From the NCBI GenBank assembly GCA_002269645.1, contig NIVC01000719.1:238020-302019 (forward strand): 64,000 nucleotides of DNA, given 5' to 3'. This DNA is from Macrostomum lignano (lineage: Eukaryota). Made by a program: the position numbers and the translations under genes. The notes beneath the pieces were generated by a model. That model did not search any database. It was not told the origin of the DNA and saw only the letters and a program-made list of their open reading frames with translations. Below are positions 1 through 64,000 of the stretch, one piece after another (position 1 is the stretch's first letter; each line of letters opens with the position of its first letter).

Positions 1-3000
1 CACCTTCAGATGGTCGAGCTGTTCGGTCACTTTGCGCTCGACTGGACTGTCGCCGAATAGAGGGCCGGCGATGGTGACCAGCCAGGACTGTGGGCGAGAG
101 AGGCAAACATAAAAAACCTTTTAGAAGCGTGGATTTTTTCTAGGAGCTTTTTATTGCGAGACTTGTGCCAAGCTCGTGTGACTTTCCAGTGACCCGTACG
201 ACCTCTCAGTGATTCACGTGACCTCTCCAGTGACTTATGTGACATTCCGGTTTACAGTGACTCATGTAACATCTCCAGTAACCCGTGTGTCCTCCTAGTG
301 ACCAGTGCGTCCTCCCAGTGACCCGTGCGTCCTCCCAGTGACTTGTGTTCTCCCAGTGGCTTGTGTTTTCCCAGTGACTTGTGTTCTCCCAGTGACTTGT
401 GTTCTCCCAGTGGCTTGTGTCCTCCCAGTGACCCGTGCGTCCTCCCAGTGACTTGTGTTCTCCCAGTGGCTTGTGTTCTCCCAGTGACTTGTGTTCTCCC
501 AGTGACTTGTGTTCTCCCAGTGACTTGTGTTCTCCCAGTGACTTGTGTTCTCCCAGTGACTTGTGTTCTCCCAGTGACTTGTGTTCTCCCAGTGACTTGT
601 GTTCTCCCAGTGACTTGTGTCCTCCCAGTGACTTGTGTCCTCCCAGTGACTTGTGTCCTCCCAGTGACTTGTGTTCTCCCAGTGACTTGTGTTCTCCCAG
701 TGACTTGTGTTCTCCCAGTGACTTGTGTTCTCCCAGTGACTTGTGTTCTCCCAGTGACTTGTGTTCTCCCAGTGACTTGTGTTCTCCCAGTGACTTGTGT
801 TCTCCCAGTGACTTGTGTTCTCCCAGTGACTTGTGTTCTCCCAGTGACTTGTGTTCTCCCAGTGACTTGTGTTCTCCCAGTGACTTGTGTTCTCCCAGTG
901 ACTTGTGTTCTCCCAGTGACTTGTGTTCTCCCAGTGACTTGTGTTCTCCCAGTGACTTGTGTTCTCCCAGTGACTTGTGTTCTCCCAGTGACTTGTGTTC
1001 TCCCAGTGACTTGTGTTCTCCCAGTGACTTGTGTTCTCCCAGTGACTTGTGTTCTCCCAGTGACTTGTGTTCTCCCAGTGACTTGTGTTCTCCCAGTGAC
1101 TTGTGTTCTCCCAGTGACTTGTGTTCTCCCAGTGACTTGTGTTCTCCCAGTGACTTGTGTTCTCCCAGTGACTTGTGTTCTCCCAGTGACTTGTGTTCTC
1201 CCAGTGACTTGTGTTCTCCCAGTGACTTGTGTTCTCCCAGTGACTTGTGTTCTCCCAGTGACTTGTGTTCTCCCAGTGACTTGTGTTCTCCCAGTGACTT
1301 GTGTTCTCCCAGTGACTTGTGTTCTCCCAGTGGCCCGTGTGTCCTCCCAGTGGCCCGTGTGTCCTCCCAGTGGCCCGTGTGTCCTCCCAGTGACTTGTGT
1401 CCTCTCAGTGGCCCGTGTGTCCTCCCAGTGGCCCGTGTGTCCTCCCAGTGGCCCGTGTGTCCTCCCAGTGACTTGTGTCCTCTCAGTGGCCCGTGTGTCC
1501 TCCCAGTGGTGCATGCGACCTCGTGAGTGATCTGCATGTTCTAATGTGACCCAAATGAATCAATCGAACATAAAATCACAAAGCATAAAAAACAGGGCCT
1601 CACCAAACTCTCGCTCAGCGTGGCCAACTGCGCCACCTTGCCAATGTCGCTCAGTTCGCGCACATCTCTAGGCATTCTGGCGCCCTGCTCCTGCCGATAG
1701 AACACCTGATCGATGAGGCGGCCAGTCAGCTGACGCAGTCCAGCCTCCGTGGCCACAGCAGCCGGGTCGGACAGCAGCTGCAGGAGGTCCTTGGACACGG
1801 CGGTGCACAGCTGGTCCTGGGTCAGGGCGGACAGGGCAGACTGGCAGGCCCGGCCGAACTGCTGCAGCAGGTCGTGCCCGATGCGCCAAGCACCGTCCGC
1901 TTGGCCGGGCATGGCTCGGCCGTATCTGGCCAGGTCGGACAGGTACGTCTGGCCAAGATGGGAGAAGGGGAAAATGATGGAGGCATTATTTGGTGCAGTG
2001 TGAGATACGGAGAGACAGGGGATATGGGATCAGAGGAGATTAGGAACTGGGGGGAGAGACAGGAGATATGGGATCAGGGGGGATTGGGAACTGGGGAGAC
2101 AGGGGATATGGGATCAGGGGGAGATTGGGAACTGGGGAAGAGACAATGGATATGGGATCAGAGGGGAGATTGGCAACTGGGGAAGAGACAGGGGATATGG
2201 GATCAGAGGGGAGATTGGGAACTGGGAAGAGACAGGGGATATGGGATCAGAGGGGAGATTGGGAACTGGGGAAGAGACAGGGGATATAGGATCAGAGGGG
2301 AGATTGGGAACTGGGGAGAGACAGGGGATATGGGATCAGAGGGGAGATTGGGAACTGGGGAGAGACAGGGGATATGGGATCAGAGGGGAGAGTGGGAACT
2401 GGGGAGAGACAGGGGATATGGGATCAGAGGGGAGAGTGGGAACTGGGGAGAGACAGGGGATATGGGATCAGAGGGGAGAGTGGGAACTGGGGAGACAGGG
2501 GATATGGGATCAGAGGGGATAGTGGGAACTGGGGAGACAGGGGATATGGGATCAGAGGGGAGTGGAAACTGGGGAGACAGGGGATATGGGATCAGGGGGG
2601 GGATTGGGGGGAGTGGGGAACTGGGGAGAGAGACAGGGGATATGGGATCAGGAGGAGATTGGGAACTGGGGGAGGAGACAGGGGATATGGGGATCAGGGG
2701 GAAAGTGGGAAACTTACCTGCAAGGTAACGCAGGACTGCAGCAGCGGGGCTCGAGCCCGGGGCAGCACCAGTCTCAGTGGGTCCTGGCCAGCGCACGGCA
2801 TCATTCGAGAGCGCTCGGTGACTAAAAATACCGCCTGAACGAAGTTCTCGAGCCACGCGGACAGGCCCTACATGTACGAGTGTTGGAATGCGCAGGTGCA
2901 ATTTCCTATTTATAATAATATTAATAATAATAATAATATAATAATAATTGATTTCACCTGCCCCAATGGGCAGATGTGCAACCGACAGCTCAGCCGCAGC

Positions 3001-6000
3001 TATTGCGCGGCGCATCTGAAGGCTGCGTACGGCTGTTCAGTCCAAGGACTGGGGGGTCGCCACACACAGCCTCAATTACCCCAGCTAATGCTGGCACCCA
3101 TTTTACAGCTGGGTGACCTGAAGCAATGCAGAGTTGAGTGTCCTGCTCAAGGACACAAATTGTTACGAGTGGGATCGGGAATCGAACCCCCGACCTTTCA
3201 GTTGTGAGTCCGACGCTCTAACCACTAGGCTACAACCCCCCATTTATAAACACACCATAATACATGCATTCATACTATGCCACTGAAAAGTGCACTATAG
3301 ACTTTAGTCACTGACCTAAGAGTTTTAAAATGGTCTGCTGCCAGCTGGTGATAGCCTACCTGAGTATCTGGGATTGGGTTGCTGGTGGTGACAGCTGGTG
3401 ATAGCCTACCTGAGTATCTGGGATTGGGTTGCTGGTGGTGGTGCCAGCTGGTGATAGCCTACCTGAGTATCTGGGATTGGGTTGCTGGTGGTGGTGCCAG
3501 CTGGTGATAGCCTACCTGAGTATCTGGGATTGGGTTGCTGGTGGTGTGACAGCTGGTGATAGCCTACCTGAGTATCTGGGATTGGGTTGCTGGTGGCAGC
3601 TGGTGATAGCCTACCTGAGTATCTCCTCTGCAATTGAACAGCTTTCAAAACGACCTTGAAAAGTTACCTGAGTGTCAGCCGGATCAATTCTGGCGGAGAA
3701 CATCCGCAGCAGTTCGTGAGCCTCAACAATGTTAGACTGGGCAGCTGGACAGACCAGCGCTAACGGTCGGCGCTGTTTGCCAGGCGAGGCGCCGTCTTTC
3801 TGCTTCTGGGTGCCGGCGCCGTCGGGCTGATCGGAGCCGGCAGCAGCGGCGGCCGCTGCGGCGGCTGCAGCCGCACTGGCGGCGCCGATGGCGTGCGAGC
3901 TGTAGGCAAACCGGAACAGCACGGGAGCCGGCCTGGCGGGGATTTTGCGCCTGCCAAGCAGCTGGTTGAGGTCGAACTGGGCTGGGCCGGCGGCGGCCGC
4001 CGATTCGTAGCTGAGATTCTCGCCGCGAACGTCTAGATAGTCGCCGAGCAGGTCGCGCAGCTGGCTGACTATGGCGGCTAGAGCTGGGTTCTCCTCGGAG
4101 TAGGCAGCCACGGATGGGGACTGGGCCAGGGCCGGACTGCGCAGCACCAGCAGGTTCAAGCGCTTGGCCAGCACCGTGTGGCGGAAGGCCACCTGAGCGA
4201 GGTGGGAGGGGATGTGGGGGTGGAGACTGAGAACAATGATAGGTGTAAGCGCACGTTATCTATACTAGCGTGTTTTAAACGCCTGCCTATTCAAGCGCGC
4301 AATTATCAACGCGCCTCTGTACAAACGCGCAGTTATAAACACGCGACCGCACAAGCGCGGAGATAAAAACGCACATCCGCACAAGCGCGCAATTATAAAC
4401 GCGCATCCACACAAGCGCGCAGATATAAACGCGCATCTACAAAAGAGCGCAACTATAAACGCGCATTCGCACAAGCGCGCAGTTATAAACGCGCATCTGC
4501 ACAAGCGCGCAATTTATAAATGCGCATCCACACAAGCGCGCAGTTACAACCGCGCATCCGCTTCAAGCGCGCAACTATAAACGCGCATCTCCTCCGTCAT
4601 CATTGGGAATAAAATCAACAGTCTCACCTGTTCAAGATGAGCCAACAAATTGGCTATAAAAACTTTGAAAGTTTGCGAAGCGGCCAGAGCCGAGTCCGTA
4701 TGCCTGATGGCAATGTCGCGCAGTGAGGGCATCAGATTGTCCAACACGCTCTGCACAGTTTGGGGCAGCTTGTCCAAACAGCAGGCGGCCTCTAGCAGGC
4801 ACAGGATGGAGTTCACCGACTCGCCATGCTCTGGCGCTGGCACCTGGCTCAGATCTTTGCTAGCCAGACCATCGAAGTCTGCCGAGGCACCTTTGGGGTC
4901 CAGAGCGTACAGCCGGTGAGCCAGGTTTGCCTGCGGGTGGGAAGTCGGTGGGGTTGGTGATATACCTAATATAACTAATTCTCAATCAAAGTCCTAATAC
5001 TAAGCCTAATTAACTAATTTCTCAATCTAACCCCTAATGCTAAGCCTAATTAACTAACTTCTCAATCTAACCCCCAATGCTAAGCCTAATTAACTAACTT
5101 CTCAATCTAACCCCTAATGCTAAGCCTAATTAACTAATTTCTCAATCTAACCCCTAATGCTAAGCCTAATTAACTAATTATAAATCCAGACGCTAATGAT
5201 AAACTAAATAAAATACTTTTTAACAACCCCCAACACCAAGCCTAATTATCTAATTAAAAGTTCAACTTCTACTGCTAAACCTATTTAACCCCTAATTCTA
5301 AGCCTAACGAACGAATTCTACACCTAATCGCAGCCTAATGCTAGAACTCAAAATTCTAATCCAAAATCGAGGTCACTAACACAACATTTTAACAATTTCC
5401 AACAAATCTTATATGCTAAAAATAATAAGACAGTTCAGAGAAGAACACAAAAACACACCTGCAGACTATGAAATATGGTCCGGCTAAGCACGGCCAATTG
5501 AGATTTGGCCGCTAGCAGAGCTTTGACGCCGTGCAATTTTTTGTCTAGGATTCTCTGACTGTCTGTCAGCTCTCTGGCCGCTCCCAGGTAATCGTCTATG
5601 GCCAGACAGGCCTGTTGGATAGTTTATAGCACACGTATAGTAGTAAAGTCCTGAAAAAATTTATTTTCTTATATGTACCTGAATTCGAGCCGGGGCCGAA
5701 CCAACATGCCTTATCCTGGTTAGTAGCTTCACAGATTTGTGCAGCTCAACGTGCCCGGTGTACAGAGACCGGAGCTCGTCGCGTTTCAATTGCAGCAGCT
5801 GGCAGCAGCGGGCCAGATCGCCACGAACGGCGCCGCCGCGAGACTGCGACTGGGCTAGACGGTCGCGCGCGTCGGCGAACAGGTTGATGATGGCAAATAT
5901 GTCGTCGCTGCTCTCTGAATTGGGTGGTGGCGGTAGTAGTAGTAGTATTAGTAGTAGTTGCAGTAGTATTAGTAGTAGTAGTTGCAGTAGTAGTAGTAGT

Positions 6001-6093
6001 AGTAGTTGCAGTAGTAGTAGTAATAATAATAATAATAATAATAATAGTAGTAGTAGTAGTAGTAGTAGTAGTAATAGTAGTAGTAGTAGTAGC

Positions 6094-6147
<54 letters not shown>

Positions 6148-6189
6148 TGGTAGTAGTAGTAGTAGTAGTAGTAGTAGTAATAATAATAA

Positions 6190-6264
<75 letters not shown>

Positions 6265-6277
6265 AAACAGAAGTGGC

Positions 6278-6340
<63 letters not shown>

Positions 6341-6427
6341 AGTAGTAGTAGCAGTAGTAGTAGTACTGCTACTACTACTAGTACTGCTAGTACTAGTACT
6401 ACTAGTACTACGTAGTAGTACTGCTAC

Positions 6428-6485
<58 letters not shown>

Positions 6486-6486
6486 C

Positions 6487-6563
<77 letters not shown>

Positions 6564-6633
6564 CAGTAGTAGTAGAAGTAGTAGTAGTAGTAGAAACAGA
6601 AGTGGCAGTAGTAGTAGTAGTAGTAGTAGTAGC

Positions 6634-6687
<54 letters not shown>

Positions 6688-6792
6688 TGGTAGTAGTAGT
6701 AGTAGTAGTAGTAGTAGTAATAATAATAATAGTAGTAGTAGTAGTAGTAGTAATAATAGTAGTAGTAGCAGTAGTAGTAGTAGTAATATTAA

Positions 6793-6834
<42 letters not shown>

Positions 6835-6871
6835 AAACAGAAGTGGCAGTAGTAGTAGTAGTAGTAGCAGC

Positions 6872-6957
<86 letters not shown>

Positions 6958-7294
6958 TAGTAGTCTTCCTTCACTTCCTTCACTAGTAATATTCAACTCC
7001 CTTACTACTACCAGTAGTAGCAGTTAATTTTTTAAATCTCTATGAATGTACAACAGACTTACTATTGAGCAGTTTATCCAAATTGTGCGAACTGTGGGAG
7101 AACTGCTCTTCAATGCGATTTTCCAAATGCTTCTTGTTCTCCGGATTAGGGCTGCATATTTGCAAAGGTGCAGGCTATAATTATCTGTATAGAAATGTGA
7201 GCAGGTAGAAAACAATAATAAAAGAGCAAACCCAACTTTCTTACTTTCGTATCAAGTCGCGAATTATTTCCAACAAAACATTGTAGGACTCCAT
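1..7294 (-). CDS. EXOC4: Exocyst complex component 4 (Sec8), 5' part, 9 exons; 3' end lies beyond the left edge
   Basis: Exons 7294-7245, 7151-7063, 5914-5679, 5611-5459, 4930-4628, 4192-3668, 2867-2718, 1948-1604, 87-<1 join at GT-AG sites with consistent phases. Peptide motifs match Sec8: MESYNVLLEIIRDL, LLQLKRDELRSLY (human LLHCKRDELRKLW), LLGDYLD (LLTEYLD), LFRFAYSSHAI (LFKFESSSHAI), APLLQS (RPLLQS). Confidence 0.92.
270..1520. repeat. 18-bp minisatellite (CCCAGTGACTTGTGTTCT)n filling an EXOC4 intron
   Basis: Near-perfect tandem copies seen directly; explains the HKSLGE/SPSDLC ORFs. Confidence 0.97.
2000..2700. repeat. G-rich ~33-35-bp minisatellite (GGGGATATGGGATCAGAGGGGAGATTGGGAACTGGGGAGAGACA-like) in an EXOC4 intron
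   Basis: Degenerate tandem copies seen directly. Confidence 0.93.
2909..3240 (-). mobile_element. tRNA-derived SINE with CORE-like central domain and (TTA)n tail
   Basis: Minus strand starts GGGGGTTGTAGCCTAGTGGTTAGAGCG (A box), then GGTTCGATTCCC (B box), then GTGTCCTTGAGCAGGACACTCAACTC...CAGCTGTAAAATGGG resembling the MIR/CORE domain; ends in an ATT/TTA tail at about 2909-2950. Confidence 0.8.
3340..3625. repeat. ~49-bp minisatellite (CTGGTGATAGCCTACCTGAGTATCTGGGATTGGGTTGCTGGTGGTG...) in an EXOC4 intron
   Basis: About six copies seen directly. Confidence 0.9.
4290..4590. repeat. 30-bp CpG-rich minisatellite (ACAAGCGCGCAATTATAAACGCGCATCCAC-like)
   Basis: Degenerate tandem copies in the intron between EXOC4 exons 4628 and 4192. 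Confidence 0.88.
4980..5180. repeat. 40-bp minisatellite (CTAATTAACTAATTTCTCAATCTAACCCCTAATGCTAAGC)n
   Basis: About five copies seen directly. Confidence 0.88.
5930..7020. repeat. (TAG)n microsatellite, ~1.1 kb, with recurring interruptions
   Basis: AGT/TAG triplets with (AAT)n and GAAACAGAAGTGGC interruptions; source of the poly-S/V/L/T/Y ORFs. Confidence 0.98.
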
Positions 7295-7369
7295 CTGCAG
7301 CAGGCAGCCTGGGCTAAAAATACACGAGGTCGAATGGGTTGCACTGTTGAATCTGCGAAAAATAATCTG

Positions 7370-7940
7370 CCTGAATCTGCCTCTCCGCCCCCCTCATTCC
7401 CTGAATCTGCCTCTCCGCCCCCCTCATTCCCTGAATCTGCCTCTCCGCCCCCCTCATTCCCTGAATCTGCCTCTCCGCCCCTCTCATTCCCTGAGTCTGC
7501 CTCTCCGCCCCCCTCATTCCCTGAATCTGCCTCTCCGCCCCCCTCATTCCCTGAATCTGCCTCTCCGCCCCTCTCATTCCCTGAATCTGCCTCTCCGCCC
7601 CTCTCATTCCCTGAGTCTGCCTCTCCGCCCCCCTCATTACCTGAATCTGCCTCTCCGCCCCTCTCATTCCCTGAGTCTGCCTCTCCGCCCCCCTCATTCC
7701 CTGAATCTGCCTCTCCGCCCCCTCATTTCCTGAATCTGCCTTTCTGCCCCCCTCATTTCCTGAATCTGCCTTTCTGCCCCCTCTCAGTCTCTGAATCTGC
7801 CTCTCCGCCCCCCTCATTCCCTGAATCTGCCTCTCCGCCCCCCTCATTCCCTGAATCTGCCTCTCCGCCCCCCCTCATTACCTGAATCTGCCTCTCCGCC
7901 CCCCTCATTCCCTGAATCTGCCTCTCCGCCCCCCTCATTC
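7370..7940. repeat. 30-bp minisatellite (CCTGAATCTGCCTCTCCGCCCCCCTCATTC)n upstream of the EXOC4 ATG
   Basis: Tandem copies seen directly; each unit carries a CCGCCC GC box. Confidence 0.95.
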
Positions 7941-8329
7941 CGTGAATCCGTCTAAAATCCACCGCATCAATCAGTGAGTCTGTCCCATTGTTTTCTATCC
8001 TAAAATTGAATAAACGACTTCAAGAAAATTCTTGTTGATATATTTGATTAAATATTAGAAATTTATTTTGCACATAAGAAATCTGCCACTAACACTATAA
8101 AAGCTAACATTCATAAATGCATTATTCAATGAAGCGTCGGAGTTTTCTTCTGTTAATGCATATCATGTAAGAGCGTACAAGTAGCCTTCGAATCAGGGGG
8201 CTCGAATACACTTGAAGTAATTATTTAAGAACCTGGAATCAAATTTCAGTATGTGGGATCCAATCTGAGGTTCTAGTTAAGGATTTGGGGGTCCTAATTA
8301 GGAATTTGAGGTTCTAGGTAAGAACCTGG

Positions 8330-8605
8330 AGTCCTAATTAGGAATTTGAGGTCCTAGGTAAGAATCTGGGGTCCTAATTAAGAACCTGGGGTCCTAGTTA
8401 AGAACCTGGGGTCCGAGTTAAGAACCTGGGGTCCTAGTTAAGAACCTGGGGTCCGAGTTAAGAACCTGGGGTCCGAGTTAAGAACCTGGGGTCCAAGTTA
8501 AGAACCTGGGGTCCTAGTTAAGAACCTGGGGTCCAAGTTAAGAACCTGGGGTCCCAGTTAAGAACCTGGGGTCCAAGTTAAGAACCTGGGGTCCCAGTTA
8601 AGAAG
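8330..8605. repeat. 20-bp minisatellite (GTTAAGAACCTGGGGTCCTA)n just downstream of the PIGP stop
   Basis: Tandem copies seen directly. Confidence 0.92.
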
Positions 8606-8622
8606 CTAAGAAGATGATTGCG

Positions 8623-9069
8623 TCATTGCTTTTCCCCATTGCAATGAGAATTATTCGACTTCTTGCTACCGCGACACCCGAGCGCTGCCCAGCACGCATC
8701 GGACGCATCGATATCGGCGACAATCGGCAGGGAGCCGCCCGGGGCAGAGCTGGTAGCCCGGCACAACCGGTCGGTCACGTGATCAACCGACTCTAACGGC
8801 CGGCAGGCTCGCCAAGCAACGAAACCGACGCTAAACTCGTAGAGCGCATAAACTAAAGGAATGAGCATGGGGCCGGTGATGGCCCAGTGACGTTCGGGCA
8901 GGTAGGTGAAGCCGCAGGCGCGGAGCCAAGCCTCCGGCAATACAGCCCAGACCAGGTAAGCCGCGAAGCCGAACCAAGCAGCCAGGTGGAGGGCGAAGCC
9001 ATAGACAGCTCGTTCCGGCAGCGGGCCCGGGTAGTGCTCGGGCGGGTTTTGATGATGAGGCTGAGGAGA
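8623..9069 (-). CDS. PIGP: GPI-GlcNAc transferase subunit P (PIG-P); start codon unresolved
   Basis: PGPLPERAVYGFALHLAAWFGFAAYLVWAVLPEAWLRACGFTYLPERHWAI matches PIG-P (PSPLPERAIYGF...YLVWAFIPESWL..LGLTYWPQKYWA). Also PLESVDHVTD and LPIVADI. A phase-0 acceptor TATTCCAG precedes 9069. The ORF-track start at 9099 is GTG, not ATG. Confidence 0.9.
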   Translation of the reverse strand, partial: SPQPHHQNPPEHYPGPLPERAVYGFALHLAAWFGFAAYLVWAVLPEAWLRACGFTYLPERHWAITGPMLIPLVYALYEFSVGFVAWRACRPLESVDHVTDRLCRATSSAPGGSLPIVADIDASDACWAALGCRGSKKSNNSHCNGEKQ

Positions 9070-9289
9070 CTGGAATAGATAACGCGCAATGGTGCACACT
9101 AAAGAATGGCTTATGAGTGCTCCAATGCATTTGATTGTGAGAGCGTTCGTTCTGAAGGTTCTGAGGACTTAATGAGGGCTCTACGAGTATATACCTACTC
9201 AGGGATTTAGGGAGCTACTTCAGGGATTCAGGGACTTACTGAAAGATATAGAGAACTACTGAGTTGTCTATGAACCTATGAGAGATCTA

Positions 9290-10540
9290 AAGATCTACTG
9301 AGGGATCTATGGACCTACTGAGGGATATATAGGGATCTACTGAGGGATATATAGGGATCTACTGAGGGATATATAGGGATCTACTGAGGGATATATATGG
9401 ATCTACTGAGGAATATATAGGGATCTACTAAGGGATATATGGCCCTACTGAGGGATATATAGGGATCTACTGAGGGATATATAGGGATCTACTGAGGGAT
9501 ATGTGGACCTACTGAGGGATATATAGGGATCTACTGAGGGATATATAGGGATCTACTGAGGGATATATGGCCCTACTGAGGGATATATAGGGATCTACTG
9601 AGGGATATATAGGGACCTACTGAGGGATATATGGACCTACTGAGGGATATATAGGGATCTACTGAGGGATATATAGGGATCTACTGAGGGATATATAGGG
9701 ACCTACTGAGGGATATATAGGGATCTACTGAGGGATATATGGACCTACTGAGGGATATATAGGGATCTACTGAGGGATATATAGGGATCTACTGAGGGAT
9801 ATATAGGGACCTACTGAGGGATATATAGGGATCTACTGAGGGATATATAGGGATCTACTGAGGGATATATAGGGATCTACTGAGGGATATATGGACCTAC
9901 TGAGGGATATATAGGGATCTACTGAGGGATATATAGGGATCTACTGAGGGATATATATAGGGATCTACTGAGGGATATATAGGGATCTACTAAGGGATAT
10001 ATAGGGATCTACTGAGGGATATATAGGGATCTACTGAGGGATCTATGGCCCTACTGAGGGATATATAGGGATCTACTGAGGGATATATGGCCCTACTGAG
10101 GGATCTATGGCCCTACTGAGGGATATATAGGGATCTACTGAGGGATATATAGGGATCGACTGAGGGATATATAGGGATCTACTGAGGGATATATAGGGAT
10201 CTACTGAGGGATATATGGACCTACTGAGGGATATATAGGGATCTACTGAGGGATCTATGGCCCTACTGAGGGATATATAGGGATCTAATGAGGGATATAT
10301 GGCCCTACTGAGGGATCTATGGCCCTACTGAGGGATCTATGGCCCTACTGAGAGATCTATGGCCCTACTGAGAGATCTATGGCCCTACTGGGGGATCTAT
10401 GGCCCTACTGAGGGATCTATTGCCCTACTGAGGGATCTATGGCCCTACTGGGGGATCTATGGCCCTACTGGGGGATCTATTGCCCTACTGAGGGATCTAT
10501 GGCCCTACTGGGGGATCTATGGCCCTACTGGGGGATATTA
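9290..10540. repeat. 20-22-bp minisatellite (CTACTGAGGGATATATAGGGAT)n
   Basis: Tandem copies seen directly. Confidence 0.95.
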
Positions 10541-11338
10541 GGGATCTACGGAGGGACCTATAGACCTATTGAGGGATTTAAGAACCTACTCGGGGATTTA
10601 GGGACTTACTGAGGGATCTAGATACCCATTCAGGAAGCTAGGTTCATTTTTGTCTTTCCAAATGGCATCCTCAAATTGGACCTTGGATGCGATATGACAT
10701 CTTGGCGCCAACGAAAAAAACCTAGTCAGGAAGTAGTGGTTAAAAAACGCTGAAAAACGCCAGTAATGGTTAAAACTTAAAATATAACTTAGGCTCATTC
10801 TAAAATTTGTTACAATGCTTAACATCAGATCCAGATTCAATAGACCGTAACCTGGCTTGAAAAATAGAATTAGGAGAGAGAGAGAGAGAGAGAGAGGGGG
10901 AGAGAGATGGATAAACAGTCTGTGGGAGAGTGACTGTACATGCGAACATTTTTGTGGTAGAAAGCGGATAGACCAGAGAGAGGGGGGAGGTGGGGAAGAG
11001 ACGGGAACAGTGAGGTGAGACAGGTGAGCCACGGGATGGAGAACCCCCCTCCCCACCTACACCGGCAGTCTCCCAGCCAGTAAAACAAAGCCAGCTCAGA
11101 CTTGGGCATTCAAAACTACAGCTTTAGCCAACCGCCTACTCAGCAAGTGAAAGAACAGTGCGGGCACGCGTTGCTGTAGACAGGTGAGGAAAGAAAGGAT
11201 GGAGTAGAGAATGAATGCTATGTAAGCTGCAGTCCTGAGCACTAGACAGCGCCATCGGGTAAGGCCTAATCGCAGGATAAACTCACAAAGCAACAGTGTC
11301 AGTGATTAACTAACATTATATTTACTAATTTATTAAAT

Positions 11339-14300
11339 ATGGATCTAAAATCTGCACTGGCAGCCCTGGCCGCCAGCCTAATTGCGGCCCTAGTGGCCAT
11401 GGACAGCGGACAGCAGAGCGGTTTGGCCGACGTTGAGGCTGCTATTAAACTGCCGCAGGGCAGGTGCTACGCCCTGGTGTCCGACTATCTCACCTATAAT
11501 AAGGTAAGGCGATTTCATTGGAGTGAAGGGCGATTTCATGGGGGTGAAGGGCGATTTCTGAGAGTGCAAGGTGATATCTGAGAGTGAAGGGCGTTTTATG
11601 GGAGTGAAAGGCGATCTCTGAGAGGGAAAGGCGATTTCTGAGAGTGAAAGGCGATTTCTGAGAAGTGAAGAGCGATTTGCGAGTGAAAGGCGATTTCTGT
11701 GAGTGAAGGGTGATTTCTTATAGTGAACGGCGATTTGAGAGTGAAGGGCGATTTCTGAGAGTGAAGGGTGATTTCTTAGAGTGAACGGCGATTTCTGAGA
11801 GTGAAGGGCGATTTCTGAGAGTGAAAGGCGATTTCTTAGAGTGAAGGGCGATTTCTGAGAGTGAAAGACGATTTTTGAGAGTGAATGGCGCTTTCTGAGA
11901 GTGAAAGACGATTTCTGAGAGTGAAGGGTGATTTCTTAGAGTGAACGGCGATTTCTGAGAGTGAAGGGCGATTTCTGAGAGTGAAAGGCGATTTCTTAGA
12001 GTGAAGGGCGATTTCTGAGAGTGAAAGACGATTTCTGAGAGTGAAGGGCGCTTTCTGAGAGTGAAAGACGATTTCTGAGAGTGAAAGACGATTTCTGAGA
12101 GTGAATGGCGCTTTCTGAGAGAGAGTGAAAGGCGATTTCTGAGAGTAAAAGGCGATTTCTGAGAGTGAAAGACGATTTCTGAGAGTGAATGGCGCTTTCT
12201 GAGAGTGAAAGGCGATTTCTGAGAGTGAATGGCGCTTTCTGAGAGAGAGTGAAAGGCGATTTCTGAGAGTGAAAGGCGATTTCTGAGAGTAAAAGGCGAT
12301 TTCTGAGAGTGAAAGGCGATTTCTAAGAGCCTAGTTCGTAGCGTAGACATTCTTGACAATTAAAAGACATTAAAGGGCATTCATATAATTAGTTTTAATC
12401 ACAACAAATTAATCCACAAAAAGCAATGGAATATATTTTACAATTAAAACAAAACATACATCTTAGGTTTGCTTGCGCTGAAACAATGATGTTTAATGTT
12501 AATGCTTTTGAATCACTATTAATACTAATAAGAGTACTATTACTGTACAGCAATATAATATTGTATTATCTTCGTAGATTTCAAAAAAAAACCTAATATA
12601 TTTTTGGCAATAAAAATTAATCCGCATACAATTATATTAAACAATTAACTGATAATGGTCAGTGATATTCTACCTGTACTTGATTGTACGGAATGATAAA
12701 TTAAAAGGTAATTAATTTACAAAATGCATGCCTAAATCTACTAATTAATATATTCATCATTTTAAGACAATATTCAACATTCATTTTCGCCTTATTTGGG
12801 ATTTCGGGATACAGCATCTAGTGTAAAATAAATTTATTAGCTTAAAAGCAATACTAGTGTGAAAATTTCATCAGGGATTAGAGACTGAAGGATTGGGGAT
12901 TAAAGACTGAAGGATTAGGGATTAGAGACTGAAGGATTATGGATTAGAGACTGAAGGATTAGGGATTAGAGACTGAAGGATTAGGGATTAGTAGAGGATG
13001 AAGGATTAGGGATTAGTAGAGGATGAAGGATTAGGGATTAAAGACTGAAGGATAAGGGATTAGTAGAGGCTGAAGGATCAGTTATTAAAGACTGAAGGAT
13101 CAGGAACTACATCAGTGCATTCTTTGAAAAAAATATTGATATATAGAGTAGTGATAAAACAATTGGAATACAGCGAATGAAGACAACCAAAACTGACATG
13201 TATGCTATAGGTATAGAACAGACTCTGACAGCTATCACCTGACACACATCTAACTATCATCTGACACACACCTAGCTATCATCTGACACACATCTAACTA
13301 TCATCTGACACACACCTAGCTATCATCTGACACACATCTAACTATCATCTGACACACACCTAGCTATCATCTGACACACACCTAGCTATCATCTGACACA
13401 CACCTAGCTATCATCTGACACACACCTAGCTATCATCTGACACACACCTGACACACACCTAGCTATCACCTGACACACCTAGCTATCATCTGACACACAC
13501 CTGACACACACCTAGCTATCATCTGACACACATCTGACACACACCTAGCTATCATCTGACACACACCTAGCTATCATCTGACACACACCTGACACACACC
13601 TAGCTATCACCTGACACACCTAGCTATCATCTGACACACACCTAGCTATCATCTGACACACACCTGACACACACCTAGCTATCACCTGACACACCTAGCT
13701 ATCATCTGACACACACCTAGCTATCACCTGACACACACCTGACACACACCTAGCTATCATCTGACACACATCTGACACACACCTAGCTATCATCTGACAC
13801 ACACCTGACACACACCTAGCTATCACCTGACACACCTAGCTATCACCTGACACACACCTGACACACACCTAGCTATCATCTGACACACATCTGACACACA
13901 CCTAGCTATCATCTGACACACACCTAGCTATCATCTGACACACACCTGACACACACCTAGCTATCACCTGACACACCTAGCTATCATCTGACACACACCT
14001 AGCTATCATCTGACACACACCTGACACACACCTAGCTATCACCTGACACACCTAGCTATCATCTGACACACACCTAGCTATCACCTGACACACACCTGAC
14101 ACACACCTAGCTATCATCTGACACACATCTGACACACACCTAGCTATCATTTGACACACACCTAGCTATCATCTGACACACACCTAGCTATCATCTGACA
14201 CACACCTGACACACACCTAGCTATCATCTGACACACACCTGACACACACCTAGCTATCACCTGACACACACCTAGCTATCATCTGACACACACCTGACAC

Positions 14301-17300
14301 ACACCTAGCTATCACCTGACACACACCTAGCTATCATCTGACACACACCTGACACACACCTAGCTATCATCTGACACACACCTGACACACACCTAGCTAT
14401 CACCTGACACACACCTAGCTATCATCTGACACACACCTGACACACACCTAGCTATCACCTGACACACACCTAGCTATCACCTGACACACACCTAGCTATC
14501 ATCTGACACACACCTGACACACACCTAGCTATCATCTGCGCTGTCAATAACGCCACCGCTGCGAATGAAGGCCAAGATGCGCTGGGACAGCGGATCAGCC
14601 GGGTCAGCCAGCAGTTCAATAATGTCAAAGTGATCCCGCTCGGGTACAATATTAACATCGGCCTGACGACCGTGCCGCCTGAGCAAGTCGCACAGTTCGC
14701 GACTTTGTCTAGTAAACTCGGGCGATTCTAGGGCACCAACGATGGCAAGAATTGGCGCTCTCACGGGGCTGGCCAGGAGCTGCTGTTGAAGGCCGCGCAT
14801 AGGGCTCAGCGCGGCAGCTCTGGCGGTGTTCATGCCCAGCGGATGGTTCACGCTAGTTTTCACAAGCGGCATCAAATCAAATACGCCTGCGGGTCGGATC
14901 AGCAAGTAGCCATCAATCATGTCAGCAAGTCATCAATCATGTCAGCAAGTCATCAATCATGTCAAAAACTAGCTATCAATCATGTCAAAAACTAGCTATC
15001 AATCATGTCAAAAACTAGCTATCAATCATGTCAGCAAGTAGCCATCAATCATGTCAGCAAGTAGCCAACAATCATGTCAGCAAGTAGCCATCAATCATGT
15101 CAGCAAGTAGCCATTAATCATCTCAGCAAGTAGCCATCAATCATGTCAGCAAGTAGTCATCAATCATGTCACCAATTAGCCATCAATCATGTCAGCAAGT
15201 AGTCATCAATCATGTCACCAATTAGCCATCAATCATGGCAGCAAGTAGTCATCAATCATGTCACCAATTAGCCATCAATCATGTCAGCAAGTAGTCATCA
15301 ATCATATCAGCAAGTCATAAATCATGTCAGCAAGTAGCCATCAATCATGTCAGCAAGTAGTCATCAATCATGTCAGCAAGTAGTCATCAATCATATCAGC
15401 AAGTCATCAATCATATCAGCAAATTATCAATCATATCAGCAAGCTATCAATCATATCAGCAAGCCATCAATCATGTCAGCAAGTAGCCACCAATCATGTC
15501 AGCAAGTAGTCATCAATCATATCAGCAAGTTATCAATCATATCAGCAAGTCATCAATCATATCAGCAAGTCATCAATCATATCAGCAAGCCATCAATCAT
15601 ATCAGCAAGCCATCAATCATGTCAGCAATTAGCTATCAATAATGTCAGCAAGTAGCCATCAATAATGTCAGCAATTAGCGATCAATGTTAGTTAGCAATG
15701 TCAGCAAGTAGCCACCAATCATGTCAGCAAGTAGCCATCAATCATATCAGCAAGTCATCAATCATATCAGCAAGTCATCAATCATATCAGCAAGTCATCA
15801 ATAATGTCAGCAATTAGCTATCAATAATGTCAGCAAGCAGCCTTCAATAATGTCAGCAATTAGCTATCAATAATGTCAGCAATTAGCTATCAATAATGTC
15901 AGCAAGTAGCCTTCAATAATGTCAGCAATTAGCTATCAATAATGTCAGCAAGTAGCCTTCAATAATGTCAGCAATTAGCTATCAATGGCGTCAGCAAGTA
16001 GCCATCAGTGAAGCAGTTTACCTGAGATCGGCAACACGCCTTTAATAAGACCAGCCAATTCGCCCGGCCAATGCACACAAGCCCCGGCCGTCACGGCCAG
16101 ATGTCCACCGGCCGAGTGTCCGGCCACATAAACGCCGGACAAGCCGTCAGACCGAGCTCGCTCCAAACAGGCACGCAATCCGGTTTCAACCAGTCGAACA
16201 GTGTCCTCAATTGACACCGCGGGTACGCAATCGTAGCCTAGGCTAGCAAAATGCAGGCCATTGTTAACAAAGGTATCGGCCATGTGGCAGCACATTCTGG
16301 CAGTTAGTTCCGGTGTTTGCCAATAGCCGCCGTGGATAAACACAAACAGTGGTGACTTGGCATTGCCGCCGCTATCAGACGGGGTGAACCAATAGTACAC
16401 CAATTCGTTGCTATCGCTCTGCCCATACTGCACAATCTCCGGTTTTAATCGTTCAATTACTAACTCTGATTGTTCGCGTAATAATTTGAAATGCGCGTCA
16501 ACTATTTTAGTTGGGTCCAAGCGCTTGGACCAGTGACTGGGCAGGTAGGGAATATCACTGTCGGACATTGTTTTTAACGGTGATGTAGTTTTGCACGCAA
16601 CCGCTCTGAAGACTTGAACACGGTGTTTTTTAAGGGTGACCGACGTTTGGCATTAAGGGAACGGGGATTTGAGAATTTTATGCGAAATTTGATTTTCGAT
16701 CGGTATTATAAACATGTATCAGCGTCACATGGATTTGGAAAAAATGGGTAGCTTTGTAAGAAGTATCAGTTGGATTTAGAAAGTGTCAGGTGGTTTTAAA
16801 AAGGTGTCACGTGGCTTTGAAAAAAGTGTCAGATAGCCTTATAAAAATGTCAGGTAGCTTTATAGCAATATCAGGTGGCTTTGGAATGAGTGTCAGGTAG
16901 CTTTATAAAAATGTCAGGTAGCTTTATAGCAATATCAGGTGGCTTTGGAATGAGTGTCAGGTAGTTTTATAAAAAGTATCAGGTAGCTTTATAAAAGTGT
17001 CAGGTGGATTTTAGAAAGTGTCAGGTAGATTTAGAAAGTGTCGGGTGGATTTAGAAAGTGTCAGGTGGATTTAGAAAGTGTCACGTGGATTTTAGAAAGT
17101 ATCGAGTGGATTTAGAAAGTGTCGGGTGGATTTAGAAAGTGTCAGGTGGATTTTAGAAAGTGTCGGGTGGATCTAGAAAGTGTCGGGTGGATCTAGAAAG
17201 TGTCAGGTGGATTTAGAAAGTGTCAGGTGGATTTAGAAAGTTTCAGGTGGATTTTAGAAAGTGTCACGTGGATTTTAGAAAGTATCGAGTGGATTTAGAA

Positions 17301-20097
17301 AGTGTCACGTGGATTTTAGAAAGTGTCAGGTGGATTTTAGAAAGTGTCACGTGGATTTTAGAAAGTGTCACGTGGATTTAGAAAGTGTCACGTGGATTTT
17401 AGAAAGTATCGAGTGGATTTAGAAAGTGTCACGTGGATTTTAGAAAGTGTCAGGTGGATTTTAGAAAGTGTCACGTGGATTTTAGAAAGTGTCACGTGGA
17501 TTTTAGAAAGTGTCACGTGGATTTTAGAAAGTGTCGGGTGGATTTAGAAAGTGTCACGTGGATTTTAGAAAGTGTCAGGTGGATTTTAGAAAGTGTCAGG
17601 TGGATTTTAGAAAGTGTCAGGTGGATTTTAGAAAGTGTCACGTGGATTTTAGAAAGTGTCACATGGATTTTAGAAAGTGTCACGTGGATTTTAGAAAGTG
17701 TCAGGTGGATTTTAGAAAGTGTCACGTGGATTTTAGAAAGTGTCGGGTGGATCTAGAAAGTGTCGGGTGGATCTAGAAAGTGTCGGGTGGATCTAGAAAG
17801 TGTCGGGTGGATCTAGAAAGTGTCGGGTGGATTTAGAAAGTGTCGGGTGGATTTAGAAAGTGTCAGGTGGATTTAGAAAGTGTCACGTGGATTTTAGAAA
17901 GTGTCACGTGGATTTAGAAAGTGTCACGTGGATTTTAGAAAGTGTCACGTGGATTTAGAAAGTGTCGGGTGGATTTAGAAAGTGTCACGTGGATTTTAGA
18001 AAGTGTCACATGGATTTTAGAAAGTGTCACGTGGATTTTAGAAAGTGTCAGGTGGATTTTAGAAAGTGTCACGTGGATTTTAGAAAGTGTCACGTGGATT
18101 TTAGAAAGTGTCACATGGATTTTAGAAAGTGTCACGTGGATTTTAGAAAGTGTCAGGTGGATTTTAGAAAGTGTCACGTGGATTTTAGAAAGTGTCGGGT
18201 GGATCTAGAAAGTGTCGGGTGGATCTAGAAAGTGTCGGGTGGATCTAGAAAGTGTCGGGTGGATCTAGAAAGTGTCGGGTGGATTTAGAAAGTGTCGGGT
18301 GGATTTAGAAAGTGTCAGGTGGATTTAGAAAGTGTCACGTGGATTTTAGAAAGTGTCACGTGGATTTAGAAAGTGTCACGTGGATTTTAGAAAGTGTCAC
18401 GTGGATTTAGAAAGTGTCGGGTGGATTTAGAAAGTGTCACGTGGATTTTAGAAAGTGTCACATGGATTTTAGAAAGTGTCACGTGGATTTTAGAAAGTGT
18501 CAGGTGGATTTTAGAAAGTGTCACGTGGATTTTAGAAAGTGTCGGGTGGATCTAGAAAGTGTCGGGTGGATCTAGAAAGTGTCGGGTGGATCTAGAAAGT
18601 GTCGGGTGGATCTAGAAAGTGTCGGGTGGATTTAGAAAGTGTCGGGTGGATTTAGAAAGTGTCAGGTGGATTTAGAAAGTGTCACGTGGATTTTAGAAAG
18701 TGTCACGTGGATTTAGAAAGTGTCACGTGGATTTTAGAAAGTGTCACGTGGATTTAGAAAGTGTCGGGTGGATTTAGAAAGTGTCGGGTGGATTTAGAAA
18801 GTGTCGGGTGGATTTAGAAAGTGTCGGGTGGATTTAGAAAGTGTCAGGTGGATTTAGAAAGTGTCACGTGGATTTTAGAAAGTGTCACGTGGATTTAGAA
18901 AGTGTCACGTGGATTTTAGAAAGTGTCACGTGGATTTAGAAAGTGTCGGGTGGATTTAGAAAGTGTCACGTGGATTTAGAAAGTGTCACGTGGATTTTAG
19001 AAAGTGTCACGTGGATTTAGAAAGTGTCGGGTGGATTTAGAAAGTGTCAGGTGGATTTAGAAAGTGTCACGTGGATTTTAGAAAGTGTCACGTGGATTTA
19101 GAAAGTGTCACGTGGATTTTAGAAAGTGTCACGTGGATTTAGAAAGTGTCGGGTGGATTTAGAAAGTGTCACGTGGATTTAGAAAGTGTCGGGTGGATTT
19201 AGAAAGTGTCAGGTGGATTTTAGAAAATGTCATATTTCTAGAGGAAGTATTATTTGGCTTTTTGAAAATGTGGCTAGGGGTTTCAGAAGACATGTCTAAG
19301 AAAGTTTCTAGGAAAGAAGTATTTAAAAAACGTATTTCACTATCATGTACAATATCCTCACTTTGATTTCATACACAACATTAAAAACCCAGTGGCAGCC
19401 GGCCATAGTGGACGTGGAAAGCATGGCCCTGCCGGGCATCACCGACATCGGCTCGTCCTTCACCATGTACTACCGAATGCCTCTGTGGGGCTCGGTGCCC
19501 TACACCCAGACTGTCAGCTACGTTGAAGAAGGCAGAACTTTTGCTTACGAAAGCGACGGCCTAATGCGAGTGAAAACCAGCCTGACTGTGCGAACTAAAT
19601 CCGACAAGGTCTGCTACATCCGGGTGCAGTTGGCTTCTGCCAGGACCAGCCTGCTGTTCCACGTGAGTGCGACAGAATTGTTGACGGTTTGTTAATGTTA
19701 ACTCTGAGATTCTGAGAATGACAATAATCTCAATGAGAATAACTGCCGAGATTCTTCCACTGAGAATAATTAACTCTCAAAGTCACATTTACTACGATCA
19801 ACTCTCAAAATCTCACACTGAGAATAATCAACTCTCAAAATCTCACACTGCGAACTATCAACCCTCAAAATCTCACACTGCGAACTATCAACCCTCAAAA
19901 TCTCACACTGCGAACTATCAATCCTCAAAATCTCACACTGAGAACGATCAATCCTCAAAATCTCACAGTGACTCTGTTAATCCCTCACCCCACACGAATT
20001 GCAGTACGTGTTCCGGCCGCTACTAGGATTCTATTATCAGAACTGGGCAACGCAGTCACTGATCAACGTGAAGATGCACAACATGCACAATTTCTAA
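11339..20097 (+). CDS. SRPBCC/START-like (polyketide cyclase-2 type) protein with N-terminal signal/anchor, 175 aa, 3 exons
   Basis: Exons 11339-11503, 19393-19662, 20005-20097, all phase 0 GT-AG. Joined sequence ...DVEAAIKLPQGRCYALVSDYLTYNK|WQPAIVDVES...GSSFTMYY...QTVSYVEEGRTFAYES... fits the SRPBCC pattern (I-x-x-P..vw.llsD..y..W.P; vt..e.gr.fay). Hydrophobic N-terminus ALAALAASLIAALVA. Family call is from motif recall. Confidence 0.72.
11504..12330. repeat. 20-bp minisatellite (GTGAAAGGCGATTTCTGAGA)n starting at the intron-1 donor
   Basis: Tandem copies seen directly. Confidence 0.95.
12870..13100. repeat. ~22-bp minisatellite (GATTAGAGACTGAAGGATTAGG)n
   Basis: Tandem copies seen directly. 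Confidence 0.88.
13225..14535. repeat. Composite minisatellite (CTAGCTATCATCTGACACACAC / CTGACACACAC)n directly 3' of AFMID
   Basis: Tandem copies seen directly; the terminal unit overlaps the AFMID stop codon. Confidence 0.95.
14525..16568 (-). CDS. AFMID: Kynurenine formamidase (arylformamidase), 2 exons, nested antisense in intron 1 of the SRPBCC gene
   Basis: Exons 16568-16022 and 14886-14525 with a phase-1 intron (ISG|VFDL). Motifs: YLPSHWSKR, LFVFIHGGYWQ, GHSAGGHL nucleophile elbow, SGVFDL.PL..T.VN, ESPEF..QS, DHFDIIE (catalytic His). Confidence 0.93.
14900..16005. repeat. 19-23-bp minisatellite (CATCAATCATGTCAGCAAGTAGC)n filling the AFMID intron
   Basis: Array reaches to within about 15 nt of both splice sites. 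Confidence 0.95.
16750..19230. repeat. 20/21-bp minisatellite (GGATTT(T)AGAAAGTGTC[ACGT/AGGT/GGGT])n, ~2.5 kb
   Basis: Tandem copies seen directly; many units contain CACGTG. Confidence 0.97.
19790..19970. repeat. 30-bp minisatellite (TCTCACACTGCGAACTATCAACCCTCAAAA)n in SRPBCC intron 2
   Basis: About six copies seen directly. Confidence 0.9.
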
Positions 20098-20299
20098 CAA
20101 GGTGCAAATCGAACAGAGAGGACGTTCTAACAATCTGTTAGAAAAAAGTTACAATACTATTGTGTACAACTAACTAATATATCTGATAGTAGTTAGGCAA
20201 TGTTTATTAAAATATTTTATTATTAATTAGCTAACATGTCTGCATTCGAATGCTACTTAAATGCAATTTAATACTACAACTAACTTCTGAAGCAATTAG

Positions 20300-20900
20300 A
20301 AGTCCATGGCTTAAGTACGCTCGTAATTAGGAGTCCATGGTTAAACTAATTAGGAGTCCATGGTTAAACTAATTAGGAGTCTGTGGTTAAACCAATTAGG
20401 AGTCTGTGGCTTAAGTACGCTCGTAATTAGGAGTCCATGGCTGAACTAATTAGGAGTTCATGGTTAAACCAATTAGGAGTCTGTGGTTAAACCAATTAGG
20501 AGTTCATGGTTAAACCAATTAGGAGTCTGTGGTTAAACCAATTAGGAGTCTGTGGTTAAACCAATTAGGAGTCTGTGGTTAAACCAATTAGGAGTCTGTG
20601 GTTAAACCAATTAGGAGTCTGTGGTTAAACCAATTAGGAGTCTGTGGTTAAACCAATTAGGAGTCTGTGGTTAAACCAATTAGGAGTCTGTGGTTAAACC
20701 AATTAGGAGTCTGTGGTTAAACCAATTAGGAGTCTGTGGTTAAAGCAATTAGGAGTCTGTGGTTAAAGCAATTAGGAGTTTGTGTTTAAACTAATTAGGA
20801 GTCCATGGTTAAACCAATTAGGAGTCTGTGGTTAAACTAATTAGGAGTCTGTGGTTAAACTAATTAGGAGTCCATGGTTAAACTACTTAGGAGTCCATGG
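20300..20900. repeat. 23-bp minisatellite (TTAAACCAATTAGGAGTCTGTGG)n
   Basis: Tandem copies downstream of the SRPBCC stop. Confidence 0.94.
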
Positions 20901-21759
20901 CAGAACTAAAAATATGTCCATGACTGCACCATCGTCTGCCTATAAAGATCTACAGCAGTTTTGTCACTTTTTTCAGGCATTCATTTCACATTTTATTTTA
21001 TAGTAGGAATTCATTTTAGAAAAAACATTTAAAAATCCTGTTTGCTTTCACACAAAACTCTGATTATAAGTAACTTTAACCTTCTCCGTCCCCGCCTTTG
21101 AAACTGCTAATTCATGATACAAAAAATACACAGCATCACTTTTGAAGAAGTTTTAACAACAATTGGTTCTTGAATTGCTCTTAATTCACCTAATTATTAA
21201 TTTAACTCAAAGTTGTTTAATGTATGCACAACTAAAAATAAAGTTTAGAAAGAAACTGCAAACAAACATATTTTTACCAGCGCTTTTATTATATTTATTG
21301 AATATTCGCGACACACTACTTTGAACAGGTAATTCCAGCAGTAGCATAACATGAATAAAAAAATAATTAATTAATTAGAGACCAAACAAAAATCAAGCAA
21401 AGAAATTGATAGTAATTACACAATTTAGTTCGTTAATACACGGCCAATGTACAGGCAGATTAAGAAATACAGTGGTTACTAAGAGAAATTCAGATAGGAA
21501 AAAGAACAGTAACACAAACTGTAAAAAATAGCAGCGATAATGACATATGCACAACAGTACTACTATTAGTAACTAGCTTGACACCGAGTTTTTTATTTAA
21601 AATGTTATTAATATGCGTTTTGAAACATTTATAACTGCAAAGCTTTCCTAGCAATTGTTTAAAATTCGAACGAATGCTATGGCTTACATGATAACAGCGA
21701 AATAAGATAGATGATAAACTTTTTGTGCTTTTTGGCTTAAACACAGCTTAACCTACTTT

Positions 21760-22790
21760 AGCAAGTGTCAAATCTGACCTACTTAAACCAACCCTGACTT
21801 ACTTAAACCAACCCTAACCTACTTAAACAACCCTGACCTACTTAAACAACCCTGACCTACTTAAACCAACCCTGACCTACTTAAACCAACCCTGACCTAC
21901 TTGAACCAACCCTGACCTACTTAACCCAACCCTGACTTACTTAACCCAACCCTGACCTACTCTAACCAACCCTGACCTACTTAAACCAACCCTGACCTAC
22001 TTAAACCAACCCTGACTTACTTAAACAATCCTGACCTACTTAAACCAACCCTGACCTACTCTAACCAACCCTGACCTACTTAAACAACCCTGACTTACTT
22101 AAACCAACCCTGAACTACTTAAACAACCCTGACCTACTTAAACCAACCCTGAACTACTTAAACAACCCTGACTTACTTAAACCAACCCTGAACTACTTAA
22201 ACAACCCTGACCTACTTAAACCAACCCTGAACTACTTAAACAACCCTGACTTACTTAAACCAACCCTGAACTACTTAAACAACCCTGACCTACTTAAACC
22301 AACCCTGACCTACTCTAACCAACCCTGACCTACTTAAACCAACCCTGACCTACTCTAACCAACCCTGACCTAATCTAACCAACCCTGACCTACTTAAACA
22401 ACCCTGACCTACTTAAACCAACCCTGAACTACTTAAACAACCCTGACTTACTTAAACCAACCCTGAACTACTTAAACAACCCTGACCTACTTAAACCAAC
22501 CCTGATCTACTCTAACCAACCCTGACCTACTTAAACCAACCCTGACCTACTCTAACTAACCCTGACCTACTTGAAGTAACCCTTACCTACTTGAACTAAC
22601 CCTGACCTAATGGAACTAACCCTGACCTACTTGAACTAACCCTGACCTACTTGAACTAACCCTGACCTACTTGAACTAACCCTGACCTACTTGAACTAAC
22701 CCTGACCTAATGGAACTAACCCTGACCTACTTGAAGTAACCCTTGCCTAGTCTAACGAACCCTGACCTATTTTAACGAATCATGACCTAT
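21760..22790. repeat. 19-20-bp minisatellite (CCCTGACCTACTTAAACCAA)n
   Basis: Tandem copies downstream of the LIN37 stop. Confidence 0.94.
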
Positions 22791-22920
22791 TTTATATAAA
22801 AACAACCATTAACTTATCTAACGATAACCAACCTTGAACTACTTTAAACAGCCAAAAACTGAAGCCACCATAGCTATCATATAGCAGTAACAAAATTTGC
22901 CTTAAGTCATCGAAATTCGT

Positions 22921-23852
22921 TTAAAAATCGCGTCCTGACCCGGCAACCCCAGCGGCAGCGCCGCCAGCATTGGACGAATGACCGCCGACGCCGCCGCCGC
23001 GGCAGACATTCAACACGCGCATGGCGTCCGAATAGCGCCGATCGTTGGCGCGCATAGCGCTGCACCAGCTGCGCCGAACCTCGCGCCACCTGTCCAGATG
23101 ATCCAACAGCAGCTGCTCGGGCGCCGGGGCCAGCTCAGGCGCCCGATGAATGTCGAGACGTTCGTCCTCTGACGGCAGCGGGGCCGGTACGCGGACGCTG
23201 GAGTCCAATAGGCCGTCGTGAGCGGCGGGAAGGTCGAGCACAGCGCCCTGGTGCAGGCCGATCTCCTCAGACCGATGGTCGGGCAGGTCGCCCCACTTGG
23301 CTGCACAAATCAATGCGATTTTTTGGGCGGATAAAAAGTGGGATGTATTTATCCCACCGCTCACACCCATCCTCCCTGGAGTCCTATGCTATACGCTGGC
23401 TAGACAGTTACACAGACAGCAGACAGGAAGGAGGACAGGCATGCAGACAGACTGACTGACAGCAGTATCGCGACTTTCTTAAGTCATTCCTTCAATTCAT
23501 CCGCACTCGCTTTTTTTCTCTCCCTCTCTGTCTTCTGATTGGCTCTTCAATCTCGCCTCTCTTTCCTTAGTCGCGCACTCCACCCCTCCTCGTCTTATCT
23601 TGCAATCAAACCTAACTCCTAGTTTATTGGCATGAATATACCCGTTTGGGCCTTGAGCCCCACTTACTACTGTCTGTCAGTTTTTTGTTTTCAACTCAAA
23701 TTAAACCGTACTCTTATTTTCTTTAACACAGAGACGGAGAACTACAGACAGACAGGCTGACTTAGCTGCAGGGTGGTCTGTAGACACAGCGGGGAGGCGA
23801 GGGTCGCCCATTCCGCTATGACAGGCTGACACTAAGACAAGACACATAGTAT

Positions 23853-23884
<32 letters not shown>

Positions 23885-23989
23885 CTAAGGCAAGACACAT
23901 AGTATGACAGACAGACAGACGGACACTAAGGCAAGACACATAGTATGACAGACAGACAGACAGACACAGACAGACAGACACAGACAGGC

Positions 23990-24026
<37 letters not shown>

Positions 24027-24271
24027 CAGACAGACAGACACTAAGACAGAGACAGACAGACAGACAGACAGACACTAAGACAGAGACAGACAGACAGACA
24101 GACAGACACTAAGACAGAGACAGACAGATAGACAGACAGACACTAAGACAGAGACAGACAGACAGACAGACACTAAGACAGAGACAGACAGACAGACAGA
24201 CAGACACTAAGACAGAGACAGACAGATAGACAGACACTAAGACAGACAGACAGACAGACAGACACTAAGAC

Positions 24272-24340
<69 letters not shown>

Positions 24341-25273
24341 TAGTATATAGGACAGACAAGACGTTCTAGATAAATTGCAATTGAACCAAAGCTACATGTC
24401 TGTAAATATGTTAATCCCTTATTAATCTGGCCGCTCATTAGCAACCTCAAATGGCAATTCTAAATGCGAAAGCCGGCATAATGCATGTATTCAAACACAC
24501 ACAGGTGAGCTACGGAACTCACTGGTATCAGACTTCTGGTCCCAGGCATTCAAATTGGCCACCCAAGCCCTGGCCATAGGATAGATCGGACAGCCGTCCG
24601 TGCGGCCCTCGGACATGTCCAGAAACGGTCCGAAATCCATCAGCCTGTCGAACAGTTTAATAATGAATTGCTCGCGCTGGTGCTTGCCCCCGGCGCCGTC
24701 CATTTCGCTGCGGGCGCGCAAATAGTCCTCGAAGTCGCCGACTCGACGGCCGCGCTTCCGGCCGGGCGTGGCCATGTGATCGTGCGACTGCGCTTCGCTG
24801 GGATTGGCCGCCGGCGGGATTATCTTGCTGTGTAATGGCGGGGAGGGTAGGGATTCAAGTCAGTTTTCAGTCACTCATGCAGCTGCCTTCAGTCACTCAT
24901 GCAGCTGCCTTCAGTCACTCAGGCAGCTGCCTTCAGCCACTCATGCAGCTGCCTTCAGCCACTCAGGCAGCTACCTTCAGTCACTCATGCAGCTGCCTTC
25001 AGCCACTCATGCAGCTGCCTTCAGTCACTCATGCAGCTGCCTTCAGTCACTCATGCAGCTGCCTTCAGCCACTCATGCAGCTGAGACAGACACTCAGGCA
25101 GCTACAATCAGTCACTCAGTATGGAAAGCTACACATATAGCATATGTTAATAGTAAGTTTATAACATACAAATAGTAATTTTTGTCATACCATTTCTCGG
25201 GACAATTCAATAGCGATTGAAGAGTGTCGGCAAACTCAGTGCGCGACGATTCAAGATCAGCAGAGCTGTGCAT
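22921..25273 (-). CDS. LIN37: Protein lin-37 homolog (MuvB/DREAM core subunit), 3 exons
   Basis: Exons 25273-25191, 24827-24523, 23300-22921 with phases 2 and 1 consistent. [17 protein letters not shown] ~ human ELEMAKARNQLDAVLQCLL; [15 protein letters not shown] ~ YVIKLFDRSVDLAQF; [11 protein letters not shown] ~ LYPICRAWMRN; [11 protein letters not shown]...[12 protein letters not shown] ~ MQRWKRIRQRW...NQLRYSESMKIL. The exact start is less certain. Confidence 0.92.
23830..24340. repeat. (GACA)n microsatellite in LIN37 intron 2
   Basis: Seen directly. Confidence 0.95.
24860..25110. repeat. 22-bp minisatellite (CAGTCACTCATGCAGCTGCCTT)n in LIN37 intron 1
   Basis: Seen directly. Confidence 0.93.
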
Positions 25274-28200
25274 CAGAAATCATTTAACCATAGTCAATGT
25301 TATGAATATTGACAATTTAATAATGAATAATTATCAAATAATCAATCAAATAATGAATAAGTTATAAAAATTGATGCTATAGAAATTTACGGAATCATTG
25401 ATTAGCCTCTTATTTCAGTAAATAAACTTATCAGATTAAGGGCTATTGTTGTTAAAATTAAATTTACAATTAAATTGATGTTGCTAAAAAGATGAATGCA
25501 GCAAAAGGATTATATCACCTAATAAGTCTAACCATTTAGTAAATTCACAAATGCTGTTGAACCTTCCACATATGCAATACTAATGGCATGCTGTGGTAAA
25601 ATGAAGAAAGCAGTAGTTTACAATGCTTAACTTCTTAGCTACCAAATAACTAACTAATATAAACTGTATTTACATGCTTACAATAGACAAATGCATTTAT
25701 CATGGAAATATTTATATATCTAGAAAGAAAGCAATATAATCAAGTGATATCATAGGAAAAATGCAATCAACTTTTTTTTCATAGCCAAAAAAATATAGCT
25801 TAAACTATTTTGTTAAATAATTTTTTTAAATAACAATTTTCAGGTAATAATTAAAGCTTTTACTTTGATTTTGGCTATTGAAAATAGGACCAAAAGAGCT
25901 GGGATTCCCTATTAGAATACTTTTCAAAAACATAAAGACACATGCCAGATGCCTACAAATTTAGGTGTGCTGTGTTATACTAATAACCTTTTTTTCAAGG
26001 TGCACTAGATAGTAGACACCTAGTTAGATTTATATAGATAGGCACATTACTCTATATAAGCAATTTTTTTCAAGATATGCTGACTAGACTAGACACTTGA
26101 TTCTAACATTCTTATATTGTACCACCATTAGAATGCAGATCATGATCTGCATTTAAATTATCTGCACTATCAATGTGCTAGATTTTCTAAGCTATGCCAA
26201 ATCTAAAATAAAAAATTGCATTGGATGATATCTACAAAAAGTGCTAGTTAGTGCAAAAGGGTTGCAACATTAGAACTGCCCTAGGCCTAGCAACAACTGA
26301 CAATAATAAAAGATTAGGTACTACTTTAGTGGTTGATAAAAATGCTAAATTCACTTTGTCAACAAGACTAATAATGATAAAATTAAATTAAAGCCAACTT
26401 ATATAGTGATATCTATTATTATAGATATATTATCTATAGGATATAATAGCAAGGATTTCTTATTGAACTTGACTATTAAAGCTACCTAGTGCCAACTGGA
26501 CCAACTAATAAACATTGCAGTGAGCATAGGCATAGTGGTCACATACACAAGACTAGGCCTATTATGCTCTATGCTAGGCAACACTCAGGCTGCTATTTTC
26601 TATGGAGACACTAATGGGCAGTGAGAAAGCTTCTATACTAGACATATCAACAGTTCATCTAGCTTGGCAGTCTGATGCTGATGTTTGCAATGATCTGAGA
26701 CCTTGCTATAGACTTGTCCAGACTGCCTTCTATTCTATGAAGACTATTTTATAATCCAAGGCTCTGTTTGACTAACTAAAGGTATGGCACTAATTGAGAT
26801 TACCCTATTATACAACACTAAGACCTAGGTGCTAATAGAATGAATTACAGTTACTTTGGTAGTAGTCATTTTGGTATTATCTATTTTAATGGCAAGTTAC
26901 TTTCGTCTTTGGTGCCAAATGTATATGGAATGTTGAACATTTCTTAAAGTTTTTATTAATATTTAAAGGCTAAATTGCTATATATTAATAAAAACTAGCC
27001 AAACGTTTTATTGTGATGTGAAGTGTTAGTTTTTTGAGTATATTTTTCTGTTTTAATTTTTAATTATTAACTTTGTCTTTGGTATATAATAAAGAGCATG
27101 TCAACTTAAGCTCAAAAAGTGAAGCCCAAGTGACCTATGTATACAAATAATATATCATTCTACTTACAATGATACCAAGAAGCAGGGTTTGGCAAAAAAG
27201 CAACAAAATTGGACTTGGGAAAAGGAGGAACAATCAAAAGGATGATTAGTGACTATAATATCAACTTAATTTTATGAAGTGGAGTCCCCAATTATACCTT
27301 TGGTTGTTATCTACTAGGCCCTATCCTAAGTCTAAATTTTATCACTTTTTTTCCAAATCTAGCTTCACTACTATAAGCAGGATAACTTAAAATTTTTGTA
27401 TAATGTTCCTTGGCTTCATTTTATAAGTTTAAGCTAGGCCTAATAGGCCCATTTTGCTTTTTTGATCAACATTTGTCAAAATATTAGATAGCAATATATT
27501 TACTTCAATCAAGTAAAGGTATAAAGCAATTGACAGAATCACATACATAATTGGGGATGCAGGTAATAGGATGAGCATACAATCTAATACAAGTATTATT
27601 GACAAAACTCATTGAGAATATAGACTAAAGTTATATTTTGAAATTAGTTGCTTAGCAACATTGAATTTCAAAAGTAAAGGGTATTTCAAAATTCAAAAAG
27701 AATGAAAAAGAATAATAAAAAAAATAAACTAATTAGTTATTGAATATTAACTTTTAGTTTTAGAAACCCAAATAAACTTTTAAACAAATGTTTAATGCTT
27801 CATACACATTTGGTAGGCCTACCAAAGTAATGTAATACCAAAATAGATGACACTAAAATTATTATTACCAAAACAATTATTTCCAATAGGCCCTAGAATT
27901 ATTTAGACTATACTATAGATTAAGGTAGGATAAACACTGGCCTAATATCTAGAACCTTCAAGATCAGCTATGAGCATATTACCAGTCAGTCCAATATAGT
28001 ATTAGCTAGGCTTATCAGTATACTTTACTCATTACTGTCTATATATAAGCTCATTATTCCAATTCTAGGGATAGTGACAGTGTGTTCCTAGTTATAATTT
28101 TGATTTATTACAAATCAAATACAATGGATGCTTGATTTTAAGAGGCACAAATGAATTCTGTTACTATCAATAGTTTTATTATTGAGCTATTTAGAAATCT

Positions 28201-28886
28201 ATATATTTGTTTGGACTTCAAATAGCAACTTCAACAAGATAGATGTCAACAAAACCCATGGTCAAATCAAGTCAAACAACTCAAAACATTATCATTGTTG
28301 CACTTGAACTCGCATAATTATAGGCCTAATTATAATTCACTAGGCCTATTGAAATGATGTAGAATTGCATTGACCAACTAACTCCTGTGCCTAAACATTT
28401 TTTGACATATCACTTTAGAAAAAGTGCAACAAACATTTAAAAAATAGTTCAACAAATGATTTGAGAAGAATGCCGGTAATGAGATGACAATGTAATCGGA
28501 CCGTCATATAGGCCTAATAATAAATCATAAAACACCTACCCACCTATAAGCAGCAACATTAAAAAGTCGCCACCCTTTGCCCTAGTGAAGTGTCTTATGA
28601 CTAGCGTCTATCAGTATCAGTATCACTTGTCTAACCGTTTTTATATAAAAAAGCATAAAAACAATGAAAACCAGGCGCCGGGCGGAAGCTTCAATCCATC
28701 CGATCTTCGCCCTCTGCTCTTCCTAATCCCTCCTCACCCAGCCCAACGCTGCGTCGCGTGGCGCACGCGCAAGTTGCGTCACTCAAAAGTCAATACTGAG
28801 CTAGAATTCACTGCGCACTTTCAGGTCGACTTTTAGGTTTTAATATTAATTCAGTATTACATATATATTCGAGTCCTGCATGATTT

Positions 28887-30357
28887 TAGTAGTAGTAGTA
28901 GTAGTAGTAATTTTGGCTCAGGCAAAGAGCCAGTTTTGCCAGTAGTAGGACTATAATTCGAGGTATTTTAATATTTTCTCAAAAGGTTGATTATTTTTAC
29001 ATGAACGATAATTACGTTACGATATTTGTATAAGTAAGGTATTTGAAAGATCGTCTGGAATTTTTTACTTTTTTTGGAATATTTTGGGTTACTTATGTAT
29101 TTTATGTATTTTATTCAATTGCAAATAATTACAAAAGCTGCGAATATTAGTAGTAGTAGTAGTAGTAAGAGAATTTGGCTCAGGCAATTAGCCTGTTTGG
29201 CCAATATATTATAGAGCTATGTATTTGGAATTTTCGAATATAGAAGTTTATAAAGACGATTTGACGACGATTTGCTGAGTTATTGTAAAAGATAAAGTAT
29301 TTGAAAGCGCGCCAGAATTTTTACGGTATTTTTAGACGAAAAGTGACGACTAACAACTAACGAGTATAAATATTAATACAAAAATGAGTACAAATTACGA
29401 GGTATAGCTTTAATTGCGAGATTACTTTGGTAAGCGAGTTTGTAAAAAAAAAAAGATGTAGTATTTTTGAAAGCGCGTGATATTTCAAAGCGTGAAAAAC
29501 GAACATAAACAATACTTCGAAAGAATTTTACTTTTAACGAATAACGACGATTTAAATATAGGAAATTAAAAAAGACAGTAAATGAATAAACAACTGAAAA
29601 GCGGATTTGTTACACTGCTGATGTATCTGATTCAGTTTGTTTAACTGTTTTAGCTATTCATGACTTCATATATTTTAGCTACACCAGTGAGCTCTTTTCT
29701 GACTCTTTTTTCATTTGTAGCATATCCTATCTTGTGCATTTGATTGCTATTTAAGAGGTATTGACAGAAGTATTTTTTCCTGATCTCTTCAGTTTGTGGA
29801 CATTCGGTCAAGTAGTGTAGAATGTCAGAACCATTTCGCGCTCCACACATTTTACATGGTTCTTGAGAAAAAAAGTTGGGTGTAATCTCGCATTTCAGTT
29901 TTAGGAGGGTTGTTAAGAATTTTTTGTTTCTAAATGTACATGGAAAGAAATCTGAAAGGTCGGGCCTGCAGATTTTTTTGTAGAGATAGGCGTTTTTGTA
30001 GAGTTTAATATGTTGCTGATTCTCTAGCTTTTGGCTAAGTTCTCTTTCTCTGTGTATCTTGAGGTGCTTTTTCACTAGGTATTTCTCGTTATTAAAGCTT
30101 TGGGAAAGTTTATCTTCAGTTAGTGCTTTTAGGTCTATACTTTCTAGTTTCTTTAGTACATTCATTTTCCATGGATTTTTTTGGCCGGTGTTTGAGTAGA
30201 AAATTTCTAGAGTCGTTTGGCAGAGTTTTTTGTGTCTAATCTTCAGCCAGTAGATGAGGTAGGTTTTAGCGATTCGTTGAGAGATTGGAGTAAGCTCAAG
30301 TTCTGATGATACCACACTGTTGCTAGCAAATTTTGGTAGATTGAGAATATAGATTCT
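28887..30357 (-). mobile_element. 5'-truncated non-LTR retrotransposon (LINE): ORF2 C-terminus, 3' UTR and (TAC)n tails
   Basis: ORF 30315-29650 reads (ILNLPKFASNSVV)SSELELTPISQRI...IYWLKI...NPWKMNVLKKL...CKMCGARNGSDILHYLTECP..EEIR, the post-RT region and C-x2-C-x9-H-x4-C motif typical of LINE ORF2. No RT core remains. Tails at 28887-28909 and 29148-29166. Confidence 0.82.
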
Positions 30358-31172
30358 TTATAATTAATTTAAATTACTAATATTAGAAACTAAAAAAGTT
30401 TAACAAAATTCTAACGCTTGCTTTAAAAAAGTCAGAAAATATTGCATAATTTTATGTCTTTAACTTTAAATTAGTTTTAAACACAATTAAATAGATAAAT
30501 AACATTTGCAGTTGACATATAAGCTTCCTTGATTTTAACCGCATATTTAACTTTAAAGATACCAAACTTTTTCTTGTAGTCAGGAGTCTGCAAAAGATAC
30601 TGGAGCGCATTTCAACGATCGTACAAATGTATTTGACCAAGCTATTCATCGCCAGGAGTTTTTAAATTTAATTAGTTTTTTTATACTTAAGTAAGTGCGC
30701 CATTTCATATTGCAGTGTATCTTTAAGAATGCTTGTTTAATTGCTTGTTAAACATGCTTGTTGAAAGCAGGTATACGAGCAGATATTCAGAAAGACATTC
30801 AAAACAATCGTCTGTACGTCGTAACTTATTACAAAAATGTAACATATTACTAACATATTAAACAATATAAGTTTTAGAAAATATAAAACGATCACAGCGA
30901 AAGAAAAGTGTTTGAATTATAAAGTACAGTAGTATCGAAAAATCAAGCATTTTTAAGTAGCATAATGCTGCATTTAAAGGAAAATTGTCTTTCAGATTAA
31001 GATTTTCAACTGGGTTTTTTCGTAGAGACCATTATGCCATATATACTGATTTCATTTAAATAAATATTTTTAATCATGAAAATTCATAAATTTGATAAGA
31101 GTATTATTCAATGTTTGATAAACAACTGAATGTCCATTCTCTCATTTTAGATGAAGAAACTGCAGCACAAAA

Positions 31173-34100
31173 ATGGATGGTAAGTTAAACACTCATTTAA
31201 AATATTTGAGAGCATAATTGACAGCTTGGTGACCAAAACCGACTAATTCCAGACGAAATTGACGACATTTTAAACTCGCCATCAACGAAGCGCAAAGAGG
31301 TCAGGGAATCGAAATCTCTAGACAGCTCATCGGAGTTAAGAAGGTCAACTAAGTCAGTAACTTTTGTTGACGATAAAGACGGCTCTGATGATTCAGACGA
31401 TGGAAAGCATCGCACAGAGCCAGCCGCCGGCAAAGGCGGACGCCGCGAATCCAACGATTTTGACGATGACGAGGCCGATTTGCCGCTGAGCGGCTTGGAC
31501 ACGCCGCGAAGCGAGGACGGCTCAGTGGCGTTCCCGGATGAGAGACCGCCGAAATCGGCGGCCGGAACGTCATCGGGTGGCGCAGCGATAGCGCCTAAGA
31601 TGGGTTTCGGCCTGTTCACGACCAGCAGCACGGTGAGCGAGGAGCTGGCGCCCAAGGCTAAAAAGACAGACTTCGACAGCTTCCTGGGCAACCTGGGCGC
31701 CAGCGCGCACTCCCGGACCGTCGCTAAAGATGAAGGTTGGCCACAATCGATCATTTGTCAGATTGGTATCCGAGAATTAGACAGACAGACAGGCACTAAG
31801 ACAGACACTAGGAAAGACAGACACTAAAACAGACAGACAGACGGATAGACAGTCAGACAGACAGACAAGCAGAAAGCTGCTAGTGCAAGACATTCCGTAT
31901 TATTTTATGTGGTATCAGCAAGCCCCTTAGAGCCAGATGGTCTGTCGCACTCGCAGACGATCTCCTGAACACCAGCGGCAGCGGCGGCAGCGCCTATCAG
32001 CCCTGGGCGAAATCGAACGCTCGACCATCCACCAGCGAGACCCTCGGCACGGATGCCCTGCTCCAAGGCGTCGATCTCACCTTGAAGAAGCGGCCGGGCA
32101 CGGCGCCGGTGCCGGCTCCGGTGGCGGCTGCCGCGGCGGCAGCAGCAGGTGAAGGCAGAGGCGGCGGCGAGGGTTCGGCGAAGAAGACGCTGAGCCGCCT
32201 GCTAGTTGACGACGAAGACGACCTGTTCGCCACAGCGCCGGTGAGAACCGCGTCCCGACAGCAGAAGCAGCCGAAGGAGCAGCAGCAGCAGCTCTCTGCA
32301 ACAGTGGATGCTGCCGTCTTGATGGCAGGACGCCAGAAGGCATCGCCTCCGCTGTCGCCGACTCCTACAGCGATGGCGGACGTCGAACTTCTGGCTCCGT
32401 CGATTGTCCAGACTGGCGACACGGCCGGCGCAGCCTCCTCCGCCGCCGCTCCATCAGCAGCGATCAGTTTAGACGATGACGATAGCGCACTGCTGGCGAA
32501 GAGACCGCCGACAGGAGCTGGGCGTCGGGCTCGCCGAACTGGCGGCGACGATCTTGCCGGACTTTTCGACAGCAGCGGCGGCGGCTCCGCGGCTGAAGAT
32601 GTGAGCTTTTATTCGTCATTTATGCGTCTATTCGAGCACATGTACACATTAGGGAGCAGAGCAGGTCAGCGATAAACGCGTCTGACTCTGGCACCACGAC
32701 GTCTGATTGGTTCGATTCCGTGCGCAAACGTTCATTTGAGGCTTGTGTGCTCAAAAATGGCGTTCAATTCACGCACAGGAGGGCCAACTTCTAAGGCACA
32801 GAGTGACAGTGTACATGCCTTATGATTAGAAAGTCAGGGCCGCTGTTCACCCTGTGTCACCTGCGGATATTGTTATTAATGCACACATTAGTAGTAAATC
32901 AGACATTTAGTATAAACTGATAATATACATTATATCGCTCGTATGTTTATCAGATTGTTAGGGCTCGATTTGTAGAAACTAAAAAAAATCCTGAAAGGCA
33001 CGTTACAGAAAAATGTACCACTACCACTATTTTATCAAAGATAAAAACTCTAAAAAATATTTAAATTGGCGCCGAAAACTCCAACAATATAAACAAAACG
33101 AATGAAATAAACTGAACAAAAAAACACGAAAGGCATTTTCTTTGGACACCCCGCCGCGCGGGCGCTGGGTCCGCCCGGACACGGCGCCAACAACAAGTTC
33201 GGAGGTGCAGCAGAAACTGCCGCAGCAGCAGCAGCGGCAGCAGCTCGCTGACGGCGGTCAGGTATGACTCAGCAGTGGAGAATTGCAAGGAGAAAAAATT
33301 GCAATAAACATGCTGTTAATAGTTTCTAAATTTTCAATGGATTCTGTGTGCCTTTCGTATACTTGAGCACCTTTTGCTTATTTGTTTCTGAAAACTCCTC
33401 GAAAACATCGCTGCCGAAAACACCAATTGGTAATTTCCGAACACTCCAATTGGTTATTTCCGAAAACTCCAGTTGGTGTTATCTCCTAAAACTCCAATTG
33501 GTTATTTCCAAAAACTCCAATTGGTAATTTCCGAAAACTCCAATTGGTTATTTCCAAAAGCTCTAATTGGTAATTTCCGAAAACTCCAATTGGTAATTTC
33601 CGAAAACTCCAATTGGTTATTTCCGAAAACTCCAATTGGTTATTTCCGAAAACTCCAATTGGTTATTTCCGAAAACTCCAATTGGTAATTTCCGAAAACT
33701 CCAATTGGTTATTTCCGAAAACGCCAATTGGTTATTTCCGAAAACGCCAATTGGTTATTTCCGAAAACTCCAATTGGTAATTTCCGAAAACTCCAATTGG
33801 TAATTTCCGAAAACTCCAATTGGTTATTTCCGAAAACGCCAATTGGTTATTTCCGAAAACGCCAATTGGTTATTTCCGAAAACTCCAATTGGTAATTTCC
33901 GAAAACTCCAATTGGTAATTTCCGAAAACTCCAATTGGTTATTTCCGAAAACGCCAATTGGTTATTTCCGAAAACTCCAATTGGTAATTTCCGAAAACTC
34001 CAATTGGTTATTTCCGAAAACTCCAATTGGTTATTTCCGAAAACTCCAATTGGTAATTTCCGAAAACTCCAGTTGGTTATTTCTGAAAACTTCAATTGGT

Positions 34101-37100
34101 TATTTCCGAAAACTCCAATTGGTTATTTCCGAAAACTCCAATTGGTAATTTCCGAAAACTCCAGTTGGTTATTTCTGAAAACTTCAATTGGTTATTTCCG
34201 AAAACTCCAATTGGTTATTTCTGAAAACTTCAATTGGTTATTTCCGAAAACTCCAGTTGGTTATTTCCAAAAACTCCAGTTGGTTATTTCCGAAAACTCC
34301 AGTTGGTTATTTCCAAAAACTACAATTGGTAATTTCCGAAAACGCCAATTGGTTATTTCCAAAAACTCCAGTTGGTTATTTCCAAAAACTCCAGTTGGTT
34401 ATTTCCGAAAACTCCAATTGGTTATTTTCAAAAACTCCAATTGGTTATTTCCGAAAACTCCAATTGGTTATTTCCGAAAACTCCAATTGGTAATTTCCGA
34501 AAACGCCAATTGGTTATTTCCAAAAACTCCAGTTGGTTATTTCCAAAAACTCCAGTTGGTTATTTCCGAAAACTCCAGTTGGTTATTTCCAAAAACTACA
34601 ATTGGTAATTTCCGAAAACGCCAATTGGTTATTTCCAAAAACTCCAGTTGGTTATTTCCAAAAACTCCAGTTGGTTATTTCCGAAAACTCCAATTGGTTA
34701 TTTTCAAAAACTCCAATTGGTTATTTCCGAAAACTCCAATTGGTTATTTCCGAAAACTCCAATTGGTTATTTTCAAAAACTCCAATTGGTAATTTCCGAA
34801 AACTCCAATTGGTTATTTCCAAAAACTCCAATTGGTTATTTCCGGAAACTTCAGTTGGTTATTTCCAAAAACTCCAATTGGTAATTTCCAAAAACTCCAA
34901 TTGGTTATTTCCGGAAACTTCAGTTGGTTATTTCCGAAAACTCCAATTGGTTATTTCCAAAAACTCCAATTGGTTATTTCCGAAAACTCCAGTTGGTTAT
35001 TTCCAAAAACTCCAATTGGTTATTTCCGAAAACGCCAATTGGTTATTTCCAAAAACTCCAGTTGGTTATTTCCAAAAACTCCAGTTGGTTATTTCCGAAA
35101 ACTCCAATTGGTTATTTTCAAAAACTCCAATTGGTTATTTCCGAAAACTCCAATTGGTTATTTCCGAAAACTCCAATTGGTTATTTTCAAAAACTCCAAT
35201 TGGTTATTTCCGAAAACGCCAATTGGTTATTTCCGAAAACTCCAATTGGTTATTTCCGAAAACTCCAATTGGTTATTTCCGAAAACTCCAATTGGTTATT
35301 TCCAAAAACTCCAATTGGTAATTTCCGAAAACGCCAATTGGTTATTTCCAAAAACTCCAGTTGGTTATTTCCAAAAACTCCAGTTGGTTATTTCCGAAAA
35401 CTCCAGTTGGTTATTTCCAAAAACTACAATTGGTAATTTCCGAAAACGCCAATTGGTTATTTCCAAAAACTCCAGTTGGTTTTTTCCAAAAACTCCAGTT
35501 GGTTATTTCCGAAAACTCCAATTGGTTATTTTCAAAAACTCCAATTGGTTATTTCCGAAAACTCCAATTGGTTATTTCCGAAAACTCCAATTGGTTATTT
35601 TCAAAAACTCCAATTGGTAATTTCCGAAAACTCCAATTGGTTATTTTCAAAAACTCCAATTGGTTATTTCCGAAAACTCCAATTGGTTATTTCCAAAAAC
35701 TCCAATTGGTTATTTTCAAAAACTCCAATTGGTAATTTCCGAAAACTCCAATTGGTTATTTCCGAAAACTCCAATTGGTTATTTCCGAAAACTCCAATTG
35801 GTTATTTTCAAAAACTCCAATTGGTTATTTCCGAAAACTCCAATTGGTTATTTCCGAAAACTCCAATTGGTTATTTCCGAAAACGCCAATTGGTTATTTC
35901 CGAAAACTCCAATTGGTTATTTCCGAAAACGCCAATTGGTTATTTCCGAAAACTCCAATTGGTTATTTCCGAAAACTCCAATTGGTTATTTCCAGAAACT
36001 CCAATTGGTAATTTCCGAAAACGCCAATTGGTTATTTCCAAAAACTCCAGTTGGTTATTTCCAAAAACTCCAGTTGGTTATTTCCGAAAACTCCAATTGG
36101 TTATTTCCGAAAACTCCAATTGGTTATTTCCGAAAACTCCAATTGGTTATTTCCGAAAACTCCAATTGGTTATTTCCGAAAACTCCAATTGGTTATTTTC
36201 AAAAACTCCAATTGGTTATTTCCGAAAACTCCAATTGGTTATTTCCGAAAACGCCAATTGGTTATTTCCGAAAACTCCAATTGGTTATTTCCGAAAACTC
36301 CAATTGGTTATTTCCAGAAACTCCAATTGGTAATTTCCGAAAACGCCAATTGGTTATTTCCAAAAACTCCAGTTGGTTATTTCCGAAAACTCCAGTTGGT
36401 TATTTCCAAAAACTCCAATTGGTAATTTCCGAAAACGCCAATTGGTTATTTCCAAAAACTCCAGTTGGTTATTTCGAAAAACTCCAGTTGGTTATTTCCG
36501 AAAACTCCAATTGGTTATTTTCAAAAACTCCAATTGGTTATTTCCGAAAACTCCAATTGGTTATTTCCGAAAACTCCAATTGGTTATTTTCAAAAACTCC
36601 AATTGGTTATTTCCGAAAACTCCAATTGGTTATTTCCGAAAACTCCAATTGGTTATTTCCGAAAACTCCAATTGGTTATTTCCGAAAACTCCAATTGGTT
36701 ATTTCCGAAAACTCCAATTGGTTATTTCCGAAAACTCCAATTGGTTATTTCCGAAAACGCCAATTGGTTATTTCCGAAAACTCCAATTGGTTATTTCCGA
36801 AAACTCCAATTGGTTATTTCCGAAAACTCCAATTGGTTATTTCCGAAAACGCCAATTGGTTATTTCCGAAAACGCCAATTGGTAATTTCCGAAAACTCCA
36901 ATTGGTTATTTTCATAAACTCCAATTGGTTATTTCCGAAAACTTCAATTGGTTATTTCCGAAAACTTCAATTGGTTATTTTCGAAAACTTCAATTGGTTA
37001 TTTTCCCAAAAAACTTTCTCCGATTCTAACGCAATTATCCTCGAAATAAACCCCTCGAGTAGCAGTTTCAAAGAAACAAATACTTTACTGTGTTTTTGAA

Positions 37101-40100
37101 TTCGTAAAGAGAAACCTATTTTCCTTAATTATTTTTGTTAGAATCGTCGCTGCACATTTTTTTTGCAAATAATTGAGCTATCACAAATTCACCTTCTGTA
37201 GTTTAGCCTGTCTTTAATGAATTTGATTCCTGGTCAGGTTTTTTCGTTGCTTTCGTTCATTAAATATGTTATTTTGTTATGTAATAAAATAAATGAATCA
37301 TTTAAGGCAAATTCCAAAAAAAATAACTAGAAAGGTAAATTAATTAACAACTAAATTAATAACTAAATTTTTAAATAATCCTTCATAACAATAAATATTG
37401 TTAAAAGTTTAGAAATGGATAATTATTAATAATAAATAATTTAATTTGAAACTTATAGTAAATTGATGTATAAATAAATTTATATTTGATGTTATACTCG
37501 TATAATTTATATATTTTAACAAAATAGATTTCTTTCCAGAGAAGAACTTGAGCTATTAAAAAAGTGAAAACAGGTATTTTAACTTAAAAGGTACCAATAA
37601 TACAATTATTAAAAGGTGTAGTTTAGTTTTCAATAAGGTACTCCAGTATTTAGGGAACAAAAATAATTAAACGAAATACTCGTATCTTCATCTCTACATC
37701 AAAAAAATTTGTTTTACTAGTTCTTACTCGAGCTCTACCCTACATTCTGAGCATATTCGCGGACTGCTCAAATCCCGAACCCTGTACCCCCCCCCCCCCG
37801 AACTCACGCCACCAGTTTCCCAGCATTCCGCTGAGCAGCGAGATGAAAATCGAATTCGAAAGCGAGATCAAGAAGCTGCGCCGGGAGCGAGACGACCTGC
37901 GACAGCACAACGAACAGCTGCAGCAGAAGCTGAAAGATGAAACTGAAAATTTGGAGGCTGCGCAGCGGAAAAAGTTAACGGACATGGAGGAGCTGTTTAA
38001 GAGAAGAGAGGAAATGTGAGGAATTTTACTAAATTGTTTAATGAATTTCAGACGTGTATAAATGAAATATGCTTATTGTAATCTACTGAGTATTGATATA
38101 CTGGGTTACTGATCTATTTGGTATTGGGGTATCGATCTATTGGGGTATTGATCTATTAGGGTAATGATCTATTGTGTATTCATCTATTAGGTTATTGATC
38201 TATTGGGTATTGATCTATTGGGTACTGATCTATTGGGTATTGATCTATTGGGTATTGATCTTTTGGGTATTGATCAATTAGGTTATTGATCTATTGGGTA
38301 TTGATCTATTGGGTATTGATCTATTGGGTATTGATCTATTGGGTATTGATCTATTGTGTATTCATCTATTAGGTTATTGATCTATTGGGTATTGATTTAT
38401 TGGGTATTGATCTGTAGGGTACTGATCTGTTGGGTATTGATCCGTGGGTATTGATCCATTGGTATTGATCTATTGGGTATTAATCCATGGGTATTGATCT
38501 GCATGTGCTGCCACATCTGTCTATCGAATGCACTATTATATAATAATCTAACGGTACCATCTGCCGCAGGCTGCTAAAAGAAAACGACCAGCTGAAGCAG
38601 AAATACCTGGACACCCAGCGGCAGGCGGACCAGGACCGGGCCAGCATGCGGTCGGACTTCAACAGGCAGATCGACGAGTTCGCGCAGGAAAAACGGCGCG
38701 AGCTCGAGCTGCTGCGCGAACAGCATCGCAACGATGTCGAGGCGCTGCGCTCGGCCGCTCCGCACGCCGGCGCCATCAGCAACCTGGTGGACAGGCTCGG
38801 ACACCTGTCCGAGAAGTTGAGCTCGCTCAGCGATCGGGAGAGCACACACAGGCTCAAGGATGAGGTTCAGCGACAAGCGGAACAGACCGACAGGCAGGCG
38901 ATGCGCGAGATTCTGCAGTCGCTGAAAGGTGAGCAGTTTGAGTGAGTTGAGTATGCCCAAGATATTGTCCTAAAAGATCAAAGCTTAATAAATCAAAGCA
39001 AATAGATCAATACCCCAATTGATCAATACCCAATAGATCAGTACACCAATAGATCAATACCCCAATAGATCAATACCCAATGGATAGATCATAGATCAAT
39101 ACCCAATAGATCAATAACCAAAAGATCGATTCCCAATCGATCAATACCCAATAAACCAAAGCAAATAGATCAATAACCAACGGATCAATACCCAATAGAT
39201 CAGTAACCAACGGATCAATACCCAATAGATCAGTAACCAACGGATCAATACCCAATAGATCAGTAACCAACGGATCAATACCCAATAGATCAATACCCAA
39301 TGAATCAAATCAAATAGATCAATACCCCAATAGATCAATACCCCAATAGATCAATACCCCAAATAGATCAATAACCAATAGACCAATAACCAATAGATCA
39401 AAACCAACGGATCAATACCCAATAGATCAATACCCTAATAGATCAATATCCAATAGATCAATACCCAATAGATCAATACTTAATAGCTCAAAATCTGGGG
39501 CAATAGATCAATACCCAATAGATCAGTATCCAATAGATCAATACCCAATAGATCAATACCCAATAGATCAGTATCCAATAGATCAATACCCAATAGATCA
39601 ATACCCAATAGATCAATACCCAATAGATCAATACTTAATAGCTCAAAACCTGGGGCAATAGATCAATACCCAATAGATCAGTATCCAATAGATCAATACC
39701 CAATAGATCAATACCCAATAGATCAATACCCAATAGATCAGTATCCAATAGATCAATACCCAACAGATCAATACCCAATATATCAATACCCGGACGAACC
39801 CCGCAGGCCGCGTGGACGAGTCGGCCAGGTCCGAGCGCTGGCTGAGCGACCTGGCCACCCAGCTGATGGAGGAGCGCAGGACTCTGGCAGCCGAGCGTTC
39901 CGAGCTGCGCGCCCTGAAGCTGGGCGAAGGCGCCAGGCAGGCGGACAGCGAGGCGGAGCGGCTGGCTTTGGCCGAGGAGCGGACCCGGCTGCAGGAGCTG
40001 GAAGTCCGGCTGCGGCACAGCCGCGGCGATGTGCTCCGGCAGAAGTGAGCGGCATCTGAGGGTGGGACCGGGTGGCCGGGTTCTCAGGTCACTGGGTTCA

Positions 40101-43100
40101 TTGGTTGTCGGGTTCTCAGGTCACGGGTTCATTGGTTGCCGGGTTCTCAGGTCACTGGGTTCATTGGTTGTCGGGTTCTCAGGTCACGGGTTCATTGGTT
40201 GCCGGGTTCTCAGGTCACTGGGTTCATTGGTTGCCGGGTTCTCAGGTCACGGGTTCATTGGTTGCCGGGTTCTCAGGTCACTGGGTTCATTGGTTGCCGG
40301 GTTCTCAGGTCACTGGGTTCATTGGTTGCCGGGTTCTCAGGTCACGGGTTCATTGGTTGCCGGGTTCTCAGGTCACTGGGTTCATTGGTTGCCGGGTTCT
40401 CAGGTCACTGGGTTCATTGGTTGCCGGGTTCTCAGGTCACTGGGTTCATTGGTTGCCGGGTTCTCAGGTCACTGGGTTCATTGATTGCCGGATTCATTGG
40501 GTATTGAGTCACTGGGTTCATTGGGTTTTGAGTCACTTGGTTCATTGGGTATGGTTTATGGGCATTAATCGCGCTAAACATGTCACATGTACTTTTTATT
40601 ATAAGTAAGAGGTTAATATCAATAGTTCCAGTGGAGCAAAGAAACCAGAGGCATTCCAAAGATACATGTACATCCGTTTCAGAACAGAGCTGGAGACCCT
40701 GGCAGAGGAGTTGAAGCTCAGAGAAGAAAAGCTTAAAGACGGTCAACGATCCCTTGAAGAGCGGTTGGAGGTGAGCTATTTTGTTACACTTGAAAGTACA
40801 GAGTGTACCTTTAGTGGGAGGACGTTTCGCAAGCTCGAAATATCTGTAGCTTGTGAAGTCTGTAGCTTGTGAAGTCTGTAGCTTGTGAAGTCTGTAGCTT
40901 GTGAAGTCTGTAGCTTGTGAAGTCTGTAGCTTGTGAAGTCTGTAGCTTGTGAAGTCTGTAGCTTGTGAAGTCTGTAGCTTGTGAAGTCTGTAGCTTGTGA
41001 AGTCTGTAGCTTGTGAAGTCTGTAGCTTGTGAAGTCTGTAGCTTGTGAAGTTTGTAGCTTGTGAAGTCTGTAGCTTGTGAAGTCTGTAGCTTGTGAAGTC
41101 TGTAGCTTGTGAAGTCTGTAGCTTGTGAAGTCTGTAGCTTGTGAAGTCTGTAGCTTGTGAAGTCTGTAGCTTGTGAAGTCTGTAGCTTGTGAAGTCTGTA
41201 GCTTGTGAAGTCTGTAGCTTGTGAAGTCTGTAGCTTGTGAAGTCTGTAGCTTGTGAAGTCTGTAGCTTGTGAAGTCTGTAGCTTGTGAAGTCTGTAGCTT
41301 GTGAAGTCTGTAGCTTGTGAAGTCTGTAGCTTGTGAAGTCTGTAGCTTGTGAAGTCTGTAGCTTGTGAAGTCTGTAGCTTGTGAAGTCTGTAGCTTGTGA
41401 AGTCTGTAGCTTGTGAAGTCTGTAGCTTGTGAAGTCTGTAGCTTGTGAAGTCTGTAGCTTGTGAAGTCTGTAGCTTGTGAAGTCTGTAGCTTGTGAAGTC
41501 TGTAGCTTGTGAAGTCTGTAGCTTGTGAAGTCTGTAGCTTGTGAAGTCTGTGGCTTGTGAAGGGGACCACTTGGATAATAAAAGTACATTATATAAATTT
41601 GCCCCAGATTGTGTCCCGGCGCGAGAAGGCGCAACGTGAGCAGCAGGCGCGCCTGGAGGCTGCCGCAGTGGAGCAGGCGGAGCAGGCCAAGCGGGCGGAC
41701 GGCATGCAGTCTCGACTGGCCGAGCTGCGCGCCAAGGAGCGCGACGTGTCGCAGGCGCTCATTCAGCTGGCCGAGGAGCGGGCGAGTCTGGACAAACGGG
41801 CCGGCGGCCTGTTGTGCGCCAGCTGCCGAGCGCCTGTCAAGGACTCGATGAACGGCGGCTTCGGCTCCGCGCTGCAGCTGGCCGGCTCGGTTGATTCCGC
41901 GTTCTCAAGGAGCCGCGTGAGTTGCTGGGGTCATTGATGAGTACTGTCAGCCATTTGTCATGGATTGGTGGTGTCATTGGCTATGGAGTGGTGGGGTCAT
42001 TAGTCATAGATTTGTAGGTCATTATTCATGGATTTGTGGGGTCATTGGCTATGGAGTGGTGGGGTCATTAGTCATAGATTGTTAATGTAATTAGTCATGA
42101 ATATGTGGTCATTAGTCATGGATTTCTAAAGTCATTAGTCATGGATTGGTAGGGTCATTAGTCATGGATTGGTGGGTCATTATAGTCATGGATTGGTAGG
42201 GTCATTAGTCATGGATTGGTGGGGTCATTATAGTCATGGATTTGTAGGTTTATTAGTCATCGATTGGTAGGGTCATTAGTCATGGATTGGTAGGGTCATT
42301 AGTCATGGATTGGTGGGGTCATTATAGTCATGGATTTGTAGGTTTATTAGTCATGGATTGGTGGGGTCATTATAGTCATGGATTTGTAGGTTTATTAGTC
42401 ATGGATTGGTAGGGTCATTAGTCATGGATTGGTAGGGTCATTATAGTCATGGATTTGTAGGTTTATTAGTCATCGATTGGTAGGGTCATTAGTCATGGAT
42501 TGGTAGGGTCATTAGTCATGGATTGGTGGGGTCATTATAGTCATGGATTGGTAGGGTCATTAGTCATGGATTGGTGGGGTCATTATAGTCATGGATTGGT
42601 GGGGTCATTATAGTCATGGATTGGTAGGGTCATTAGTCATGGATTGGTAGGGTCAATAGTCATGGATTGGTGGGGTCATTAGTCATGGATTGGTGGGGTC
42701 ATTATAGTCATGGATTGGTGGGGTCATTAGTCATGGATTGGTGGGGTCATTATAGTCATGGATTGGTGAGGGTCATTATAGTCATGGATTGGTGAGGGTC
42801 ATTATAGTCATGGATTGGTGGGGTCATTATAGTCATGGATTGGTGGGGTCATTATAGTCATGGATTGGTGAGGGTCATTATAGTCATGGATTGGTGGGGT
42901 CATTATAGTCATGGATTGGTGGGGTCATTATAGTCATGGATTTGTAGGGTCATTAGTCATGGATTGGTAGGGTCATTAGTCATGGATTGGTAGGGTCATT
43001 AGTCATGGATAGGGTCATTAGTCATGGATTGGTAGGGTCATTAGTCATGGATTGGTAGGGTCATTAGTCATGGATTGGTGGGGTCATTAGTCATGGATTG

Positions 43101-43495
43101 GTGGGGTCATTATAGTCATGGATTGGTGGGGTCATTATAGTCATGGATTGGTGGGGTCATTATAGTCATGGATTGGTGGGGTCATTATAGTCATGGATTG
43201 GTGGGGTCATTATAGTCATGGATTGGTGGGGTCATTATAGTCATGGATTGGTGGGGTCATTATAGTCATGGATTTGTAGGGTCATTAGTCATGGATTGGT
43301 AGGGTCATTAGTCATGGATTGGTAGGATCATTAGTCATGGATTTGTAGGTTTATTAGTCATGGATTGGTGGATCAGTAAGTCACAAATAGAAAGAAATAA
43401 TTCATATGCATTGATTAATTCATTTTCAGCAATGGGACGACCTCGAGGAAGAGAAACTGTACCTGGAATCATTGAATCACGCTCCCTACGGCTGA
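31173..43495 (+). CDS. FBF1: Fas-binding factor 1 homolog (centriole distal-appendage / ciliary transition-fibre coiled-coil protein)
   Basis: Exons 31173-31179, 31253-31735, 31957-32600, 33133-33261 (tentative), 37816-38015, 38570-38928, 39807-40044, 40683-40770, 41608-41916, 43430-43495, phases consistent. KRREEMLLKENDQLKQKYL...FAQEKRRELELLREQHR ~ human KRREERLRRENEELSARYL...IAQEKDQEMERLRELQR; AAPHAGAISNLVDRL ~ ATSHTRSLNSIIHQM; C-terminal EEEKLYLESLNHAPY ~ ENEQFFLETLKKGSY. Confidence 0.8.
33420..37000. repeat. 23-bp minisatellite (CCAATTGGTTATTTCCGAAAACT)n, ~3.6 kb, with higher-order duplications
   Basis: Seen directly; the variant pattern recurs at 276-bp and 828-bp spacing. Confidence 0.98.
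38085..38490 (+). repeat. 15-bp minisatellite (GGGTATTGATCTATT)n
   Basis: Seen directly in the FBF1 intron upstream of exon 38570-38928. Confidence 0.93.
38995..39790 (-). repeat. Same 15-bp minisatellite in inverted orientation (AATAGATCAATACCC)n
   Basis: Exact reverse complement of the unit in the preceding intron. Confidence 0.95.
40060..40490. repeat. 31-32-bp minisatellite (GGGTTCTCAGGTCACTGGGTTCATTGGTTGCC)n
   Basis: Seen directly. Confidence 0.94.
40845..41560. repeat. 16-bp nearly homogeneous minisatellite (CTGTAGCTTGTGAAGT)n
   Basis: Seen directly; one internal variant near 41051. Confidence 0.97.
41960..43370. repeat. 23-25-bp minisatellite (GTCATGGATTGGTGGGGTCATTATA)n in the last FBF1 intron
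   Basis: Seen directly. Confidence 0.95.
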
Positions 43496-43899
43496 ACCTA
43501 CGCTCGTACACTTAATCAAGCCCTAAATTTTCTTTTTTATTAATGTGGTTAATTTCTACCAACTGCGTATAGAACGAATTGCTTATTCTTAGATGGCTGT
43601 GCCGTCGGTTTTCGAATTTTCAAAATCTGTTGTGCATTCGAATTAATAAAAATGTATATATATATTTTTTGTCTCCTATTGCTACAATATAAAAGCTGTG
43701 TTATTTAAAATCCCATTGATTTCTTATTTAAGCGTTTCAGATTCTGTTGTTAATGTAATTATAGTTTGAGCCGATCATAGAGAAAGATGTAACGTAATTA
43801 AATATAATTTTTCTGTGAAATGCGAACACTAACTGGATTAGTGTCGAATAATATTTATTATAATAATTTGCCTACGTGATTTCGAACACACAGTCGTAA

Positions 43900-44890
43900 C
43901 AACAACGGTCATACAGTCGCGATCAAAGCAACAAAAATGGTCATACAGTCACGATCATAGCAAAAATAATGGTCATACAGTCACGATTATAGCAACAACA
44001 ATGGTCATACAGTCACGATCATAGCAACAACAATGGTCATACAGTCACGATTATAGCAACAACAATGGTCATACAGTCACGATCATAGCAACAAAAATGG
44101 TCATACAGTCACGATCATAGCAACAACAATGGTCATACAGTCACGATCATAGCAACAACAATGGTCATACAGTCACGATTATAGCAACAATAATGATCAT
44201 ACAGTCCCGCTCCTAGCAACAAAAATGGTCATACAGTCACGATCATAGCAACCATAATGGTCATACAGTCACGATCATAGCAACAATAATGGTCATACAG
44301 TCACGATCATAGCAACAATAATGGTCATACAGTCACGATCATAGCAACAATAATGGTCATACAGTCACGATCATAGCAACAATAATGGTCATACAGTCAC
44401 GCTCCGAGCAACAATATTGGTCATACAGTCACGATGATAGCAACAATATTGGTCATACAGTCACGATCATAGCAACAATAATGGTCATACAGTCACGCTC
44501 CGAGCAACAATAATGGTCATACAGTCACGATCATAGCAACAATAATGGTCATACAGTCACGATCATAGCAACAATAATGGTCATACAGTCACGCTCCGAG
44601 CAACAATATTGGTCATACAGTCACGATGATAGCAACAATATTGGTCATACAGTCACGATCATAGCAACAATAATGGTCATACAGTCACGCTCCGAGCAAC
44701 AATATTGGTCATACAGTCACGATGATAGCAACAATAATGGTCATACAGTCCCAATCACAGCAACAAAAATGATCATAGTCACGATCATAGCAACAATATT
44801 GATCAGAGTCACGATCATGGCAACAATAATGGTCATACAGTCCCGATAATAACAACAATAATGGTCATGAAGTCACGATCAAAGCAACAG
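43900..44890. repeat. 32-bp minisatellite (GGTCATACAGTCACGATCATAGCAACAATAAT)n
   Basis: Seen directly, downstream of the FBF1 stop. Confidence 0.95.
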
Positions 44891-45692
44891 TCAATCATAG
44901 CAATATTTCCATACAAGCAGAATTCCATACAGAAAAATAAAAGAAGAATTCTAAATCAACTATATAGAATTAAAATTTTAATAGTGAATACAAGCAACCA
45001 AGACTTTGATTAAACATCAAGATATAGAATTCCGAATGTATTTATAGTTTAAACATAGGCGTACACACAAGAACCGATTGTGTGATTCAAGAATGAATGA
45101 ACTTCCCATTATTGTGTAAGAAATTTTAACACAGATAAAACACAAACAATTGATATCGAATGAAATTTAAAAAATACGTGATTCGTTGATTAACTATTGA
45201 CAGTAGTAACCAAACAATTTTTATGCCCACTTTTGGTCCACTGTCAGAGAATGAAGCAGGTCAGCTGTAAGAACCTATTAAACAATAATAAAATCAAACG
45301 TAATTGAATTTAGAAAAATAATTATAGATTCTTCAAAGGCAAAGTTAACAGTGGCAAACAAATTAAATATATTAGTGTACCTATCTGTATTAATGTGTAA
45401 CCTTTAGTAACAGTAACAATCATTATGAAACTGATGCCAGTAGTAAGTCCACAGTGGTTACACATTCTTGGCACACAAAAATAGTGTTTGACATAACTTG
45501 GTCGATACACAAGCTTGTCGATTATTCGGTACTAAAAGGACGGACTTAACAGTAGCAAACATTAGTGGCAATACAAAAATAACTAGGATGTCACTTTCAA
45601 TTAATTTTTTTAAAGCAGAGCGTCTACTCTGTTTTCAGTAGTTTGTCTGTGCAGTGTCGCTTAAATTTAATGCACTTAATGTACAAAAGTGA

Positions 45693-45920
45693 CTAGGGGG
45701 GCAGGCCCAATCTGGCTCAGCCAATGAGAGAGCAGTAAGGAGAGAAGTCCAAGTTAGACGGACGAAACTCAGCTAGGGGGGGAGGCCGAATCAAGCTCAG
45801 CCAATGAGAGAGCAGTAAGGGAGAAAAAATAAAGTTAGACGGACGAAACTCAGCCTAGGGGGCAGGCCTTATCTAGCTCAGCCAATGAGAGAGGAGTAAA
45901 GAAAGAAATTAAAGTTAGCC
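45693..45920 (+). repeat. Three ~81-bp direct repeats, each with a G-run/GC-box-like motif and an AGCCAATGAG CCAAT box
   Basis: Copies start at about 45693, 45773 and 45855. Confidence 0.8.
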
Positions 45921-45990
45921 TAACTGTTTATCACTCTGGCTGGAGGCTGGGCGCCACCCCCCCTTTCTCAATTGCTTGCTATGCAACGCA

Positions 45991-46430
45991 CTAGATTTGG
46001 GTGCAGCTTCAAACAGGACAAAGACGTTAATTTATTGGTTCTGCTTGTAGAAAGCCAGAGGCGATTGTTGCAGCTTTAAAAACTTTAATATCGTGCAAAA
46101 TTCAACAATACATATTTCCTTGTATTATAAAGGCAAAAACGCTAATTTTGCTACTGAAAAGAGTGCCTGAGCGTATTTTTAGCGGGTTACAATTATGTTA
46201 AAGGTGGTAAAAACGAAGCAAAAGTTAATTAATGAAGTCACACAGCAAAATGTCTTTACAAAAGAACTAAGCTAAAAGAATATTGCTGGGTAAATTTTGT
46301 GATGATAAAGTTTTGCGCACATTTAGTGCACTGTAGTGGACTAAAATAAGGGGCAGGATACATTTTGTTGGTCGTTGCCAAAGAAAGAATGAGAGACGGA
46401 CACACAGACACTTGGAAATAGATAGATAGA
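45991..46430 (-). mobile_element. Probable non-autonomous Helitron-like element
   Basis: Minus strand begins A|TC(TATC)n...GTGTCTGTGTGTCCGTC and ends ...CCCAAATCTAG|T, i.e. TC/CTAG termini in an A-T target. The subterminal hairpin is not convincing. Confidence 0.45.
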
Positions 46431-46974
46431 TAAAGTTATGGTCATTAGGTTGCTAATCACTAAAAGTGGGTAGAACCGTAGGCGTATAAGTGGGGTGGGT
46501 AAAGTGGGCAAATAGGTAGATAGTGTGGTAGGTACAGATATAGGGTAGCGTAGGTAGGGGACGTAGGGTATTTAGCCTTGTGTGTAGGCAGGTTATACAT
46601 GGATAAGTAAATAGATAGGTAGGTACACATGTAAGTAGGGAGCAGGGAGGTAAGGTAAACAAGTACGGTAGTTTGGTAGGGTAGATATGTAAGATAGCTA
46701 GGTAGATAAACTGGTAGATAGTAGGTACGCAAGGTAAATATGGTTGATAGGTAGGTAGGTAGGTAGGTAGGTAGGTAGGTAGGTAGGTAGGTAGGTAGGT
46801 AGGTAAGTGGCAGGTATGAAGGTAGGTAGGTAGCTAGGCAGGTTAGATAGTTGCAGAAAGGCAGACGGACACAGGCAGACACACTGCTAGTCTTCACAGG
46901 CAAATAAATAAGAATCGCACAAGATGCAAACGCACCCAAAAATCAGATTCGATTCCGTTCTCAATGACGGCCTC

Positions 46975-49900
46975 TCAAATCGCCGCGGCGCCGCCCCGGC
47001 CGCCGTTATTGCCGCGCAACAATTCCGTCATGTCGAATTCTTCGTTCGATTCGCCGCCGCTGTCGCCATCGCAGTCGTAGACGTCGTCAACTCCGACGCC
47101 GCCGGCGCCGGCTACCCGCAGATGCCGAGCGGATGCCGACGAGGCGAAGCGAGTCTTGGCCAGAGCGCAGACGGCGCCAACTGAGCACAGGCCGACCAGC
47201 AGGAGCGGGCTGGTCACCCGAACCAGGACGCCTGGGCTGGACGTGGCCCGGTGCAGGTAGCCGGTGAGCGCCGGCACCAGCATTTCGCCTGTCAGCTGGC
47301 CGCAGATGAGGAACACGGCTGCGCACCTGGTGGGCAAGGGGGGTGTGGCGAGGTCTCAGATATGGGCGCTCTGGGAGAACTAGTTTAGGATCGGAATGCG
47401 AATCGAAAGTTAGGGATGTATGGCTTTGAGGATTTACGGATTGGTGGATTTGAGGATTGAGGGACTTTAGATTGGTGATTTGGGATTGGGGATTGGGGAT
47501 TTGTGGACTCAGGAATTGAGGGATATGGGGATTGGGGATTGAGGGATATGGGGATTGGGGGTTGAGGGATTTGGGGATTGGGGGTTGAGGGATTCGGGGA
47601 TTGGGGGTTGAGGGATTCGGGGATTGGGGGATTGAGGGATTGGAGATTTGGGCATTTGGGATTTGGGGATTAGGGAGTCTGAAGGGTCTGAAGCTTTGAG
47701 AATTAAGCCACCAGCCATATAAAATAGTCACCTAAAGTTGCCATAGGACAATAGCCGTTCGCACAGGTCCACCAGACCCGTGAGCATAGGCGCCAGTCCG
47801 ACTCCGGTGAGTAGAGCGGCGGCCCACAGCCAGGCGTGGCCAGCTGGCCAGAACAGGGCCACACCGACAGTCAGCAAGACGGAGTTCAAGCCCAGCTGCA
47901 GAGCCGGGGCGCGCAGACAACGCAGACAGCAGCACAGGGCCAGCAGGCGGGACAGCAGCATGCCCAGGTACATTAATCCGGTAATTAGCAAGCCGGATCG
48001 AACTGTCAGGCCCAGATAACGAACCGAATAGCTAAACAGATAGCCGCCCAGCGTCACCTCGAGGCCGTGCAGGCAGAAGCCGGCGCAGAAAAGGCAGACC
48101 CGCATGATCACGTGATCAGCCGACATGGTCACCGACGACAGGGCGGCGTTGGCTGCGGCCGAGGAGGAAGAAGCGCTGGGGAACTGGTAGGCTGGACAGC
48201 TGCATGAGCAGACTGCCAGCAGCAGAGCAGCAATAGCGGCTGCGCAGGCCAGGATGATGTACAGAGTCTGCAACGAGCTCAGGCCGCGCCAGTAGGCAAG
48301 AGCAGCCGATGCCGGAGACGCAGTGGGCGTCGGTTTAGGTGACGACAGCGTTGCTGACTGCCCCGGTATTGTTGTTGTCAGTGTAGTTGCCCAAATTGAC
48401 GACGTAGTGTAAGTCTTTGTGTTCGTAGTGGGGGAGCTACTAGTTACAGCTGGAGCCTTTGTCGTGCTATCAGTAGTCTTTGTCGTGCTATAAGTAGTCT
48501 TTGTCGTGCTATCAGTAGTCTTTGTCGTGCTATCAGTAGTCTTTGTCGTGCTAGCAGTAATCTTTTTCGTACTATCAGTAGTCTTTATCGTGCTAGCAGT
48601 AGTCTTTGTCGTGCTATCAATAGTCTTTGTCGTGCTAGCAATGGTCTTTGTTGTGCTATCAGTAGTCTTTGTCGTGCTAGCAGTAGTCTTTGTTGTGCTA
48701 TCAGTAGTCTTTGTTGTGCTATCAGTAGTCTTTGTCGTGCTAGCAGTAGTCTTTGTTGTACTAGCAGTAGGTTCTGTTGAACTAACGGTAGTCTCTATTG
48801 ATCCTTCGGTATCGATTGCTGCACTCACTACTACACTAGTGTTTGTAGCCGTCTTTGTAATTGTATAGCCAGTATTGTTAACAATATCCGGTTTCGGAGC
48901 AACTGTCACAGAAATATTCGCAGTCGAATTGATTCCAGGAAATTCTGTGGAATTCGCCTGAATGCCAGGACTTGTGGTAGAATTAAGGGCAGGTTGCGGC
49001 ACTGACGAGCTTTTCACGCCAGAAAAGCTGCCCGCCGAGGCGGCGGCGTGTTGCTCTTTGTGAATTTGGCCAACACGCTGGGCTTCTTTGTGAAGCTTCA
49101 CTTTGTTGCCAGACACGCTGCCGTCTGCTACGTGCGGCGACTGATTCAACTGCTGGCTATCCGTGATACCCGGCTTCTTGGACTTCTGCGGGGCCGGCGG
49201 CGGTGCTGCAGATGAAGCTGCAACTGCAGAGGATGCTGGAGCTGCAACCGAAGGCTGCGGAGCTGCAACTGAAGGCTGTGGAGCTGCAACCGAAGACTGC
49301 GGAACTGCAACTGAAGGCTGTGGAGCTGCAACCGAAGACTGCGGAACTGCAACTGAAGGCTGTGGAGCTGCAACCGAAGACTGCGGAGCTGCAACCAAAG
49401 GCTTCAACTGAGCGCTAGCTACAGACGGCAGTTCAGCAGCAGAAGACTGCAAAGCTGCTGCCGCATTGCTCAATCCAGCGGAAGCAGACCTGACGGCTCG
49501 ACCGGAACGGGAGTCGAGGCCGGTCAGCATGCGGAGGTCTTTGTGCTGACGCAGCAGGGTAACGTTGCCGGGCACGAGGCCGCCGCCGACTCCGCTGCCG
49601 CCGCAGGCGAGAGCGGTCAGAGGCGCCAGCAGCATGCCAAGAGCGCTGGCGGCCAGAAACAGGCGGCGAGGCAGTCCGCTAGACGAGTAGTGATGCTGGA
49701 ACACGGCTGATGCAGCGCTTAGGCAGAGCAGCAATCCGAATCCCTGAGGAACGGTCGGGTGGGATTAAAGTACATATGAAAATATATTATCATCAGATAG
49801 ACTGAAAAACTATTCTAATCCTAATGACCACAGTCTAGCAATCCACTCTGACTGCTACAGTCTAGCAATCCACTCTGACTGCTACAGTCTAGCAATCCAC

Positions 49901-50695
49901 TCTGACTGCAACAGTCTAGCAATCCACTCTGACTGCAACAGTCTAGCAATCCACTCTGACTGCTACAGTCTAGCAATCCACTCTGACTGCAACAGTCTAG
50001 CAATCCACTCTGACTGCTACAGTCTAGCAATCCACTCTGACTGCAACAGTCTAGCAATCCACTCTGACTGCTAAAGTCTAGCAATCCGCCGCCAGGCCCA
50101 CCTGCACAGCGAAGGCGGGCATCAGCGACCAGATCTTGTCGCACAGCAGCACCAGCAGACTGCCAATGCAGGCCCCGGCCAGCCCGGCCGAGCCCAGCAC
50201 CCTGGGTGAGGCGAACTCGGCCAGAAACCGGCCGAGCAAGGCGCCGCCAAGACCGCCGACAGCTCGGCCGGCGAACAGCAGGACAACTTGATCCTCGCGC
50301 GACCCGGTGGAGTTCTCCAAAGCCAGCAGAGTGGGGCCGGGCATGGCCAATGCCAGGCCGCAGGCGACCCCTGCCAGAGACATGCCGGCGTACAGATCGA
50401 ATGCTCGACGGCCGCTACCGCAGCAGCGCGACGACGATCGTCTTGACGTCGACGATTCGACATCGTCGGACGTTGTCGTTGTTGAATTCAAAGCGGCCGC
50501 CCCTGCGACTGGTCGATTCCGTTTCGGTTGACGCTTTCTATAGTGCCTACTGCTAGTAGGGCTCTCGCTACTGTTATGCTTGTCATTGTTATTGTTATAA
50601 TTAGTGAAGTTTCTGTTGGATCCGTTCAAATGTCGTCGATCAATCAGGGCTTTGTTGTCGCCGGAGCCGCCGAAGTCGTCGGAGTCGGAGTCCAT
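46975..50695 (-). CDS. MFS transporter, MFSD4/NAGLT1-like, 12 TM, with a large Ser/Thr-rich luminal loop; 3 exons
   Basis: Exons 50695-50102, 49743-47732, 47326-46975 (phases 0 and 2). GLALAMPGPTLLAL, GRAVGGLGGALLG, GLEVTLGGYLFSY, MYLGMLLSRL and GEMLVPALTG match the fucose-permease/MFSD4 family pattern. Twelve hydrophobic segments are countable. The C-terminal acidic tail has DMTELL ([DE]xxxLL). Confidence 0.85.
47400..47690. repeat. G-rich degenerate minisatellite (GGGGATTGGGGGTTGAGGGATT-like) in MFS intron 2
   Basis: Seen directly. Confidence 0.85.
49835..50085. repeat. 27-bp minisatellite (CAGTCTAGCAATCCACTCTGACTGC[T/A]A)n in MFS intron 1
   Basis: Seen directly. Confidence 0.94.
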
Positions 50696-51809
50696 GATGG
50701 GGGGGGGCAGCTGGATTCTGGCGCTGTTAGAACCACCGGCTGCGCTGCGTTGTCAGGGGCAACGCGGCAGGAATATTTGACGAGCAGGTACATCATGATT
50801 AATTGTCAGTTTTTATTTCGCTTTAAAACAGGTTTCCTCTAATTATTTCAGCTCAGTAGTAAGGAAGCATGTGTAAGCATTCTTTTATGAAATAGAAGGA
50901 CCAGAGGACCAGAGAGTGTACATGACTGATGATTAGACAGTCAGAGTGGCACTGTACACCCCGTGTGAGCGGTGCATGAATGCGTGCCTGAGTACAGTAT
51001 TGGCACTCTTGTGTGTGCTCAGGAGCCCGCGGAATGGGCAGAATTGCCTCAGCGCTGGCTGTGGTTGTGGGACAACGCCAGCAGCCCTTCTGCAGTTATT
51101 TATTATTCTACTAAAAGTAGGCTATCGGCACACGAAAATATAGTGTGTCATCACTCTTATCGAAAATGTTCTTATCTACGCTAATTATCCTATATAGTAT
51201 GAATAATAAAAATTAAAAGTGAAGCACAGGAAACAAACGGCTTAGGCACGATAAAACAATTGAAAAATAAATCTGTTAGCATTGTTTATTAATAATCGAC
51301 TCAGATTTTGACAGCTAGAAAATTAAAGCATAATTACATTTAAATCATGCGGGTTTCCAAAATAAAAACCATTGTCTCAATTTGATTCTACTTTGAAAGC
51401 CATGGTTGCTAAACTGAGTCCGATTTTGTCACACACACACAGTGCTTACCAGACACCGCCTAGTCTAACTACTGGAGAGGAAATCAAATGTTGCAAACAC
51501 AAAGGCAGGCGGGTTAAGTTTCAAGTTTAGTAAGCATGTATGCAATTATAGGACTAAACAGAAATTATTTAATCGAATTCCTGCTGAATTTACGAGTTCA
51601 ATCAGGACATTATTGCATACGCCACGAGACAGACAGATTTTATTAATCTAAATAAGGATACATAATTAAATAATCTGTATTATGCTATATATCATATGCA
51701 CCCGGACACTTGTGCTTATTTATAAGTAGCTGCGGGTGTCTAACTGAATACATGCTTAGAGACTTTGTCTGCCTTTATGTCTGCTGTGGCTGTCTCTCTG
51801 TGTTAGTGT

Positions 51810-52270
51810 CTCTCTGTGTTAGTGTCTCTCTGTGTGTCTGTCTGTGTGTCTGTCTGTGTGTCTGTCTGTCTGTGTGTCTGTCTGTGTGTCTGTCTGTGTG
51901 TCTGTCTGTGTGTCTGTCTGTGTGTCTGTCTGTGTGTCTGTCTGTGTGTCTGTCTGTGTGTCTGTCTGTCTGTCTGCCTGTCTGTCTGTCTGTCTGTCTG
52001 TCTATCTGTCTGTCTGTCTGTCTGTCTGTCTGTGTGTCTGTCTGTGTGTCTGTCTGTGTGTCTGTCTGTGTGTCTGTCTGTCTGTCTGTCTGTCTGTCTG
52101 CCTGTCTGTCTGTCTGTCAGTCAGTCAGTCTGTTTGTCTGTCTGTCAGTCAGTCTGTTTGTCTGTCTGTCTGTCTGTCAGTCAGTCTGTTTGTCTGTCTG
52201 TCTGTCTATCTGTCTGTCTGTCTATCTGTCTGTCTGTCTGTCAGTCAGTCTGTTTGTCTGTCTGTCTATC
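51810..52270. repeat. (TGTC)n / (TGTG)n microsatellite
   Basis: Seen directly. Confidence 0.95.
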
Positions 52271-53099
52271 AGTCTAGCCCTGCGTTTTCACTGTTAGGCC
52301 AAGCCAGACAGACAATAGAGACAGACAGACAGACAGGCAGGCAGACAGGCAAGCAGAGAAGCGCAGAGCTCGTTCGGAGTGATAACCAAGACCGAAGAGG
52401 TGAATTCGTGAATTAATTTCCTACCTAATTTTGAGGGCCATTGGATTAAAACTAATCCAGCACTGGATTAAAACAAAGCAGCACACATCAAACCGAATGC
52501 TTCAAACAACGATGCAAAATGCTTTCAGGTAAACAGATGGAAACTGAGCGTTTTGAAATATTCGAAATGGAAAATAATCTGACAATAAAAAACGAACATA
52601 CTCGGATATCAAAGAGTGCTCTTAGACTTAGACAGAAGAATTTAAACAAAAAGGTTTCAATTTAGACAGTAGGACTACAAAGAATTTATTAGGCAAATGA
52701 GAAATAACTCAAAACAGCAACCGTACGAGTAGTTGGTAGTTCTACTGTTAAAAGCAGACTAGAGACCGACTTCTCAAGGAATTGAATAGTCATGCAGGTA
52801 AATTATAAATCAATTGACACAAGCCAGTTTTATACTGCAAAAAGTATTACAAATTTAGTCTTAGTTGCTTGAGTAAGCGTGCAGAGAGTAACTAAACCGC
52901 AGCAACAAATCGAATTTAATCACGAGGTTATAAAATATCAACAATGTTTGCATATCTATACTCGAATGACATTCTTTGTTAAAAATGTTTTTTAACGAAA
53001 TCACAAGGGCGTTAGTTATAAGCACAGATTTTACGCTGAATTGGCTGGTAAATGGGCGCTCCGTATAAATAATTTTTTGCTATTATGACATTGGCTAGT

Positions 53100-54090
53100 C
53101 TAGCATCCGCTTAGAATCCTATATGTTATTATTGTTATGCAAGTTGGCTAGTCTAGCAATCCACTTGGATCTTATATATTAAGCAAATTGGCTAGTCTAG
53201 CAATCCACTTGGAATCTTATATATTAATCAAACTGGCTAGTCTAGCAATCCACTTGGATCTTATATATTAATCAAACTGGCTAGTCTAGCAATCCACTTG
53301 GATCTTATATATTAATCAAACTGGCTAGTCTAGCAATCCACTTGGATCTTATATATTAATCAAACTGGCTAGTCTAGCAATCCACTTGGATCTTATATAT
53401 TAAGCAAATTGGCTAGTCTAGCAATCCACTTGGAATCTTATATATTAATCAAACTGGCTAGTCTAGCAATCCACTTGGATCTTATATATTAAGAAAATTG
53501 GTTAGTCTAGCAATCCACTTGGATCTTATATATTAAGCAAATTGGCTAGTCTAGCAATCCACTTGGATCTTATATATTAAGAAAATTGGTTAGTCTAGCA
53601 ATCCACTTGGATCTTATATATTAATCAAACTGGCTAGTCTAGCAATCCACTTGGATCTTATATATTAAGAAAATTGGTTAGTCTAGCAATCCACTTGGAT
53701 CTTATATATTAAGAAAATTGGTTAGTCTAGCAATCCACTTGGATCTTATATATTAAGAAAATTGGTTAGTCTAGCAATCCACTTGGATCTTATATATTAA
53801 GAAAATTGGTTAGTCTAGCAATCCACTTGGATCTTATATATTAAGCAAACTGGCTAGTCTAGCAATCCACTTGGATCTTATATATTAATCAAACTGGCTA
53901 GTCTAGCAATCCACTTGGATCTTATATATTAAGAAAATTGGTTAGTCTAGCAATCCGCTTGGATCTTATATATTAATCAAACTGGCTAGTCTAGCAATCC
54001 ACTTGGATCTTATATATTAAGAAAATTGGTTAGTCTAGCAATCCACTTGGATCTTATATATTAAGCAAACTGGCTAGTCTAGCGATCCAC
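53100..54090. repeat. 44-45-bp minisatellite (TGGCTAGTCTAGCAATCCACTTGGATCTTATATATTAATCAAAC)n
   Basis: Seen directly, about 120 bp downstream of the convertase stop. Confidence 0.96.
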
Positions 54091-54212
54091 CTGTAGATTT
54101 AGTATACGTGAATATCAGAAAGACTCATATCAAGATTAGTCTGTCCAATGACTAAACAGACGCGGAGCTAACATTCAATATGTACATACAATTTTAACAC
54201 AGCCAACAAGCC

Positions 54213-57200
54213 CTACAACTTAGTAGAGAAGCCGTTAGTGAAAGCCGGCAGCTCTCTGTCTGGCGAGAACTCCTGCTGGTCCAGCCTGCTGTAACTGGCC
54301 GTGGTCAGCTTCCTGGCATCTCTAGCAGTGCAGCTCCGGCCACTACTGTACATGTCGCCGCCGTGACTGCTGCTGGCCGAAGCGCACATACAATAAGCAA
54401 ATAGGCAGACAATAACAACAACAGTCGCAATGCATAGCAGAGCGTACAGAACCCGCTGAGCATTGGCTGTTAAATCCGCGTTAATATCGCTGCCGCTATC
54501 ATCTGTAGGCAGCTTAGTTGAGTTATCAGACCCAGCAGTCGGACAGCTGTCATAGCCTGGCCGGCACTGTACACAGTCGTTAGGCATCATTGATTTGAAG
54601 AAGCTGTCAGCGTTGACTGCTAGACTGGCCGGGACTCCGGCTGGACAGCAGCGAAGGCACCGGCCAGCCAGTAGGCAGGCAATGCCTCGGCGACAAGTCA
54701 GACATTTGTCCGGGCCTCCACCGCTGCTACAGCTGCGACAGCTCGGATGACAGCTGCGACAATCGGCTGTTGTTGACGCTGCATCTATTGAAGCTGGGTA
54801 GCTGCCGATGCCGCACAGCGGACTGGGCAGTGAGGCGCACACAGCCTGGGAACAGTTGCTACAGGGGACGCAGACAGTGCTGCCGCCGCCGCCTACTAGG
54901 AGAGGACAGGACCGCAGACCGGCCGGACAGGCGGACACGCACCGGCCTTGGTGCAGACTGAACCCGGACAGGCAGGTAGCGCACGCGGCTCCAGTGGTAT
55001 TCGATAAGCACGACAAACAACCGCTGATCGGGGGGTCGCAGGCTAACGCAGAAGTTGTCGGATTTGGAGTCGGCGGCAAATCCACACACAACCCGACGCT
55101 GCCGCCAGAGATGGCAGCGGCTACAAGCGGCGGCCTGCATGCCTGGCACTGAGTCTTCAGACTGGGCCCGTTGCATTGGTCGCATCGATCCGGACACGGC
55201 AAACAGGCTCGGCCAGCCGAATCGGCATAGAAACCGCTGGCCGGACAGCTAGTCGGACAGTCGATACCGGACAGTAGTAGGTGTCCGGGCTTGCACCTAC
55301 TACACTGGCGAGGTCGGTCGCAGCGAGAACAATTGGCCGAGTAGCATGGTCGGCACCGGCCGGCCAGAGTGTCCGGATAGCTGCCGTCCGGACACTGGGA
55401 TAAACAGCCGAGGGGCCCGGCGGCAAGCAGGCCGCTGCCAGGCAGACAGGCGTGGCAGCTGTTAGCGGTCAGACAGTTGGAGCAGTTGGCCACTCGGCAT
55501 GGAATGCACCGGTTGACCCCGTCGTCAGTAGACTGGCTGTAGCCGGTCGGACAGGTGGAACCTAAATAACAGGTGCGCTCATCTTGCAGTAGTAGTCGGC
55601 CAGATTGACAGCCGGTGCAGTTGGCCTGTCCGGGCCCGGCACAGGTGCGACAGTCGGCGTGACACAGGTAGCCGGCCTGTATATGAAATGAGCTTCATTT
55701 CAATTTTTCATAACAACAACAGCAGCAATAAACATAGAGAAAAAACTAACACAAAAAATCTGCAAAAGGTTTCCGAGAAACAGAGAAAATTAGCCTAAAA
55801 AAGTTATTTGTTATATTGACTTGACTGAAAGATGAAAGATGAATTATAGTTATGAGCAGTTTTGAAAGGCTACAGATGAAATTTTGTCAGACCTTCTTTG
55901 GGTACAAAAAACAGATCAGAAAAAGACTGCATTGACGAGTTGGGTACAAACAAAACTTGCCCATCAACCAACTGAACCCTTGTAAACCTGTCAACATATT
56001 TAGTAATAACTGTTTCTAATAACAAATCAACTGATTCAATAATAATTCCTAAAACTTCGTTGCATTTGTCGGATGAAAAGAACTGCTTGGTAACAAAGCT
56101 TATATATGTAATTTGTCTGGTCATCATCATTTGACCAGTCCAAATCGTGCTCTACTTGTGCTGAATTTCTTTGTTGATGGGCCTGAGAGAAAGAATAAAG
56201 TAGAAAAGCATTGTCAGGTACTTGCAAATCAAGGGTCTGTTGGTCAGACAATGGCTAATAAACCTGGGATCGTTGGGAGGGGGGGGATTCACTGAAGGAT
56301 CTGGGATCACTGGCCTAAGCTACACTCAGGGATCTGGGATCACTGGCCTAAGCTACACTCAAGAATCTGGGATCACTGGCCTAAGCTACACTCAGGAATC
56401 TGGGATCACTGGCCTAAGCTACACTCAGGGATCTGGGATCACTGGCCTAAGCTACACTCAGGGATCTGGGATCACTGGCCTAAGCTACACTCAGGAATCT
56501 GGGATCACTGGCCTAAGCTACACTCAGGAATCTGGGATCACTGGCCTAAGCTACACTCAGGGATCTGGGATCACTGGCCTAAGCTACACTCAGGGATCTG
56601 GGATCACTGGCCTAAGCTACACTCAGGGATCTGGGATCACTGGCCTAAGCTACACTCAGGATCTGGGACCACTGGCCTAAGCTACACTCAGGGATCTGGG
56701 ATCACTGGCCTAAGCTACACTCAGGGATCTGGGATCACTGGCCTAAGCTACACTCAGGAATCTGGGATCACTGGCCTAAGCTACACTCAGGAATCTGGGA
56801 TCACTGGCCTAAGCTACACTCAGGAATCTGGGATCACTGGCCTAAGCTACACTCTGGGATCTGGGATCACTGGCCTAAGCTACACTCAGGGATCTGGGAC
56901 CACTGGCCTAAGCTACACTCAGGGATCTGGGATCACTGGCCTAAGCTACACTCAGGGATCTGGGATCACTGGCCTAAGCTACACTCAGGGATCTGGGATC
57001 ACTGGCCTAAGCTACACTCAGGGATCTGGGACCACTGGCCTAAGCTACACTCAGGGATCTGGGATCACTGGCCTAAGCTACACTCAGGGATCTGGGATCA
57101 CTGGCCTAAGCTACACTTAGGGATCTGGGACCAGAGTGGGACATCCTCAGTATTTAAAGGAATAAATAAATAAAATAAAAGTTGACAAAGTTACTAGAAA

Positions 57201-60200
57201 TAAAGAATAGAAAGTTCTCAAACAGCACAGAGTGGCGCACCCCCATTGTGTGACTGTACGGCGCCAGCCAATCAGGAAGAGGCGGTTGAATTCGACGCAA
57301 GCTGATTGGCTCGCCGGCCGTGCCGTGCAGCACCAGGGTGACGGATTTCACCGTGCCCGAGTTCGCGGGGCTGCCGGTGTTCTCGATAACCACCTGCCAC
57401 TGGCCGGCCGGCCGTTCACGCCAGAACTGCACGGACATGAACGGCCACTTCTGGAAGCCGCAGTCGCCGTTGTTGCCGTCGAGTTTTCGAGGCGCCAGCA
57501 GTAAAGAGCGGGTGCCGCCGGGCGACACTAGCGACACCTACGGCGACGGTGAATAGAAAGTGTGGCGATGGTGATCAAGGTTGGTAAATAGGTAGCGGGG
57601 TTGGTGAATATAAAACGGGGTTGGTGAATCTGAACCGGGGTTGGCGAATCTGAACCGGGGTTGTGTGAATCTGGAACGAGGTTAGTGAATATAGAAAGGG
57701 GTCGTGAACGGGAAGTAAGGTTTGGGGACTAATGAAAGGATTGGTGAATGCTGGACAGGATTGGTGAATGCTGGAAAGGATTGGTGAATGCTGGAAAGGA
57801 TTGGTGAATTCTGGACAGGATTGGTGAATGCTGGACAGGATTGGTGAATGCTGGACAGGATTGGTGAATTCTGGACAGGATTGGTGAATGCTGGAAAGGA
57901 TTGGTGAATGCTGGACAGGATTGGTGATTGCTAGACAGGATTGGTGAATTCTGGACAGGATTGGTGAATTCTGGACAGGATTGGTGAATTCTGGACAGGA
58001 TTGGTGAATTCTGGACAGGATTGGTGAATGCTGGACAGGATTGGTGAATTCTGGACAGGATTGGTGAATGCTAGACAGGATTGGTGAATGCTGGACAGGA
58101 TTGGTGAATGCAAGGACTTCTAGACTAACAGGACGTAAAACTCAAAAATCGTGCAATTTTTTGGAGGCCACGATTTCCTGTAAAAAATACACTGCGAAGA
58201 TAGGAAAAAATCAGTTTTTCGTCACAAAATCTGTGATTGTATTTGATCTGGGGCAGTGAAGACTACCATTCTTTTAATTTAACATGCACAACATGTTACT
58301 CTATTATATTTTCATATAGCTATGTAGTGAAGTTTTAATTTTCATATTGTTTTCACTTTATTTCATAAGCCCAAAGTTGCAAATACTCACAAGTGGCATT
58401 AGCCAAATATCAAATTTAAGAAAAGAAAAGCTATTCAAATTTGTAATATAATATTTTTTTAGCCTTTAAAATAAAAATTATAAAAATACTAATCAATGTT
58501 TTTTCTTATAGATTACCTAGTAAAGATGGTTAGGGCCTATTTTTGTGATTAAGTCTATTCTTCTTAAATCTTAGTCTTAAATATAGGCTTGGCTTAAAAA
58601 CTGATAATACAGCTTTCTCAAGCCTAGGTAAACAACAATATGAAACAATGTATTGGTAATCTATATATAATAAAAAAATCTGTCTAAATTTAATTACTTA
58701 TTAGGCTAGATAGTGCAGTGATAGGTCTAGTTCTAGTAGGCCTAGGAATTAGTAAAGTTACTAAACCTACAATAATAGCTTAAGACTAAGAGTAGGCCTA
58801 CCTACATGCAATGTTTTTATACTTTATTTAAAAAAGAACAACACAAAAAGTTTGGCTAATGCCACTTGTGAGTTTGCAACTTTGGGCTTAAGAAGTAAAG
58901 TTAAAACAATATGAAAATTAAAACTTCACTACATAGCTATATGAAAATATAATAGAGTAACATGTTTTGCATGCTAAATTAAAAGAATGGTAGTCTTCAC
59001 TGCCCCAGATCAAATAAAATCACAGATTTTGTGACGAAAAACTGATTTTTTCCTATCTTCGCAGTGTATTATTTCCAGGAAATCGTGGCCTCCAAAAAAT
59101 TGCACGATTTTTGAGTTTTACGTCCTGTTAGTCTAGAAGTCCTTGGGTGAATGCTGGACCGGATTGGTGAATGCTGGAAAGGATTGGTGAATGCTGGACA
59201 GGATTGGTGAATGCTGGACCGGATTGGTGAATGCTGGAAAGGATTGGTGAATGCTGGACAGGATTGGTGATTGCTAGACAGGATTGGTGAATTCTGGACA
59301 GGATTGGTGAATTCTGGACAGGATTGGTGAATGCTGGACAGGATTGGTGAATTCTGGACAGGATTGGTGAATTCTGGACAGGATTGGTGAATTCTGGACA
59401 GGATTGGTGAATTCTGGACAGGATTGGTGAATGCTGGACCGGATTGGTGAATGCTAGACAGGATTGGTGAATGCTGGAAAGGATTGGTGAATGCTGGACA
59501 GGATTAGTGAATGCTGGACAGGATTGGTGAATGCTGGACCGGATTGGTGAATGCTGGAAAGGATTGGTGAATGCTGGACAGGATTGGTGAATGCTAGACA
59601 GGATTGGTGAATGCTGGAAAGGATTGGTGAATGCTAGACAGGATTGGTGAATGCTGGACAGGATTGGTGATTGCTAGACAGGATTGGTGAATTCTGGACA
59701 GGATTGGTGAATTCTGGACAGGATTGGTGAATTCTGGACAGGATTGGTGAATGCTGGACAGGATTAGTGAATGCTGGACAGGATTGGTGAATGCTGGACC
59801 GGATTGGTGAATGCTGGAAAGGATTGGTGAATGCTGGACAGGATTGGTGAATGCTAGACAGGATTGGTGAATGCTGGACAGGATTGGTGAATGCTAGACA
59901 GGATTGGTGAATGCTGGACAGGATTGGTGATTGCTAGACAGGATTGGTGAATTCTGGACAGGATTGGTGAATTCTGGACAGGATTGGTGAATTCTGGACA
60001 GGATTGGTGAATGCTGGACAGGATTAGTGAATGCTGGACAGGATTGGTGAATGCTGGACCGGATTGGTGAATGCTGGAAAGGATTGGTGAATGCTGGACA
60101 GGATTGGTGAATGCTAGACAGGATTGGTGAATGCTAGACAGGATTGGTGAATGCTGGACAGGATTGGTGAATGCTAGACAAGATTGGTGAATGCTAGACA

Positions 60201-61985
60201 GGATTGGTGAATGCTGGACAGGATTGGTAAATGCTGGACAGGATTGGTAAATAATTAACAGGACTAGATAACAATCGTAAAACATGAACAGCACTCACCT
60301 GCAACTGCCCCCTATTAGTAAATGTCATATCGACGTGCAGTTGCACAGACTCCAGCATGCCAACTGTGCCGCCGCATCCGTCGCTAACCACTGGTACAGT
60401 TAGCGGTCCGCTTGGCGGCACGCTGCGATTCACAATCACCGCCTGTACGGGGCACCGCACCAGAGGCGGCACCGGCCGCGCCCACATCTTGGCCAGCATG
60501 ACCATGCGATCCGCCGACATCATCCCGAAGCCGTACTTTCTAGACGACTTCAGCCCGGCCTGGTTTGATAACCAATCAGCGTCTGTCAAGAAGCTAGAAT
60601 CGGCGCCAAGCACGGTGATGTGCTGAGCGTCGCGCCAAGTGACATTCCGATTGGCTTCAAGCACCAGAGCCAGGATAGCGGCGGCAATAGGAGCGGACGC
60701 TGACGTGCCAGTGTGCGTGCTGGTGCACTGGCCATTGAGGTCTGTAGATACAACTTGCGCATCGCCAATGGTGCCGCTGCTATAAGTGGACGCCAATGTA
60801 CTGGCGCACTCCTCCAGGTACCAAGGCTTCAAATTGTGTTGAGTAACGCTGCTGACGCTCAGGGTGTAAATGCTGTTAGTGTAGCCGTCGCAGCCGCAGC
60901 TGTCAGATTTCTGGCCGCCATTGCCGGATGCCCACACGAATATGTTGCCGAGGCCGCCGCGGCCCTGCGGCATCGATGGGGTTGAACTGGATTTTAGATG
61001 CCGGGAGGTTGGGGATCTGAGGGTTGGGGATCTGGGGGTTTGGGATCTGGAGGTTGGGGATCTGGAGGTTGGGGATCTGGAGGTTGGGGATCTGGAGGTT
61101 GGGGATCTGGAGGTTGGGGATCTGGGGGTTGGGGATCTGGGGGTTGGGGATCTGGGGGTTGGGGATCTGGGGGTTGGGGATCTGAGGGTTGGGGATCTGG
61201 GGGTTGGGGATCTGGGGGTTGGGGATCTGGGGGTTGGGGATCTGGGGGGTTGGGAACCTAGGAGGTTGGGGATCTGGAGGTTGGGGAACTGGGGGTTGGG
61301 GATCTGGAGGTTGGGGATCTGGAGGTTGGGGATCTGGAGGTTGGGGATCTGGAGGTTGGGGATCTGGGGGTTGGGGAACTGGGGGTTGGGGATCTGGGGG
61401 TTGGGGATCTGGGGGTTGGGGATCTGGGGTTGGGAACCTAGGAGGTTGGGGATCTGAGGGTTGGGGATCTGGGGGTTTGGGATCTGGGGGTTGGGGATTT
61501 GGGGGTTGGGGAACTGGGAAGTTGGGAACCTAGAAGGTTGGGGATCTGGAGGTTGGGGATCTGGGAGTTTGAGGATCAGGGACATTGATTTTTGGCGAGT
61601 CTAGAATCTGGTATCAGTATTTCAGATTAGTTTCATTTACCTTATTAACCCCTTCCTCAAACGCGGCCTTAGCCAGCCGGCCGGGCCCGTCCACTGTCCG
61701 ACCGTCGTCGTCTGGGCCCCAAGAGGCCGAATAGATGTCCACGTGATGCTGGTTGAAATTTAACGAGGAAGCCTCGACGTGGTCGGTGATGGGGCCGTCC
61801 AGCATCCTTACGCCTGAATAGAAGGGCGTTTTACAGGGGCGTAGAAAGGATTTCTTATGGGGGGGCGTCAGCCAAAAAAACAACTCCCAAACTTACCGCC
61901 AATCTTAGCGTTATAAGCGATGCCAACGGAACAAATGTGATTGTTGGCTTTGGCAGCCACTTCGCCGGCGCATCTGGTGCCGTGC
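54213..61985 (-). CDS. Furin/PCSK5(Fur2)-type subtilisin-like proprotein convertase with P domain, Cys-rich repeats and TM anchor; 5' part lies beyond the right edge
   Basis: Exons 61985-61897 ([11 protein letters not shown], catalytic His), 61813-61641 (GVRMLDG...[18 protein letters not shown]), 60964-60299 (FVWASGNGG oxyanion Asn; HTGTSASAP catalytic Ser; YGFG), 57537-57241 (P domain), 55676-54213 (furin-like CxxC repeats, [22 protein letters not shown], cytosolic YSRL, terminal STKL). Phases consistent. The paralogue cannot be fixed by eye. Confidence 0.94.
56290..57130. repeat. 33-bp minisatellite (GGGATCTGGGATCACTGGCCTAAGCTACACTCA)n
   Basis: Seen directly. Confidence 0.96.
57730..60250. 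repeat. 20-bp minisatellite (GGATTGGTGAATGCTGGACA)n, split by a transposon
   Basis: Seen directly on both sides of 58111-59145. Confidence 0.96.
58111..59145. mobile_element. Non-autonomous foldback DNA transposon (MITE): ~295-bp TIRs, 8-bp TSD; P-superfamily-like termini
   Basis: Left end CAAGGACTTCTAGACTAACAGGACG..., right end ...CGTCCTGTTAGTCTAGAAGTCCTTG. Inverted match 58111-58407 vs 58851-59145. TSD GGTGAATG at 58103-58110 and 59146-59153. No coding capacity. Confidence 0.93.
60995..61570. repeat. 15-bp G-rich minisatellite (GGGGATCTGG[A/G]GGTT)n
   Basis: Seen directly. Confidence 0.94.
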
Positions 61986-62339
61986 CTGCGAGCAGTTAAC
62001 GTTGTGATTAGGGTTAGGGGGAATTGCTGAGGCTGACGAGAGATTTGTTGAGCTTTTAAGGCTTATGGGAGAATAGCTGAGATGTCAAGGCTTACAAGGG
62101 GAATTGCTGAGGTCATGGCAAGGAGAAGCTACATCATGAAGTTTATTAAAAAATTTGTATTTAAATTTTTGTTGGCTCCCTAACGGGGGGGGCGCTGATT
62201 GCTAGTGTTAGACTATTATCATATACCACAGATACTATATAACTGTTATATAGTATCTGTGTCATACCAAAGTATATTCTGTGATCGTATACAGTTAGTT
62301 AATTACATGGCTTACAGAAAAGGTAGACGGTATTAGGAA

Positions 62340-62890
62340 AGGGGCACATGGCATTAGGGAAAGGGAGACATGGCGTTAGGGAAAGGGACACATGGCGTTA
62401 GGGAAAGGGACACATGGCATTAGGGAAAGGGACACATGGCATTAGGGAAAGGGCCACATGGCATTAGGGAAAGGGCAACATGGCATTAGGGAAAGGGCCA
62501 CATGGCATTGGGGAAAGGGCCACATGGCATTAGGGAAAGGGCCACATGGCATTAGGGAATGTGTACATGGCATTAGGGAAGGACCACATGCCATTAGAGA
62601 ATGTGTACATGGCATTAGGGAAGGACCACATGCCATTAGAGAATGTGTACATGGCATTAGGGAAGGACCACATGCCATTAGAGAATGTGTACATGGCATT
62701 AGGGAAGAACCACATGCCATTAGAGAATGTGTACATGGCATTAGGGAAGGACCACATGCCATTAGAGAATGTGTACATGGCATTAGGGAAGGACCACATG
62801 CCATTAGAGAATGTGTACATGGCATTAGGGAAGGACCACATGCCATTAGAGAATGTGTACATGGCATTAGGGAAGGACCACATGGCATTA
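62340..62890. repeat. 21-bp minisatellite evolving into a 42-bp dimer (CATGGCATTAGGGAAGGACCA+CATGCCATTAGAGAATGTGTA)
   Basis: Seen directly. Confidence 0.93.
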
Positions 62891-63112
62891 AAGAAGGCAA
62901 AATGAATCGCGGGTCAAGCGGGCAGGTGTTATGAATGAAAGAAGCACAATCTTGATCCAAAATATTCCATAAAAAATAAACTTTGGCTAGGATTAACTTA
63001 TCGATTATTAAATATCCAATATCCGATCGGATTACGGGTGCACAGCCCGCGCAGTGGAAAAAATTAATTTCCGCAAGAAACCAGAGATTCTTCTTAAGAT
63101 AAGACAGGAGCA

Positions 63113-63265
63113 GATGAAAATGCCCAATGCAGTACGTGACTCGGAGAGCATTGAAAATGCCCAATGCAGTACGTGACTCGGAGAGCATTGAAAATGCCCA
63201 ATGCAGTACGTGACTCGGAGAGCATTGAAAATGCCCAATGCAGTACGTGACTCGGAGAGCATTGA
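63113..63265. repeat. 37-bp repeat x4 (GAAAATGCCCAATGCAGTACGTGACTCGGAGAGCATT)
   Basis: Seen directly. Confidence 0.92.
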
Positions 63266-63519
63266 AAGTTTGCAAAAAATTATGAAAACCTGGTCCAGAT
63301 TTCGGTCGCTGGTCGATCAGAAAAAATGTTTAAGAAAAAAACTCATTTTTTGTTATTGGTTGTGTGGGGAAAGCATTATAGAGAAATATTTTTGTCAAAC
63401 TATTCAACAGCACTCGGGACTTTTTAACAAATATTTTGCTACAGCTTTGGCGCTTATTTGTAAAATTATATGACCAACAGAATTAGAGGACTAATTGTAC
63501 TCACCTGTTTCATCAGCGA

Positions 63520-64000
63520 TCTGATTTCCCACACCCAGCCCCATCAGCGATCCAATATCCCACACCCAGCCCCATCAGCGATCCCATATCCCACACAGCC
63601 AGCCCATCAGTGATCCCATATCCCACACCCAGCCCTATTAGTAATCCCATATCCCACACCCAGCCCCATCAGTAATCCCAGATGCCACACCCAGCCCCAT
63701 CAGTGATCCCATATCCCACACCCAGCCCTATTAGTAATCCCATATCCCACACCCAGCCCCATCAGTAATCCCAGATGCCACACCCAGCCCCATCAGTGAT
63801 CCCATATCCCACACCCAGCCCTATTAGTAATCCCATATCCCACACCCAGCCCCATCAGTAATCCCAGATGCCACACCCAGCCCCATCAGTGATCCCATAT
63901 CCCACACCCAGCCCTATTAGTAATCCCATATCCCACACCCAGCCCCATCAGTAATCCCAGATGCCACACCCAGCCCCATCAGTAATCCCAGATGCCACAC
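63520..64000. repeat. 31-bp minisatellite (CCCACACCCAGCCCCATCAGT[G/A]ATCCCA[TATC/GATG])n
   Basis: Seen directly; continues to the window edge. Confidence 0.95.

What the first reader, a model, noticed from the sequence alone, without database searches (positions are those of the whole stretch)
8623..9100. PIGP has no in-frame ATG; a phase-0 acceptor suggests the spliced-leader AUG supplies the start codon
Seen: no ATG precedes the conserved PGPLPER motif in frame; the first in-frame Met is about 70 codons in, past the first TM segment. The exon opens with TATTCCAG|TCT CCT CAG in phase 0. Established: platyhelminth spliced leaders end in AUG, which can act as the initiator Met. SL addition would give M-SPQPHHQNPPEHYPGPLPER, a normal-length PIG-P N-terminus. 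This would make GPI-anchor synthesis dependent on trans-splicing. Alternative: a cis exon ending at 10610 (CCCTCA|GTAAGT, also phase 0) with a distant ATG near 10797.
Basis: partly seen in the sequence, partly recalled or inferred. Interest (0 to 1): 0.75.

Follow-up and report, generated by a model that had tools for sequence, protein, structure and literature searches.

The report
Flatworm PIG-P gene lacking own start codon
This is the single-exon PIG-P (GPI-anchor synthesis) gene of the flatworm Macrostomum lignano; it has no start codon of its own and most likely borrows the AUG at the end of the trans-spliced leader, a mechanism already known in flatworms, so this is a tidy new example, not a new kind of thing.

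Summary
The window is Macrostomum lignano contig NIVC01000719.1 (assembly Mlig_3_7). On the minus strand, 9069..8626 encodes a complete PIG-P domain (Pfam E=2.6e-19). There is no in-frame ATG from the upstream stop (9171-9169) to Met68, which lies in the second membrane segment. The exon opens in phase 0 after TTCCAG, the published M. lignano trans-splice acceptor motif [T/C]TNCAG. The M. lignano spliced leader ends in ATG.

The GenBank model of a paralogous copy (PAA80119.1, "partial") starts at the first codon after that AG. It came from a pipeline that cuts transcripts at spliced-leader read peaks. It shares its transcription-unit name with the upstream gene.

It carries in-frame stops in both paralogous copies, and it is AT-rich (39% against 62% GC).

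Leader-AUG initiation gives a 149-residue protein whose N-terminus has a normal length for the family.

I saw no leader-exon junction reads and no translation data, so the mechanism is inferred (confidence about 0.78). Use of the leader AUG as initiator has been known in flatworms since 2006, so this is a new member of a known kind, of modest interest.

The parts
8626..9069 (-). PIG-P coding exon, 148 codons (SPQPHHQNPPEHYPGPLPER...NGEKQ). It is a single exon with no ATG before codon 68.
   Evidence: Pfam PF08510 E=2.6e-19. 99% identical to GenBank PAA80119.1. GC 61.7%, third-position GC 68%.
8623..8625 (-). Stop codon TGA of PIG-P.
9070..9075 (-). 3' splice acceptor TTCCAG, the proposed spliced-leader trans-splice site. 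The exon begins at 9069 in phase 0.
   Evidence: Sequence. Fits the [T/C]TNCAG trans-acceptor motif of M. lignano (PMC8629364). Identical in all three paralogous copies. The GenBank model starts at the next base.
9061..9062 (-). Second in-frame AG (TCTCCTCAG|CCT), a possible alternative acceptor 9 nt downstream. It would give M-PHHQNPPEH...
   Evidence: Sequence. CCTCAG misses position 2 of the published motif. It is the acceptor used by the chimeric UniProt model A0A1I8JPL8.
9076..9236 (-). Unique sequence just upstream of the acceptor, the proximal part of the outron. It holds the in-frame stop TAA at 9171-9169 and no in-frame ATG.
   Evidence: 97-99% identical among the three copies.
9237..10620 (.). 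22-nt tandem-repeat array inside the presumed outron. Its length differs between the paralogous copies.
   Evidence: Tandem Repeats Finder. The distance from the donor-like site to the acceptor is 1540 nt in the window, 410 in L001 and 880 in L003.
10610..10798 (-). I judge it not to be a real coding exon.
   Evidence: Open in the window. Two in-frame stops in L001 and one in L003. GC 39%.
8262..8604 (.). 20-nt tandem-repeat array in the presumed 3' UTR of PIG-P.
8062..8067 (-). AATAAA, the only canonical poly(A) signal between the PIG-P stop and the next gene. It lies 555 nt after the stop.
14525..16640 (-). Upstream same-strand gene (BD-FAE / Abhydrolase_3 family, formamidase-like; GenBank PAA77867.1, Mlig023774g2). 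It has two exons with a 23-nt tandem array in the intron. Its stop at 14527-14525 lies about 5455 nt upstream of the PIG-P acceptor.
7306..7316 (-). 5' end of the downstream same-strand gene (839 aa), with tandem acceptors TTTTTAG|CCCAG|GC. It is a candidate operon partner of PIG-P.
   Evidence: About 1315 nt from the PIG-P stop, of which 922 nt are tandem arrays.

Best explanation
The exon at 9069..8626 (minus strand) is the functional PIG-P gene of Macrostomum lignano. PIG-P is a subunit of the GPI N-acetylglucosaminyltransferase complex.

Proposed mechanism:
1. The primary transcript starts well upstream, possibly as read-through from the formamidase-like gene. It runs through a repeat-filled outron.
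2. The 35-nt spliced leader is trans-spliced onto the acceptor TTCCAG| at 9070.
3. The leader ends in AUG and the acceptor is in phase 0. The leader's AUG is therefore the first AUG of the mature mRNA and opens a 149-codon frame, M-SPQPHHQNPPEHYPGPLPER...
4. That frame encodes a complete two-pass PIG-P protein with an N-terminus of normal length. Without the leader, no AUG can reach the first membrane segment.

What is shown and what is inferred:
- Shown: the gene's identity, the lack of an ATG, the phase, the acceptor motif, conservation in three copies, and the absence of a conserved cis ATG exon.
- Taken from the literature: the leader sequence, the acceptor motif, and how the annotation pipeline works.
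- Inferred: that the leader is actually added at this site, and that ribosomes start at its AUG.
For: 1. Identity. Pfam PIG-P covers nearly the whole profile within the exon. A HMMER search of 1.84 billion representative proteins gave 584 relatives.

2. No start codon. There is no in-frame ATG between the stop at 9171-9169 and Met68. The same holds in all three genomic copies.

3. Organism and leader. The window is 100% identical to NIVC01000719.1 of M. lignano. The leader ends in ATG, and the SL RNA gene has GTAAG immediately after it (PMC8629364). Macrostomum workers already call this ATG a translation start codon (PMC10468722).

4. Acceptor. TTCCAG| fits [T/C]TNCAG. It is in phase 0 and is identical in the three copies over more than 49 nt upstream.

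5. Transcript-based annotation.
- PAA80119.1 (Mlig033760g6, 'partial') starts at the S codon right after the AG.
- The frame stays open for 33 codons upstream, so a longer transcript would have given a longer 5'-partial ORF. The model's 5' end must therefore lie within 2 nt of the acceptor.
- The pipeline cuts transcription units at leader-read peaks (PMC5730564).
- The upstream gene on the same contig is Mlig033760g4. The shared prefix points to one transcription-unit cluster.

6. N-terminal length. In 111 Met-started homologues the P-x-R-A-x-Y-G motif starts at a median index of 16 (quartiles 9 and 24). The leader-Met product gives 18.

7. Modelled mRNA. The leader AUG is the first AUG. The second AUG is out of frame (49 aa). 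The third is Met68 (81 aa, lacking the first membrane segment).

8. No conserved cis exon. A scan of the whole interval back to the upstream gene found GT[AG]AG donors preceded by an in-phase ATG frame 0 times in L001, once in the window and 0 times in L003.

9. Precedent. In Schistosoma mansoni the leader AUG is in frame with 28% of trans-spliced transcripts, and more than 40 cDNAs need it (Cheng et al. 2006, as cited in PMC9851317, and PMC12582326).
Against: - I could see no read or cDNA carrying the leader-exon junction. The two junction 27-mers are absent from the only searchable contig collection, which is not a Macrostomum transcriptome.
- GenBank does not annotate PIG-P as a CDS in the window's own copy or in the third copy. 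I cannot explain this.
- The leader AUG sits in a weak context, with U at -3 and U at +4 (inference from the sequences).
- In this window a good donor (TCA|GTAAGT) with an in-phase ATG frame lies upstream of the acceptor. It could compete in cis for this copy.
- The indels that break that frame in the other copies lie in T-runs of a long-read assembly and could be assembly errors.
- No other flatworm orthologue could be retrieved for comparison.
Confidence: 0.78

Rival explanations
1. Cis-splicing supplies the start. An upstream exon beginning at ATG 10798 (or at the in-frame ATG about 9 codons earlier) and ending at 10610 (TCA|GTAAGT, phase 0) is joined to the acceptor at 9070. This would give PIG-P a 63-72 residue N-terminal extension.
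For: - In the window the frame is open for more than 100 codons up to a near-consensus donor, GTAAGT.
- It is the only such candidate in the 5.5-kb interval.
- The last ~110 nt before the donor are identical between the window and L001.
Against: - In L001, whose PIG-P is the one annotated from transcripts, two 1-nt indels put two stops between the ATG and the donor. No ATG follows them.
- In L003 the ATG is out of frame and a stop intervenes.
- GC is 39% and third-position GC 44%, against 62% and 68% for the PIG-P exon and 52-58% for the neighbouring gene's exons.
- 80% of the homologues with a locatable motif have it within 25 residues of the Met, so no such extension is expected.
- The GenBank model has no upstream exon. 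With the stops in L001, such an exon could not produce a 5'-partial ORF starting exactly at Ser1.
Confidence: 0.07
2. There is no functional start. The locus is a decaying or untranslated copy, or it is translated only from a non-AUG codon or from Met68. The real PIG-P activity would then come from another gene.
For: - The gene is a single exon without an ATG.
- One of the three copies (L003) has a 1-nt deletion that shifts the frame after residue 110.
- Two of the three copies carry no CDS annotation.
Against: - The window and L001 exons differ at 3 of 447 nt and keep the frame, while the surrounding colinear DNA is about 85-95% identical with many indels.
- The L003 deletion is in a C-run of a long-read assembly.
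- The cluster holding P0001 (with the chimeric UniProt model P0003) is the only Macrostomum PIG-P entry returned by a word-indexed search, a full HMMER scan and a profile search.
- The gene model rests on transcripts.
- A Met68 product would lack the first membrane segment and half of the domain.
Confidence: 0.08
3. PIG-P is the C-terminal part of a fusion protein with the upstream formamidase-like gene, as in UniProt model A0A1I8JPL8. That model is 221 aa and reads ...AFIRSGG|PHHQNPP....
For: - A public gene model makes this join.
- The two genes share a transcription-unit prefix in the Mlig_3_7 annotation.
Against: - The join uses a weak donor (GGC|GTTATT) 15 nt before the upstream gene's own stop.
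- The model starts at an internal Met of that gene.
- It removes 14 residues from inside the second membrane segment of PIG-P, and it is cut short at the C-terminus. These are marks of an ab initio rescue of an ATG-less frame.
- The transcript-based annotation keeps the two genes apart.
- Splicing from the upstream gene's real exon-1 donor would be in phase 1, out of frame (my arithmetic from its coordinates).
Confidence: 0.02

Closest known systems
Flatworm mRNAs that take their initiator Met from the 3'-terminal AUG of the spliced leader (Cheng, Cohen, Ndegwa & Davis 2006, J Biol Chem 281:733; called 'slORFs' in PMC9851317)
   Same: - The leader ends in AUG.
- The acceptor is in frame with the reading frame.
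- There is no genomic AUG upstream of the conserved protein start.
- The leader AUG is the first AUG of the mature mRNA.
   Different: - The precedent was shown in Schistosoma mansoni with cDNAs and translation assays. Here it is inferred for a free-living macrostomid from genome sequence and annotation only.
- I found no published list of leader-AUG-dependent genes for M. lignano, and no mention of PIG-P among such genes.
PIG-P / Gpi19 subunit of the GPI-GlcNAc transferase complex (Pfam PF08510)
   Same: - Full-length domain match.
- Two hydrophobic segments.
- The N-terminal P-x-P-x-R-A-x-Y-G-F motif.
- Small size, 149 aa with the leader Met.
   Different: - The gene carries no start codon.
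- The whole coding region is in one exon.
- The C-terminal tail (CRGSKKSNNSHCNGEKQ) lies beyond the Pfam match, so it was not compared with other members.
Spliced-leader-resolved operons of M. lignano (Ustyantsev & Berezikov 2021, PMC8629364)
   Same: - Four same-strand genes in a row.
- Three of the four gene models start at or within 3 nt of an acceptor, PIG-P among them.
- PIG-P and the upstream gene share a transcription-unit name.
- Intergenic DNA is swollen by tandem repeats, as that paper describes.
- The PIG-P to 839-aa-gene spacing is about 390 nt after subtracting tandem arrays.
   Different: - The spacing from the upstream gene to PIG-P is about 1.7 kb even after subtracting tandem arrays. 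That is above the paper's 1-kb threshold, though transposon-derived sequence was not subtracted here.
- No polycistronic RNA was seen directly.

Membership tests
PIG-P (Pfam PF08510) | Domain match above the curated gathering score | tested here: met
   69.7 bits against a cut-off of 39.3, E=2.6e-19, profile positions 2-117 of 121.
PIG-P (Pfam PF08510) | Two membrane-spanning segments flanking the conserved W-A-x-x-P-E loop | tested here: met
   Kyte-Doolittle peaks centred on residues 30-38 and 75-77. Nearly invariant Y23, G24, F25, W41, P45, P58, W62 and P67 in a 73-sequence alignment.
PIG-P (Pfam PF08510) | Short cytosolic N-terminus ending in P-x-P-x-R-A-x-Y-G-F | tested here: met
   The motif is present (PGPLPERAVYGF). 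With the leader Met it starts at index 18, against a median of 16 in 111 homologues.
PIG-P (Pfam PF08510) | Acts in the GPI-GlcNAc transferase complex | not testable with these tools
   Needs biochemistry or genetics.
Spliced-leader-AUG-initiated flatworm mRNA | The organism's spliced leader ends in AUG followed directly by the donor GU | tested here: met
   From the literature, not recomputed. The 35-nt M. lignano leader ends ...TTGCATG, with GTAAG next in the SL RNA gene (PMC8629364). No SL RNA gene lies in this window.
Spliced-leader-AUG-initiated flatworm mRNA | The leader is added at an acceptor at the 5' end of the coding exon | tested here: inconclusive
   Indirect only. The acceptor fits the motif. 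The GenBank transcript-based model starts at the base after the AG, and the pipeline cuts at leader-read peaks. No junction read was seen.
Spliced-leader-AUG-initiated flatworm mRNA | The acceptor is in phase with the reading frame (phase 0) | tested here: met
   AG|TCT CCT CAG... is in the PIG-P frame. The second AG, 9 nt on, is also in phase.
Spliced-leader-AUG-initiated flatworm mRNA | No usable genomic AUG upstream of the conserved protein start | tested here: met
   No in-frame ATG from the stop at 9171-9169 to Met68, in all three copies. No conserved cis ATG exon.
Spliced-leader-AUG-initiated flatworm mRNA | Translation demonstrably starts at the leader AUG | not testable with these tools
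   Needs ribosome profiling, proteomics or a reporter.
M. lignano spliced-leader operon (criteria of PMC8629364) | Adjacent same-strand genes, the downstream one trans-spliced, less than 1 kb apart after subtracting repeats | tested here: inconclusive
   PIG-P to the 839-aa gene: 1315 nt, of which 922 are tandem arrays, leaving about 390 nt. This meets the criterion if both are trans-spliced. Upstream gene to PIG-P: 5455 nt, of which about 3770 are tandem arrays, leaving about 1690 nt. This does not meet it, but transposon content was not subtracted.
M. lignano spliced-leader operon (criteria of PMC8629364) | Genes derive from one assembled transcription unit | tested here: met
   On contig NIVC01000597.1 the upstream gene is Mlig033760g4 and PIG-P is Mlig033760g6. 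The prefix denotes a transcription-unit cluster (PMC5730564).

The most novel reading that the evidence does not exclude
An essential housekeeping step, the first step of GPI-anchor synthesis, has become obligately dependent on spliced-leader trans-splicing in Macrostomum. The only PIG-P gene has lost its own start codon (or never had one), so the leader is part of the coding sequence and not just a 5' UTR. If many of the M. lignano proteins labelled 'partial' in GenBank are of this type, leader-donated start codons would be a systematic, unannotated feature of this model organism's proteome.
Probability: 0.6. Interest if true: 0.4.

Novelty: new member of a known kind. Interest (0 to 1): 0.3.

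Why it matters
It matters for annotation and for experiments in a model flatworm.

**Annotation**
- GenBank lists this protein as "partial", and two of the three genomic copies carry no CDS at all.
- UniProt holds a chimeric model that fuses it to the neighbouring gene.
- Recognising that the leader supplies Met1 gives the complete 149-residue protein. It also suggests a simple rule that annotation pipelines for flatworms could apply: the gene model starts at an acceptor, in phase 0, with no ATG.

**Experiments**
- A genomic PIG-P fragment without the leader should not be translatable. This affects transgene and rescue design in M. lignano.

**Biology**
- This is one more case where trans-splicing is needed for the coding sequence itself. 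The mechanism has been established in flatworms since 2006, so it does not open a new question.

Tried and rejected
**Orthologues in other flatworms**
- A word-indexed search with the protein found only the M. lignano entry and one beetle protein.
- A profile of 73 diverse PIG-P sequences found 96 proteins, none named as a flatworm other than P0001.
- Names for nine of the best HMMER hits were a tardigrade, a barnacle, a limpet or unnamed.
- The "same ATG-less exon in relatives" test could therefore not be done.

**Junction evidence**
- The two possible leader-exon 27-mers are absent from the JGI metagenome contigs. This was expected, since that is not a Macrostomum transcriptome.
- No Logan or transcriptome-derived protein starting M-SPQ... 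is in the protein collection. The cluster has only two members.

**Supplementary tables**
- The tables of the two annotation papers held as text do not mention Mlig033760 or PIGP. None are held for PMC8629364.

**SL RNA gene in the window**
- None. There were 0 matches to the 35-mer with up to 3 mismatches and no Rfam family at gathering score.

**Solved structures**
- No significant sequence match in the PDB.

**Naming the downstream 839-aa gene**
- I searched with the ORF 3611..4192 and got nothing at E<=1e-10. That ORF is probably not one of its exons.

**Cheng et al. 2006**
- The paper is not held in the library. It is cited through PMC9851317 and PMC12582326.

**Fusion model A0A1I8JPL8**
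- Rejected as a prediction artefact (see the rival explanations).

Full report
**What is in the sequence**

The feature lies on the minus strand. Read 5'->3', the sequence is ...GCGCGTTATCTATTCCAG|TCT CCT CAG CCT CAT CAT CAA AAC CCG CCC GAG CAC TAC CCG GGC CCG CTG CCG GAA CGA... It runs open to TGA at 8625-8623.

- The acceptor AG is at 9071-9070 and the exon's first base is 9069.
- In the same frame upstream there are 33 sense codons (VLRTFRTNALTIKCIGALISHSLVCTIARYLFQ), none of them ATG. Before them is a TAA at 9171-9169.
- The first Met of the 148-codon exon is residue 68.
- A second AG, 9 nt into the exon at 9062-9061, is also in phase.

**What the exon encodes**

Pfam PIG-P (PF08510) matches residues 20-126 and covers profile positions 2-117 of 121. 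The score is 69.7 bits against a curated cut-off of 39.3 (E=2.6e-19).

A HMMER scan of 1.84 billion representative proteins gave 584 relatives at E<=0.001.

Hydropathy shows two hydrophobic segments centred near residues 30-38 and 75-77. Met68 sits at the start of the second. A product started there would have 81 residues and would lack the first segment and the conserved N-terminal motif.

**Where the window comes from**

The best protein hit is GenBank PAA80119.1, [quoted passage not shown]. It is 148 aa and 99% identical.

Fetching the neighbour's contigs showed that window 26640..4525 is 100% identical to NIVC01000719.1:242544-264659 of assembly GCA_002269645.1, Mlig_3_7.

The assembly holds three colinear copies of the locus:

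| Copy | Contig | PIG-P annotation |
|---|---|---|
| L001 | NIVC01000597.1 | Annotated (PAA80119.1) |
| L002 (this window) | NIVC01000719.1 | Not called as a CDS |
| L003 | NIVC01000596.1 | Not called as a CDS |

Colinear blocks between L001 and the window are about 85-95% identical, with many repeat-length differences. The PIG-P exon differs at only 3 of 447 nt, giving one amino-acid change, V72A.

**The spliced leader**

Ustyantsev & Berezikov (PMC8629364) report the following for M. lignano:
- There is a single 35-nt leader, CGGTCTCTTACTGCGAAGACTCAATTTATTGCATG.
- The donor GTAAG follows it immediately in the SL RNA gene.
- About 30% of genes are trans-spliced.
- The top trans-acceptor motif is [T/C]TNCAG, sited right at the junction.

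The PIG-P acceptor TTCCAG fits that motif. The second AG (CCTCAG) misses position 2. The motif is common, with 180 occurrences on this strand of the window, so the fit is necessary but not telling.

Wiberg et al. (PMC10468722) already describe the terminal ATG of the Macrostomum leader as a likely translation start codon.

For flatworms in general, Cheng et al. 2006 showed that the leader AUG is in frame with 28% of trans-spliced Schistosoma mansoni transcripts. More than 40 cDNAs need it. I cite this through PMC9851317 and PMC12582326. The paper itself is not held.

**Indirect transcript evidence**

The Mlig_3_7 annotation was built in these steps (PMC5730564):
1. Transcription units were assembled from RNA-seq.
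2. Leader-containing reads were trimmed and mapped.
3. The units were cut at the resulting peaks by the TBONE pipeline.
4. ORFs were called with TransDecoder.

PAA80119.1 occupies L001 10001-10447 as one interval. Its first codon is the TCT directly after TTCCAG.

The frame is open for 33 more codons upstream. A transcript model reaching further 5' would have produced a longer 5'-partial ORF, or no ORF of 100 aa or more at all. The model's 5' end must therefore lie within 2 nt of the acceptor. This step is my inference.

For contrast, the upstream gene's models are also "partial". They start at ACGTCG|GTC, which is not an acceptor, 24 codons before a normal ATG (MSDSD...). So "partial" alone means little. 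What counts is that the PIG-P model starts exactly at an AG and has no ATG.

The upstream gene on the same contig is Mlig033760g4 and PIG-P is Mlig033760g6. The shared prefix marks one transcription-unit cluster. At least one assembled precursor therefore spans both genes and was cut between them.

**Is the resulting protein sensible?**

In 111 Met-started homologues where I could locate the motif P-x-R-A-x-Y-G, it starts at a median index of 16, with quartiles 9 and 24. 80% are at 25 or less.

M+SPQPHHQNPPEHYPGPLPER puts it at 18. Several invertebrate homologues also align through the PPEH.PGP.P stretch, for example MPPRIGPTVVEHSPGPKPERAIYGF. No extra N-terminal exon is needed.

In the modelled mature mRNA:
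- The leader AUG is the first AUG and opens 149 codons.
- The next AUG is out of frame (49 codons).
- The third AUG is Met68.

The site is real. CCCTCA|GTAAGT has its last exon base at 10610. The in-phase frame is open for more than 100 codons and contains ATG at 10798-10796 plus another about 9 codons earlier.

It does not survive comparison with the other copies:
- In L001, two 1-nt indels in T-runs shift the frame and create two stops between the ATG and the donor. No ATG follows them.
- In L003 the ATG is out of frame and a stop intervenes.

I then scanned the whole interval from the upstream gene's stop to the PIG-P acceptor for GT[AG]AG donors preceded by an in-phase ATG frame. It found none in L001, only this one in the window, and none in L003.

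The candidate exon is 39% GC (third positions 44%). The PIG-P exon is 62% (68%), and the neighbour's exons are 52-58%.

One caveat: the indels lie in homopolymers of a long-read assembly and could be errors. For the window copy itself, cis use of this donor cannot be excluded.

**The chimeric public model**

UniProt A0A1I8JPL8 (221 aa) joins the C-terminal exon of the upstream gene to PIG-P at the second AG (...AFIRSGG|PHHQ...). It also deletes 14 residues inside the second membrane segment.

Its donor (GGC|GTTATT) is weak and lies 15 nt before that gene's own stop. I read the model as a gene predictor's rescue of an ATG-less frame.

**Context**

All four genes lie on the minus strand of the window, in this order:

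| Gene | Window coordinates | 5' end of the GenBank model |
|---|---|---|
| LIN37 | about 25270..22921 | Right after a genomic ATG that follows TTTCAG |
| Formamidase-like BD-FAE gene | 16640..14525 | Not at an AG |
| PIG-P | 9069..8623 | Exactly after an AG |
| 839-aa gene | from 7306 downward | At tandem AGs |

Intergenic and intronic DNA is packed with 20-30-nt tandem arrays. Their lengths differ between copies. For example, the array between the donor-like site and the PIG-P acceptor makes that distance 1540 nt in the window, 410 in L001 and 880 in L003.

After subtracting tandem arrays:
- The PIG-P to 839-aa-gene spacing is about 390 nt. That is within the published 1-kb operon criterion.
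- The upstream-gene to PIG-P spacing is about 1.7 kb, above the criterion.

**What remains unshown**

- I saw no leader-junction read and no evidence of translation. The junction 27-mers are absent from the one contig collection I could scan.
- I could not retrieve any other flatworm PIG-P.
- I cannot explain why GenBank calls the CDS in only one of the three copies. L003 has a 1-nt deletion in a C-run that shifts the frame after residue 110. The window copy is intact.

**Verdict**

- The interpretation, that the leader AUG is the initiator, is supported by convergent indirect evidence (confidence about 0.78).
- The mechanism is an established one in flatworms, and the gene is already in GenBank as a "partial" protein. 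The finding is therefore a new member of a known kind.
- It is useful for annotation and for transgene design in M. lignano, but not surprising to a specialist (interest 0.3).

Noticed in passing
window 25271-25280 (minus strand); L003 2845-2862: The GenBank LIN37 model (254 aa, 'partial') starts at CAC directly after a genomic ATG that itself follows an acceptor (L003: GATTTCAG|ATG|CAC). This looks as if trimming of leader reads also removed a genomic ATG. If so, the true mRNA would read leader-AUG then AUG, both in frame. In the window copy the AG is mutated (TTTCTGATG), yet the model starts at the same base.
   Followed up: partly
window 7306-7316 (minus strand); L001 13950-13965; L003 20750-20765: The downstream 839/841-aa gene has tandem acceptors 5 nt apart (TTTT[C/T]AG|CCCAG|GC). 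The models in different copies start at one or the other. L003 has CTG in place of the first AG. At either site the leader AUG is out of frame with the annotated ORF, which has its own ATG 4-6 codons in. The leader AUG would therefore open a short overlapping upstream ORF.
   Followed up: partly
L003 17540-17550 (corresponds to window about 8740-8745): The third genomic copy of PIG-P has a 1-nt deletion in a C-run (CTGCCCCGGG becomes CTG-CCCGGG). It shifts the frame after residue 110. This is either a pseudogenised copy or a long-read homopolymer error.
   Followed up: partly
window 8623-9069, and L003: PIG-P is annotated as a CDS in only one of the three Mlig_3_7 copies (NIVC01000597.1). The intact copy in this window (NIVC01000719.1) has no CDS in the gene calls on record.
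   Followed up: partly
window 7370-7948, 8262-8604, 9237-10620, 11506-12329, 12873-13104, 13232-14538, 14899-16007: Seven separate tandem-repeat arrays with 20-30-nt units fill the intergenic spaces, the PIG-P 3' UTR and the intron of the upstream gene. Array lengths differ several-fold between the paralogous copies.
   Followed up: partly
window 14525-16640 (minus strand): The upstream gene is a BD-FAE / Abhydrolase_3 family protein with HGGYW and GHSAGG motifs, so it looks like a kynurenine formamidase. All three GenBank models are '5'-partial' because the frame is open 24-25 codons upstream of the evident start, MSDSD. This is an annotation artefact and differs from the PIG-P case.
   Followed up: partly
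UniProt A0A1I8JPL8 (P0003), mapped to window about 14540-14830 and 8690-9060: This public protein model is a chimera of the upstream gene's last exon and PIG-P, with an internal 14-residue deletion in PIG-P.
   Followed up: yes
window 206-1537 and 5737-7027: Two long low-complexity stretches are open in several frames on both strands: a hexapeptide-type (GEHKSL)n array at 206-1537 and trinucleotide-type runs at 5737-7027. The ORF at 3611-4192 (minus strand, 193 aa) found no homologue at E<=1e-10.
   Followed up: no
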